DNA of 64,000 nucleotides, from contig NC_090404.1 in the NCBI RefSeq assembly GCF_036365525.1, forward strand, positions 7,192,001 to 7,256,000, in the 5' to 3' direction. This DNA is from Heterodontus francisci (lineage: Eukaryota). The notes under the pieces were generated by a model that searched no databases, was not told the origin of the DNA, and saw only the letters and a program-made list of their open reading frames with translations. Both the position numbers and the translations under genes were made by a program. Of this stretch, positions 1-64,000 are shown one piece after another (positions within the stretch are counted from its first letter, which is position 1; every line of letters begins with the position of its first letter).

Positions 1-630
1 TGAGGTGTAGGTACACCCAGAGTGTTGTTAGGAAGGGAGTTTCAGGATTTTTACCCCGTGACAGTGATCGTGTTCCAAGTGAGGATGGTGTGTGAATTGG
101 AGTGAACCTTGCGAGTGGTGGTGTTCCCATGCATCTGCTGCCCTTGCCCTTCTAGGTGATAGAGGTCGTGGGTTTGGAAGGTGCTGTCAAAGGAGCCTTG
201 GTGAGTTGCTGCATTGCATCTTGTACACAGTATGCACTGCTGCCACTGTGCATCAGTGGTGAGTGAATGTTGAAGGAGGTGGTTGGGGTGCCAATCAAGC
301 GGGTTGCTTTGTCCTGGATGGTGTCGAGCTTCTAGAGTGTTATTGGAGCTGTACCCATCCAGGCAAGTGGGGAGTATTCCATCACACTCCTGACTTGTCT
401 CTTGTAGATGGTGGACAGGCATTGGGGAGACAGGAGGTGAGTTAATTGCTGCAGATTTTCCAGCCTCTAACCTGCTCCTGTAGCCACAGCATTTATGTGG
501 CTGGTTAGTTTCTGGTCAATGGTGACCCCCAAGATGTTGATAGCCGGGGATTCAGCGATGATAATGTCATTGAACTTCAAGGGTAGAAGGTTAGATACTC
601 CCTTGTTTGATCTGGTCATTGTCTGTTATT
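1..630 (-). mobile_element. 3' fragment of CR1/L2-group non-LTR retrotransposon (LINE family B)
   Basis: Reverse complement of the RT C-terminus and 3' region seen at 56560-57170 and 39400-39980 (LDTIQDKA-type motif). Confidence 0.8.
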
Positions 631-1150
631 GTTGTTGTAGACATGTCTCTCTTTATATTCCAGTAGGACCTGTGCTTGTTGTTCATAATGTAGAACATCT
701 CTCTGTTTCTATTGCACAAGGCTCTGCCTCAGTTATTACTTGAGAAAATGCCTCTATTTATATTATATTCGGTCCTATCTTTGTTATTACTATGCTAGAC
801 GTCGATGTCTCTGATAATATTACATTCGGCTCACTCTCAATTACACTGTAATAAACCTGATCTCTCTTTATATTGCACTGGACCTGCGTTGCACTCGATC
901 CTGTATCTGTTTATATAACAGTTCCGAAGAAGGGTCACTGACCCGAAACGTTAACTCTGCTTCTCTTTCCACAGATGCTGCCAGACCTGCTGAGTGAATC
1001 CAGCATTTCTTGTTTTTGTATATAACAATAGACCCTGTCTCTCTATAAATTACACTGGACCCTGCCTCTGTATACATTGCACTAGTCCCTGTATCTGTTT
1101 ATCTCACAATAGACCCTGTCTCTGTTTACATTATATTAGACTGTTTGGTA
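630..1150. repeat. Degenerate ~27-bp minisatellite (gaccctgtctctgtttattacacta-like)
   Basis: gaccctg/gtccctg recurs at 1031, 1058, 1085 and 1112; same family at ~10680-10910. Confidence 0.7.
921..1018 (+). mobile_element. 98-bp Penelope pLTR fragment carrying a minimal hammerhead motif, flanked by a 9-bp TSD
   Basis: Identical to 34901-34998; TATATAACA at 912-920 and 1019-1027; CCGAAGA-A-GGGTC/ACT/GACCC-GAAA-CG-TT at 924-952. Confidence 0.8.
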
Positions 1151-2982
1151 TCATATTTTATTTTATAATGCTCTTGTAAAGCACCTCAGGACTTATTATT
1201 ATGCTGATGGCACGATCTAACTGCAAGCTGTTGTTGCTTCTGTGATTGGATTCTGCTGTTGAACACGTCCAGGACTAAACCATGTTCAATCTGAAAGTGG
1301 AGTTTGTTTCTGCTGATGTCAATAACCCCTATAACTGGGCTGGAGTTTAATTTTTACATTTACCAAATAAATCAGATTTGTGTCAAACACACATTTGTTC
1401 AGTCCTTGATTTCTCCAGGACAGGAGGAAACTGATTGATGTCCTGTTAGCCACAGTTCCGTTTTTGGTCCTTTTCTGCTTTCTAACTCGACATCATTCAG
1501 TTCTTGTCGCTTCAGTTACTCTCATGTACAAGTCGCAGCGCCTCTTCCCTTCCAGACTGCCTCTCCAGCCTTGAGATCCAGGGAAGGTTATCAGTAACAT
1601 GCCCGGGATCACTAAACACAAAAACTCACTCTGTAAATCACTTTCAGCTATTGGACCTAGCCAATGCCTCACAGCATCTCTCGCACCTTCGATGTGTGAA
1701 TAGACCATCACGCCTGCATACTCGATTTAAATGTAAACTTAAATCTTCCGAGCAAATGTATTCAACAACAGATGAACACTTCACATAACTGGCGAAATAC
1801 TCAATTACTGTGATCTGCAATGCACTGGCTGAAAGGGTGGTGGAAGTAGATTCAATAAGTTTCCAAAGGGAATTGGATAAATAATTAAAAGGAAGAGTTT
1901 GCAGGGCTCTGGGGAAAGGCCAGGGGAGTGGGACTAATTGTCAACTCTTTCAAAGATGCTGCCGGCCCGACAATGCAGCTCTCTATTGACAGCAGACAGT
2001 CTGATGTCCAACTCCCCAAGAATAAAGATCCAAACTCTCTAATAAATCAGCTTTATTTCAAACCATTTGCAGTAAGTTGGGTTCCAATTGCCCCGCTCCC
2101 CCGTTGCCTGGATACAAACACTGTGAACGGCAGTGCCCTCTAATTATGGTCCCGAGACTGCGCTCCCTGTTTAAAGTGCTGTGGCACTGTCTCCCTGCGG
2201 TTCAATCCTCTGCTGTCCCCACACTCGCTTCCCTTCTTTCTGGAGATCTAACTGTTGTATAATTGCACCAGCAGTTAACAGGTACCTGTGAAATCCTCCA
2301 TCTGCTGCTTTCATGCAGACTTCAGCCAATTTATTTGAAGCAGGTTTTTATTAAATGAATTAACACCTGCCTAAAATGATCATCTCAGGTCTATCACACT
2401 AACATGTTAAAATGTTGTAGAATCATTACGAATCATTTTCAGACTAGAAATTTGAACGTGCCGTTTCACTTTCAGTCAGGAACAGATCACAGTTTTACTC
2501 CAATCTCTGATTTGACAGCACATTTCCAGCATTCACCGTTGTTCATTTTGATTCTAAACACAGTTGTAAATGAGCATTCTGTTCCGTGCCAAGGATCTCA
2601 GAAACATGGAAGAGAGCGGCTGGGGACACATTTCTGACACGTCTCAGCATTAACGCACACGGGGGCTTTGCTGTCAGTCGAGAGGCGAGAAAGACCAAAG
2701 TGCCGTTTGTCTGTCTCACTGTGAGCCTAAAGGACTGTGGCCAGTAGAAGTTCTGTTCTTGCCGTACGATCCTTCCCCAGATTGTCATTTCTGAGATCCA
2801 GCCAGGTGATGTCAAACACTTAGGGGGGAAAGACAAAAACCTACAACAGTGCTTTGAAAACAAAGCTGATTTATTTCATATTTATCCAGAATATTAAACC
2901 TCAGCGAAAAAATCACTGTCAAAATGAACATGGTTCAGTTCTAGGTGTGATTAACAGCAGCAATAACAGCAGAATCCAACCC

Positions 2983-5070
2983 TTACAGTCTCTTGTGAAC
3001 TCGCTGGTGTGTTCGCAGGTGGGATGACTGAGTGAACCCCTTCCCACACACAAAGCAGGTGAATGGCCTCTCCCCAGTGTGAATTCGCTGGTGATTCAGT
3101 AGGTTGGATAAATGAGTGAATCCCTTCCCACACATGGAGCAGGTGAACGGCCTCTCCCGAGTGTGAATTCGTTGGTGTGTCAGCAGGTTGGATGACTGAG
3201 TGAATTTTGTATCACAGACGGAGCAGGTGAAGGGCCTCTCCCTGGTGTGAACTCGCTGTTGATTTAACAGGTTGGATGAACGCGTGAATCCCTTCCCACA
3301 AATCGAGCAGGTAAATGGCCTCTCCTGAGTGTCAACCTGCTGGTGTGTCAAAAGATTGCATGAACGGGTGAATCCCTTCCCACACACAGAGCTCATGAAT
3401 GGTCTATGCCCCGTGTGAAGTTGCTGATGTATCAGAAGGCTGGATGAATTCATGAATCCCTTCACACACAGAGAGCAAGTGAAAGGTCTTTCCCCAGTGT
3501 GCGAATATTGGTGTGTCAGCAGATCCTTTTTCCTTTTAAAGCTCTTCTCACAGTCAGAACAATTAGAAAGTTCAGTGTTAGAGTGAACAAGTTGATGTGT
3601 TCGAAGGTGGGATGATTGGGTGAATCCCTTACCACAAACAGAGCAGGTCAACAGTCTCTCCCCAGTGTCACTTCTTCGATGAGAATCCAGCTGGGATGGG
3701 TAATTTTATCCCTTCCCACAGTCCCTGCATTTCTACGGTTTCTCCATGGTGTGGGTGCCCTTCTCCCGCTCCAGGTTGGATGAGAAGTTGAAGCCTCGTC
3801 CACACACGTGTGCAGTTTCTCCCCGATGTGAATGGTGGAGTGGTTTCTCAGTCTGTGCAACTGGTTAAAGCTCTTTCCACAGTCCATGCACTGGAACACT
3901 CTGACTCGGGTTTGTGTGTGTGAGTCGGTGCTTTTCCAGTCACACTGATGTTTGAAATCTTTTCCCACAGACAGAACAAACAAACATTTCTCCTTCCACA
4001 TTCAAAGGCCGATGACATTCAGACTAGATGAATTGAGTGACTGTCAGATCTTCACCTGAAGCTTGGCTTGAGTTTCCAGTCTGAAAATAGTAGTATATAT
4101 AAATGATTTGGAGGAAAATTTAGCTGGTCTGATTAGTAAGTTTGCGGACGACACAAAGGTTGGTGGAGTTGCAGATAATGATGAGGATTGTCAGAGGATA
4201 CAGCAGGATATAGATCGGTTGGAGACTTGGGCGGAGCTTTGGCAGATGGAGTTTAATCCGGACAAATGTGAGGTAATGCATTTTGGAAGGTCTAATGCAG
4301 GTGGGAGGTATACAGTAAATGGCAGAACCCTTAGGAGTATTGACAGGCAGAGAGATATGGGCGTACAGGTCCACGGGTCACTGAAAGTGGCAACGCAGGT
4401 GGATAAGGTAGTGAAGAAGGCATTTGGCATGCTTGCCTTCATCGGCCGGGGCACGGAGTATAAAAATTGGCAAGTCATGTTGCAGCTGTACAGAACCTTA
4501 GTTAGGCCACACTTAGAATATTGCGTGCAATTCTGGTCGCCACACTACCAGAAGGACGTGGAGGCTTTGGAGAGGGTACAGAGGAGTTTTACCAGGATGT
4601 TTCCAGGTCTGGAGGGCATTAGCTATGAGGAGAGGTTGGAAAAACTGGGATTGTTTTCACTGGAACGACGGAGGTGGAGGGGCGACATGACAGAGGTTTA
4701 CAAAGTTATGAGCGGCATGGACAGAGTGGATAGTCAGAAGCTTTTTCCCAGGGTGGAAGAGTCAGTTACTAGGGGACATAGGTTTAAGGTGAGAGGGGAT
4801 GTGCGAGTCAAGTTCTTTACACAGAGTGTGGTGAGTGACTGGAACGTGTTGCCAGGGGAGGTGGTGGAAGCAGGTACCATAGAGACATTTAAGAGGCATT
4901 TTGACAAATACATGAATAGGATGGGAATAGAGGGATATGGGCCCCGGAATTCCTGAAGGTGTTAGTTTCGGCAGGCATCAAGATCGGCGCAGGCTTGGAG
5001 GGCCGAATGGCCTGTTCCTGTGCTGTACTGTTCTTTGTTATTTTTGTTCAAATGCTCCTCTTCTAATACC
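2983..5070 (-). pseudogene. C2H2 zinc-finger gene, last exon; pseudogene interrupted by CR1
   Basis: About 8 CxxC...H fingers with TGERPF/TRERPF linkers (2983-3651). The probable start MEKP (3747) is followed by TAG (3735-3733) and TAA (3708-3706). Frameshift near 3805. Acceptor ttttacag at 5071-5072. CR1 inserted at ~4091-5049. Confidence 0.85.
4091..5049 (+). mobile_element. 5'-truncated CR1 LINE (RT C-terminus and 3' tail)
   Basis: ORF 4108-4956 with SKFADDTK, LVRPHLEYCVQFWSP and LGLFSLE; tail gggccgaatggcctgttcctgtgctgtactgttctttg. Confidence 0.92.
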
Positions 5071-5339
5071 CTGTAAAAGGAGTTTACAAATGTCATCACT
5101 GTCAGTACAGGATAGAAATTCAGAACGAACAATTCCAATTTCTATGGAACATTTTTTCCGCTCTTGCTCCCCCAAAGCTGTAAATTCCTGTCCCACACAC
5201 TGTCCCTCCTCCCCGTGCAGAAAGCCAAACCCATCGCACCATCTGCAACATTTCTTTCCTCCACTGCCAGTTTTCACTCTTCCTCGACTCTGGCTGGGTT
5301 CAGTTCCCCATCTCCGATGTGTGGAGTGAGAATCAAATC

Positions 5340-5780
5340 AAACTTCGTGCTCACTGGGGCCCTGAAGCCCCGCCCCATTGTCTTGCGTCACCAGGATGGC
5401 CGCGCATGCCCGTGACCCCGCCCTGCCGAACATGGAGGCCTATGGCCCCGCTCCCTGGGCCTGTCACTGCAAGTAAACATTGGGCCTGTGGCCTCTTATC
5501 GGGGCCTCACGCATGCCGTCCGGCGGAACACAGAGCGGTTTCCCCGGTGGACTTTATTCGGACCCAAAAATCCTTCAGCAACTTTCTGACCTCAGCGGTG
5601 GGTGGCAGGGGCGCGGCCTCCCCATAGTTTCTGTATCTCCCTGTACCACTTCCAGGGGCCTGCTCCAGAGCTGCAGCTTCAACTGGTGATGGAGCCGAGC
5701 CTCATCCGCACCAGCGCACCGGCCTCCTCAAACAGGCAACGGGCGGGTTCCACCCCGCGGAGCCTCTGGGGAAACACACT
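5340..5780 (-). promoter_or_regulatory. CpG-rich putative promoter of the ZNF gene
   Basis: High GC/CpG; GCGCATGC (NRF1-like), GC boxes and GATGGC (YY1-like) immediately upstream of the ZNF exon. Confidence 0.5.
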
Positions 5781-6089
5781 GTGTGTGTTATTGACTGTCA
5801 ATAATTGGAGAATTCACTGATCCGACTGAGATGGAGCTGAAGCGAAATTAAATCAACTGAACGAAATACGAGAGCCTGCAGACATTAATGATTTGAATAA
5901 GGAAAGCAAACTGCCGCCCTCGCAGACAACATCAAATACAAATTTTAATTTGAATTCGTCAATGATCCTTAAAGGGACAGTACTCTCTCTCTCTCTCTCT
6001 GTCTCTGTAGTTGGCTGTTAAAGGGATAGACCGAAGTAAAGGCAGAGTGTCTCTGCTTGCCTGTGTGATTCAGGAAGTTTGTTTTAAAA

Positions 6090-6450
6090 AAGTGTGCAGG
6101 AAACAATTCACTCAGTCAAGCACCAACATTTACACATTGATGAGACCAGCTCGTTCATTCTGGCAAACTGTTCGAAAAATGAGAAGAGCTTAAAAAGCAA
6201 AAATAATCTGCAGACACATCAATCCATTAACTCAAGGGACAGACTGTTCACCTGCTCAGCATGAGGGAAATAAATTACTCATTTATCCGAAATGTTGAGA
6301 CACTCGTGAGCTCACATGCGACTATCAGGGTCAGAATCTGCTATCAGTGCTTGCATTAATCTCACCCAGTTTGAATCGTCTTAATTCTGACAGTTAGGAT
6401 GTGTTTCTGTTGATATTAATAACCCTCAACGAGGTAGTAGTTCAATATTA
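6090..6450 (+). pseudogene. Highly degraded C2H2-ZNF 3' relic
   Basis: CRKQFTQS and RLFTCS remnants plus a 3'UTR similar to the one following the ZNF at 2900-2990. Further relics at ~1240-1370 and 8140-8225 (CSVCGRGF). Confidence 0.55.
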
Positions 6451-6625
6451 TGCAGAGCTAATCAAAGGCGGAAGGGTCAGATAAAAATCCTGTGATTGTC
6501 TCCAATTAGTTTATTTTTACTTTTGTGAAATACTTCACTCTTCAAAGGACTTTCTTCAAATACTGAAAGCTACCACAAATGGAGCAAAGCTCCATTAAAC
6601 AACTGATCATAAACTGAAACGAAGC

Positions 6626-6897
6626 TCCTTCCAAGTGAATCCATGATTTACTTGAACTTCTTTCAATTCAGTATAGTGTATTCACTGCTCACACTGTGGT
6701 CTTCTCTACATTGGAGAGACCAAGCCCTGACTGGCTGATTGCTTTGTGGAAAACTTCCGTTCAGTCTGCAGGTATAACTCTGAGCTTCCAGCCTCTTCCT
6801 CTGTTTCACTGGCTCAAACTGGTTCTGATAAAAGGACACAGACCTGAAATGTTAACTGTTCCTCTCTACATTGTTGCTGCCAGACCTGCTGAGTATT
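6626..6897 (+). mobile_element. Old, internally deleted Penelope-like fragment
   Basis: YIGET (GIY-YIG) coding remnant; decayed hammerhead CTGATAA...GAAATGTTAAC; gctgccagacctgctgag. Confidence 0.7.
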
Positions 6898-6994
6898 GCA
6901 CCCCACAGAGACATCACACATTGCTTCCTCCCTGGGACAGCTCAGGGTCAGACACTGAACATACTGCACCCCGTAAAATAGCCCGCCCATTCCA

Positions 6995-8140
6995 GGTATT
7001 ATTCTAGTAAACATTCTCTGAATTTCTTCCAATGCATTTACATCCTTCCTTAAATAAGGAGACCAACCCGTACACAGTACCCCAGACGTGGTCTCACCAA
7101 TGCCATGTATAGCTGAAACATAACCTCCCTACATTTGTATTCAATTCCCCTCGTGATAAACAATAACACATTCCATTATCTTTCCTAATTATGTGTTGCA
7201 CCGACATACTAACCTTTTGCGATTCGTGCATTAGGACACCCAGATCCCTCTGCATCTCAGAGCTCTGCAATCTCTCACTATTTAGATAAAAGGTTTCTTT
7301 GTTATTCTTCCTGCCAAAATGGACAACTTCACAATTTCCCACATCATACTCCATTTGTCAGGTCTTTGCCCACTCACTTAACCTATCTATATCCCTCTGT
7401 CGCCTCCTTATGTTCACTTCACAAGTTACCTTCCTACTTATCTTTATGTCATCAACAATCAGCAGTACCAGAATGTCTCATCTTTTCCTGATAGGTTTAA
7501 TAATATTGGAAAGAGCGAAGCTATTGTCTTCGGTCCGTGCCACAACCTCCACTGCCTAACCACGGACTCCATCCCTTTCCTGTCAATTGTCTGATGCGAT
7601 ACCAAACGGCTCATAACCTTGGTGTCATATCTGACCCCAAGATGAGCTTCCAACAGCATATCGGCAGCATAATTCAAACCACCTATTTCCATCTCAGTCA
7701 CATAAGAACTTGTAAATAAGAGCCAATGTAGGCCATTCAGCCCCTCGAGCCTTCTCTGCATTCAATATGATCAAGGCTGATCTGATTGTGGCTTTGACTC
7801 CACTTTCCTGCCTGCCGTCCCCATAACGCTGGTCAACCAAAATCTGTTTAACTCAGCCTTGACTATATTCAATGACCAGCCTCCACAACTTGCTGGGGAA
7901 GGGACAAACACAAACGACCCTCTGAGAGAAACAAATTCTTCCTCATCTCCCTCTTTAAATAGGAGACCCCTTAATTTGAAACTGTGTCCCTTACTTCTAG
8001 ATTCCCCCATAAGGGGAAGCATCCTCCCAGCATCTATCCTGTCAAACCCCCTTCAAATAACAGACATTCCAATTAGATCACCTCTCAGTTGTCTAAACTA
8101 CAATGAATATAAGCCAAACATGTTCCCCTATTCCTCATAA
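6995..8140 (-). mobile_element. CR1 fragments (-) with an interposed L2-like fragment (~7500-7700, +)
   Basis: CEVVHFGRKN...QRDLGV on -; AIVFGP...NLGVI-type L2 RT remnant on +. Confidence 0.7.
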
Positions 8141-8399
8141 AACTAATGGAGACAATCCATGCACGTGTTCTGTGTGTGGACGAGGTTTCAGCCGATGGTG
8201 TGGCCTGTTGAGCCACAAGCAAAGGACAAATCCCTCGCCTTCTGACTTCGCCGCTGCGTCAGCTCAACTTCATCTGAAACTTACATCAATGCATTTATTA
8301 TCTTTTAGCTCGACTATTCTACCACACTCCTCACTAGCCTGCCACATTCAACTCTCCATAAGAGTAGGATGCAGTCGGGACCAAAGTCGCAAGCTGTGA

Positions 8400-10120
8400 G
8401 TGGAGCCGGAAGACATAGTTGAGGTTTTAAATGATGACTTTTCATCTGTGTTCACCATGGAGAAGGACGATTAGGTGTAGAGATCAGGGAGGGGGATTGT
8501 GATATACTTGAACATATTAGCATTGAAAGGGAGGAAGTATTAGCTGTTTAGCGAGCTTCAAAATGGATAAATCCCCAGGCCCAGATGAGATGTATCCCAG
8601 GCTCTTATGTGAGGCAAGGGAGGAGATAGCAGGGGCTCTGACACAAATTTTCAAATTCTCTCTCGCCACAGAAGAGGTACCTGAGGACTGGAGGACAGCG
8701 AATATGGGACCATTATTCAAGAAGGGTAGCAGGGATAAACTAGGTAATTACAGGCTCGGGAGTCTAACATCAGTGGCAGGGAAACTATTGCAAAAAATTC
8801 TGAACGACAGGATTAATCTCCACTTGGAGAGGCAGGAATAAATCAGGGATAGTAAGCAAGGCTTTGTCAAGGGGAGATCGTGTCTAACAAACTTAATTGA
8901 ATTTTTCGAGGAGGTGACGAGATGTGCAGATGAGGGGAAAGCAGTTTATGTAGTCTACATGGACTTCAGTAAGGCTTTTGCTAAGGTCCCGCATGAGAGA
9001 TTAGTTAAAAAGGTAAGAGCCCATTGAATCCGGGGCAATTTGAAAAATTGGATCCAAGATTGGCTTCCTGGCAACAGACAGAGGGTGACGGTCGAGGGTT
9101 GCTTTTACGATTGGAAGCCTGTGACCAGTGCTGTACCGCAGGCATCGGTGATGAGACCCTTGCTGTTTGTAGTGTACGTTAATGATTTAGATGTGAATGC
9201 AGGAGGTATGATCAGTAACTTCGCAGATGACACAAAAATTGGTGGTGTCAGAAATAGTGAGAAAAGGCTTAGATTGCAGGACGATATAGATGGGCAGAGC
9301 AGTAGCAAATGGAATTTAATCCTGAGAAGTGTGAGATGATGCATTTTGGGAGGGCTGATAAGGCAAGGGAATATACAATGGATGGTAGGACCCTAGGAAA
9401 TACAGGGAGTCAGAGGGATCTTGGTGTATTGTCCATAAATCACTGAAGGCAGCACCACAAGTAGATAAGATGGTTAGGAAGGCATATGTGATATTTGCCT
9501 TTATCAGCCGAGACATATAATATAAGAGCAGGGAAGTTATGATGGACCTGTATAAAACGCTAGTTGGGCCACAGCTGGAGTACTGTGCACAGTTCTGGGC
9601 ACCACACTACAGGAAGGATGTGATTGCACTGGAGAGGGTGCAGAGGAGATTCACCAGAATGTTGCCTGGGCTGGAGCACTTCAGCTATGAAGAGATACTG
9701 GATCGGATAAGTTAGTTTCCTTAGAGCAGATAAGGTTGAGGGGGGACCTGATTGAGGCATATAAAATTATGAGGGGCATTGATAGGATAGATGGGAAGAA
9801 ACTTTTTTCCCTTAGCGGAGGGGTCAATAACCAGGGGGCACAGATTAAAGGTATGAGTCATGAGGATTTGAGGGGATTTGAGGAAATAGTTTTTCACCCA
9901 GAGAATGGTTGGAATCTGGAGCACACTGCCTGAAGGGGTGGTAGAGGCAGGAACCCTCACAACTTTTACGAAGTATTTCGACGAACACTGGAAGTGCCAT
10001 AGCATACAAGGCTACGGGCCAAGTGCTACAAAAAAGGATTAGAATAGATAGGTGCTTGATGGCCGGCACAGACACGATGGGCTGAAGGGCCTGCTTCTGT
10101 GCTGTATTATTCTATGACTC
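8400..10120 (+). mobile_element. Degenerate CR1 ORF2 (RT) and 3' tail
   Basis: DKSPGPD, DWRTAN, NFADDTK and RGDLIE motifs with stops and frameshifts. Confidence 0.9.
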
Positions 10121-10911
10121 TACATCAACAACTGGCACCTGTACTCGATCACTGGTCTAAAGCCTAGCTACCCGACCAACCCAAATACGTGTGTCAGGTT
10201 CGGGTCGAGTCGGGCATTTAAAAATAAATGCACTGGCCGAAGAGGTGGAACAGTTTCGAGGTTAATCCTGTCAACATTCAGAATAACAGACTATAAAGGA
10301 ACAGTGATCTCAAAGACAATCTCGTGCAGCATGTCTGCAGGGGATGTGTTGAATCAGGTTCAAAGGGATTTAATTATATATGTTTTCTATATTAGACAAT
10401 CAAATTAAAATCTGGAACTGAGATGGGGATATGGATTGGTGTTAGATGGGAGGATTTGGATCAGTGTATTACTCCAGGAAGTCTTGCAATCAGAGTGAAA
10501 TTATTTCCAAAATGATTCCTGTAATAACAGTAATCCCATTGCTATCTGTTGGTGTAAGACTACTTTAAGTATTTAAAGTGGAGACCACAGGCATGTTAGA
10601 GAATGATATCCAAAAGGAATTTGTGACCTGTCCAAGGAGATTAGTGAAGGGAAAGGAAGGGATGTGGAAGGCACCAGACACTGGAAGATTTCACTGTTTC
10701 TATTACGGTATGTCACATCTCTGTCTATGTTACACACGACATCGTCTCAGTTATTACTGCACTCGACGACGACTTTGTTTCTATTACACCAGATACTGTC
10801 TCATTTATTACTGCATTGCACAATGTGTCAATTTATACTGCACTAGATTCTGACTCAGTAATGACTAAACCGCGCCATGTATCTGTATATATTACATTAA
10901 CCCTTGTCTCA

Positions 10912-11815
10912 GTTCTGGTGGAGTAGCAGATAGTGAAGGGGACTGTCAGAGAATACAGCAGAATATCGATAGACTGGAGAGTTGGGCAGAGAAATGGCAG
11001 ATGGAGTTCAATCAGGGCAAATGCGAGGTGATGCATTTTGGAAGATCCAATTCAGGAATGAACTATGCAGTAAATGGAAAAGTCCTGGGGAAAATTGATG
11101 TACAGAGAAATTTGTGTGTTCAGGTCCATTGTTCCCTGAAGGTGGCAACGCAGGTCAATAGAGTGGTCAAGAAGGCATATGGCATGCTTTCCTTCATCGG
11201 ACGGGGTATTGAGTACAAGAGTTGGCAGGTCATGTTACAGTTGTATAAGACTTTGGTTCGGTCACATTTGGAATACTGCGTGCAGTTCTGGTCGCCACAT
11301 TACCAAAAGGATGTGGATGCTTTGGAGAGGGTGCAGAGGAGGCTCACCAGGATGTTGCCTGGTATGGAGGGCGCTAGCTATGAAGAGAGGTTGAGTAGAT
11401 TAGGATTATTTTCATTAGAAAGACGGAGGTTGAGGGGGGACCTGATTGAGGTGTACAAAACCATGAGAGGTATAGACAGGGTGGATAGCAAGAAGCTTTT
11501 TCCCAGAGTGGGGGATTCAATTACAAGGGAACACGAGTTCAAAGTGAAAGGGGAAAAGTTTAGTGGGGATATGCGTGGAAAGTTCTTTATGCAGAGGGTG
11601 GTGGGTGCATGGAACGCATTGCCAGTGGAGGTGGCAGACGCGGGCACGATAGCGTCTTTTAAGATGTATCTAGACAGATACATGAATGGGCAGGAAGTAA
11701 AGAGATACAGAACCTTAGATAATAGGTGACAGGTTTAGATAGAGGATTTGGATCGGCGTAGGCTTGGAGGGCCGAAGGGCCTGTCCCTGAGCTGTAATTT
11801 TCTTTGTTCTTTGTT
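10912..11815 (+). mobile_element. 5'-truncated CR1 LINE
   Basis: ORF 11001-11729 (RT C-terminus); (ttctttg)n tail. Confidence 0.92.
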
Positions 11816-11829
11816 CTCATTGCATTAGG

Positions 11830-13150
11830 CCATAGATTACTCGAGTTGAAAAATAATGCTTATGATAAACTTTTACAAAAGTCCAGTAGGCCTCAGCGGG
11901 AGTATTGTGTCAAGTTCTGGCTACCACATTTTCAGAAAGACATCGAGAAGTTGGAGAGGGTCTGGAAAAGATTTTCTAAAATGATACCAGGGATGAAAGA
12001 TTTCAATTACGTGACGAGAGTGAACGAACCGAGATTGTTCCACGGAGAGCAGCGAAGATTAAAAGGAGATTTCATAGAGGCGTTCAAAATCATGAAGCAT
12101 TTTGATAAAATGAATAAACTGAAAGCATTTCCAGTGACAGAAGGGTCAGTAACCGGAGGAAACAGATTCAAGGTGAACTGCAATTTAACCAAAGGCGACA
12201 TATAAATGACTTGGAGCTTGGAATACAGAGCAGAATCTCAAAATTTGTGGATGACACTAAATTTGGAAGTGTGGCAAACAGAGAAGATAATGTGAACCGC
12301 CTGCAACAGGACATAGATAGACTAGCAGAGTGGGTAGACAAGTGGCAGATGGAATTTAATACTGACAAGGGTGAGGTGATGCATTTTGGCAGAAAGAATA
12401 GGGAGAGGCAATATATACTTAATGGCGCAGTTCTAAATTGTGTGCAGGAACAGAGTGATCTGGGGGTGCATCTGCATCGATCTTTGAAGGTGGCAGGACA
12501 TATTGAGTAGTTTAGTAAAGTATATGAGATCTTGGGCTTCCTAAACAGAGACACTGAGAAGAAAAGCAGGGAGGTTATGCTAAAAATTTATGAAGCTCTG
12601 GTTAGGCCCCAACAATAGTATTGTGTCCAGTTCTGGTCACCACACTTCAGGACGATGTGAGGTTCTTTGAGAGGGTGCAGATATTTATCAGGATGGTTCC
12701 AGGAATTACGTATTTTAGTTACAAGATTAGATGGGGAAAACAGGAATTATTCTCCTGATAACAAAGGAGATTGAGGGGAGATTTGAGAGAAATATGAAAG
12801 CTTATGACAGGCTTAGGACAGTTAGGCAAGGAAAACCTGTTCACATTAACTGATGGCAGAAGAACTAGGGGATACAGATTGAAGGTTGTGGGCAAGAGAT
12901 GCAGGGGACTATGAGAAAGAACTTTATAATGTAGCGGGTGATAATGATCTGGGACTCGCTGCCCACCAGGGTGGTAGAAGTGGAGACAGTAAATGACTTC
13001 AAAATGAAATTGGATAGCCACTTGAAGGAAATAGACTTTCAGGCCTGCGAGGGTCGAAAGTGGGAGTGGGACCGACTGAATAGCTCTGTGGAGAGGTGGT
13101 ATGGACTCAATGGGCCGAATGGCCTCCTTTTGTGCTGTAAATGACTGTGT
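11830..13150 (+). mobile_element. Older CR1 fragments
   Basis: EYCVKFW, SKFVDDTK and WAxKWQMEFN-type motifs. Confidence 0.8.
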
Positions 13151-13489
13151 AGCTCAATGACTCCAGACAATATGACGGAAAAGATAAATGACAGACCAAA
13201 TTGCTATGATCCGGAATGCACTGCCTGAAAGTGTGGTGGAAGCTGTTTGGTTAATAACTTTTTAAAGGGGAATTTAATAAATATTTCATATGAAAACAAT
13301 ACGTAAATATCTGTTCTGGCGTAATAGCAGGGGGCAGTAGAATAATTGGATATGTCTTTCGGAAAGCTGGTACAGTCCTGAGAGGCTGAATGACCTCCGT
13401 CTCAGCTTTATCATGCTCGGAGCGTATGATTTACTGGCTGAATCCAACACTTTTTTTTTACACCTGTTGTGAATAAAAAGACTAGAAGA

Positions 13490-13970
13490 AAACAAGTTGC
13501 ATATCTATAGCGCATTTCACGACCACAGGACGTCTCAAAGGCTTTTCAGCCAATGAGCTACTTGTGAAGTCCCCTCACTGCAGTAATGTAGGAGACGCAA
13601 CAGCCAATTTCCACACAAGAAAGCAGACAAATATATGAATTTGGAGCAGGAGTAGGCCACTCGGCCCCTCCACAGACACAAATGCGACAATGATAAGATA
13701 ATCTCTTTTTGTGATGTGTATTGAGGGATAATATTAATCAGGGCACCGGGGATAATTTCCCAGCACTGGTTTGAAATGGTACCATGGGATATTTTCCACC
13801 TGAGAGGGCAGACAGCGCCTCGGTTTCATGTCTCATCGGAAAGTCGATATCTCCGACAGTGGAGCACTCCACTGGAGTGCCAGTGCAATTTTTGTGCTCG
13901 TGCCCTGGTTGAGGAGTTGAAAATAGAACCTGCTAACTCAGGGGGGAGAGTGCGAGCAACCGAACCACGG
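13490..13970 (-). mobile_element. Deu-domain SINE (SacSINE1/AmnSINE-like)
   Basis: gggcagacagcgcctcggtttcatgtctcatcggaaag resembles the Deu core as I recall it; L2-type tail at ~13490-13600. Confidence 0.55.
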
Positions 13971-15569
13971 TTATTGCTAATTAAAATACAGAGCAGGGAG
14001 GAATAGGTAAATGGAACTCCAGGAATTCAACAGTTCAACTTCCAATGTAGATACAGTGTTCAATCAGACAGAGTCCGGGCCTTTCAGGCATTCCCCCAGA
14101 ATGTACAGTACGGACAGCAGTGCAGGAACTGACTGTGGGCACGACCTTAAATCAAGCACCAGAATATCTCTGCCATTCGGGGAATTGTACTGTATCTTTC
14201 AACCATTTAGTAGGTAACCCAGAACTTCACAATAATCCAAAGGCTATGTGGACAAAGTGGGTCATTTTCTGCATAAGAAACTTCCGTGGAATGTGAATTG
14301 TTAAACAATTGATAGATTGAGAAACATCAATCGATTGAGAGTCGTGAAAGGCTTTGGAATCATTGATACATCGAGAGTCATCAATCGGTTGCAAGTTATC
14401 AATTGTTTCAGAAAGTTGGTTGTTGTGGATCGATCAATAGATTGGAAAAAATCAATGAATTTAGGTACATCTAATGTTTGGGAAACACGATGAAGGACAC
14501 AAATATTGAGAAATATCATTTGTTTTGAATATGCAACTCGGTTGACAGCACCCCCTCCCCCCAACCCCACCATAAAATAGGGAAATACCTATTAATTCAG
14601 AAATGTCTCTCTGTCTATCTGTTTCTGTTAGTTAGCGCAGAGACAGTTTGTTACTCCTGATAATGGGGAATTGAGGGGGTATGGGAATTGTGCACAAACC
14701 TGATTAATAATGCTCGATTCTGGGACACAAACTCTTATACTGGGGGAGGGGTCAATCGGGAATCGATCAACTCAGTGCCATTCCCCTAAAAAACGTCACA
14801 AATTGCACCTCGATATTAATAATTCATTTTGCACGGCCTTGGAACATTCGAAAAGAGTGTCAAAGTATAAAATCAGAGCACAAATGCGTGTGGAGAAGTG
14901 ATTACAGAATATTGACATACTGGCATGTTATTGGAGGCTTTATCTCCGGCAGCAGTTTCCTCCAACACCAAAGAAGTCTAAGACAGAAGTGCAACCAGTT
15001 GTGAAGCAGGATTCTGCATTAACCTCATGCTATAGAGCACTGGCCTTATAATCATGGTCAATATTGTGATTGGAATCACCATATTCAGCAACGTCGCAGA
15101 CGCAGCTGATGCACCATGTCCACTCTAACCATATGTATCCATCTGCTCATGTTTCTTATGGTCTTTGTGATTGACAAGGGAGTCAAGTGTTAACGGAGGC
15201 AGACAGGAAAGTGGAGTTGAGGTCACAATCAGATCAGCCATGAACTTATTGAATGGAAGAGCAGGCTGGAGGCGCCGAATGGCCTAAGCCTGCCCCTATT
15301 CCTTATGCTGTTATCACATCAAACTGAGCACATCTCACTGAAGTACTGAATTCACACGTGCAATTCGTGAAGAATTCATTCAGTACATGAATGGACTGAA
15401 TGGAGAGCCTCTGGGGAGTGTGTTTAAAGGAGTTGGGGACGTTTGAATTTGTGACCACGATGTGTAATACCCACAGGATATATTTCACTGTAGCAATGAT
15501 GTACAATGAATATAAGGCGGTAAATAAAGTTACAATTTATGCTCCTTCTATGTGGGACTGTGCTAGTCT

Positions 15570-15830
15570 CCTGTGTGGCGTTTGGAAAGTCTCCCTGTGA
15601 TTGCGTGTGTTTTCGCCGGGTGCTCTGGTTTCCTCCCACAGCCAAAGACTTGCAGGTTGATAGGTAAATTGGCCATTATAACTTGCCCCTAGTATACTAC
15701 CTCGTGCAGGTGCTAGGGAAGGTGGGGATGTGGGAGAGTAATGGGATTAAAGGATTAGTATAAATGGGTGGTTGATGGTCGGCGTGGACTCGGTGGGCCG
15801 AAGGGCCTGTTTCAGTGCTATATCTCGAAA
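15570..15830 (+). mobile_element. HE1-type V-SINE with CR1-derived tail
   Basis: gggtgctctggtttcctcccacagccaaagacttgcagg V-domain; tail gggccgaagggcctgtttcagtgc; second copy on - at ~26630-26920. Confidence 0.75.
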
Positions 15831-18039
15831 TACATTTTTCAAAAATTCATGTAGGGCAGTGGAAAAATGTATCTACTCGTTTGCTACATGTCTGCTGTGG
15901 TTGAAGTAATTCGGGTGAGTGCTTTGTTGTTCGTGAAAGGACCACATGTTCAGAAATATTGCAATAGTCCTTTCTCAACCCAGTCATAGTATCCCTCTGA
16001 GACGAAAATTCGCCATCAGCAGAGAAGGAACATCTGTACCACAGGGAATTCAGCTCGTTAATTCTGGATAACCTAGGAATTCAAAATGATCTAGAAAATC
16101 AGGAAGGACTGAAGGCGTCAGACTGATACAAATGACATAAAGGGGCCGGTTCAGGTTAGGAATAATAGATCAGAAAGATGAGACAGCATCTTCCAGGCCC
16201 ATCTCTCCATCCATCCATTCATTCTCCCATCTACGAATCCATCCATCAATCAATCTGTTCATCGGTCCTTTAAACAAAACGTTCAGACTTCCAACTATCC
16301 ATGCATTCCAGCATCGCTGCATCTGTCCCTCGATCAGTGCAAGTCAGTATATTTATCTATTTCAGAAGGCATCCTCTCTCTGATGCCCTCTCTGTCTGTA
16401 TACGTGTTTGTCTGTCTATCTATCTATCTGCATATCTGTTGCAATGTTATGATGTGCTGACAGATCCTCCAGTGCACTGTTGCAACTAACAGGGTGTCTA
16501 GAGTTTGGATGTATTTCATTTCCTGAGAGATGGCAACAGTTCACAGAGTTTAACAACTGATAAAAAAATTGACTGCAGTATTGTTGCTGGGTAGATTTGT
16601 TTATGAATTGGCCTCATTCACAATGTTAACAGTTTGAAGTTGGCTTGCAGCCAAGCGGTCAGTAATGAGGAAACGGATCTTTGATTTAATGCACAGAATA
16701 TCCAGATGCTTCCTGTAAATAATATTGGGTATTCGAGGCTCCCTGACAGTAGTTAGCTGGGTTGCTGCCAAATACTGTGTGGGGCAGATTAGCGTGAATA
16801 GAATGGACAAAAATGGAATTTAAACATTTAAACATTAACTTAATCAGCAGCGCTCTTTAAAAAAATGCATTTTACATGATATCACATCTAAAGAATGATC
16901 TTAGGTAAATGCAGTGCTCACATCACGATATAATGGGAGCTCAACATAATAAATTGACCCAAATGTCAATTAAATATGATTCTAGATAATTAAGAACATT
17001 TATTTCGTACTGCATGAAGTCCTAGAGAGAGATTTTAATAACCCCACATTGATATAAGTGGGACTAGCATAATAAATAAATAGATAGAATTGCCTTGAAT
17101 CCGCTGCATTTCCTTGACTTTTCTCACAGAGGTGCGAATACATTCAAACTAAAGACTCCTTTATTACTGATAACAGCTGCATAACGTACAGTTTACTTTC
17201 TGATGATTTCGATTGTCAAACTAGCCTTCTCGTAGCCAGGCAACTATTGGATAGAGAAATGCCCTGTTTGTGATCCGTTTCCACAGTAAATATTCTTGTG
17301 ATATTCTGTAGCATAGCGTTGAGTCTTGATAACTGCGTTTCGGATACAAAAATATGTTGCACAGTCTGTCGCTCTTACAGTTATCTGCAATGATTTGGGT
17401 GCAGGGGGATAGATTTGCTGATCGACCTATCGGTTCTGATTCACTAGTTCCTGTTTTTCAAAAGCTGATCTGAATTTTACATGTCACTCCTTCATTATCA
17501 GGCAAGTCAACTTATTTTACAGGTAATTTTCAAATGGCTGGCTTAGGGTCATAGAATCAAGAGCAATTCGAGAAATACACAGAGAGAGAGAAAGACTTGT
17601 GTAATGTGAAGTGTTTCTATTCACTGTGGTCTTTTGTAGTGTAACTGCAGTCATTCACGCTGCAAATCGAATCACTTCTCTAATATCCCGCATTTTCTGC
17701 ATAAAATTATTTAAAAAGAAAACATTATCGGGGATACTTTATTGCTATAGATCGAAGGGTTGGATAGCAAGAGACAGAGCAACGAGCAGTCACTTTTGAC
17801 GCCATTAATATAATTCAATCTGAAGCTTTGACATCCTTAGTGTAGTCTTGACGAAATAAAAGGGTTTAATTCACAGGCCACAATGCAATTATTTATTACT
17901 GAACGCATTCTCAACTGCAATATTTCCATTTAGTAACAAGTAACCGTTTGCATTCAAACCATACAGCCAAATACCTATCCCGAGAAAGAGATAAAACGTT
18001 CACATTTAATAATAACCCAGTCTAATGATATGAATCCAT

Positions 18040-18143
18040 TCTTTTGGTGATGTGAAAAGTGGGACGTGGATACAGTCAAGGCCTCGGTCAGGGAATCGAT
18101 AGGCGGCGCCTGGAACCTCGCCCCCTTCTGCCGGGTATTTAAA
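18040..18143 (+). promoter_or_regulatory. VH promoter region with TATA-like TATTTAAA (18136-18143)
   Basis: About 95 bp upstream of the leader ATG; no perfect ATGCAAAT octamer seen. Confidence 0.5.
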
Positions 18144-18234
18144 TGCCATTCACTATCACTGCAATACAACAGTCCTGGAGCCAGTTTGCTCAGTGAGTTC
18201 TTGGCAGAACCATTTTCACCGAATTGCCAGAAGG

Positions 18235-18280
18235 ATGAGCTCGGCGATTTCTCTCAGTCTGTTACTGGTTTTCTTATCCC
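18235..18280 (+). pseudogene. IGHV: IgM VH leader exon (MSSAISLSLLLVFLS)
   Basis: 46-nt phase-1 hydrophobic exon; donor GTGAGT at 18281; acceptor tttacag ends at 18407. Confidence 0.93.
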
Positions 18281-18407
18281 GTGAGTAAGTTTTATTGTCC
18301 GTTTCTCTCACTGTTACTGTCTCAGTGTTAGTCTCTCTCTGGAATGTTACAGAGTCAGGAATTCTTTCACCAGGATTAATCCTCAGGGTTTTTGATATTT
18401 TTTACAG

Positions 18408-18738
18408 GTGTCCATTCGGATGTCGTGTTGACTCAGCCAGAGGCAGAGACCGGGAAACCTGGAGGCTCCCTGAGACTGACCTGTAAAACTAGTGGATTCA
18501 ATCTTGGCAACACCCGGATGTACTGGATATGACAGGTTCCCGGGCAGGGGCTGGAGTGGTTGGTTCACTACGATGCTTCATCCAGCAATAGTTACGCCCC
18601 AGAGATTAAGGATCGATTTACTGCGTCCAAAGACACTTCAAATAATATCTTCGCTTTGGCCATGAAGAACCTGAAGACCGAAGGCACCGCCATCTATTAC
18701 TGTGCAAGAAACATTACTACATTGGGTACACTGAGTGG
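18408..18738 (+). pseudogene. IGHV: Germline-joined IgM VH-D1-D2 segment with nonsense codon
   Basis: [27 protein letters not shown]...[12 protein letters not shown]...TAIYYCAR; TGA at 18530-18532 (CGA>TGA). CAR runs directly into D-like ATTACTACATTGGGT and ACACTGAGTGG with no V-RSS. Confidence 0.93.
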
Positions 18739-18766
18739 CACAGCAGTTACTGTCAATACAAAAACT
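18739..18766 (+). promoter_or_regulatory. 12-RSS (3' RSS of D2)
   Basis: CACAGCA + 12-nt spacer GTTACTGTCAAT + ACAAAAACT. Confidence 0.92.
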
Positions 18767-19071
18767 CCCTCAGCGCTAATTGAAGAGTCTGGGTCAGTGC
18801 TTGCTTTTACAATCCAACTATACATACAGTGAATTTCTATTTGTGTCCAGCACTGTCCTACTAGACGGTTTATTATGGATAAACTGATGAATTATTCATT
18901 CATCAGTTGGTGATTTCAATAATTGCTGATATGTTGCTGAGTGAAATATAAAACATCAGGATAATGTACCAACAGTGAAAAGAATCATTAGCGCAGTTAG
19001 AATTTACAATTTTAATCTGGGATGTGGATGTTTAAAATAATGAGGGCTTTATCTCCATTCTGTGCAGAGCC

Positions 19072-19110
19072 AGTTATTGTGTCACCCTGCCCAGGGAATG
19101 TAACACTGTG
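19072..19110 (-). promoter_or_regulatory. 23-RSS of JH
   Basis: AGTTATTGT + 23-nt spacer + CACTGTG. Confidence 0.88.
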
Positions 19111-19158
19111 ACACCATGGACTACTGGGGACAAGGGACCATGGTGACGGTGACTGCAG
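19111..19158 (+). other. IGHJ: JH segment (TMDYWGQGTMVTVTA)
   Basis: WGQG motif; donor GTAAGG at 19159. Confidence 0.96.
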
Positions 19159-22100
19159 GTAAGGAGAAAGCTCTAAAAAAAAAGCTCTCATTCAGTAACT
19201 GTTTTGTTTGTGTTTTATTTTATATTTCTGTCTATTTTAATGATGCATTGGTTCACTGAAATGTGGATTCGGTGGATTCTGTATTGAGATCTGTTGCAAT
19301 GTTTTCTGTGATTCTGCTGCAAAGGGATGAAAGATTTTAATGGCTTCTCCAAATCGGTGTTGTTGAGGGTTTCAGTTCCTGATTGATGTGATTTGGTGTA
19401 CATTTGCTGATGTGACTGTGTGTTTGGGCGTCTTTAAATATCTAGTTGCTGTTAAACCTTATGACGTTTCTACATTGTTTAATCTCGATGACATCTAGCT
19501 GCTGCAGGTTTTCCGAACGAACACAAACAATAAGTTTGAAATATGTTTCAAATAAGTTTATAGGCTGAAAGTTTTAGAGGTCAAAAATAGCCTTACTATA
19601 TTTTCATCTTTTACTGTTTGTGGTAATTTAAAAATTTTCATCTATCAATCTACTGCTCACGAATGCTCATATGTGACACAATACATTTTGATGTAATTAA
19701 GTACTGCATAAATAACAAGTTTGCTGCTTTAGTCAGATTTACATGAATATAACCTCATTTATTATAATGCAGTGATATGAGCCAATATCAATTAAAATGC
19801 TATAGCATCAATATTAATTTATGAAACATGTTCTTTGTACCAGTAATTCTGCTGCCATTGTTTTATATATCTCGTAATTCAGAGGCAGGCGGACTCGGCG
19901 GATTCTGCATTGAGATTTTTTTTTTTGCAGTTTTGTATTTGATTCTGCTGCAAGTGTTTGTGGAATTAAGCTGCTTCTCCATGAAAAGTACTGAGGCGGG
20001 ATTCAGCCCCTCAGTGATGTGAGTTGGGTTTTACCTGCTGAGGAGAGTGTGTGTCTGTGTTCCAAAGGAAAATTTGTGAAGCTGGCGTTTCTGCTTTGTG
20101 ACATTGAGCGGCTGTCGGATTTCTAATCGAATGGAGACATTTTACCTGTTCAAAACGAAAGGCAATTTTATCAGGAAAACTGCCAGGTTTCAGAAATGAA
20201 AAAAAAACGCTTTAAGATTTTTCAAGGCATTTTTTAACTTTAATAACAGGTTTATCTATTAAACCATGGTTTGCGACGCTCTTTCAGTACGTGAAATGTT
20301 ATTGCAAATACAAACTGCATAAGCAGCAAGTTTGCAGATTGGAGAGTGAAATGAATGCAATTCAAATAATTATAATGCGACAATATCTCCACATATAAAC
20401 CAAATATGCTTTAATATTAACATCGATTCATTATTCATTAAACTACTTTTACAATTCTGGCGTGCCACGCACATAATTACCATGACCAGAGCATTTTATG
20501 GGCTGGAGACAATTTTTAATTTATGCTTGAAATGATTGCAATAAGAGTGTACTTATTCCAGTCCTCTGTTCAGTTTGATGAGCGCTTTTGAATTAATTGT
20601 TATATTCCTGATTAAAACAGAGGAATGGCAGCTTGTATTTACTCATAACTTAAATAGGAGTTGTAAATTGCAGTGTGTCTGTGCAATATATCTGTCTGGT
20701 TATTACATTCTTTGCGTGCAGCCCAAACTATGTTCTTCCTTAAATGTCATTTGTTGTTGCATAGCGCGATAATTATCACTGATCTAATATTAACCATTTT
20801 CCTGAGACAAGAAGTCGCTGGCAGTCAACGAATTGTTCACATGATTTTATTTAAATTGAAGAAACTTGCAGACTGCATCAGGCTAGAGCCAAACAAATAA
20901 CACGTTGATGTTCAAGCAGATTCAATTAATTACACAAGGTTAATGTTATTTTTGAATTCAATAACAGCATCTTGTCTCTTACAGCTGTCCGGCTCACAGG
21001 ATAGAATTATAGGCAAAGGATAGTGTATACATGACAGTTATGCTTAATTGTTATTAAATATTAAATTGGTCAACAAAATCTCGGCTACATTTGAACATTA
21101 AGTTTCAAATGTCGCAGATGATCTGAAGAATTGTTTTCGTCTATTTTACAGTGATCGTTTTGGAGCTTCCTTCAACAAAAAAGCACAATATATTTAACAA
21201 TTAATGTACAGGTATTGTCTGAACCACGGGAGTAAAATATAAAAACATTGTGTCATTAAATAGTGGCAGCACCGTCACTGATCGCAAACTGCCCAGATGT
21301 TTTTGATTTTTTTCTCATATGGTTAAGATTTATGACAATATTTAAACACGAGAGTCCTGCTTTCACAAACAGGCGATATTACAGCCCATGGACAGTTAGT
21401 GAGATGTGACCCTGGACAGGCTTGAAACTATTTAAAATATTCCACTCTTAAATCCATCGTGTGAAATACACGCTGAGAATTGACGGAGTTTATGATATAT
21501 CAACACATTCAGATACGTGTGCAGTTGCAAGGTTGTAGATAGAAAGCAGGGCGGGACTAAATTTATTGTTCATTTTAAATTATGGAACTATGATTCGAAT
21601 TAAGTAAAAGTAATATATTTGTCTGAATAGTTTCATCTATTAATATGAAGTTTATTATTTAATATTGATTAAGGGTCATAATAATTTAATTAAAACCCCA
21701 ATATTTCACAAGGTGCCAGGCAGAAACTGGTCTTGAATTAATATTAACTCATGTGTACAAACATAGTATTAAATCAGCTAACATGAAAATTAACCAAGAA
21801 TATAATAATGCTGATTCATTAAACATAAATGACCTCCCACAATTGAATAGCATAATTGCCAAGAATCCAATGAGTGCAAAATCTCAAGGGCCGGAGAGAA
21901 TTGTGAATTACATCTGAAAGTAATTTAGAGAACAATACATTTCTTACTTAGCTGTTCTCGGCTCGATAAGGTGTCACCACAGATTTTAATGAATTAACTT
22001 TGTGCATTGCTTCAAATTTTTTTGGTAACATTTAATTCTGAAATTGTATCAAACCAGTGGATAATCGGTTTGCAAGTTAAACGTCTCTTGATTTTCTAAA

Positions 22101-25072
22101 TTCTTACTCTGTCACTGAGTTCCTGTTGCAGACATCAAATTTCCCTGAATGTGAATTGTTTTGATGCACTCATTATAAGGGAAACTATATCTCACATATT
22201 TTCAAGATTGCAAACAGACAGCGAGAGACAGTTGAAGGTTGAAGGGAGCTTTTGAAATGAATATCAGTTTAATCTCAAAGAGTTTACAGACTTGGACTGA
22301 TCACAATTTGATAATTGATAAATTAGACTCAAACAACTTAATTGAAATTGACAGACTGAACAGATCTGTCTGCTGAGAGCCTGATTCTTGCACCGTTTAT
22401 GCCTGTTCTGTTTCTGTGCACCTGCTCACTGTGTCAGGACGAGGAGTCCTCCCTACAGGTTGGAAACAGTCTCGTTCGTTCTCTTGCATTTTAAGGAATG
22501 CAACTTGATCCATTTATTTCAGAAACTTGCACCTGTCAGAAACCTGAAATTCTGACTTTAAGTTTGACAAGGCGCCTCAGCAATGAGATCAGTATTCCAG
22601 TCTGTGACAATCAGTAATAACTGTTCAGAGACACGACAGACGGACTGTGAAAGGACATTTGGTCAGTTGGTAATCTGTAATGCACCTCCCTTGCGTGAGT
22701 TTGATTTGGCAATGTAGAGGAAGATTTGCTGTATATTTAATCCATGTTATAGCTGTCCTGGGGTGATGAGATAGTGTAGAGGGAGCTTTATTTTATATTA
22801 AACCTGTCCTGTACCTGACCCAGAGTGACAGTGCAGTATGGAGGTGGCTTTCCATGGAATAAAGCACTTGCGATGTCTGACCTTACAGCTCATGATAGGG
22901 CCATATAGAGGGATCTTTGCAGCTTAACTGTCCTGAAACCTGACCTGAGAATGTTTTACGCACAGTGTTTAAGGAATCTCAACCTGCATCGAACTAATAA
23001 ACTGTGAGTTCTCGACCCAGATATTTGAAAATAAATTGTTCCATTGCCCAGATTAAACAACGCACATTAATTGATTCTAACATTTATTCAAACCTAAATT
23101 TTAATGAATTAATAATTTTTAAACATGTTAAGTGTCTGATAATTATTGAATGAGATTGGTCTGATTTTTAGCGCACTTTCAGAACAAACAGTTTCAGTAA
23201 GTGACAGCAACGCTCCAGAGAGCAGCGCCTGTTCTGATCTGATGGGAAGCTGGAAGTTCTTTTGGCGATTTAAATGGAGAAAAGTCGAGACTCCAGCTCC
23301 AAATAACCATCATGATAATCTCTTGTTTAAACCAGTATTTCGTTCAAGTATGTTCAAAAGCGAATAGGCAGTGATTAACTCTGGTGAGATGTAGTTACTG
23401 TACTGGGTCACAGCAGAGGGTACAAAGCCGCTGAAGTAAGATTTTGTGAAACTTTTGAAGTGATACAGTTAGCCTGCAATCAATGTCAATCACAATAAGA
23501 TTTAAGTCTCTGACAGTATCTGATTGACTCATTTGTATTAAATCCCTCAGATCCTCTTATTTTAAAAATCCTCTTTCATTGTAACAAGCAGTAAAATATA
23601 TGTCACAGAGATATTCAAAATTATGAAGCCTTTCCTCCCATTAAATTGATAAGAACTAATTCTACTGAGTCGGGTAGAATCATAGAAACTTCTCGCACGT
23701 AATGTGACCATTCACCCTGTCATACCTGTGTTCACTCTCAAAGAGCTCTTCAATTTAATCTTACAAGCCAGCTTTTTCGTCATAACCATGCAAGTTAGAC
23801 CGCTTTGAGGATATGTCCGGTTGCCTTGTGCACTCCAGATGCACTTGCAGGGAGCCTGCACGGACACGATGGGTCGAATGGCCTCGTTTTGTGCTGTAGC
23901 CATTCTATGGTTCTAAGAAAAACACCCTCTGTCTAGAAAGATACCTCCTTCTGCAGCCACTACCCTGCCCACTGCCCACCCTCCATTTGGTTTTGCCAAT
24001 TATTTATTTTTGTTACTGACCCACTTGCCAGAGAAAACAGTTTCTCCTTATCTGCTATATCAAAACATCCCATAATTTTGAATACACTTATTAGATAACC
24101 ACTGAAGGAGAACAATTCGGCTTGTATAATCGCTGGTGTAGGTGTTTTGAATAATGAATGTTTTATACAGAAATTCAGAAACCAATTTCCCCAGCTCAGT
24201 GAGTTGGTCTGTAGAGGGCACTGATTTAAAATCAGCGTCAAATGAATGAAGGAAGAGGGTGTGAACCTACGTTTCTACACAGGGGGTTGTTAGGATCTGG
24301 GATGTCCTATCAGAAAGAGAGTTTTAAACAGAATCCAAAATAGCCAGTTAAAATGGCACTTTTGAAAAGAAGATTAGGAATTGGAAGGTGAGCAGGATCG
24401 CTGGAGTGATCTTTCACAGGCTTGATGGACAGAATGGCCTCCTTCTCTGCATCATTTCTATTATTTTATAATCCTGGGTCATGAACAGCCTAGAGATGCT
24501 CTATTGTCACTGCAGGTTTTCATGGGAAAATCATGGATTTACTTTGCCTGGTAGTGTAGTTTCATGTCTTAAGCTAATTTCATAAGCACGCGTTGCAATG
24601 GCACTTTTTCAGAGTCGTCGCTATTTTGTGGGGGCGGGGGAGTGTGCTTGGGGTGGGGAGGGGGTGGAAGGGTGAGGGAACCCAGCAGTCAATTTTCAGA
24701 GAGCACATTTTCAAAAACTACAATTAACAAATACCTAGTGTTTTATTTTTGGACAAAGTTCTGTATGGATAGAAATGCATACTGTCTGAAATAGCGAAGA
24801 AACTCCTCTTTCAGTTTATGCCAATGAAAGGTACTTCATTGAGATGATTTCAAAAGGCTTTTACTTTAGTATTGTGACAGGTCCTGAAAGAGAGGTGTTT
24901 TCCTGACCAGGGAGCCGGCATGTGATGATCACCAAATGACGAACTGATGGAAGCTCAAAGGATTTAATCGGAAAATATTGGACTCTAGATGGAGTCAAAT
25001 TCGGAGATGTCTGGTTATTTAATAATCATGAATCACAGAGTCCAACTTCTTCAATCTGGCATTCTTTCCCAG

Positions 25073-25369
25073 CGACACCGTCTCCCCCAACCCTTTACGG
25101 CCTATGCTCCTGTGCACAAGCCAACACCGGTGGCTCCGTGGCCTATGGCTGTTTGGCGATGGACTAGATCCCCCAAATCACCAGCGTTTCCTGGAAGAAA
25201 GATAAAGAGCCGATCACCACTGGATTGAAGATTTACCCGTCAGTGCTCAACAAGAAGGGAACCTACACCCTGAGCAGCCAGTTAACCATCACCGAGTCAG
25301 AGGTGGGAAGCAGCAAAATCTACTGCGAGGTTCGACGCGGAGAGTCGCTCTGGATCAAGGAAATTCCAG
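25073..25369 (+). pseudogene. IGHM: IgM CH1 exon with nonsense codon
   Basis: [14 protein letters not shown]...[17 protein letters not shown]...[17 protein letters not shown]; TAG at 25165-25167; AG/GT intact. Confidence 0.95.
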
Positions 25370-25581
25370 GTTAGTGTTGTGGAAACTGTGGAAAAACATA
25401 AAAGCTATAGTGATCTTGTGTAGAGCTTTGGCTTTACGACATTTAGGGTATTGTGCACTGTTCTGATGCCAGGAAACTCCAGTTAGTATCTGCGTGACAA
25501 CAAATAACCTGTTAAAATAAAAGAACAGTTTGGATAAGTTATTAATGTCTTCGAGAAATATCTAACATGTTTTTCTTCAAG

Positions 25582-25899
25582 ATTGCAAAGGTGACATCGT
25601 CCATCCAACTGTTATCCTCACCCAGAGTTCCAGTGAAGAAATCACAAGCAGCAGATTTGCAACTGTCTTGTGTTCAATCATCGATTTCCAGCCAGAGTCA
25701 ATAACCGTGAGTTGGTTGAAGGATGGACAACCCATGGATTCGGGCTTCGCCACCTCTCCCGCCTGTGAAGTGAACGGGAACTTCTCGGCGACCAGTCGGC
25801 TGACTGTCCCCGCTGGGGGATGGTTCACCAACACGGTCTATACCTGCCAGGTCTCCCATCAAGAGGTCACCCAAAGCCGAAACATCACCGGATCTCAGG
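25582..25899 (+). pseudogene. IGHM: IgM CH2 exon (frame open)
   Basis: [15 protein letters not shown]...[17 protein letters not shown]...YTCQVSH...GSQ; 318 nt; AG/GT intact. Confidence 0.95.
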
Positions 25900-26629
25900 G
25901 TAAGAGACACAAACCGAGAAAACTCCAGATCATACTGTTCTCTGATGAATATCAAATTGAACAATTTATTGGAGTCAGTACAAAGCACTGAATATTTTTC
26001 CAATTCGCCATCGTGCCTCATTCCGCTGTGAGTGCTGAATTAGAATTGCTCACGGTTCAACATGTCATCACATCTCCAAAGAATGGCTCCCTCTGCTTTG
26101 ATGTCATATAGTGAGTCAGGTGGCCTTGCTTTCAGTTTTATCGTGATTTGGCCGATCATATTCAGAGCGGCAATAGGTGTCTGGAACTCTTTACTGTTCA
26201 CAACCTCGGGATCAAGTGCCAGAAAGAGCATCTTCCCTATTTAGAAAACTGTGTTCAATTCAGGACTCATGAGCTCAGGAAGGATATATTGTCATTGGGA
26301 GTGATGCAACACAAATTGAGTAGAATGATAGCGGGGCTGAACGGGTTAAATAAGAGGACAGGTTTCATTGACCAAACTGGTATTCCTTTGTGTATAGAAG
26401 ATTAAAGGGTGATCTACTTGAGGTGTTTAAGATGTTTACTGGAATTGATGGAGTCGAAGGCATAAACTTCAAATTAGACTAAGGTCATTCAAGGATGATA
26501 TCAGGAAAGTTATTCACACAGTGGGTAGCGGAAATCTGGAATTCTCTTCCTCAACTCGCTCTTGAAGTATGTCATCAATTCAAAATTTTCATGTCGAGAT
26601 TGACAGTTTAGAGTTCGGCAAGGGTATTT

Positions 26630-26920
26630 TTATTTAGAGATACAGCACTGCAACAGGCCCTTCGGCACACCATGTCTGCGCCAACCAACAATCACCCTAT
26701 TTATACTAACCCGACTTTCCCTACCACCTACCTACACTAGGCGCAATTTACAATGGCCAGTTTACTTATCACCTGCAAGTTTTTGGCTGTGGGAGGAAAC
26801 CGGAGCACCAACACATTCACAGGGAGAGCTGCCAAACTCCGCAAAGGTAGTGTCGAACCCAGAATCGAACCCACGTCGTTGGGACTGTGAGGCTGCGGAG
26901 CTAACCACGGTGCTATCGGT
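26630..26920 (-). mobile_element. HE1-type V-SINE inserted in an old CR1 fragment (~26230-27000)
   Basis: tRNA-like head (B-box-like gggttcgattc on -), V-domain and CR1 tail. Confidence 0.7.
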
Positions 26921-27747
26921 GGACGGTTTTAAGGTACAGATCAGCCAGTGTCCACTTGGATGGCTGAGCAGGCTCAAGGGCCAAATGGCCTGTTCTTTTT
27001 CTTCTGTTTCTATTACTGCCCTCTAGTCACATGGTCTTCTGACTCCAGACTGACATATGAGGAGTTCTCACTCATGACATACATCAGAAAACTGCCTTTC
27101 ACCGTTATTGCTAATTATTCCCCACCTCAAAAAGATTCCACAGAATTGCACTTTCCCGGCTTTTGCCCCTCCTCTGATTGGTTGCTGCATATTTTCATCC
27201 TCCCAAATATCGTGAGAAGGCGCTGGAAAATTAACGTTCTTCCCTGTTGGGTCTAAAATCCGGAATTCCATTTGACACTCGTTTTGAGCCAGTATGAATT
27301 CTATGTCTAGCTCGTGTCCTTGGGTGACAGGTGCGTTATATTCAGCGGAGATGTGATCGGGTGCAAGGATCAATGGACGGGCAGAAATACGAACATGCGA
27401 GCTTACGAGTTAGCAGTAGTAAGCCACTCGGCCCTTCTAGCCTGCTCCACCAGGGATTTCGGGAAGAACTTTATTCAGTGCGGACGCAATTTCTCACTCA
27501 ATTATTCGATTTTTAAGCCGGGTAATTGCTTCAAAGCCCATTGCAGGCTTCTTAGTGTGCAAGTACGCAGTATATGTTATAGAATCTCCCGGAAGCTTTT
27601 TCCGGTTGTTGTCCTTCCAATAAAGTGTAATATGTAAGTTACAGCTTGAGGTTGATATCTCGAAATTGATTTATTTTCCTAGAGGCTGTATACAGGTGTC
27701 TGATTCTGAAGATGAATCTTTGATTTATTTCCATTTCTGTTTTACAG

Positions 27748-28056
27748 TTCCTTGCTCCTGCAATGATCCAGTAATTAAAGTACTGCCGCCATCAATAGAA
27801 CAGGTCTTACTGGAGGCGACGGTGACGTTGACCTGCGTCGTGTCTCATGCTCCTTATGGCATCAACGTGTCCTGGACACAAGAAGAGAAGCCTTTGATAT
27901 CTGAGATTGCCGTCCAACCAGGAGAGGATCCCGACAGCGTGATCAGCAGCGTAAACATCTCGGCACAATCCTGGCTGAGTGGGGCTGTGTTCAACTGCGT
28001 GGTGAGCCATCAGGATCTGCCTACTCCTCTCAGAGATTCTATCCGCAAGGAAGAAG
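27748..28056 (+). pseudogene. IGHM: IgM CH3 exon (frame open)
   Basis: [30 protein letters not shown]...[14 protein letters not shown]; 309 nt. Confidence 0.95.
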
Positions 28057-28534
28057 GTGAGCGGTGAGATTGAAGCAATAAGTGAGAGGTTGCCCCTATT
28101 TCTTGTGATTGTGAAAGGGAAAATTCTTCTTAACAAGTGCTCCAATGAACAACCCCAATAATTTAATTGTAATTCTACGAACGGAGTCCTCTGGAATCAG
28201 AGGTGATGCATCTCAGGGGAAGTTAAATAGCAGATGAGAGAGAAATGATAGAAGGAGGAGAAGGAGTATTGGGTGCAGCATAAGAAATTGTACAGGCTAG
28301 CTGCGCAGAGGGGTCTTTTCCTGTGCTGTAAATTCTATGCAATTCCCCAGTGTAATAGCTTCGGTTCTCAGCGAGAAGGATTTGCTCCAGAGTGGAAAAC
28401 AGGACAGGCCCCAGTGGGGAAAAGGAAAACCGTTAAAATCCAGCACAAAGCACTATTCCTATCACATCTAACCACCAGTTTTATTCTCTCTGGAATTCTC
28501 CAGTTTATTGACATTTATTTTAATTTTTCTGCAG

Positions 28535-28925
28535 ATAAAGATCTGCAGGACCCTTCCGTGTCTGTCCTCCTGCCCCCGGCAGACGAAGTCTCCACTCAGA
28601 GATTCCTCTCCCTCACCTGCTCAGTGAGAGGTTTCTCCCCCAAGGAGATCTTCGTCAAGTGGACCGTCAATGACAAGTCGGTGAATCCCGGCAACTACAA
28701 AAACACCGAGGTGATGGGGAGAACGACAATAGCTCCTTCTTCATCTACAGCCTGTTATCCATTGCAGCGGAGGAGTGGACCAGCGGCGCTTCTTACTCCT
28801 GTGTGGTGGGACATGAAGCGATCCCCTTGAAGATCATCAACAGAACAGTTAATAAATCCAGCGGTAAACCGAGTTTTGTGAACATTTCCCTTGCACTGTT
28901 GGACACTGTCAATTCATGTCAATGA
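28535..28925 (+). pseudogene. IGHM: IgM CH4 and secretory tailpiece with 1-nt deletion
   Basis: [15 protein letters not shown]...; ATG G-G GAG at 28717 versus ATG GCG GAG in the paralog; tail [19 protein letters not shown]; internal TM donor G/GTAAA at 28864. Confidence 0.95.
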
Positions 28926-29994
28926 GAATCTCTCGATTGCATTTCAATCTTAAATACCTGTTCTTCCAATCGCGATTTAAATACACAACCGCTTAGTTAT
29001 TTTTGCTTGCCACATTTGCTAAGTGTAGGTCAATTCATCTAAAGTAGGATATTTGCAGATCTCGGGCTCAAGTCTTTTAGAACCAGTGCTCCCAGATACA
29101 CCACAGGTTGGCTGCAGAGCAAAGCTAATTCATTAGAGGATTCCGTTGAGTTACTTCGGCAACGTTTCCCCTGCTGGGGGAGGTCTGAATTTTTCCCTTC
29201 TCTAACAAACAAACGCAGGCATTTAGATCACAGTATCTCTGTTTCCCGTGTTGTCAGCCCCTTGAGAATTGGTGTCAGTTTTAAATTACAGCATAAGAAG
29301 CACTGGGAACTGAAGGGAGGGGCACACACCAACACCAAGTATACCAAAATCTCCCATCAGAAAGAGGGAAAAAGGCGATTTATTAACTCACTGTATCCCT
29401 ACTTTCTCAACATAAAGAAAGGAAAAGAACAATTGCTGTTCCATTGTAGCTCCACTTCTCCAATCGAGAGAAGGGAAAGGCAGTTGTCGCCCCTCTCCCC
29501 AATTTCTACAACAGAGAAAGGAGCAAAGCCATTTGTTAACCCACTATACTCCCACTCCCCGGATGGAGACATGAGAAGACAACTGCTCTCTATTAGATGG
29601 ACTCAGTTGCCATCGGTGCAAAGTCTGCTTCTAGTTCATTGTGCGAATGTTCAAACGTTCCACATGAGAATCATATTGTAAAATATATATGCATGCAATA
29701 TAATATTTTTAAACACTTCCTTGTTAATCTTATGCGACCAGATTGAATTCTAATCGTCCAAATCTGATTGTTGATCGAATCCTCCTCTGTTTTTTTCACG
29801 CTTGTGTTCCTGATGTTTCTGGGGCCCATCAGTTGTATTGCTGCGTGCATTCAGCTGATGTTATGTTGTATCTTGCACAGAATACATTTATGCACAGAAC
29901 AGTGAAGAATATTCTTTACAATACACACTGTCAAGGCCATGCTCGGATATTGGTTCTCAGTGGAACTTTGAAAAATAATAAAAATGCATTGGCA

Positions 29995-31520
29995 CACGGA
30001 CACAAACACACACATAAACACACTCGCATGCACAAATACACACATACAGCGACACACACGAACAGACCCAAACGCTGAAAGAAATGCTCCCACAGTCATA
30101 CACACAAACATAAACATAAGCACACACAAAGAACAAGAACAAAGAACAAAGATAATTACAGCACAGGAACAGGCCCTTCGGCCCTCCAAGCCTGCGCCGA
30201 TCCAGATCCTCTCTCTAAACATGTCGCCTATTTTCTAAGCTTCTGTATCTCTTTTCTTCCTGCCCATTCATGTATCTGTCTAGATACATCTTAAAAGACT
30301 CCATCGTGCCCGCATCTACCACCTCCGCTGGCAATGCGTTCCAGGTGCCCACTACCCTCTGCGTAAAGAACACGTTAGTACAGTCTCACGCACAACGAAA
30401 TCTAGACATAAAAGCATACACTAGGATACACATTAATACATATACATGGACGCACATGCTCGCAGATTAACAGATTCACACACACACACATAAGCACTTA
30501 GATAAATAGACACATTAACACACTCACTCATACACACATAATCACCAACATCAATATGCTGACACACATGGATACACAAACACACACATGAACACATACA
30601 ATATCACAAATGTGCACATACTCACACATTAACACACACATTAATACATAGTTATTACAAAGCACTGAATATTTTTCCAATTCGCCATTGTGCCTCATTT
30701 TTTTTTGCGAGGAGCAGCTTTGACAGAACGAGGTGCGGAGCGAACTTGCAGCTGAGCGGTCAATTTCAGTAAGTTACAAATCAATCCCCTTTTGTTTCGG
30801 AGGACCAGGGGACTGCTGGGTAAGGGAAAACTATTTATTTGGGCAGTTTTAAAATCTTTTTCTTTTTGCGAGGAGCAGCTTTGACAGAACGAGGTGCAGA
30901 GCGAACTTACAGCTGAGCGGTCAATTTCAGTAAGTTACAAGTTAATCCCCTTTTGTTTCGGAGGACCAGGGGACTGCTGGGTAAGGCACATACTCACACA
31001 TTAACACACACATTAATACATAAATGTCGTTATCAACACGTAAATTTACACATTATTACAATTCTAGGGGCACACACACACACACATAAAGAAACACATC
31101 ACCTATGCATGCACTTATATTGACACGTATAAACACATTAACTCACAGGGACACATTAACGCAACCATCAACACAAAAACACGGATTACCAAACTCATCG
31201 GGACACAAACACACACATAAACAAATATTAACATGCTCAGGCACGTATGGACAGATCGACAAAACACACACAGACTGTCACTTGAATACACACTTCAATG
31301 CACATTGGCACATTAACATCCATTACCATACATGGACACATAGACACAGCAGCAACATATAAACAAGCTCATTAATATACTCACACTTGTGTACACAAAC
31401 AAACAACTGAACACTTTCATTAATACTCACACAAACGCACACATGGATACGCAAACACAGTGTAATGAAAAGCAAGAGATACTCATGCCCAGATACACAA
31501 ACACTCAAGTGCACAAATAA
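29995..31520. repeat. CA-rich low-complexity tract in the CH4-TM intron
   Basis: Degenerate (CA)n; paralogous TG-rich tract at ~61560-62490. Confidence 0.85.
30126..30370 (-). mobile_element. CR1 3' tail insertion
   Basis: Reverse complement of 11580-11815; absent at the paralogous site ~62360. Confidence 0.85.
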
Positions 31521-32113
31521 AAAGGCCAGATTACAGGCAAGAGCATTATTCAAATGCACTGTTTCAACAGACACCGTCTCCAACAATTTCCCTCATACAT
31601 TTTGGACCTGCAATCACAATGAAGTAATATTCTCAAAGAAACTGCGATAAATTGATGATTTCCCAACTACTTTCATGAGAAATAAACAAACAAGATTGGA
31701 ATTCACATCCGATCCCTTACTCAACACCACTGACAATCTCCAAGTAAGTAACTGTCTGATCCCTATCTTCAAAATAATTGTTATCGATCTGTAAACCTCC
31801 CTCGTTATCTTCTCGTATTCCCTAATGATGGAACGAAATTGATGCAAAATAAAATAGAGCCTGACACTAAAGAAAAAAGAAACTGACACGTTTTCCAACA
31901 CGGCCTGCATGAGGATGATAAAAGAAGAACGGCTGTGGATTTAATAAGAGAGAGAGATTGCTGAGCATGAATAACAACAATAAATAAGCATTGACAATTA
32001 AATTAAAGAACAAAATAACAGCTGAAGGAAGAGAACTCCAAATACAAAGTAACAATCTTAGATCCTGGAGTGATAAATCATCGAAATACATTTTCTCCTC
32101 TACATCTGCGTAG

Positions 32114-32241
32114 ATTCCTCAGACCACATCTGGATTGAAGACAATGAGGAAAAGAGCGGCAACATCTGGAGAACCGCTTCCACATTCATCATCCTGTTCT
32201 TCCTGAGCATTTTCTACAGTGCTGCCGTCACTCTGGTGAAG
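32114..32241 (+). pseudogene. IGHM: IgM TM1 exon, splice donor mutated
   Basis: DSSDHIWIEDNEEKSGNIWRTASTFIILFFLSIFYSAAVTLVK followed by TTGAGA; the paralog has GTGAGA. Confidence 0.93.
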
Positions 32242-32385
32242 TTGAGAATATTCAATCCACTCACACTTCAATTTGACTGAAGCTGTTTGACAAATCTCGA
32301 AAAGTTTCATAGATTTAAAAAATAGTCTGAGATAAATATCCAGACCACGAAACCTCTGCTTCATTCTTTTATCCCTCTTTTACAG

Positions 32386-32394
32386 GTCAAGTGA
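32386..32394 (+). pseudogene. IGHM: IgM TM2 exon, coding part (VK*)
   Basis: ttttacag/GTC AAG TGA. Confidence 0.9.
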
Positions 32395-33677
32395 TCGATT
32401 GAATTTCGGTCGCCCTGAATTTTCCTCATTTTCTAACATCTCTGTATTACTCAAACAAACTGTAAAAGTAAAATTCCAACAGTTGATGGTTCTGAAACTG
32501 TAACTGAGAAATTCAGAAACATTATTTCCGTTTTTCTCTTTGTAATGTTTGAGATAATCGTGGCTTTAATGTAAATATGTTTTCGAATTTGACCTTTGTT
32601 TGAACTTGATGTGTAAATAAGTAAATATTCCTGATTCACAATTGTGTCCTTCACTTTACGTTGAGCCATTTTTTGTCTCTCTGGTCTTGTTACAGTTTTA
32701 CAGACAGCTGGCAGCTCATGTGTTCTGTTCTCAGTTTATCGCACAGTTGTTACATTCAGTTTCGACCTTTCCCTTAAAAAAACGGAATTCTCTGTAAAAT
32801 GCTCCTGTTGAAATTGTTAATAATCTTGAATATGGACGAACATGGACTTGCTGAATTCCTGGTGCCAATGACAACACTGTTCCATGTTCCCTATTACACG
32901 TTTTCCCATTTCCTAGACAGCTATTTTTCACCAGTTCTGTCTGGGTTGTGTTTGAACACAATGCCCTTCAGTGAAGGAGCCGCTGCGCCATCCATAGCCC
33001 CATTAGATTAAAGACACATTTCCCCCTGCCTTATTATGTCAATCGCCAGAGACAGAATGACTGCACAGTGACAAAGAACACCTTGCTGACTTCTCCCATC
33101 ATATGGTCTATCACAGTCACATGCCAGGTTATATTAAAGAGCAGCACTCTGCTCCCACACAGCCTGATATGTACAATATGGAAGAATACTGTTCCATCAA
33201 TATTTTACAGGGCAGATATGGCACTGCTTTGATAGAGAGTAAATCTCCCTCTTCACTGTCCCATCAAACACTCCCAAGGCCGGTACAGCACAGGTTAGAT
33301 ACAGAGTAAAGCTTCCGATAAACAGTACCATCAAACAGGGCAGGCATTGCCCGGTGTACATACTGTGTAAAACTCCTTCTACAGCGAAACATAGACATAG
33401 AAACATATAAAATAGGAGCAGGAGTAGGCCATTTGTCCCTTCGAGTCTGCTCCACCATTCATTATGATCAGTAGCCTGTTCTGGCTTTCGCACCATACCC
33501 TTTGACCTCTTTATTCCCAAGAGCTATATATAACTTCTTTCTGAAAATATACAAAGTTTCGGACTCAACTGCTTTCGATGGTAGCGAATTCCACAGGCTC
33601 ACCACTCTCTGGGTGAAGAAATTTCTCCTCATCTCAGTACACTGTCCCATCAAGCACTCCAGGACAGTAGCAGCACA

Positions 33678-35036
33678 CTTCTTCACACCCTACCTCCTGT
33701 AAGGACTCCATTCCATTCTCCCAGTTTCTCCATCTCCGACGCATCTGCTCTGATGATGCTACCTTCCATGACGGTGCTTCTGATATGACCTCCATTTTCC
33801 TCAACCGAGGATTTCCCCCCACTGTGGTTGACAGGGCCCTCAACCGTGTCCGACCCATTCCCCGCACCACTACCCTCACCCCTTCCCCTCCCTCCCAGAA
33901 CCGTGACAGGGTTCCCCTTGTCCTCACTTTTCATCCCACCAGCCTCCATATCCAAAGGATCATCCTCCGCCATTTTCGCCACCTCCAGCGTGATGCCACT
34001 ACCAGTCGCATCTTCCCCTCCCTTCCCCTGTCAGCATTCCGAAGGGATCATTCCCTCCGCGACACCCTGGTCCACTCCTCCATTACCCACACCAACTCGT
34101 CCCCGTCCCAGGGCACCTTCCCTTGCAATCGCAGGAGGTGTAATACCTGCCCATTTACCTCCTCTCTCCTCACTATCCCAGGCCCCAAACTCTCCTTTCA
34201 GGTGAAGCAGCGATTTACTTGTACTTCTTTCAATGTAGTATACTGTATTCGCTGCTCACACTGTGGTCTCCCCTACATTGGGGAGACCAAGCGCAGACTG
34301 GGTGACTGCTTTGTGGAACATCTCCGCTCAGTCCACAAGCAGGACACTGAGCTTCCGGTTGCTTGCCATTTCAACACACCCCCCTGCTCTCATGCTCACA
34401 TCTCTGTCCTGGGATTTCTGCAGTGTTCCAGTGAGCATCAATGCAAGCTCGAGGAACAGCATCTCATTTACGGATTAGGCACACTACAGCCTGCCGGACT
34501 GAACATTGAGTTCAATAATTTCAGAGCATGACAGCCCCCCACTTTACTTTCATTTTTAGTCATTTTTAGTTATTTTTTCTTCCTTTTTTTTACATTCCTT
34601 TTTACATTTTTTACAATCTTTTTTTGCATTTATTTCATTTCATCTTAGTCTCACCCACTGTTTTTTTCAGGTTGTTTTTCTTCAGGTTTGCACTTGCAGC
34701 TGTTCAATATTCAGTATATTCACACCTAATCTGTACTAATGCTTTGTCTTTCAACACACCATTAACATATTGTTTGCCTTTGCTCCGTGACCTTTTGGTC
34801 AGCTATGTGGCCTGGTCCAATCTGCACCTTCTCCTTTGTTATCTCTTGCCCAACCCCCACCTCACTTGTTTATAATCTGTGACTTTTCTAATATTTGTCA
34901 GTTCCGAAGAAGGGTCACTGACCCGAAACGTTAACTCTGCTTCTCTTTCCACAGATGCTGCCAGACCTGCTGAGTGAATCCAGCATTTCTTGTTTTTGTT
35001 TCAGATTTCCAGCATCCGCAGTATTTTGCTTTTATT
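33678..35036 (+). mobile_element. 5'-truncated Penelope-like element (RT end, GIY-YIG endonuclease, pLTR with hammerhead motif)
   Basis: ORF 33785-34531 with NVVYCIRC..C..PYIGETKR; 14-bp TSD ACAGTAGCAGCACA at 33664-33677 and 35037-35050. Confidence 0.9.
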
Positions 35037-35054
35037 ACAGTAGCAGCACAGGTT

Positions 35055-35430
35055 AGATACAACACAGACACATGAGGGAGCACAAACACTGTGAATGATT
35101 CCGAGAGACTGGTGAATATCTGACACAATATACCATTGAGCGCAAATGCGGGAATTATTCCAAGAGTCTGGGGTCCATCTGACACAACAGGGAGCACAAA
35201 GCCTAGGAATGATCCCACAGCCTGGGGCCTGTCTAATACACCAGAGAGGGCAAACGCTGGGAATGATTTCCAAAGCCTGACGTCAATGTGAAAAACAAGG
35301 AAGCAGAATTCCTGGGTTGATTCCCAGAGCCGGAGTCCTGTCTGTCAGAAGAGAGAGCACAAATTGTAGGAATGACTGCCGGAGTCTGAGGCTTATCTTA
35401 TCCAGTGACTCTGTCTTTGCATTTTCCGTT
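35055..35430. repeat. ~55-bp degenerate tandem repeat
   Basis: agcacaaa...ggaatgattcc units; inverted paralog at ~59250-59650. Confidence 0.7.
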
Positions 35431-35432
35431 AT

Positions 35433-38400
35433 GGATACGGTTGTGGGGGACGACCTACCAGAGGAAAGCCACAGTGGCCAGGTCTCTGGCTCTGAGACTG
35501 GCACAGTGGCCCAGCAGGGAAGGGGGGAGAATAGGAGAGAGATAGTTTTAGGGATTCAATGGTCAGAGGAACAGACAGGAGATTCTGTGGTCGCGAACGA
35601 GACTCCCAGATGGTATGTTGCCTCCCGGGTGCCAGGATCAGGGATGACTCGGATCGAGTCCACAGGATTCTTAAGGGTGAAAGGGAGCAGCCAGAGGCCG
35701 TGGTACATCGGGTTGCATCTGAACTGGAGTGGCACCCATATCCTGGGTGGGAGGTTTGCGAGAGCTCTTTGGGAGGGTTTAAACTAGTTTGGCAGGGGGA
35801 TGGGAACCGGAGCCACAGATCAGTGGATGGGGTAGCTGTTGAACAGGCAGATACCGAGTGCAGAGAGTCTGTGAGGAAAGTTAGACAGTTGACAGGGCAA
35901 AGATGCAGCCAGTATGATGGGTTGAAATGTATCTATTTTAATGCAAGAAGTGTCAGGAATAAGGGCGATGAACTTAGAGCATGGATCAGTACTTGCAGCT
36001 ACGATGTTGTGGCCATTACGGAGACGTGGATATCACAGGGGCAGGAATGGATGTTGGATGTTCCGGGGTTTAGATGTTTCAAAAGGAAAAGGGAGGGAGG
36101 TAAAAGAGGTGGCGGAGTGGCATTGTTAATCAGGGATAGTATCACAGCTGCAGAAAGGGAGGTCGTCGAGGAGGGTTTGTCTACTGAGTCATTATTGGTG
36201 GAAGTCAGAAACAGGAAAGGAGCAGTCACTTTGTTGGGAGTTTTCTATAGACCCCCCAATAGCAACAGAGATATGGAGGAACAGATTGGGAGGCAGATTT
36301 TGGAAAGGTGCAGAAGTAACAGGGTTGTTGTCATGGGTGACTTCAACTTCCCAAATATTGATTGGAACCTCCTTAGTGCAAATAGTTTGGATGGAGCAGT
36401 TTTTGTCAGGTGTATCCAGGAAGGTTTCCTGACTCAGTATGTAGATAGGCCGACTAGAGGGGAGACTATGTTGGACTTGGTGCTTGACAACGAACCAGGC
36501 CAGGTGGCAGAACTCTCAGTGGGAGAGCATTTCGGTGAAAGTGATCACAACTCCCTGACCTTTACTATAGTCATGGAGAGGGACAGGAGCAGACGGGATG
36601 AGAAAATATTTAATTGGGGGAGGGGGAATTACAATGCTATTAGGACGGAACTGGGGAGCATAAATTGGGAACAAATGTTCTCAGGGAAATGCACGACAGA
36701 AATGTGGAGGTTGTTTAGGGAGCACTTGCTGCGACTGCTGGATAGGTTTGCCCCGATGAGGCAGGGAAGGGATGGTAGGGTGACGGAACCTTGGATGACA
36801 AGAGATGTGGAACAGCTAGTCAAGGGGAAGAAGGAAGCTTACTTAAGATTGAGGAAGCAAGGATCAGACACGGCTCGAGAGCTTTACAAGGTAGCCAGGA
36901 AGGAACTGAAGAATGGACTTAGGAGAGCTAGAAGGGGACATGAAAAAGTCTTGGTGGGGAGGTTTAAGGACATTCCCAAGGCTTTCTACACTTATGTGAA
37001 GAACAAGAGGATGGCCAGAGTGAGGCTAGGGCCGATCAGGGATAGTGGAGGGAACTTGTGCCTGGAGTCGGAGAAGGTAGGGGAGTTCCGAAATGAATAC
37101 TTTGCTTCAGTATTCACTAGTGAGAAGGACCTGGTGGTTTGTGAGGACAGCGTGGAACAGGCTGATATTCTCGAACAGATTGAGGTTAAGCGGGAGGATG
37201 TGCTGGAAATTTTGAATGATATGAGGACAGATAAGTCCCCGGGGCCAGACGGGAAATACCCAAGGATATCACGGGAAGCGAGGGAAGAGATTGCTGCGCC
37301 TTTGGCGATGATCTTTGCGACTTCACTGTCCACTGGAGTAGTACCAGATGATTGGAGGTTGGCAAATGTTGTTCCCTTGTTCAAGAAAGGGAATAGGGAT
37401 GACCCTGGGAATTATAGACCAGTCAGTCTTAGGTCGGTAGTGGGCAAATTATTGGAGAGGATTCTGAGAGACAGGATTTATGATTATTTGGAAAAGCATG
37501 GTTTGATTAGAGACAGTCAGCATGGCTTTGTAAGGGGCAGGTCATGCCTCACAAGACTTATTGAATTCTTTGAGGATGTGACAAAACACATTGATGAAGG
37601 AAGAGCAGTGGATGTGGTGTATATGGATTCTAGCAAGGCGTTTGATAAGGTTCCCCATGGTAGGCTCATTCAGAAAGTAAGGAGGCATGGGATTCAGGGA
37701 ACGTTGGCTGTCTGGATACAAAATTGGCTGGCCCATAGAAGTCAGAGGGTGGTAGTAGATGGAAAGTATTCAGCATGGAGCTCGGTGACCAGTGGTGTTC
37801 CACTAGGATCTGTTCTGGGACCTCTGCTCTTTGTGATTTTTATAAATGACTTGGATGAGGAAGTTGAAGGCTGGGTTAGCAAGTTTGCCGATGACACGAA
37901 GGTTGCTGGATTTGTGGATAGTGTGGAAGGCTGTTGTAGGTTGCAACTGGACATTGACAGGATGCAGAGCTGGGCTGAGAAGTGGCACATGGAGTTCAAC
38001 CTGGAAAAGTGTGAAGTGATTCATTTTGGAAGGTCGAATTTGAATGTGGAATAGAGGCTTAAAGACAGGATTCTTGGTTGCGTGGAGGAACAGAGGGATC
38101 TTGGGGTCCATGTCCATAGATCGCTCAAAGTTGCCACCCAAGTTGATAGGCTTGTTAAGAAGGCGTCTGGCGTGTTGGCTTTCATTAACAGGGGGATTGA
38201 GTTTAAGAGCCGCGATGTTATGCTGCAGCTCTATAAGTCCCTGGTTCGACCACACTTGGAATATTGTGTTCAGTTCTGGTCGCCTCATTATAGGAAGAAT
38301 GTGGAAGCTTTAGAGAGGGTGCAGAGGATATTTACCAGGATGCTGCCTGGACTGGAGGGCACGTCCTACGAAGGAAGATTGAGGGAGCTAGGGCTTTTCT

Positions 38401-38792
38401 CATTGGAGTGAAGAAGGATGAGAGGTGACTTGATAGAGGGGTCCACGATGATGAGAAACATAGATAGAGTGGATAGTCAGAGACTTTTTCCCAGGGTGGA
38501 AAGAGCTATCACCAGGGGGCATAATTTTAAGGTGATTGGAGGAAGATTTCGGGGCGATGTCAGAGGTAGGTTCTTAACACAGAGAGTGGTGGGTGCGAGA
38601 AATGCGCTGCCAGCGGTGGTAGTAGAAGCCGATACATTAGGGGCATTTAAGCGACTCTTGGATTGGTACATGGATGATAGTAGAATGAAGGGTAGGTAGT
38701 TAGTTTGATCTTAGAGTAGGTTAAAGATTCGGCACAACATCGTGGGCCGAAGGGCCTGTACTGTGCTGTACTGTTCTATGTTCTTTGTTCTG
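35433..38792 (+). mobile_element. Near full-length CR1 LINE: partial ORF1 (SGNH esterase), ORF2 (APE endonuclease and RT), 3' tail
   Basis: GDSMVRG...CCLPGAR; YFNARS, AITETW, GDFNFP, SDH, GVPLGSVLGP and FADDTK motifs; frameshift near 38050 and stop at 38409. Confidence 0.95.
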
Positions 38793-39139
38793 TACACAAA
38801 ACACGCTCTCTGCCTGTTAAGTTAGACGCACACACATGCTCCACTTTTCTGGTATGCACATGCAGAATCTCTGCTTCCTACCTTTCTACTGTGCCCGTGA
38901 CCCCTGCTCCTCTGTCACCTGTTTTCCTGATGACCTTTAACTCTGCTCCGCTACATTCCCTCTGATACCATCTCCCTGAACACGCTGAACAGCACCCTAG
39001 GGATCCGCCATTAAGAAGCTGAATTGTTCTCTACCTCCTTCACAGACTCACCGGATGTTTTTGACGCCTCCCAGCCAAGGGAACATCTTCAGAGATTTCT
39101 GATCAGGTCCGAGGATCTTCCAAAATTTTCCTTCTAATG

Positions 39140-40095
39140 CGGAGCCGCATTTCCTCCATCTTCAGCTGCTTCATCAATGACCTTCCTACAATCATAAGCT
39201 GAGAAGTGGGGATGTTTGCTGCTGATGGCACAATGATCAGCACCTTTAGCAACTCCTCAGATACTGAGACAGTCCGTGTAGAAATGCAACAAGACTTGAA
39301 CAATATTCAGGCCTGGGCTGATAAGTGGCAAGTAACACTCATGCCACACAAGTGCCAGTCAATGAAGATCTCCAACAAGAGCGATTCTAACCATCTCATC
39401 CTGACATCCAAGGGAATTATGGTCGCTGAATCCTCCATTATCAACATTTTGGGCTTACTATTGACAAGAAGCTGAACAGGAGTAGCCATAGAAATACCAA
39501 GGTTCGGAATTCTGCGGCGAGTAACTCACCTCCTGACTCACCAAAGCCTGTCCACAATCTGCAAGGAAAAAGTCAGGAGTGTGATGGAATATTCCCCAGT
39601 TGCCTGGATGGGTGCAGCTCCAATAACCTTTAAGAAACTCGACGCCTTCCAGGACAAAGCAACCCGCTTAGATTGTCACCCCATCCACTAACATTCACTC
39701 CCTCCACCACCGACGCATAGTGGCAGCAGTGTGTACCATCTACAAGATGCACTGCAGCAACTCACCAAGGCTTCTTGGACAGCACGTTCCAAACCCGCGA
39801 CCTCTACCAACTCGAAGGACAAGAGCAGCAGATGCATGGAAACACCACCAACTGCAAGTTCCCCTCCAAGCCACATGCCATCCTGTCTTGGAACTATATC
39901 GCCGTTTCTTCACTGTAACTGGATGAAAATCCTGGAACTCGCTTCCTAACAGCACTTTGGATGTACCGACACCAGAAGGACTGCAGCGGTTCAATAAGGC
40001 AGCTCATCACCAGCTTCTCGAGGGCAATTAGGGATGGGCAATAAACACACACCTGACCAGCGATGCCCACATCCCATGAAGGAATTACAAAACAA
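39140..40095 (+). mobile_element. LINE family B 3' fragment
   Basis: GMFAADG / WADKWQV motifs; tail gggcaattagggatgggcaataaa...cccacatcccatgaa; empty site in the paralog at ~58805. Confidence 0.85.
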
Positions 40096-40429
40096 CTGAT
40101 ATTCAGGTGTCAGGTCTCCTGTGGGTGAATATGATATCAGGTTAAGGGAGGGAAGATTTAACGGCCCTTTGAAGGGCTCGGAATGATATTTGGGAATGGG
40201 TGGTGTTGATGCCTGAACTCTTTCTCTGTCCCAATCTCTCTGCTCCCTCATCCCCCACCACTATCATTTGGGGCCGTCCTGTCCTCTAAGCTACATTTAT
40301 CTTGAATTGCCCTCATTGTCTCACTCTCTGTCCCTCTGACCTTTCCCCAGACTGGGTCAGTCTCATTGGTGCACGGCCCCTTCAAGATGCTGGATAAACC
40401 TGCCATGAGTCAGAGATTACAGGGGCTGC

Positions 40430-40940
40430 GCGGAGGCTGGAGATGGCCGTGGCTCACTGACGCTCAATGAATTGGGGAAATAACCAATCATAGTGCGGTG
40501 ACGTGATGTAACAATTGTTCCGCCATCCACAGCTGGTCCAACTGGCCTCCACCGTGGTTCTGAGACGGAAGCTCCACCATTTTTCCATGACGGACGCTCC
40601 GACACCTCTGTGTGGCGTACGGTCGGCCATGTTTCAGTGACGTCACAGGGTGTTTGGCGTTTATTAAAAAGAACAATTCGATTGAAAGGAAAACTGAATT
40701 CAGTTTCTATCAAAATTGTTGTTCCATATGCACCTATAAAAGTGAAGGTTTCGTCCGGTATCTCAATACATAAAGATGTGGATAAACAGTTGTCGTTGGG
40801 CACATGTGCTGTCCGGTCTCCCAGAGTACAGCGCGACCCATCCTTTCGCAACTGCTGTGAATTGTGGGAGCGACAGCCCTCCATGGCCCAGTCATTAACT
40901 GAGTAAATCCAAACTCAACCACCCTTCCATCCGGGTATTG
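40430..40940 (+). promoter_or_regulatory. CpG-rich regulatory block (YY1-like and CRE motifs), copy 1
   Basis: GGCCATGTTT at 40625, TGACGTCA at 40638-40645, TATAAAA at ~40735; homologous to 57990-58450 on -. Confidence 0.55.
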
Positions 40941-40989
40941 CCAGGGTTGTTATCCTGGACAGACTTAAAAGTGAGGTGGCAACCTGGTG

Positions 40990-42945
40990 AAGCAACAACA
41001 AAGGACTACATTCATGGTAAACAGTGGCAGTAGCATGCTAGAGTCAGAGGTAAGTGATACCACAACCAATGGATCAGATCAAAGCTCTGCGGACCTGCGA
41101 CATGAACATTAAGCAAGTAACCAAAGGAGGAGGCTCCAAAAAGATCCTCATCCTCAATGATGGGGAAGACCAGCATGTCACTGCAAAAGACAAGACAATT
41201 TACAACCATCTTCAGCCAGAAATGCTGAGTGGATGATTGCTCTCAGTCTCCTCCTGAGGTCCCCAGCATCGAGGATGCCAGTCTTCAGCTAATTCAAAGA
41301 ACAAAGAACAGTACAGCACAGCCACAGGCCATTCGGCATTCCAAGCCTGCGCCGTATTGATGCCTGTCTAAACTAAAACCTTCGAAATTCAATTCACTCC
41401 ACGTGATATCAACAAAACGGCTGATGGCACTGACATCCCAGCTGCAGTATAGAAGACCTGTGCTCCAGAACTGGCTTTACCGCGAGCCAAGTTGTTCCAG
41501 TACATTTACAGCACCTGCATCTACCCGGCAATGTGGAAAATTGTCCAGGTATGTCTGGTCCGCTAAAAGTAAGACAATTCAGCCCGGCTAATTACCACCC
41601 CATCAGTCCATTTTCAAACATTAGCAAAGTAATGGAAGGTTTCATTGGCAGTGATATCGACTGGCAGTTTCTCAGCAAAAACCAGCTCACCGATTCTCAG
41701 TTTAGGTTCAGCAAGGGCCACTTGACTCCAAACTTCATTACAGCCTGGGTATATACATGGACCAAGGAGCTGACTTCCAGGGCTGAGATGGGAGTGACTG
41801 CCTTTGACATCAAGGCAGCATTTGACTGAGTGTGGTAACAAAGACTCTCGCAAAATTGAAGTCAATGGGAATCAGGGAGAAAATACTGCACTGGCTGTAG
41901 TCAAACCTAGCACAAATGATTGTGGTTGTTCGAGGTCACTCACCACAGCCCCAGGAAATCAATGCAGGAGTTCCTCAGTGTAGTGTCCTCGGCCCAACCA
42001 CCTTCAGCTGTTTCATCAATGATTTTCTCTCCATCATAAGGTCAGAGACTGGGATCATCGTTGATGATTGTAGTGTTCAGTATCATTCATGTCTCCTCCA
42101 GATATGAAGCATTCTGCCCCTGCATGCATCAAGATCTGGACAGCATTCAGTCTTACGTTGTTAAGTGACAAATAACGTTCGCGCCACCCAGGTGCCAGGC
42201 AAGGACCATCCCCAACAAGAGAGAATCTGACCATCTCCCATTCACGTTCAATTAAATGACCATCACTGTATTCCCCACCATCAACGTTCTGTGAATTAAT
42301 ATTAACAGGAAACTTAACTGGACAAGACATATAAATACTGTGGCTACACGAGCAGGTCAGAGGCTAGGAATCCTGGGTCGAGGAACTCACCTCTTGACTT
42401 CCCAAAGCCTGTCCACCATTTAGAAGGTACATGTCAGGAGTGTGATGGAATACTCTCAACATTCCTGAATGACTGGGGCTCTAACAACACTCAAGAAGCT
42501 CGACACAATCCAGGACAAAGCAACCCGCTTCATCAGCACACCATACACAACATTAAACATTCATTCCCTCCACCACTGGCGCAGAGTGGCAGTAGCGTGT
42601 ACCATCTACAAGATGCCCTGCAGCAACTCATCTCGGCTCCTTCGCCGGGACTTTTCAAATCCGTGACCTCACCCTACCTAGAACTGCAAGGGCAGGAAAC
42701 GCATGGGAACACCATCACCTGCAAATTCCCTTTCAAGCCACACATCATCCTGACGTGGATCTACATTGCCGTTCCTTCACTCTTGCTGGGTCAAAAACCT
42801 GGAACTCCGTCCCTAAAAACACCGTGGGTGTTACTATACACAATGGACTGCAGCGGTTCAGAAAGCTGCTCACCACCACCTTCTCAAGGACATTTAGGGA
42901 TGGAAGACCAATGCTGACCTAGTCAGAGACTCTCATATCCCATGA
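40990..42945 (+). mobile_element. LINE family B, degenerate ORF2 and tail
   Basis: ANYHPIS, FDIKAAFD and GVPQCSVLGP motifs; short nested CR1 tail at ~41295-41380. Confidence 0.88.
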
Positions 42946-44239
42946 AATAATAAAAAAACAGACTGCAGTGTCCTGCGGAGCGGAGAGAACCTCTGAGCAG
43001 ATTGCAGACTGAATCCAGAACATCACAAAGGTGGTGTCTGCTCATCAACCAAACACGGATTGAAGCAAAGAAATGGAAATAAGAAACTCGACTGATCCCC
43101 GTTGAAGCAGGATGACCATAAATGTAACCCCGAGAGTGATATATCACACAGAAGAAGTAGTTTTACTTTATATAATAGAAAGGGAGAGACTTTAATTTAT
43201 GTCGCACCTTTCACGGCTTCAGGACGTCCAAAAGCGTCTTATAGTTAAGGAAAAACGTTTCAGGTGTAGTTACTGTTCCAATGCAGGTAATATTATTGAC
43301 ATAGAGTGAGGTCAGAATACTTTTACAGAACATTTTGTCAATCTGACCCTGGTGGATGTGAAGGGATTTGGAAATGCTGATACTTTCCCGATAATTCCAA
43401 TTGATCATCAATAATAAAAACAATATCGGATCACAAAAAAAATCGATACAATTGTCTGCCGGTCTGTCTGTTTATAACACATTGAAATACCGTTCCGAAC
43501 GGAACAATTGTTATCCTTCTTCAGACGATACAGTGACAATGGGTGAATGAAAAACATTGATTGCAGCACTTCACTGTTTCAGTCAACCGTGCCGTGACAC
43601 CTGTGATTTAACCTTGCTGTCAATACACCGCCCTGTGCAGTATTCCCACACAAAAGTAATGCCTGTAATCTCCAGCTGTCACCTGTGAAACCACGAAACT
43701 GACGGCTTTACGTTTGGCCAAAAATGAGGTGCTGGAGCGCCATCGAGTGGCGTCAGGCGGTAAATGAAATACTGACTGTGAAAAATGTGGATTCTCAATT
43801 TACTCACCAAACTGCTGCATTATCACGTTGAACTATTATTATGCTAGAGTTCTATAGTTGTCACTGTTTTATTTTTATTATCACTGTAACTGCCGTTGCT
43901 ATTTTATAATAATTCTGAGATTTCTTGTCTCGGTTTACGGGTGTGATCATGTCACTAACACATTACACGCGCATTCGCAAACATTAGCAGAACTTAGCGT
44001 TAATAATTCCTCGGTTCATATGATTGGATTTCTAATTTGCTAGGACTAGAAGTCTTTCAACCTCTCGAATCATCAAATACGAAGATCAAGCAACATTCAG
44101 AAACTCCATGAAGTGAAGGTGATTAATATTTTGCTGTTGAGGTTTAATCTGTATGTTGAACCCAACACGATATAAAAATGTAAATCAATTTCATTGCATA
44201 TCAAACAATTCCAGTTGGCATCATTAGGAGTTAAGAGAG

Positions 44240-44558
44240 CAAAGCTCTCTGTGAACTATCCAATCAGACACTCCGAGAGTCGGTACAACATGGGTTAGAT
44301 TCAGAGTAAAGCTCCCTCAACACTGTCCTTTCAAACACTGCCAACGGAGGTATAGCACGGGTCAGGAAGAGAGTAAAGCTGCCTCTGCGCTGCCCCATCA
44401 AACACTCCCAAGATGAGTACAACACGGGTTAGGTACTGAGTAAAGCTCCCTCTGCGCTGCCCCATCAAACACTCCCAGGGCAGGAACAGCACAGGTTAAA
44501 TATGGAGTGAAGCTCCCTCTGCGCTGCCCCAACAAACACTCCCAGGGCAGGTACAGCA
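44240..44558. repeat. ~67-bp tandem repeat (aaacactcccagggcaggtacagcacgggttag...)
   Basis: aacactccc at 44401, 44468 and 44535; same family at ~22700-22960, 33170-33385 and 59660-59950. Confidence 0.8.
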
Positions 44559-46388
44559 TTGGGATTGGCTGGTCAATTTGGAGAACTTCCTGCCAGCAAT
44601 CAGGGGGAGCAGCTGCACCTGTGTTGCAGCAATTGCAGAGTGGAGAGTGGAGACTGCAACAACTGGGGAGAGGAGAGTGGAATAACTGCAAAGAGGTGAC
44701 TATAGAGTGGAGACAGCTGCATTTCCTGAGGAACTGTTGCACTTTTTCAAAGATTAAGAAGACCTGCAAATCATTTTGGAGAGGTGGTTGTTGGAGCACC
44801 AGAGAACTGTTGGTTGTTTGGACTGCTGGGGGAGGGAGGAGGCACCGGAAGATCCAGAGGTGGGGCTGCCAAATTCTGTAGGGAGCCCTTGTATTTGGTC
44901 TTGTGTTTATCTGCCATCCTGCACAGAAGGGGCTCCCTCCCCACCCCCAACTGTGTGGCTCGGGACGGCTGGAGCTGCCCGGCTGAAGACTAGCTTAATA
45001 CAACAACAGAAAAGGGAGAGAACCGGGCGGCTCTAGCCGACCCGGGCGAAGAGCCCTCCCCTAACTGGAAGATTGAACTGTAGACTCTGCAGGAAGTTGC
45101 TGCAACCACCAAGTGAACTGTAACATCCTCGCAAGTGTTCTCTCTCTTCTATCACTCGGCCACCTATCCTCTCCTCTCCTTGTCCTTTTCAACCCTATCC
45201 TCCTCTACTCCCATCCTCACCTCCCCCATCATATTGTTTGTGTTTAAGAAAACTGTCGTGTGCTTTGTTTCTTGGGGGTGGGCGTAGCTCTGCGACCCCA
45301 TGGTAAGCCCCTCTTCGCCGGTGGCGGGGCCTTCCCGTTCATATGCTGCTGCGGCTGCTGCAGCTGCAGCTGTTGCCCCGTCACCGTTTGCTTTATTAAC
45401 ATCGAAGAATGGGGTCAAGAGCTACGTCCACCCGAACATGACTATCGAGACATGCGTGAAAGCAATGGCCGAGGTTGTCGGCCCGTCGGCCATTGTTGCA
45501 GCCTCTAAAATGTATGGGAAGGCAGTGTTGTGGAGGGCCAGGTGCACTTCCACTCCCTCCTCACAGTGAGGTGTTTGTGACGGATTTTAAGTACCTTTGA
45601 CATGAAGATAACCATAGCCAGCCTCAACATCAACGGCAGCAGAGGGGCTCACCGCAGATTTCACAATCTCTCAGTCCTTAGGGAAGGGAGATACACGGTG
45701 AGCTTTCTGCAGGAAACCCACACCGTTCCAGGAGACAAAGCCACCTGGCTCCTGGAGTGGCAGGGTGGGGTCTACATGAGTCACCTCACCCCTATTTCTG
45801 GTGGCGTGGCTATCTTGTTGGCCCCGACTTTTCAGCCGGAGATCTTGGGGATCAAGGAGCTAGTGCCGGGCCACTTGCTCCACGTCGCCATTCACCTGGG
45901 TCGCGTGCCGCTCCACTTTGTGAACGTGTACGCGCCCAGGCCCGGCGCGTTGCAAGCGCGCTTCTTTGAAGAAGTGGCCGCTCTCTTGAGCTCCATCGAT
46001 CGCGGCGAGTGCATCATCCTCGGGGGGGATTTTAACTGCACCCTCGAGGTGGGGGATCGCTCCGGTCCCCAGCGCGGCCAAGCGTCGGTGGAGAAGTTGA
46101 GGGGACTGATCAGCTCCCTTAACTTGGTGGATGTGTGGCGGAATGTCCATCCCGACTCCAGCGCCTTCACGTGGAGGTCTGGAGGAGTGGGGTCGCGAAT
46201 TGATCGCCTCTACATTTCGCAGGCGTACGTCTCCTGCATCTCGGCGGCCTCCATGCGGCTGGTGCCTTGCTCGGACCACCGCCTGGTGTGGGCGGAGTTC
46301 AGTCCGCTCCGCACGCGGGTGGGGTCCGCGTACTGGCACTTTAACAACCGGCTGCTGGAGGACGTGCGATTTCGGGACTCGTTCTGTC
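44559..46388 (+). mobile_element. Tx1-like L1-clade retrotransposon: 5'UTR, deleted ORF1, ORF2 endonuclease domain only
   Basis: ORF1 at 45300 (CVKAMAEVVGPSAIVAASKMYGK); ORF2 at 45602 (SLNING, LQETH, NVYAP, GGDFN, RIDR, SDH, YWHFN). The 5' boundary is inferred. Confidence 0.85.
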
Positions 46389-47084
46389 GAAAAATACAGA
46401 GACATTTATCAACCCGACTGCAGGTCAGTGACTCTGCTTTCCCCCAATATAGCAGAGGTTTGTTATTCAAACGGCGCTTTGGTCAGTCCAATGCCTCGCA
46501 CCTACCAAGTAACAGCTTTCTGTGTCACAGACCCCGCCAGTTATGGAAGAGTCCAAGAATAGTTGTCTGTGTCCAGGGTGAAGGTGTTGGTGGTGGTGAT
46601 GGGGCGTGCTGTTGCGTCTGTCACGTGGCAGTCTCCTGAATGTTCCTTCCCAGGTCTCTGTGAGGCCACTGCCTTTGAGAACTGAGTCTAAGGGCTTCCC
46701 TCTGGGGATCATCTTTTGACCATTACTTTCAGGCAGGTACTGAGCTGATCCAGCAAGGGAACCCGCACTCACCTGCACAGGGACTTTGAGCAGATCTTCC
46801 TTTCATCCAATCACTTGTATTATTCTAATTCACAAGAACAATTGTTTTATTTCAATTTGTTCTTTCTTTTTTTCTGTTACCTATCTGTTCTTTCAACTTC
46901 TCTTTCAAATGATTTTCTCCATCAGCTTTTTATGGCAATGGGGGTATCTGGGGATTGTGAAGGAAATTGGGGAGATGGGGAGAAAGGGATAAATGGAAAA
47001 ACGGAATGATGGGGATAAACATTAGTTAAAAACTTCGGACAAGGAGCAGAAAAAAAAAGATGGTTAAAGTTATGAAAAAATTCA

Positions 47085-47760
47085 ATGAAAGGAAGATCTG
47101 AGCAATTTACCAGTGGAAGTGAGTGAGGCTTCCACGGGAGATCAGTTCTATATTTGTATGTCCTCAATGTTTAAAATCTGAACAACGTACCTGTGCAGGT
47201 GAGTAAGGTCATCTCTGTGCATTAACCCAGATCTGTCTGTATTCAATGGTTAAAATCTTAACAATGTAACTGTGCAGATGAGTGAGGCTCCCCACAGCAG
47301 ATCAGCTCAGTGTCTCTCAATTTTCAATGGTTAACACTACAGGTAATGTACCTGTGGAAGTGGAAGAGGCACCCTCTGTGCATTGTCACAGTGCATGTCT
47401 GCTCTCAATTTTTAAAGTTTTTCATCAATGTCCCTGTGCAGATGGATGAAGCTCCCCTCGGTGGATCATCTCAGACCCTCTCTATACACCACAGTTAACT
47501 ATCTGAGCAATGCACTTTGTAGATGCGTGAAGCGCCTTACGATGGATCAGTTCAACGCCTGCCTGGTCTGAATTGTTCGAGATCTACGCCAATGCATCAG
47601 CACCATACCAGTCTGGTTCAATGATTGAAGACATGAGCAATTTCCTGTGCAGATGGATGAGGCGCATCAGTTCAGTGCCTGTCTGCTTTCAGTGGTTAAT
47701 TATTTGATCAGTAGTGCTGTGAATGCCTCCACCATAGATCTGCCCTGTGCCTGTCTGCAT
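47085..47760. repeat. ~80-bp degenerate tandem repeat
   Basis: ctgtgcag(a/g)tgagtgagg...gatcagttc units at ~47191, 47270, 47352 and 47434. Confidence 0.7.
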
Positions 47761-49692
47761 ACCTTGACAGAGCTGCCAAATGAGGAACATCGATAAAGGA
47801 GAGACTGATCACAGTGATGATGAGAGACACCAACAGAGGGCGAAAGATAAAGGTGAGACGGAGTACAGTAATACAACTTGCACTGATGTATCAGCTCATT
47901 ACCCTCTGCGGGAGTTACCAACGTATTTGAAGTGTAACTAATTACAGATGAACGTGGCGATTTGTGCACATAAACATCGACAATAAAGCATAGTTTTCAA
48001 TTCCCGTTAATGTAATTTTTTTGATCTCGATTAAAGGGAGGAATGTTGACCAGGACACAGCATGGAACCATGGGAGCTTTAATGCCCACCTCAACAGAAA
48101 ACGGGTGGTCGAAAGATTATTGTTTCACATTGTCCCTGGAAAGTTTGTGCCCTTTCAGCACTGCACCAACTGGAAACCTAGTTAGTATGCTCAGGTTCTG
48201 AATTTGAGGTGGAATCCACAATCTACTGATTCTGAAATCAGAATCAAATCACTTTATCCAAGCTGCTAGAAAAATGCTTAATGTATTCAGGTGCCATTTT
48301 ATATCTATAATTTTACATTAACATTATATGACGTCATTGCTGTTAAACTTCCAAATACTAATGTCACAAATCGCAACATCAGGAGCACAATTACAAAACT
48401 GATGCAATTGAAATTCACTGAATCATGGAATCTGACAGCACCTAAGGAGGCTATTGAGCCCACGGTGTCGATTCTTTGAAAGAGCTGTCCAATAAGTTCC
48501 ACTCTCCTGATCTTTCCACGAGCCCAGAACATTTCCCTTTGTCAAGTAATTATCCTATCCCCATTTCGTAATTACTATTGAATCTGAATCAGGGAATTCA
48601 TTCCAGCTCATAACAACTCGATGCATAAAAAAAATTGCCTCATCCCCTCCCCTACCTTATTTACCATTCATATTAAATCTGTGTCCTCTGGTTACCGACG
48701 TTGCTGCCAGTGGAAACACCATCTCATTAGCAACACTATCAAAATGTGCATAATTTTGAACACTGCTATTAAGTCTCAGTACAACCTTTCCTGCTCTAAG
48801 GAGAACAAACGCAGTTTCTTGAATCTTTCTATATAACTGAAGTCTCTCATCACTGATCCAATTCCACTAAATCTCCTCTGCAACCTCTCCAAGGCTTTAA
48901 CATCCTCCCTGAAGTATGGATGGAAATAAACTCAACCATTATTTTTGCTTCAGATTATATCTAAGGATTCATGGTCTCTTAAAATTTTTCTGTGCAGTGA
49001 TCTGAGTATAATTAATATTGATGAAAAGTAATATTCCTGGTTCTGACCGAACAGTCAGCGACCGATGTGCTTAACAACATCGGCCTCAGCAGGATCACTG
49101 ACGCTACCTGCTGGTGGGACGTTTCATTATATTAACAGTGTTATATAAATCTCAGTTGTGGTTGTGGACATGAGGAACAACATTTTTATGCCATGCGCTG
49201 TTATGATCTGGAATGCACCACCTGATAGACCAGTAGAAGCGGATGTAATAGCAATATTCAGAAGCAAAAGGGAATTTGGTTCAATAATTGATGTGCAAAA
49301 ATTATGTATAAAGCGAACAGTTTGTGTGTGCTCTTTAAAGTTGTTCCCATCAAGCAGATGAGAGTAAGAGATCTGAGTGGACATTAGGACTTTGCAGTAG
49401 CCCATCCGGCGGTGCTGTGAGGCCAATTAAACCATCGTCCTTGTAACTTATTGTCTGATATTCACCATCTCTCCCTACCACGCTGATGAATGAGTTGCTG
49501 AAAACGTTTTAATTCTTTCCTGGGATGTGTGCGTCGCTGGCAAGACCAGCATTTTTTGTCCATCCCTAGTGCAATGAAAACCTTAAACCACTGAAGGATT
49601 TGGTAGTTTTGCAAAGCCACCGTTTGAACGAAAAATGCCTTAAATATGAAAATGTGGAATGGAGGGTACACCCATGGAGGTAGGACTGTAAC

Positions 49693-49846
49693 AAAAACAA
49701 GAAATGCTGGAATCACTCAGCAGGTCTGGCAGCATCTGTGGAAAGAGAAGCGGGTTAACAGATGCTGCCAGACCTGCTGAGTGATTCCAGCATTTCTTGT
49801 TTATGTTTCAGATTTCCAGCATCCGCAGTATTTTGCTTTTATTTTA
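49693..49846. mobile_element. Fold-back (head-to-head) Penelope pLTR mini-insertion
   Basis: 16-bp TSD GAGGTAGGACTGTAAC at 49677-49692 and 49847-49862; inverted arms of ~45 bp. Confidence 0.88.
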
Positions 49847-49879
49847 GAGGTAGGACTGTAACCTGAGTTAGGAATTTAC

Positions 49880-51340
49880 CACTGCATTAGTAATCCAGAT
49901 GCTCAGGGTAATGGCCGAGAGACTTGAGTTCAAATCCCACCAAGGCAGCGGTTGGAATTTAAATTCAATTAATTAATACAAAATGAATTGAAAATCTGGA
50001 ATTGAAAGCTAGTCTCAGTAATGGCGCCGTAAAAACTCTCATTGATTGTCATAAAAACACATCTGGTTCACTAATGTCCTCCAGGGAAGGAAACCTACCA
50101 AGGGTTCCCCTTGTCCTCACTTTCCACCCCACCAGCCTCCATATCCAAAGGATCATCCTCCGCCATTTCTGTCACGTCCAGCGTGATGCCACGACCAAAC
50201 ACATCTTCCCCTCCCTTTTCCTGTCAGGATTCCAAAGGGATCATTCACTCTGCGGCACCCTCATCCACTCCTTCATTACCCCCCATCACCTCATCCCCTT
50301 CCCACAGCACCGACCACTGCAATCACAGGAAGTGCAATACCTGCGCTTTGACCTCCTCTCTCCTCACTATCCAAGGCCGCAAGCACTTCTTTCAGGTGAA
50401 GCAGCTGTTTATTTGCACTTCTTTCAAATTAGTATACTTTATTCGCTGCTAACAAGGCGGTCTCCTCTACACTGGGGAGACCAAATGCAGATTGGTTGAC
50501 CACTTTGTGGAACGCCTCCGCTCAGTCCGTAAGCATGACCCCGAGCTTCCGCTTGCTTGCCATTTCAACACCCCACCCTCGCCCATCGCTCTCAAGCTCA
50601 CATCTCTCTCCTGGGATTACTGCAGCGTTCCAGTGAACATCAACGCGAGCTCGAGGAACAGCATCTCATTTACCGATTAGGCACACTACAGCCTGCCGGA
50701 CTGAACACTGAGTTCAATAATTTCAGAACATGACAGGCCCCTTTTTATTTTTAGTTATTTTTTCTTTTTTATTTGTTTATTTTATTTTAATTTGTTTCGT
50801 TTGTTTCTACTGTGTCTACCCTTTTTGTTTAATGTTTGTGCTTGGGCTGTTCATTTTCCAGTTAATTGACACCTTCTCTGTACCAACGCTTTGGCTTTCA
50901 GAACAGCATTAACATACCGTTTGCCTTTGATCCATGACCTTCTGGTCAGTTATTCTCTTTGACCTTGTCCTATCAACAACTTCTATTTTGTTATCTCTTG
51001 CCTCACCCCCGCTTTACTTGCCTATAACCTTTTACATTTCTAGTATTTGTCAGGTCTGATGAAGGGTCACTGACCTGAAACGTTAACTCTGCTTCTCTCT
51101 CCACAGATGCTGCCAGTCTTGCTGAGTATTTCCAGCATTTTTTGCTTTTATTTCAGATTTCAGCATCCGCAGTATTTTGGTTTTATGAACTTGCCATTCT
51201 TACCTGGTCTGGCCGACATGTGACTCCAGACCCGCAGCAATGTGGTTGACTCTTAGCTGCCCTCTGAACTCAATTTGTGGGCAATCTGGGATGTTCAGCA
51301 AATGCTGGCCTGCCTGCGACACAACATCCCATGAAAGAAG
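49880..51340 (+). mobile_element. tRNA-derived SINE (tail shared with LINE family B) split by a Penelope fragment at ~50097-51187
   Basis: B-box gagttcaaatcc; SINE body stops at gggaaggaaacct and resumes at cttgccattcttacctggtctgg; the Penelope part matches 33908-35035 and has a canonical CTGATGA hammerhead core at 51056-51084. Confidence 0.8.
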
Positions 51341-52049
51341 AAAAAAAAATATTTTCTCTATGTCACTAACCACCAGAATCCCAATCCTGATTAATTTCAG
51401 CACAGTGGGATGGTGCCTCCTGTTAGTTACACTCGGATATTATTCTCACAGGTTCAGTCGATATTTGGGAAACAGACTCATATTCCCCATCGGGAAATTA
51501 GCAACACTGTCAGATGACGGCGGTAAGATATTATCTCAAAGTGATAAAGGCAGGGTTTGAATGTAGATGAATGTGACTGAGGTGGTTGACGGGGGCCTGG
51601 TTTGATGAACCTTCCGTTGGGGACACACAAGGAGAAGATTTCTTCTGGTTTCGCTGTGGAAATCTCCTGTGAAAACTGGTTGAACGAAAACGCAAGCTCA
51701 TTCTTTTCAAATGTGATCACTGTTTTGCTAGAGATAGCGACCAGGGGAAATCTATCCGACAGAGGGGGTAGTTCAGTGTAAACAGGGTATGCGGATGATA
51801 ATGAAGTTGATGCTCTCGATGAACATAAACAAACACTCAGTGTGATTGATGTCGGCCTGTAAAGTATACCCAAACCTCAGGAAAGACGATGCTTTCCTCA
51901 CATCATGGACTGCACGCACTGACTCACTGACTCCACCATCAGATAATTCATTCAGTGGCTCAAAGGTGCTTTGACCCTCATTTAAGTCTCGTTTCAATAT
52001 ATGGCGGGTGGATTGGACACTGCTTCAAGCCAGAGGAACAATGGGACCA

Positions 52050-52115
52050 GGAAGTGACGTTGAACCAATAGGAGCCTCTGACGGAATTGTTCCGGTGCAG
52101 GATTGGCCTTTTAAA
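52050..52115 (+). promoter_or_regulatory. TCR V-type promoter (ETS/CRE, CCAAT, TATA-like)
   Basis: GGAAGTGACGT at 52050-52060, CCAAT at 52065, TTTTAAA at 52109-52115; ~30-90 bp upstream of the leader. Confidence 0.55.
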
Positions 52116-52140
52116 GAGACCGACAGGTTCGGTCTCGGCA

Positions 52141-52577
52141 ATGGCCATGCGGATATTCAGCGCCTGGGTTGTGTGTGCGGTGTTTATACTTGGTAAGGAT
52201 GACTTCAATCATGTTGTCTCCAAATTACTGTGTTAATATTATTTCAGTAACGCCTTTTAATTCTCGATCTTGTCTTCGTCCTGAACGCATGTTACAGATC
52301 AAAGTGATGGCGATACTGTTACTCAGTCCCAGTCTTCAGAAAGCGGGAGAGAAGGTGAAGCAGTGACTATAAGATGTACCTATAGCACAGGTATTAGTTA
52401 TATTGGTACCGGCAACAAGCAGAAAAAGACTCTCAGTTTGTTGTGTGGAGATGGTCTGGGGATACACGACAATTGAAAGGAGAAGATCTTGGAATTCGTT
52501 TCTCTGCTGAGCTCCAGACCGCGACTAAATTCACCAGTTTAACTATCTCGGGTCTGCAGCTGACTGACTCTGCCGTT
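52141..52577 (+). pseudogene. TCR alpha/delta-type V pseudogene 1 (leader 52141-52192, V exon from 52298), 3'-truncated
   Basis: MAMRIFSAWVVCAVFIL/gtaagg; DTVTQSQSSESGREGEAVTIRCTYST, frameshift at ~52399, then YWYRQQAEK...RFSAELQTATKFTSLTISGLQLTDSAV; no YYC or RSS. Confidence 0.88.
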
Positions 52578-52969
52578 CTCCTTCCTTCACCATCAGTGGA
52601 TTAAAGTCATATTGCCTTTATTGCCAGTCTCCAATTACCCTGAGATGAAGACTCCAGCCCCAAACGGATGATGTAGACTTTTAATAGCTTTGTGTCATGG
52701 ACCCGCAAGACGGGCAATTGTAAAAGTGCAAGTAAAAATGGAAAATAGATGCCATTCTTAACAGCACCAACCAGGTCCGGGGACTGAATACAAAAAATCA
52801 CATGAGCCAATTCAACACCTGACTAACATCATCTCACACTGATCATTGCACCCGTTCTCCTTCCTTCACCATCAGTGGATTAAAGTCAAACAACATTCTC
52901 CATGAAATCAGTGTGATACTTCACGAATATTGTACCGGGTGCTCTGCGTTTCAGATCTTCACATTCAAG

Positions 52970-54110
52970 AACACAAGAAATAGGAGCAGGAGTAGACCAT
53001 GTGGCCCATCGAGCCTGCTCCGACATTCAATACAATCATGGTTGATCTTAGACTTCAACTCCACTTTCCTGTCCCTTGATTCCCTGAGAGACCAAAAAAC
53101 TGCCTATCCCAGTCTAAAAATTATTCAACGATGGAGCATTCACAACCCTCTGGGGGAGAGAATTCCAAAGAATAACAACCCTTTGAATGAAGTAATTTCT
53201 CCTCATCTCAGTCCTAAATGATCGTTGCCTTCTCCTTAGACTGTGTCCCCGTGTTTTAGATTCCTCGATCCACGAATACAATCTCACAGTTCCTATCCTA
53301 TTCAGCCCCGTCAGAATCTTGAATGTTTCAATGAGATCGCCTTTCATTCTTCTAAACTGCAGAGAACATAGGCCCAATGTACTCATTGTACTCTCATCAT
53401 TAGAAAATCCCCTCAACCTAGGGACCAGTTTAGTGACCCTTCGCTGTACCGCCTCCAGTGCAAGTATATTCTTTCTTCCATGTGGAGACCAAAACTGCAG
53501 CCAGTATTCCAGGTGCGGTCTGACCAAACCATGTACAATTTTAGTAAGACTTCTTTATTCCTGTACTCCAATCCCCTTTCAATGAAGGCCAACATGCCAT
53601 TTGCCTTCCTAATTGCTTGCTGTACCTGCATGTTAACTGTCTGTGTTCTTTGCACAAGTACACCCAAGTCTCTTTGAACATCAACACTTACAAGTTTCAC
53701 ACCTTGAAAAAAATATTCTGCTTTTCTATTCTCACCGCCAAAGCGAATAACTTCACACTTCCCTACATTATATTGCATCTGCAATCTTGTTGCCCGCTCA
53801 CTTAACCCGTCTATATCTCTTTGCAGCCTCCCTGTATCCTCCCGACAGCGTACCTTTCCATCCATCTTTCTAGCCACAGCAAACTTAGATACATTATCCT
53901 CTGTTCCTTCATTTATGTCATTGATAGATTGTAAATAGCTGAGGCCACAGAGCTTATCCTTGTGGCACTCCACTATTCACTGCCTGCCAACTTGAAAATG
54001 CCTTATTCATGGCCACTCTTTGCTTCCTGTACATAAACCAATCCTCTATCCAGGCTAATATATTAACCGAAACGCAATAAGCCCTTGTCTTGCCTATTAA
54101 CCTTTTGTTT
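52970..54110 (-). mobile_element. 5'-truncated CR1 LINE
   Basis: ORFs 53114-53527 and 53413-53973 (RT C-terminus motifs). Confidence 0.88.
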
Positions 54111-54155
54111 GAATATTGAACTGCGGGGTCCCAGTGTGGGGATACTGCGGCCGTT

Positions 54156-54442
54156 ATGGAGTTTGGGCTTTTCGCTTTCTGGGCTCCTCTGGTATTGTTG
54201 TTTGATTATTATATTTGTGTTTATTACTGCGACTTTCTGCACATTCCACTATTGATAGAACTGACGTACATTCATCTACCTCTAGTTCTATTAGCCTCTC
54301 TGTCTATCTATCTGCCTGTATTATTATATTTCCAACTATCCCACTCTTCCCCTGTTAGTCAATCAATTCATCTTCGGCTGCTTCCTTTGTCTCCGGACCA
54401 AGGTTTCCTTAAAATGAGAAGCATATTATCTCTTCTACCTAC

Positions 54443-54495
<53 letters not shown>

Positions 54496-54853
54496 GATCT
54501 ATCGATCTCTCTGTCTATTATCTATTCGACGTTCTGCATCCACGGTTAACCAGGAATATTTTTTGCGGGTGTGAGTTATGGTGACTCTGTCAGACAGTGG
54601 CCAACAGAAGCCCAATATTTGGAAGGAGTTTCGATGAGCATTAATTGTATCTATTCAAACTCCAATGTGAGCTATTCTGTGCAGCTTTATCGTCGGAGCC
54701 AGAATATGGCTTCCACTTTCGGAATTCAGGCATATTCCTATGGAATGTACGAAGTTAACGGTCATTCTGGAAACGTTCGCAATTCGAGCTTTTCTCATCG
54801 TGACTGGGCTGCAGCTCGTTGACAGCGCCCTGTACTACTGTGTCTTAAACCTA
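54156..54853 (+). pseudogene. TCR alpha/delta-type V pseudogene 2 (leader 54156-54204, V exon 54569-54853)
   Basis: MEFGLFAFWAPLVLLF with donor GT>AT; acceptor CAG>CGG; GDSVRQWPTEAQYLEGVSMSINCIYS..., frameshift before ~54793, then LIVTGLQLVDSALYYCVLNL. Confidence 0.85.
54443..54494. repeat. (TATC)n microsatellite in the V leader intron
   Basis: Direct reading. Confidence 0.95.
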
Positions 54854-54890
54854 CACAGAAAAAGACCTCGGGATACTTCGTACAAATACC
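54854..54890 (+). promoter_or_regulatory. Damaged 23-RSS of TCR V 2
   Basis: CACAG[TG missing] + 23 nt + ACAAATACC. Confidence 0.75.
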
Positions 54891-54904
54891 GTGTTCTGTA
54901 AGGT

Positions 54905-57250
54905 CTTTGGTAGGCGGTGAAGGAACCAATAGGAGGGGAAAATATACTTGCCCTTGTCCTAACCAATCTGTCTGCCGCACATGCATCTGTCCATGACAAT
55001 ATTTGTACGAGTGACCACCGCACAGTCCTTGTGGAGACAAAGTCCCGTCTTCATCATGAGGATACCCTCCATCGTTGTGTGGCACGACCACCGTGTTAAA
55101 TGAGATAGATTTCGAACAGACATAGCAATGCAAAACTGAGCATCCATGAGGCGCTGTGGGCCATCAGCAGCAGCAAAACTTTACAACTGCAATCTGTAAC
55201 CTCATGGCCCAGCATAATCCCCAGTCTATCATTGTGAATCATCAGCGAACATCCCCACTTCTGATCTTATGATTGAAGGAAAGCCAGGGAACCAACCCTG
55301 GCTCAATGAAGAGTGCAGAAGGGCAAGCCAGAAGCAGCACCAGGCATACCTCAAAATGAGGTGTCAACCTGCTGAAGCTGCAACACAGGACTACTTGCTT
55401 GCCAAACAGCGTAAGCAGCATGCGATAGACAGAGCTAAACGATCCCATAACCAACGGATATGATCTAAGCTCTGCAGTCCTGCCACATCCAGCCATGAAT
55501 GGTGGTGGACAATTAAACAACGAACCGAAAGAGGTGGCCACAAATATCCCCATCCTCAATGATGGGGGAGCACAGCATATCAGTGCAAAAGATAAGGCCA
55601 AATCAGTTGCAATAATCTTCAGCCAGAAGTGCCGAGTGGATGATCCATCTCAGCCTCCTCCTGAAGTCCCCAGCATCACAGATGCCAGACCGAAGGCACT
55701 GGATACTGCAAGGTGTATGGGACCTGACAACGTCCCAGCAATTTTACTGACGACCTGTGCTCCAGAACTTGCTGCGCCCCTAGCCAAGCTGTTCCAGTAC
55801 AACTACAACACTGGCATCTGCCCGGCAATGTGGAAAATTGCCCAGGCATGTCTGGTACTCTAAAAGCAGGCCAAATCCAACCCGGCCAATTACATCCGCC
55901 AAACCACCCCCCGCCCCCACCCCACCTCCCCACAAGTCCACGTTCAATCATCAGTAAAGTGATGGAAGGTGCCGTCGAAAGTGCTATCGTGCAGCATTTA
56001 CTTAGCAATAACCTGCTCAGTGACGCTACGTTTGGGTTCCGCCAGGGCCACTCAGGGGCCGACCTCTTTACAGCCTTGGTTCAAGCATAGAAAAAAGAGC
56101 TGAACGCAAGAGGTGAGGCGAGAGTGACTGCCCTTTACATCAAGGCAACATTTGACCGAGTATGACAGCAAGGAACCCTAGCAAAACTGAGGTCAATGGG
56201 AAACAGGGGAAAACTCTCCACTGGTTGGAGTCGTACCTAGCGCAAAGGAAGATGGTTGTCGTTGTTGGAGGTCAATCATCTCAGCTCCAGGACATCACTG
56301 CAGGCGTTCCTCAGGGTACTGTCCTAGGCCCCACCATTTTCAGCTGCTTCATCAATGACCTTCCTTCAATCATAAGGTCGGAAGTGGGGATGTTTGCTGA
56401 TGATTGCACAATGTCCAGCACCATTCATGACTCCTCAGATACTGAAGCAGTCCGTGTAGAAATGCAGCAAGACCTGGACAATATCCAGGCTCGGGCTGAT
56501 AAGCAGCAAATAACATTCGTGCCACACAAGTACCAGGCAATGACCATCTCCAACAAGATAGAATCTAACCATCTCCCCTTGACATTCAATGGCGTTACCA
56601 TCGCTGAATCCCCCACTGTCAACATCCTGAGGGTCACCATTGACCAGAAACTGAACTGGAGTAGCCATATAAGAGCTACAAGAGCAGGTCAGATGCGAGG
56701 AATCCTGCGGCAAGTAACTCACCTCTTGACGCTCCAAAGCCTGTCCACTATCTACAAGGCACAAATCAGGAGTGTGATAGAATACTCTCCACTAGCCTGG
56801 ATGGGTGCAGCTCCAACAATACTCAAGAAGTTCGACACCATCCAAGACAAAGCAGCCCGCTTGATTGTCACCACATCCACAAACATTCACTCCCTCCACC
56901 ACCGCACACAGTGGCAGCAGTGTGTACCACCTACAGGATGCACTGCAGCAGCGCACCAAGGCTCCTTCGACAGCACCTTCCAAACCCGCGGCCTCTACCA
57001 TATAGAAAGACAAGAGCAGCAAATGGTTGGGAACAACACCACCTGCAAGTTCCCCTCCAAGCCACACACCATCCCGATTTGGAACTATATCACCATTCCT
57101 TCCCTGTCGCTGGGGGAAATCCTGGAACTGCCTGCCTAACAGCACTGTGGGTGTCCCTACCCCACATGGAATGCAGCGATTCAAGAAGGCTACTCACCAC
57201 CACCTTCTCAAGGGCAATTAGCGACGCCCACATCCCATCAATGAAATAAA
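54905..57250 (+). mobile_element. LINE family B, long ORF2 fragment and tail
   Basis: SDH, GPDN, GVPQGTVLGP and MFADDCT motifs; ORF 56162-57139. Confidence 0.9.
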
Positions 57251-57309
57251 AAGTACATTCATCTGCTTTATCCTCCTATTTGTATACTTACTTGCGCGTG
57301 ATACGAAGA

Positions 57310-57980
57310 ATAATCTGGAGATTACTACTTCTGAGCTCTGGCATGCTATTTTCCTATTTATCTCCCAAAATTCTGATGAAAAAGACCACATCCCCCTTTC
57401 TGCCGATGTCATTGGACCACGACTGCTGGCTGTTTACGATCTCCCCATCAGGGTGCGCTGCAGACATTCGGTCACATGTTTGACCCTGGCACCAGGAAGG
57501 CAACACACCATCCTGGATTCACATCTGCATCCACAGAACGCTGTTTATTCCCCTAACGATCGAATCTCCTACCCCTGTTGCTCTTGCAGTCTTCTTTTCG
57601 CCCTCTGCGCAGCTGAGCCAAGCGTGGTGCCATGGACGTGGATCTGGCTGCACTTCCCAGATGAACCAAAACTTTTATTAGTATTCAGAACTGAATACTG
57701 ATTGGAGAGTGAGATGCACTTGGGTTGCAGACACTTCTGCGCCGTCTTTTGCTGGGCTCCCACGTCATTGAGGATGAGGGTGAATTTGGAACGTCTTTCT
57801 CCTGTTAGCTGTTTAATTGTCCAACATCGTTCATGACTATATGTGGCAGGACTGTGGAGCTTTAATCTGATCCATTGGTTGTGGGACTACTTCGCTCTGT
57901 GTATCGCATGCTGCTTCCGCTGTTTAGCATGTATGTAGTTCTGTGTTGTCGCCTCCTCAGATTGACACCGCATTTTTAAG
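57310..57980 (-). mobile_element. CR1 ORF1 esterase fragment (~57310-57760) and LINE family B fragment (~57765-57980)
   Basis: GDSIVRG...CCLPGARV on -; the second part is the reverse complement of 55360-55560. Confidence 0.7.
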
Positions 57981-57989
57981 TCTATGGAG

Positions 57990-58450
57990 ACTAAAAACCC
58001 GGGCAGCTCCTGGCTGGAAGGAAGTTGGGTTTATACTCACTCTTGTAATGACTGGACCATTGAGGGCAGTGGGTCCCATACTTCACAGCGCCTGAGAAAG
58101 GCCCCAATCTGTGGCACGGGCCGCGTTACATTCTGAGACAACCCGCGACAAACGCGCACATCCGCAAAAGGTTTAACCAAGGCTTTTTATATCCCCGCGT
58201 GGACAAACTTTCACTTTTATGGATTAAGATCGAGTGGTATTTTAATGGAAAGTGAAGTCGGTTTTCTTTTCAATCAGTTGCTCTTTTATCTAAACGGCTA
58301 ACATGGGCAGTATGTGACATCTCACAAACATGGCGGACGTCAGTTTGACTGGCAGTGGGTGACGTCACAATGCTTCCCCTCGTCACCGCACTGTGATTTG
58401 CTGTTTCCAACATTGATTCAGGGTCAGGGGTCACGAGCCATCTCCAGCCT
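57990..58450 (-). promoter_or_regulatory. CpG-rich regulatory block, copy 2
   Basis: AAACATGGCGG (YY1) at 58326-58336, TGACGTCA at 58360-58367, TATAAAA at ~58185-58191, donor-like GTGAGTA at 58040-58034. Confidence 0.55.
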
Positions 58451-60692
58451 CCTCTCAGCACCTGTGACCCCGAACTCAGAACTGTGACCCCGAAGGGTTT
58501 CGTCTCGACATCTTAAAGGGGGCGTCACCAGTGAGACTGGTGCCTGGAAAAAGGACAGAAAGACCGAGAGACACAGCGAGGGAGGCTAAAGCTAAATATA
58601 GCTTAGAGGGCAGGACGGCCCAGAATGATAGTGGTGGGGGAGGAGTGGGGGGAGAGATTGGAGCAGAGAAAGAGTTCAAGCATCAACGCCACCCAGTCCC
58701 AAATATAATTCTGAGCCGTTAAGAAGGGTCGTTAATTCTTCTCTGCCTGAATCTGATTTGATATTCAACCACAGGAGACCTCGCGCCTGAACATCAGGAG
58801 TGCAGAGAAAAATGCATTCAAAGGACAATGTCGGAAGATACTGGGGTCGGAACAGAAAGCTCTGGTGATGTTCCCGTGACCGGGAGGTACCGAAAGAATC
58901 TGATGAGACAGTGACGAAGGAGGAGAGAAATTTCAATTTGTGAAAGTATGAGGTTCACTGGCGGATCCCGGGGCTAATTTTTAGGGAGATGGTATAAGAG
59001 GGAATAGAGCAGGGAGAGAGGATCCCTGGTGTGATGTTCAGTGAGTTCAGGGAGATGGTATCAGATGGAATCGAGCAGAGAAGAGAGAAAGGTCATCAGA
59101 GAAACATGTGACAGAGGGGCAGGGGTAACAGGTATTGCAGAAAAGGTGAAGGCAGAAAGTTGGCGTGTGCATAACAGAAAAGTGGAGAGTGTATGTGAGA
59201 CAGATTAGCTGGAGTGTGCGGGTTGTGTGAATAACAGAAAATGTGAAGACAGAGTCTCTGTATCTGATAGACCTCAGTCTCCTGGAATCATTCCTCCAAT
59301 TTGTGCTCTCTTTTGTGTCAGATGTGCCCCAGGCTCTGGGAATCATTCCAGGGATTGTGCTCCCCTGTTTGTCAGATCGGCTTCAGGCTTTGGAAATTAT
59401 TCCCAGGAATTTTCCTCCCCTGTTTGTCACATAGTTTTTGGGCATGGGAAATCATTACCCGGGGTCGTCCTCTCTGGTTCATTAGATAGGCCCAAGGTTC
59501 TGGCATCATTCTTAGAATTTGTGCTCCTTGTCGTATCAGATAGACCCCGGCTCTTGAAATAATTCCCAGCATTTGTGTTCGATGGTATATTGTGTCAGAT
59601 ATGCACCAGTCTCCAGAAATCATGCCAGGGTTTGTGCTCTCTCATGTGTTATATATCTAACCTGTGCTGTATCTGTTCTGAGAATGTTTAAAGGAACAGT
59701 GCAGAGAGAGCTCCCCTGTGTAACTAACCTGTGCCGTGCCTGCCCTGGGAGTGTTTGATGGGACAGTGGGGACGGAGATTTACTCTGTTTCGAACCGGTG
59801 CTTTGCCTGTCCTGGGAGTGTTTTATGGGAGAGTGCAAAGCGAGCTTTATTCCCTATCAAACCTGTAACGTGCCTGTCCTGGAAAGGTTTGATGGGACAG
59901 TATTCCTCCATGTATCAGACTGCGATGGAGCAGAGCGCTGCTCTTTAATATAACCTGGCACATGACTGTGGCAGACCATAAGATGGGAGAATTCAGTGAG
60001 GTGCTCCTGGTCACTGTCCGGTCATTCTGCCACTGGGAGTGGCAAGATACGGCAGAACGAAAGGTGTCTTTACTCTGAAGGGACTCTGGTTGGCACTGCA
60101 GCTCCTTCACCGAAGAGCCTTGGGATTAAACGCAACCCGGACAGGACTGGTGCCATATTGCTGTCAGGAAAGTGAGGAAACGTGTAATCGGGAAAAGGGA
60201 GCTGTGTAGAGGGTCATTAGGGCAAGGAATTCAGTCAAGTCCAAGTTAGTCCATGTGTTACTCAATATTTATTAACAATTTTAAAAAAGAACATTTTACA
60301 GAGAGGATTTAAAGAAAGGTCCAAAATGAATATAACAACTTTACGTCACATTGAGTACAGAACACATACGATCTGAGCTGCCAGCTCTCTGTAAAACTGT
60401 AACAGAGCAGAGAGAGAAAACGGAGCTCAACATAAAAAGGGACCACTTGTGAATAAGGAATAGTTACTTATTTACACATGAAATTCAAACGAAGGTGAAA
60501 CTCGAAGACGCATTTACATTAGAGCCACGATTATCCCACATATTTTAAAGAGGAAAACGGGAATACTATTTATGATTCTCTCAGCTACAGATTCAGAACT
60601 ATAAATTGAAGGCATTTTACTGTTGGTGTTTTTCTGTTATGCAGAGATGTTTAAAAAACGAGGAAAATCCAGGGTGGCATAAATTCACTCGA

Positions 60693-60701
60693 TCACTTGA
60701 C
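60693..60701 (-). CDS. IGHM: IgM cluster 2 TM2 (VK*)
   Basis: ttttacag/GTCAAGTGA on -. Confidence 0.9.
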   Translation of the reverse strand, partial: VK

Positions 60702-60840
60702 CTGTAAAAGAGGGATAAAGGAGTGAAGCAGAGATTTCGTGGTTCGGGACATTCATCTCAAGGTTAAATTTATGAAACTTTTAGAGATTTGCGAAACAAC
60801 TTCAGTTAAATTGAAGTGTGAGTGGATTGAATATTCTCAC

Positions 60841-60968
60841 CTTCACCAGAGTGACGGCAGCACTGTAGAAAATGCTCAGGAAGAACAGGATGATGAATGT
60901 GGAAGCGGTTGTCCAGATGTTGCCGCTCTCTTCCTCATTGTCTTCAATCCAGATGTGGTCTGAGGAAT
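60841..60968 (-). CDS. IGHM: IgM cluster 2 TM1 exon, intact
   Basis: DSSDHIWIEDNEEESGNIWTTASTFIILFFLSIFYSAAVTLVK; AG and GTGAGA intact. Confidence 0.95.
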
Positions 60969-63541
60969 CTACGCGGATATAGAGGAGGAAATATATTCAA
61001 ATAGTTTATTAATCCAGCATATATTTTGCATTCGAATGTCTCTTCCTTCAGCTATTATTGGTTTTCTAATTTAATTTTCAATGTGTGGCTATTAAGTTAA
61101 TCATGCTCAGTAATCTATCTCTGTTACCAACTCCACAATTATTCTTCCTTTATCATCGTCCTCCAGGCCTTATTGGAAAATGTGTCAGTTTTTTCTTCAG
61201 TGTCAGGCGCTTTTTTATTTTAGATGCAGTTGCGGTTTTTCTTAAGGGATTATTATGGTGAAATATGAGATATCGAGGGAGGTTTACTGATCGATAACAA
61301 TTATTTTGAAGATGGGTTCGGATATCTACTTATTTGGAGATTGTCAATTGTGCTGAGTAAGAGCTCGGATGCGAGTTCCAATCTTATTTGTATGTGATGA
61401 ATGTCGCTTGAAAATCATTTACATTCCTCAGTTTCTAAGTGAGAATTTTGCTTCGTTATCTTTTTAGGTCCACCGTGCATTCGGGAAGTTGTTGGAGATG
61501 GTGTCCATTCAATCAGTGCATTTGAATTCTACTTTCGTCAACAGCCTGGCGATTTTGTCTGCGCATTTAGTGTTTGTGCAAATGTGTACGAGTATCTTCC
61601 TTTGCATCACTCTCTGTTTCCATGTGTACGTGTGTGTGTGTGAGTGTTAATGTGTGGGAACAATGTAGTTGTTTGGGTGCCCATGTGTGTGTCAATGCGC
61701 GTGTTTATATGTTAATGCCTGTGTGTATGTGTCCATGTATGTTAGTGTGTTAATGTGCCAATGTGCATTGATTTGTGTAATCAAGTAGCCGTCTGTGTGT
61801 GTTTGGTGTGTGTGTATGTGTGTGTTTGTGGTGTGTATATGTGTGTGTGTAAGTCTATGTGAGTTGTGTTTCTTTATCCGTCTTTGTTTATGAGCGGTTG
61901 ATGTTTATTTATGTCGGTGTCTGTGTCCCTATGCGTGTGTTAATATCTGTGTTTCTGTGTTGATGGATGTGTTTATGTTTCCCTGTGTGTCAATGTGTGT
62001 TTATATGTCCATGTGTGTGTGCTAATGTGTTATTTATGCCTGCTTGTGTCCCCATGAGTGTGCAAATGTATGTTTTTGTTGATGTCTACGTTTATGTATT
62101 AATGCATATATTAATGTGTGTTTATGTGAGCATGTGTGTGAATGTATGTGCTGATGTGCGCGCTTGTGTATCCATGTTAATATTGGTGTCTATTTGTTTG
62201 TGAATGAGTGTGTTAATGTGTTAGTGTGTCTGTTTATCTGTGTGCATATGTACGCGAGTCTGTTAATATGCGAGTGTATGTGTCCATGTATGTGTTAATG
62301 TGTGTGATAGTGTGTGCTTTTATGTCTAGGTTTCTGCTTTCGTGAGACTGTACTAACGTGTGCATTTATGTTCGTGTTTGCGTATGTGACTGTGGGAATC
62401 TTTCTTTCAGCGTTTGGGTTTGTTTGTGTATGTAGATGCAAATGTGTGTTTGTACATGTGCGTGTGTTTATGTGTTTGTTTATGTCCGTGTGCCTGTACA
62501 TTTTTATTATTAAACGAAATTTCAGAGAGTACAAATAACCACGTCTAGCCCTGACGGTGTGCACTGCAGAGAATATTCTTTATCGTTCTGTGCGTAAATC
62601 TATTCTGTGCGAGATGCAATATGACATCAGCTGGATGAATGCAACAATGAAAATGATGGGCCTCAGCACAACAGGAATAGTGGATGATTAAATCACCAGT
62701 TAGATTTAGACTATTGGAATTTAATCTGTCAGGGAACGTGGCCAACAGGAAAATGTTTTAAGATATCATGTTGCATAAAGATATATTTTGCAATATGTTT
62801 CCCATTTGGAATGTTTAAACCTTCGTACAGTGAACTGGAAGCCGACTTTGAACTGATGGCAATTGAATCCGATCATGAAGAGCAGTTGGCTTCCAATCTC
62901 TCTGCAGGGGGAGTGGGAGTATAGTGGGTTAACAAATGCCCTTACTCCTTTCTCTTTCGAGGAATTGGTGAGGGGTGGGGGGCCTATTACAGTAGTTCCA
63001 CAATTGCCTTCCTTCTCTATTGGTGAAGTGGAGGAACAGTGGATTAACAATTACCCTTTCCCCCTCTCTGTTTAGGATGTGGATCAATAGTAGATTAATA
63101 AATTGTACTTTCCCCTCTTTCTGATGGAGAATTGTGAGTGCAGATCGTACTTGTGTGTGGCCTTCGGTTCAGTTCCCAGAGCCTGTGATGCTGAAACTGC
63201 AAACTGACCTCAATACCGAAGGGGTGGACAACACGAGAAGCAGGAATACCGATATCTAAATGCACTTCGTTTGTTCGTTAGAAAAGGGAAATTTTCAGAT
63301 ATCCCCAGACAAGGCAGGAGGAAAGCTAAGTTGCTGGTGTTACCTTCCGGAATCCTGTAATGAATCAGTTTTCCTCTGTCGCTAACCTGTGGGATCTGAG
63401 TTGGGAGCACTGATTGCACAAGACTTGGGCCCGAGACCTGCAAATATCCCACTTTAGATGAATAGATCTACCCTTAGAAAATGTGGGAAGCAGAATTAAT
63501 TGAGCGCTTGTGTATTTGAATCGTGATTGGAGGAAAATGTC

Positions 63542-63557
63542 TTTATTGATTTTTATT
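63542..63557 (-). terminator. Secretory poly(A) signals (two AATAAA)
   Basis: tttatt at 63542-63547 and 63552-63557, 30-45 nt after the stop. Confidence 0.8.
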
Positions 63558-63585
63558 TAAGAATTAAAATGCAATCGAGAGATTC

Positions 63586-63977
63586 TCATTGACATGAATT
63601 GACAGTATCCAACAGTGCAAGGGAAATGTTCACAAAACTCGGTTTACCGCTGGATTTATTAACTGTTCTGTTGATGATCTTCAAGGGGATCGCTTCATGT
63701 CCCACCACACAGGAGTATGAAGCGCCGCTGGCCCACTCCTCCGCTGCAATGGATAACAGGCTGTAGATGAAGTAGGAGCTATTGTCGTTCTCCGCCATCA
63801 CCTCGGTGTTCTTGTAGTTACCGGGATTCACCGACTTGTCATTGACGGTCCACTTGACGAAGATCTCTCGGGGGGAGAAACCTCTCACTAAGCAGGTGAG
63901 GGAGAGGAACCTCTGAGCGGAGACATCGTCTGCCGGGGGCAGGAGGACAGATACGGACGGTTCCCGCAGATCTTTAT
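63586..63977 (-). CDS. IGHM: IgM cluster 2 CH4 and secretory tail, intact (the rest of the gene is beyond the window)
   Basis: [15 protein letters not shown]...[11 protein letters not shown]...[19 protein letters not shown]; acceptor at 63978-63979. Confidence 0.96.
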
Positions 63978-64000
63978 CTGCAGAAAAATTAAAATAGATA

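What the first reader, a model, noticed from the sequence alone, without database searches (positions are those of the whole stretch)
52050..54890. T-cell-receptor alpha/delta-type V genes lying between two IgM heavy-chain clusters
Seen: two V pseudogenes that the ORF track shows only in part, with leader exons, TCR-type frameworks (DTVTQ..EGEAVTIRCTYST..YWYRQ..LTISGLQLTDSAV; GDSVRQ..EG.SMSINCIYS..GLQLVDSALYYC), an ETS/CRE promoter and a 23-RSS remnant. They sit ~6 kb from the TM2 of an intact-looking IgM. Known: sharks use IgH V segments in TCR-delta chains (IgHV-TCRdelta rearrangements, NAR-TCR, TAILV), attributed to Ig-like Vs within the TCR alpha/delta locus. Inference: this is the reciprocal arrangement, TCR Vs interleaved with IgM clusters that have C exons. 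Either IgM clusters are intermixed with the TCRAD V array, or a TCR V block was transposed here. A + strand V with a 23-RSS could in principle join by inversion to the 12-RSS D of the - strand cluster, giving a TCRV-D-J-Cmu chimera. Both Vs here are dead, so functional relatives would have to lie elsewhere.
Basis: partly seen in the sequence, partly recalled or inferred. Interest (0 to 1): 0.85.

Follow-up and report, generated by a model that had tools for sequence, protein, structure and literature searches.

The report
Dead TCR-type V genes between IgM clusters
Two broken T-cell-receptor-type variable gene relics lie in the spacer between two shark IgM antibody gene clusters; the layout is real, but it was already published for other sharks and rays, and these copies cannot function.

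Summary
V1 (52141-52577, +) has a leader exon, a 105-nt intron and FR1-FR3. It is 79% identical to the V region of a rearranged TCR-delta cDNA (P0024) and 72-79% identical to a sawshark TCR-delta model (P0001). V1 is dead: CDR1 is out of frame, and the gene stops after "LTDSAV", with no second cysteine and no RSS. V2 (54569-54890, +) keeps both cysteines and an RSS remnant (CACAGAA-21 nt-ACAAATACC). It lacks Trp41, has a frameshift and has a shortened FR3. Its TCR alpha/delta assignment is favoured but not proven (AU p 0.05-0.15).

Both relics sit in a roughly 26-kb, LINE-filled spacer between two convergent IgM clusters. The + cluster is itself a pseudogene. DNA contigs from the same sample reproduce both frameshifts. 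The two probable RNA runs show no transcript of either V.

The scan's own unchecked notes describe the same layout repeatedly on this chromosome piece. The proposed TCR-V-Cmu chimera is geometrically possible but has no support here. Verdict: a new instance of a known arrangement, of low interest.

The parts
52050..52074 (+). Upstream motif block of V1: GGAAGTGACGTT (ETS core plus CRE half-site) followed by GAACCAATAGGAG (CCAAT box). It lies 67-91 bp before the first ATG.
   Evidence: Read; motif scan. Function not tested.
52141..52192 (+). V1 leader exon (M-A-MRIFSAWVVCAVFIL plus 1 nt). The GT donor is at 52193 and the intron is phase 1.
   Evidence: The leader matches the P0001 leader MRIFSAWIVFAVFIM.
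52193..52297 (+). V1 leader intron, 105 nt, GT...AG.
52298..52577 (+). V1 exon 2: leader part 2, FR1, CDR1, FR2, CDR2, FR3. The frame breaks in CDR1: 26 nt separate the Cys23 codon from the Trp41 codon, against 33 nt in relatives. The exon ends after LTDSAV, with no Cys104 and no RSS.
   Evidence: DNA contigs cover it with 0 gaps.
52573..52888 (.). A 37-nt perfect direct repeat (52573-52609 and 52852-52888) flanking 242 nt of sequence that looks unique. The first copy starts inside the last V1 codons and marks the truncation point.
   Evidence: only 2 copies in the window; 0 expected. Word depth matches the unique flanks.
52889..54115 (-). 5'-truncated non-LTR retrotransposon (LINE) fragment between V1 and V2.
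   Evidence: ORFs. 47% identity to another LINE copy that carries RVT_1. Word depth 1e3-1e5 in the DNA runs.
54569..54853 (+). V2 exon 2: (G)VSYGDSVRQ...INCIYS...LYRR (Trp41 lost). There is a frameshift between 54740 and 54800, FR3 is about 11 residues short, and it ends ...GLQLVDSALYYC (Cys104 at 54839-54841) VLNL. The expected acceptor reads GG at 54567-54568.
   Evidence: DNA contigs cover it with 0 gaps.
54854..54890 (+). V2 RSS remnant: heptamer CACAGAA, 21-nt spacer, nonamer ACAAATACC.
54917..57250 (+). Second LINE (the end of the endonuclease domain through RT), starting 27 nt after the V2 RSS.
   Evidence: ORFs; RVT_1; word depth.
18419..33317 (+). IgM cluster on the + strand: VH, JH at 19125, CH exons, TM1 at 32185-32220. 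It is a pseudogene, with TGA in VH FR2 at 18530-18532 and a 1-nt deletion in CH4 after 28717.
59716..64000 (-). 3' part of the IgM cluster on the - strand: CH4 plus secretory tailpiece at 63888-63589 (open), TM1 at 60897-60862, and 3' flank. The rest lies beyond the window end.

Best explanation
These are two decayed, non-functional relics of rearranging TCR alpha/delta-type V genes. They lie in the same orientation in the roughly 26-kb retrotransposon-filled spacer (33.3-59.7 kb) between two convergent IgM miniclusters.

V1 belongs to a V family that is used with C-delta in real cDNAs. It was disabled by a net 7-nt loss in CDR1 and by loss of everything after FR3 at a rearrangement/LINE junction. 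V2 is a more diverged and more decayed V of probably the same class.

They are local debris of the extended elasmobranch antigen-receptor complex, in which IgH miniclusters and TCR alpha/delta-type V exons are interleaved near the TRA/TRD locus. They do nothing now. When intact, such V genes would have served TCR delta/alpha by long-range V(D)J joining (inferred).
For: Shown:
- The V1 FR2-FR3 piece finds only chondrichthyan V-set proteins among 1.84e9 representatives. The best is P0001 (72% identity, E 7e-16).
- P0001 and P0024 match full-length TCR-delta chains best in the PDB (E 2e-37 and 2e-35, against about 1e-22 for alpha chains).
- V1 is 79% identical to P0024, which is a rearranged V-D-J-C-delta sequence (45/57 and 19/24 residues).
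- V1 gives no alignment to the window's own VH beyond chance.
- In the tree, V1 joins P0024, P0001 and P0025. V1 and V2 both lie on the TCR side of a 97/97 branch that separates them from VH and IgL.
- Most V2 hits in the PDB are TCR-alpha chains, although antibody chains are far more numerous there.
- Lesions.
- The frameshifts are reproduced without gaps by DNA contigs of the same sample, at the word depth of unique flanks.
- No contig from the two probable RNA runs lies on the V1 leader, on most of V1 exon 2 or on V2.
- IgM clusters lie on both sides.
- The arrangement is published for four other elasmobranchs.

Unchecked leads:
- The scan's own notes describe IgM clusters next to TCR alpha/delta V arrays from -2.9 Mb to +6.2 Mb on the same piece, and NAR-TCR 0.6-1.3 Mb away.
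Against: - The class of V2 is not settled. It has a branch length of 2.07. AU tests do not clearly reject V2 with VH (p 0.051), with IgL (p 0.081) or outside the TCR group (p 0.15).
- No TRB or TRG V references were available.
- Linkage to TRDC/TRAC rests on a paper about other species and on unchecked notes.
- Long-range contiguity was not tested independently, because the DNA contigs break at repeats and come from the same sample as the likely assembly source.
- The RNA status and tissue of the two runs are unknown, so silence is weak evidence.
Confidence: 0.85

Rival explanations
1. The V genes are part of a working cis Ig/TCR chimera system. TCR-type V genes lying inverted downstream of an IgM cluster would join by inversion to the cluster's D-J and give TCR-V-D-J-Cmu chains. 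These two copies would be dead members of such a system.
For: The geometry is valid. The V genes are on the + strand with the RSS on the 3' side, convergent with the - cluster. Inverting the D-J-C block would place V-D-J-Cmu on one strand, as happens with the inverted V gene downstream of C in the TRB and TRD loci (mentioned). A V gene with a 23-RSS fits a D 5' 12-RSS (established rule).
Against: V1 has no RSS. The V2 RSS has a 21-nt spacer and the heptamer CACAGAA. Both coding regions are broken. No RNA contig lies on them. The held literature reports Ig V joined to TCR-delta, never the reverse. Nothing in this window shows use.
Confidence: 0.03
2. V2 is not a TCR alpha/delta V. It is another class: one of the V types 'intermediate' between TCR and Ig, an IgL-like V or a TRG/TRB-like V. 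Only V1 would then support the finding.
For: V2 has a very long branch. The AU tests do not reject other placements. A word-based search found no homologue. The Atlas search gave only generic Ig-superfamily leads. The paper notes V domains intermediate between TCR and Ig in these regions.
Against: The N-terminus GDSV.Q and the end GLQL.DSA.YYC match the shark TCR alpha/delta V set. V2 aligns colinearly to the TCR-V HMM. Its PDB hits are mostly TCR alpha. The best tree places it inside the TCR group.
Confidence: 0.2
3. The interval is an assembly misjoin that wrongly brings TCR V DNA next to IgM clusters.
For: The region is rich in LINEs. No single DNA contig spans the stretch, and the contigs come from the same sample.
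Against: Local contigs agree with the window across V1, the unique 242-nt segment, the LINE edges and V2. The same layout is published in four species. It is also noted many times along this chromosome piece (unchecked).
Confidence: 0.04
4. A small TCR V block was copied or transposed secondarily into this IgM spacer, rather than the IgM clusters being embedded in an ancestral extended V array.
For: There are only two V genes here, both dead and flanked by retrotransposons. A 37-nt direct repeat at the V1 breakpoint shows local rearrangement.
Against: V1 and V2 are different V families (70% mean column identity in a DNA alignment with many gaps). A single recent copy event is therefore unlikely. 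The interleaving recurs over megabases according to the notes and across species.
Confidence: 0.15

Closest known systems
Elasmobranch antigen-receptor complex (AgRC) of Flajnik et al. 2025, Sci Adv (PMC12227049)
   Same: IgM miniclusters with TCR alpha/delta-type V exons between them, on a chromosome that (per unchecked notes) also carries NAR-TCR and TCR V arrays.
   Different: The species here is probably the horn shark, which was not among the four analysed. The paper gives no detail on single V genes. The two here are pseudogenes, and one flanking IgM cluster is also dead.
TRDV/TRAV gene family of cartilaginous fish (for example the V of TCR-delta cDNA P0024 and of the sawshark model P0001)
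   Same: V1 shares the leader, FR1, FR2 and an identical 27-residue FR3 with P0024. The exon structure is a leader exon, a phase-1 intron and a V exon.
   Different: In V1 the CDR1 is out of frame and Cys104 and the RSS are missing. V2 is only 31-38% identical to any member and lacks Trp41.
Inverted V gene downstream of the C region (TRDV3 and TRBV30 in human; established knowledge, and mentioned)
   Same: A V gene lies 3' of the C exons in the opposite orientation, which would be used by inversional joining.
   Different: There the V and C genes belong to one locus and the V gene is functional. Here the V is TCR-type, the C is Cmu, and the V genes cannot rearrange.
Ig V-TCR-delta trans-rearrangements, TAILV and NAR-TCR in sharks
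   Same: All reflect physical mixing of Ig and TCR-delta gene segments.
   Different: Those cases are Ig-type V genes used by TCR delta and are expressed. This case is TCR-type V genes next to Ig C genes, with no expression.

Membership tests
Rearranging TCR alpha/delta V gene (V1) | Nearest relatives are V regions used with C-delta or C-alpha | tested here: met
   79% identity to P0024 and 72-79% to P0001. Both match full-length TCR-delta chains best in the PDB. The tree groups V1 with them.
Rearranging TCR alpha/delta V gene (V1) | Leader exon, short phase-1 intron, V exon | tested here: met
   Leader 52141/52147-52192, GT/AG intron of 105 nt, exon 2 from 52298.
Rearranging TCR alpha/delta V gene (V1) | Open V-set domain with Cys23, Trp41 and Cys104 | tested here: not met
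   Cys23 and Trp41 are in different frames, and there is no Cys104. V1 is therefore a pseudogene of the family, not a working member.
Rearranging TCR alpha/delta V gene (V1) | 23-RSS at the 3' end | tested here: not met
   The RSS scan finds none near V1, and the gene is cut at 52577.
Rearranging TCR alpha/delta V gene (V2) | Groups with TRAV/TRDV rather than other V classes | tested here: inconclusive
   The best tree places it inside the TCR group, but AU p is 0.051, 0.081 and 0.15 for the alternatives. No TRB or TRG references were available.
Rearranging TCR alpha/delta V gene (V2) | 23-RSS at the 3' end | tested here: inconclusive
   CACAGAA-21 nt-ACAAATACC lies directly after YYCVLNL. This is a remnant with a spacer 2 nt short.
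Rearranging TCR alpha/delta V gene (V2) | Open V-set domain with Cys23, Trp41 and Cys104 | tested here: not met
   Both cysteines are present, but Leu replaces Trp41, there is a frameshift, and FR3 lacks about 11 HMM positions.
IgH V (VH / TAILV) | Sequence groups with VH | tested here: not met
   V1 has no significant alignment to the window VH. VH plus the VH-like domain of P0003 form their own 99/96 clade.
AgRC-type interleaving (TCR alpha/delta-type V between IgH clusters) | IgH clusters with C exons on both sides of the V genes | tested here: met
AgRC-type interleaving (TCR alpha/delta-type V between IgH clusters) | Linkage to the TRA/TRD locus and PSMB5 on the same chromosome | not testable with these tools
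   Only one window is readable. Unchecked scan notes place NAR-TCR and TCR V arrays 0.6-6 Mb away.
Expressed Ig/TCR chimera | Transcript joining a TCR-type V to Cmu | tested here: not met
   No contig from the two probable RNA runs of the same sample lies on V1 or V2. The only RNA contig touching V1 FR3 is a germline transcript of a paralogous V gene. This is a weak test.

The most novel reading that the evidence does not exclude
Elsewhere in this interleaved region, intact TCR alpha/delta-type V genes that lie inverted just downstream of live IgM clusters may occasionally be joined by inversion to the cluster's D-J. That would produce TCR-V-D-J-Cmu heavy chains, the mirror image of the known Ig V-TCR-delta chains. 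The two relics here would be decayed members of that pool.
Probability: 0.04. Interest if true: 0.8.

Novelty: new member of a known kind. Interest (0 to 1): 0.2.

Why it matters
It adds one more example, probably in a fifth species, of TCR alpha/delta-type V exons scattered among IgH miniclusters. That layout bears on how Ig and TCR-delta share V genes and somatic hypermutation in sharks. The window also shows that such spacers decay: two dead V genes, one dead IgM cluster and several LINE insertions. On its own it opens no new question. Value would come only from a locus-wide census, or from finding TCR-V-Cmu transcripts.

Tried and rejected
- A word-based homologue search with the long V2 piece found no candidate.
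- An ESM Atlas search with V2 gave only generic Ig-superfamily leads below 0.85.
- Pfam on the short pieces gave V-set hits below the gathering threshold.
- PDB searches with the short V pieces were weak (E 0.001-0.1). They are used only for the class make-up of the hits.
- Criscitiello 2010 and Deiss 2019 are not held, so I could not check whether reciprocal TCR-V-Ig-C products were sought.
- The supplementary table of PMC12227049 is not held.
- I considered a third V promoter after V2, because the 13-mer GAACCAATAGGAG occurs only at 52062 and 54923. The second copy falls within an open reading frame that runs on (54917-55099) into what I read, by eye, as LINE endonuclease-type sequence; Pfam found no family in it. 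The alignment does not extend. No claim is made.
- I considered that GTTTATTACTGCG at 54219-54231 is the displaced YYC end of V1. The context does not fit FR3, so this was rejected as unproven.
- The leader and exon 2 were never joined for any search. The two frame pieces of each V exon were searched separately by reference. They were joined, with X at the break, only inside scripts for the tree.
Full report
**What is there**

The window is elasmobranch DNA, 44% GC, with no gaps. The finding lies on the + strand and covers two V-type immunoglobulin-domain gene relics.

V1 anatomy:
- The leader exon runs from 52141 or 52147 to 52192 and reads MRIFSAWVVCAVFIL. A GT donor follows at 52193.
- The intron is 105 nt and ends in AG at 52297.
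- Exon 2 reads QSDGDTVTQSQSSESGREGEAVTIRCTYSTGISY. After a frame break it reads WYRQQAEKDSQFVVWRWSGDTRQLKGEDLGIRFSAELQTATKFTSLTISGLQLTDSAV.
- Only 26 nt separate the Cys23 codon from the Trp41 codon. Relatives have 11 codons (33 nt) there. CDR1 therefore carries a net 7-nt deficit (an inference from the proteins).
- After DSAV the V sequence stops. A perfect 37-nt direct repeat (52573-52609 and 52852-52888) brackets 242 nt.
- Next comes a 5'-truncated LINE on the - strand, about 52889-54115. Its ORFs are 47% identical to another LINE copy in the window that carries RVT_1.
- V1 has no Cys104 and no RSS.

V2 anatomy (exon 54569-54853):
- It reads (G)VSYGDSVRQWPTEAQYLEGVSMSINCIYSNSNVSYSVQLYRRSQ.... 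After a frameshift somewhere in 54740-54800 it reads ...FLIVTGLQLVDSALYYCVLNL.
- Leu stands where Trp41 should be.
- About 11 FR3 positions of the V HMM are missing.
- The expected phase-1 splice acceptor reads GG (an inference).
- Directly after the coding end lies CACAGAA, a 21-nt spacer, then ACAAATACC, at 54854-54890. This is an RSS remnant with a spacer 2 nt short of 23.
- A second LINE starts 27 nt later.

An HMM of 20 TCR-type V domains, run over all six frames, finds only V1, V2 and the IgM VH in the 64 kb.

**What class of V**

The V1 FR2-FR3 piece was scored against 1.84 billion representative proteins. It returned 22 hits. The ten whose source names were looked up are all cartilaginous-fish entries or unnamed UniParc records.

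- The best hit, P0001, is a sawshark gene model, 72% identical at E 7e-16.
- A follow-up search found P0024, an old UniParc entry that is a rearranged V-D-J-C sequence.
- V1 is 79% identical to P0024 in both pieces. The 27-residue FR3 is identical.
- P0001 and P0024 match full-length TCR-delta chains best in the PDB: E 2e-37 and 2e-35 over nearly their whole length. Alpha chains score about 1e-22.
- V1 gives no meaningful alignment to the window's own VH.
- In a maximum-likelihood tree, V1 sits with P0024, P0001 and P0025. A 97/97 branch separates all TCR-type rows, including V1 and V2, from VH and IgL.

V1 is therefore a pseudogene of a V family that is used with C-delta.

V2 is much more diverged:
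- Its best identities are 31-38%.
- Its N-terminus and FR3 end carry the motifs of the shark TCR alpha/delta set.
- Most of its PDB hits are TCR-alpha chains.
- Its branch is long, and AU tests do not clearly reject other placements (p 0.051, 0.081 and 0.15).
- I had no TRB or TRG V references.

V2 is probably, not certainly, TCR alpha/delta-type.

**Surroundings**

- A + strand IgM cluster spans about 18.4-33.3 kb: VH, JH at 19125, C1-set exons and TM1 at 32185.
- This + cluster is itself a pseudogene. It has TGA in VH FR2 at 18530-18532 and a 1-nt deletion in CH4 after 28717, relative to the other cluster.
- A - strand IgM cluster enters from the window end. Its CH4 plus tailpiece exon at 63888-63589 is open and matches Ig mu chains at E about 1e-36. 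TM1 is at 60897-60862.
- The two clusters are 77-80% identical from CH4 to their 3' flanks and 95% identical in CH4. Homology ends at 33317 and 59716.
- The V genes therefore lie in a spacer of about 26 kb between two convergent clusters. V2 ends 5.97 kb from the - cluster TM1 exon.

**Are the lesions real, and are the V genes used**

- Logan contigs of two DNA runs from one sample cover V1 (51900-52574 and 52145-52541) and V2 (54595-55003) with no gaps. Their word depth equals that of the unique flanks. The LINE reaches 1e3-1e5.
- The frameshifts are therefore not indel errors of the window sequence. The sample may be the one the genome was assembled from, so this is not independent proof of long-range contiguity.
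- Two probable RNA runs of the same sample have no contig on the V1 leader, on the first part of V1 exon 2 or on V2.
- The only RNA contig touching V1 (52496-52576, 4 mismatches) runs on into sequence that translates to ...YYCAFRLTVM, with a CACAGTG heptamer.
- That contig is a germline transcript of a paralogous V gene. It matches the horn-shark models P0006 and P0023.
- This suggests the genome is Heterodontus francisci or a close relative (an inference).

**Comparison with what is known**

The scan's own unchecked notes describe IgM clusters next to TCR alpha/delta V arrays at many places from -2.9 Mb to +6.2 Mb on this same piece. One lies only 26 kb before this window. NAR-TCR elements are noted 0.6 and 1.3 Mb beyond it. 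I could not test these notes. They fit the published picture and argue against a single orphan insertion.

**The chimera idea**

The geometry is sound. A + strand V gene with a 3' RSS, convergent with the - cluster, could join the 5' RSS of D1 by inverting the D-J-C block. This is how the inverted V genes downstream of C-beta and C-delta are used (established knowledge; also noted).

Nothing here supports actual use:
- V1 has no RSS.
- The V2 RSS is degenerate.
- Both coding regions are broken.
- No transcript was seen.
- The held literature describes only Ig V joined to TCR delta.
- The two key primary papers were not held.

**Limits**

- Only one window is readable.
- The V reference sets lacked TRB and TRG.
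- Leader and V exons were searched separately by reference and never joined. Frame pieces were joined with X only inside scripts for the tree.

**Verdict**

This is a new instance of a known arrangement, made of pseudogenes.

Noticed in passing
window 18530-18532 and 28717/28718: The + strand IgM cluster is a pseudogene. It has an in-frame TGA in VH FR2 (WI*Q) and a 1-nt deletion in CH4 relative to the 95%-identical CH4 of the - cluster, which shifts the frame after ...NTEVM.
   Followed up: partly
window 52062-52074 and 54923-54935: The 13-mer GAACCAATAGGAG occurs exactly twice in 64 kb: in the V1 upstream region and 33 nt after the V2 RSS. The second copy lies within an open frame that continues into LINE-like sequence (a reading by eye; Pfam found no family). 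This may be chance or a relic of a third V promoter.
   Followed up: partly
window 54156-54233: Upstream of V2 there is an ATG with a hydrophobic leader-like peptide (MEFGLFAFWAPLVLL), and 60 nt further on the string GTT TAT TAC TGC (VYYC). Neither fits the V2 splice phase or an FR3 context.
   Followed up: partly
window 52496-52576 (run X12 contig): A 1250-nt contig from a probable RNA run of the same sample is an unrearranged (germline) transcript of a paralogous TCR-type V gene with an intact CACAGTG heptamer. It matches horn-shark models P0006 and P0023.
   Followed up: partly
window 51946, 52488, 54695, 54705, 54847: Single-base differences between the window and DNA contigs of the same sample, some at full depth. 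These are either the other haplotype or consensus errors.
   Followed up: no
window 2983-4001 (-): ORFs that read as a tandem C2H2 zinc-finger array lie upstream of the + IgM cluster.
   Followed up: no
window 35559-38054 (+): An 831-aa open LINE ORF with endonuclease and RT domains lies in the inter-cluster spacer. It may be a young retrotransposon copy.
   Followed up: partly
P0003 (Chiloscyllium punctatum GCC21065.1): A bamboo-shark gene model fuses a TCR-type V with a VH-like V. The VH-like domain is 51% identical to the window VH. The two V types are therefore adjacent in that genome as well.
   Followed up: no
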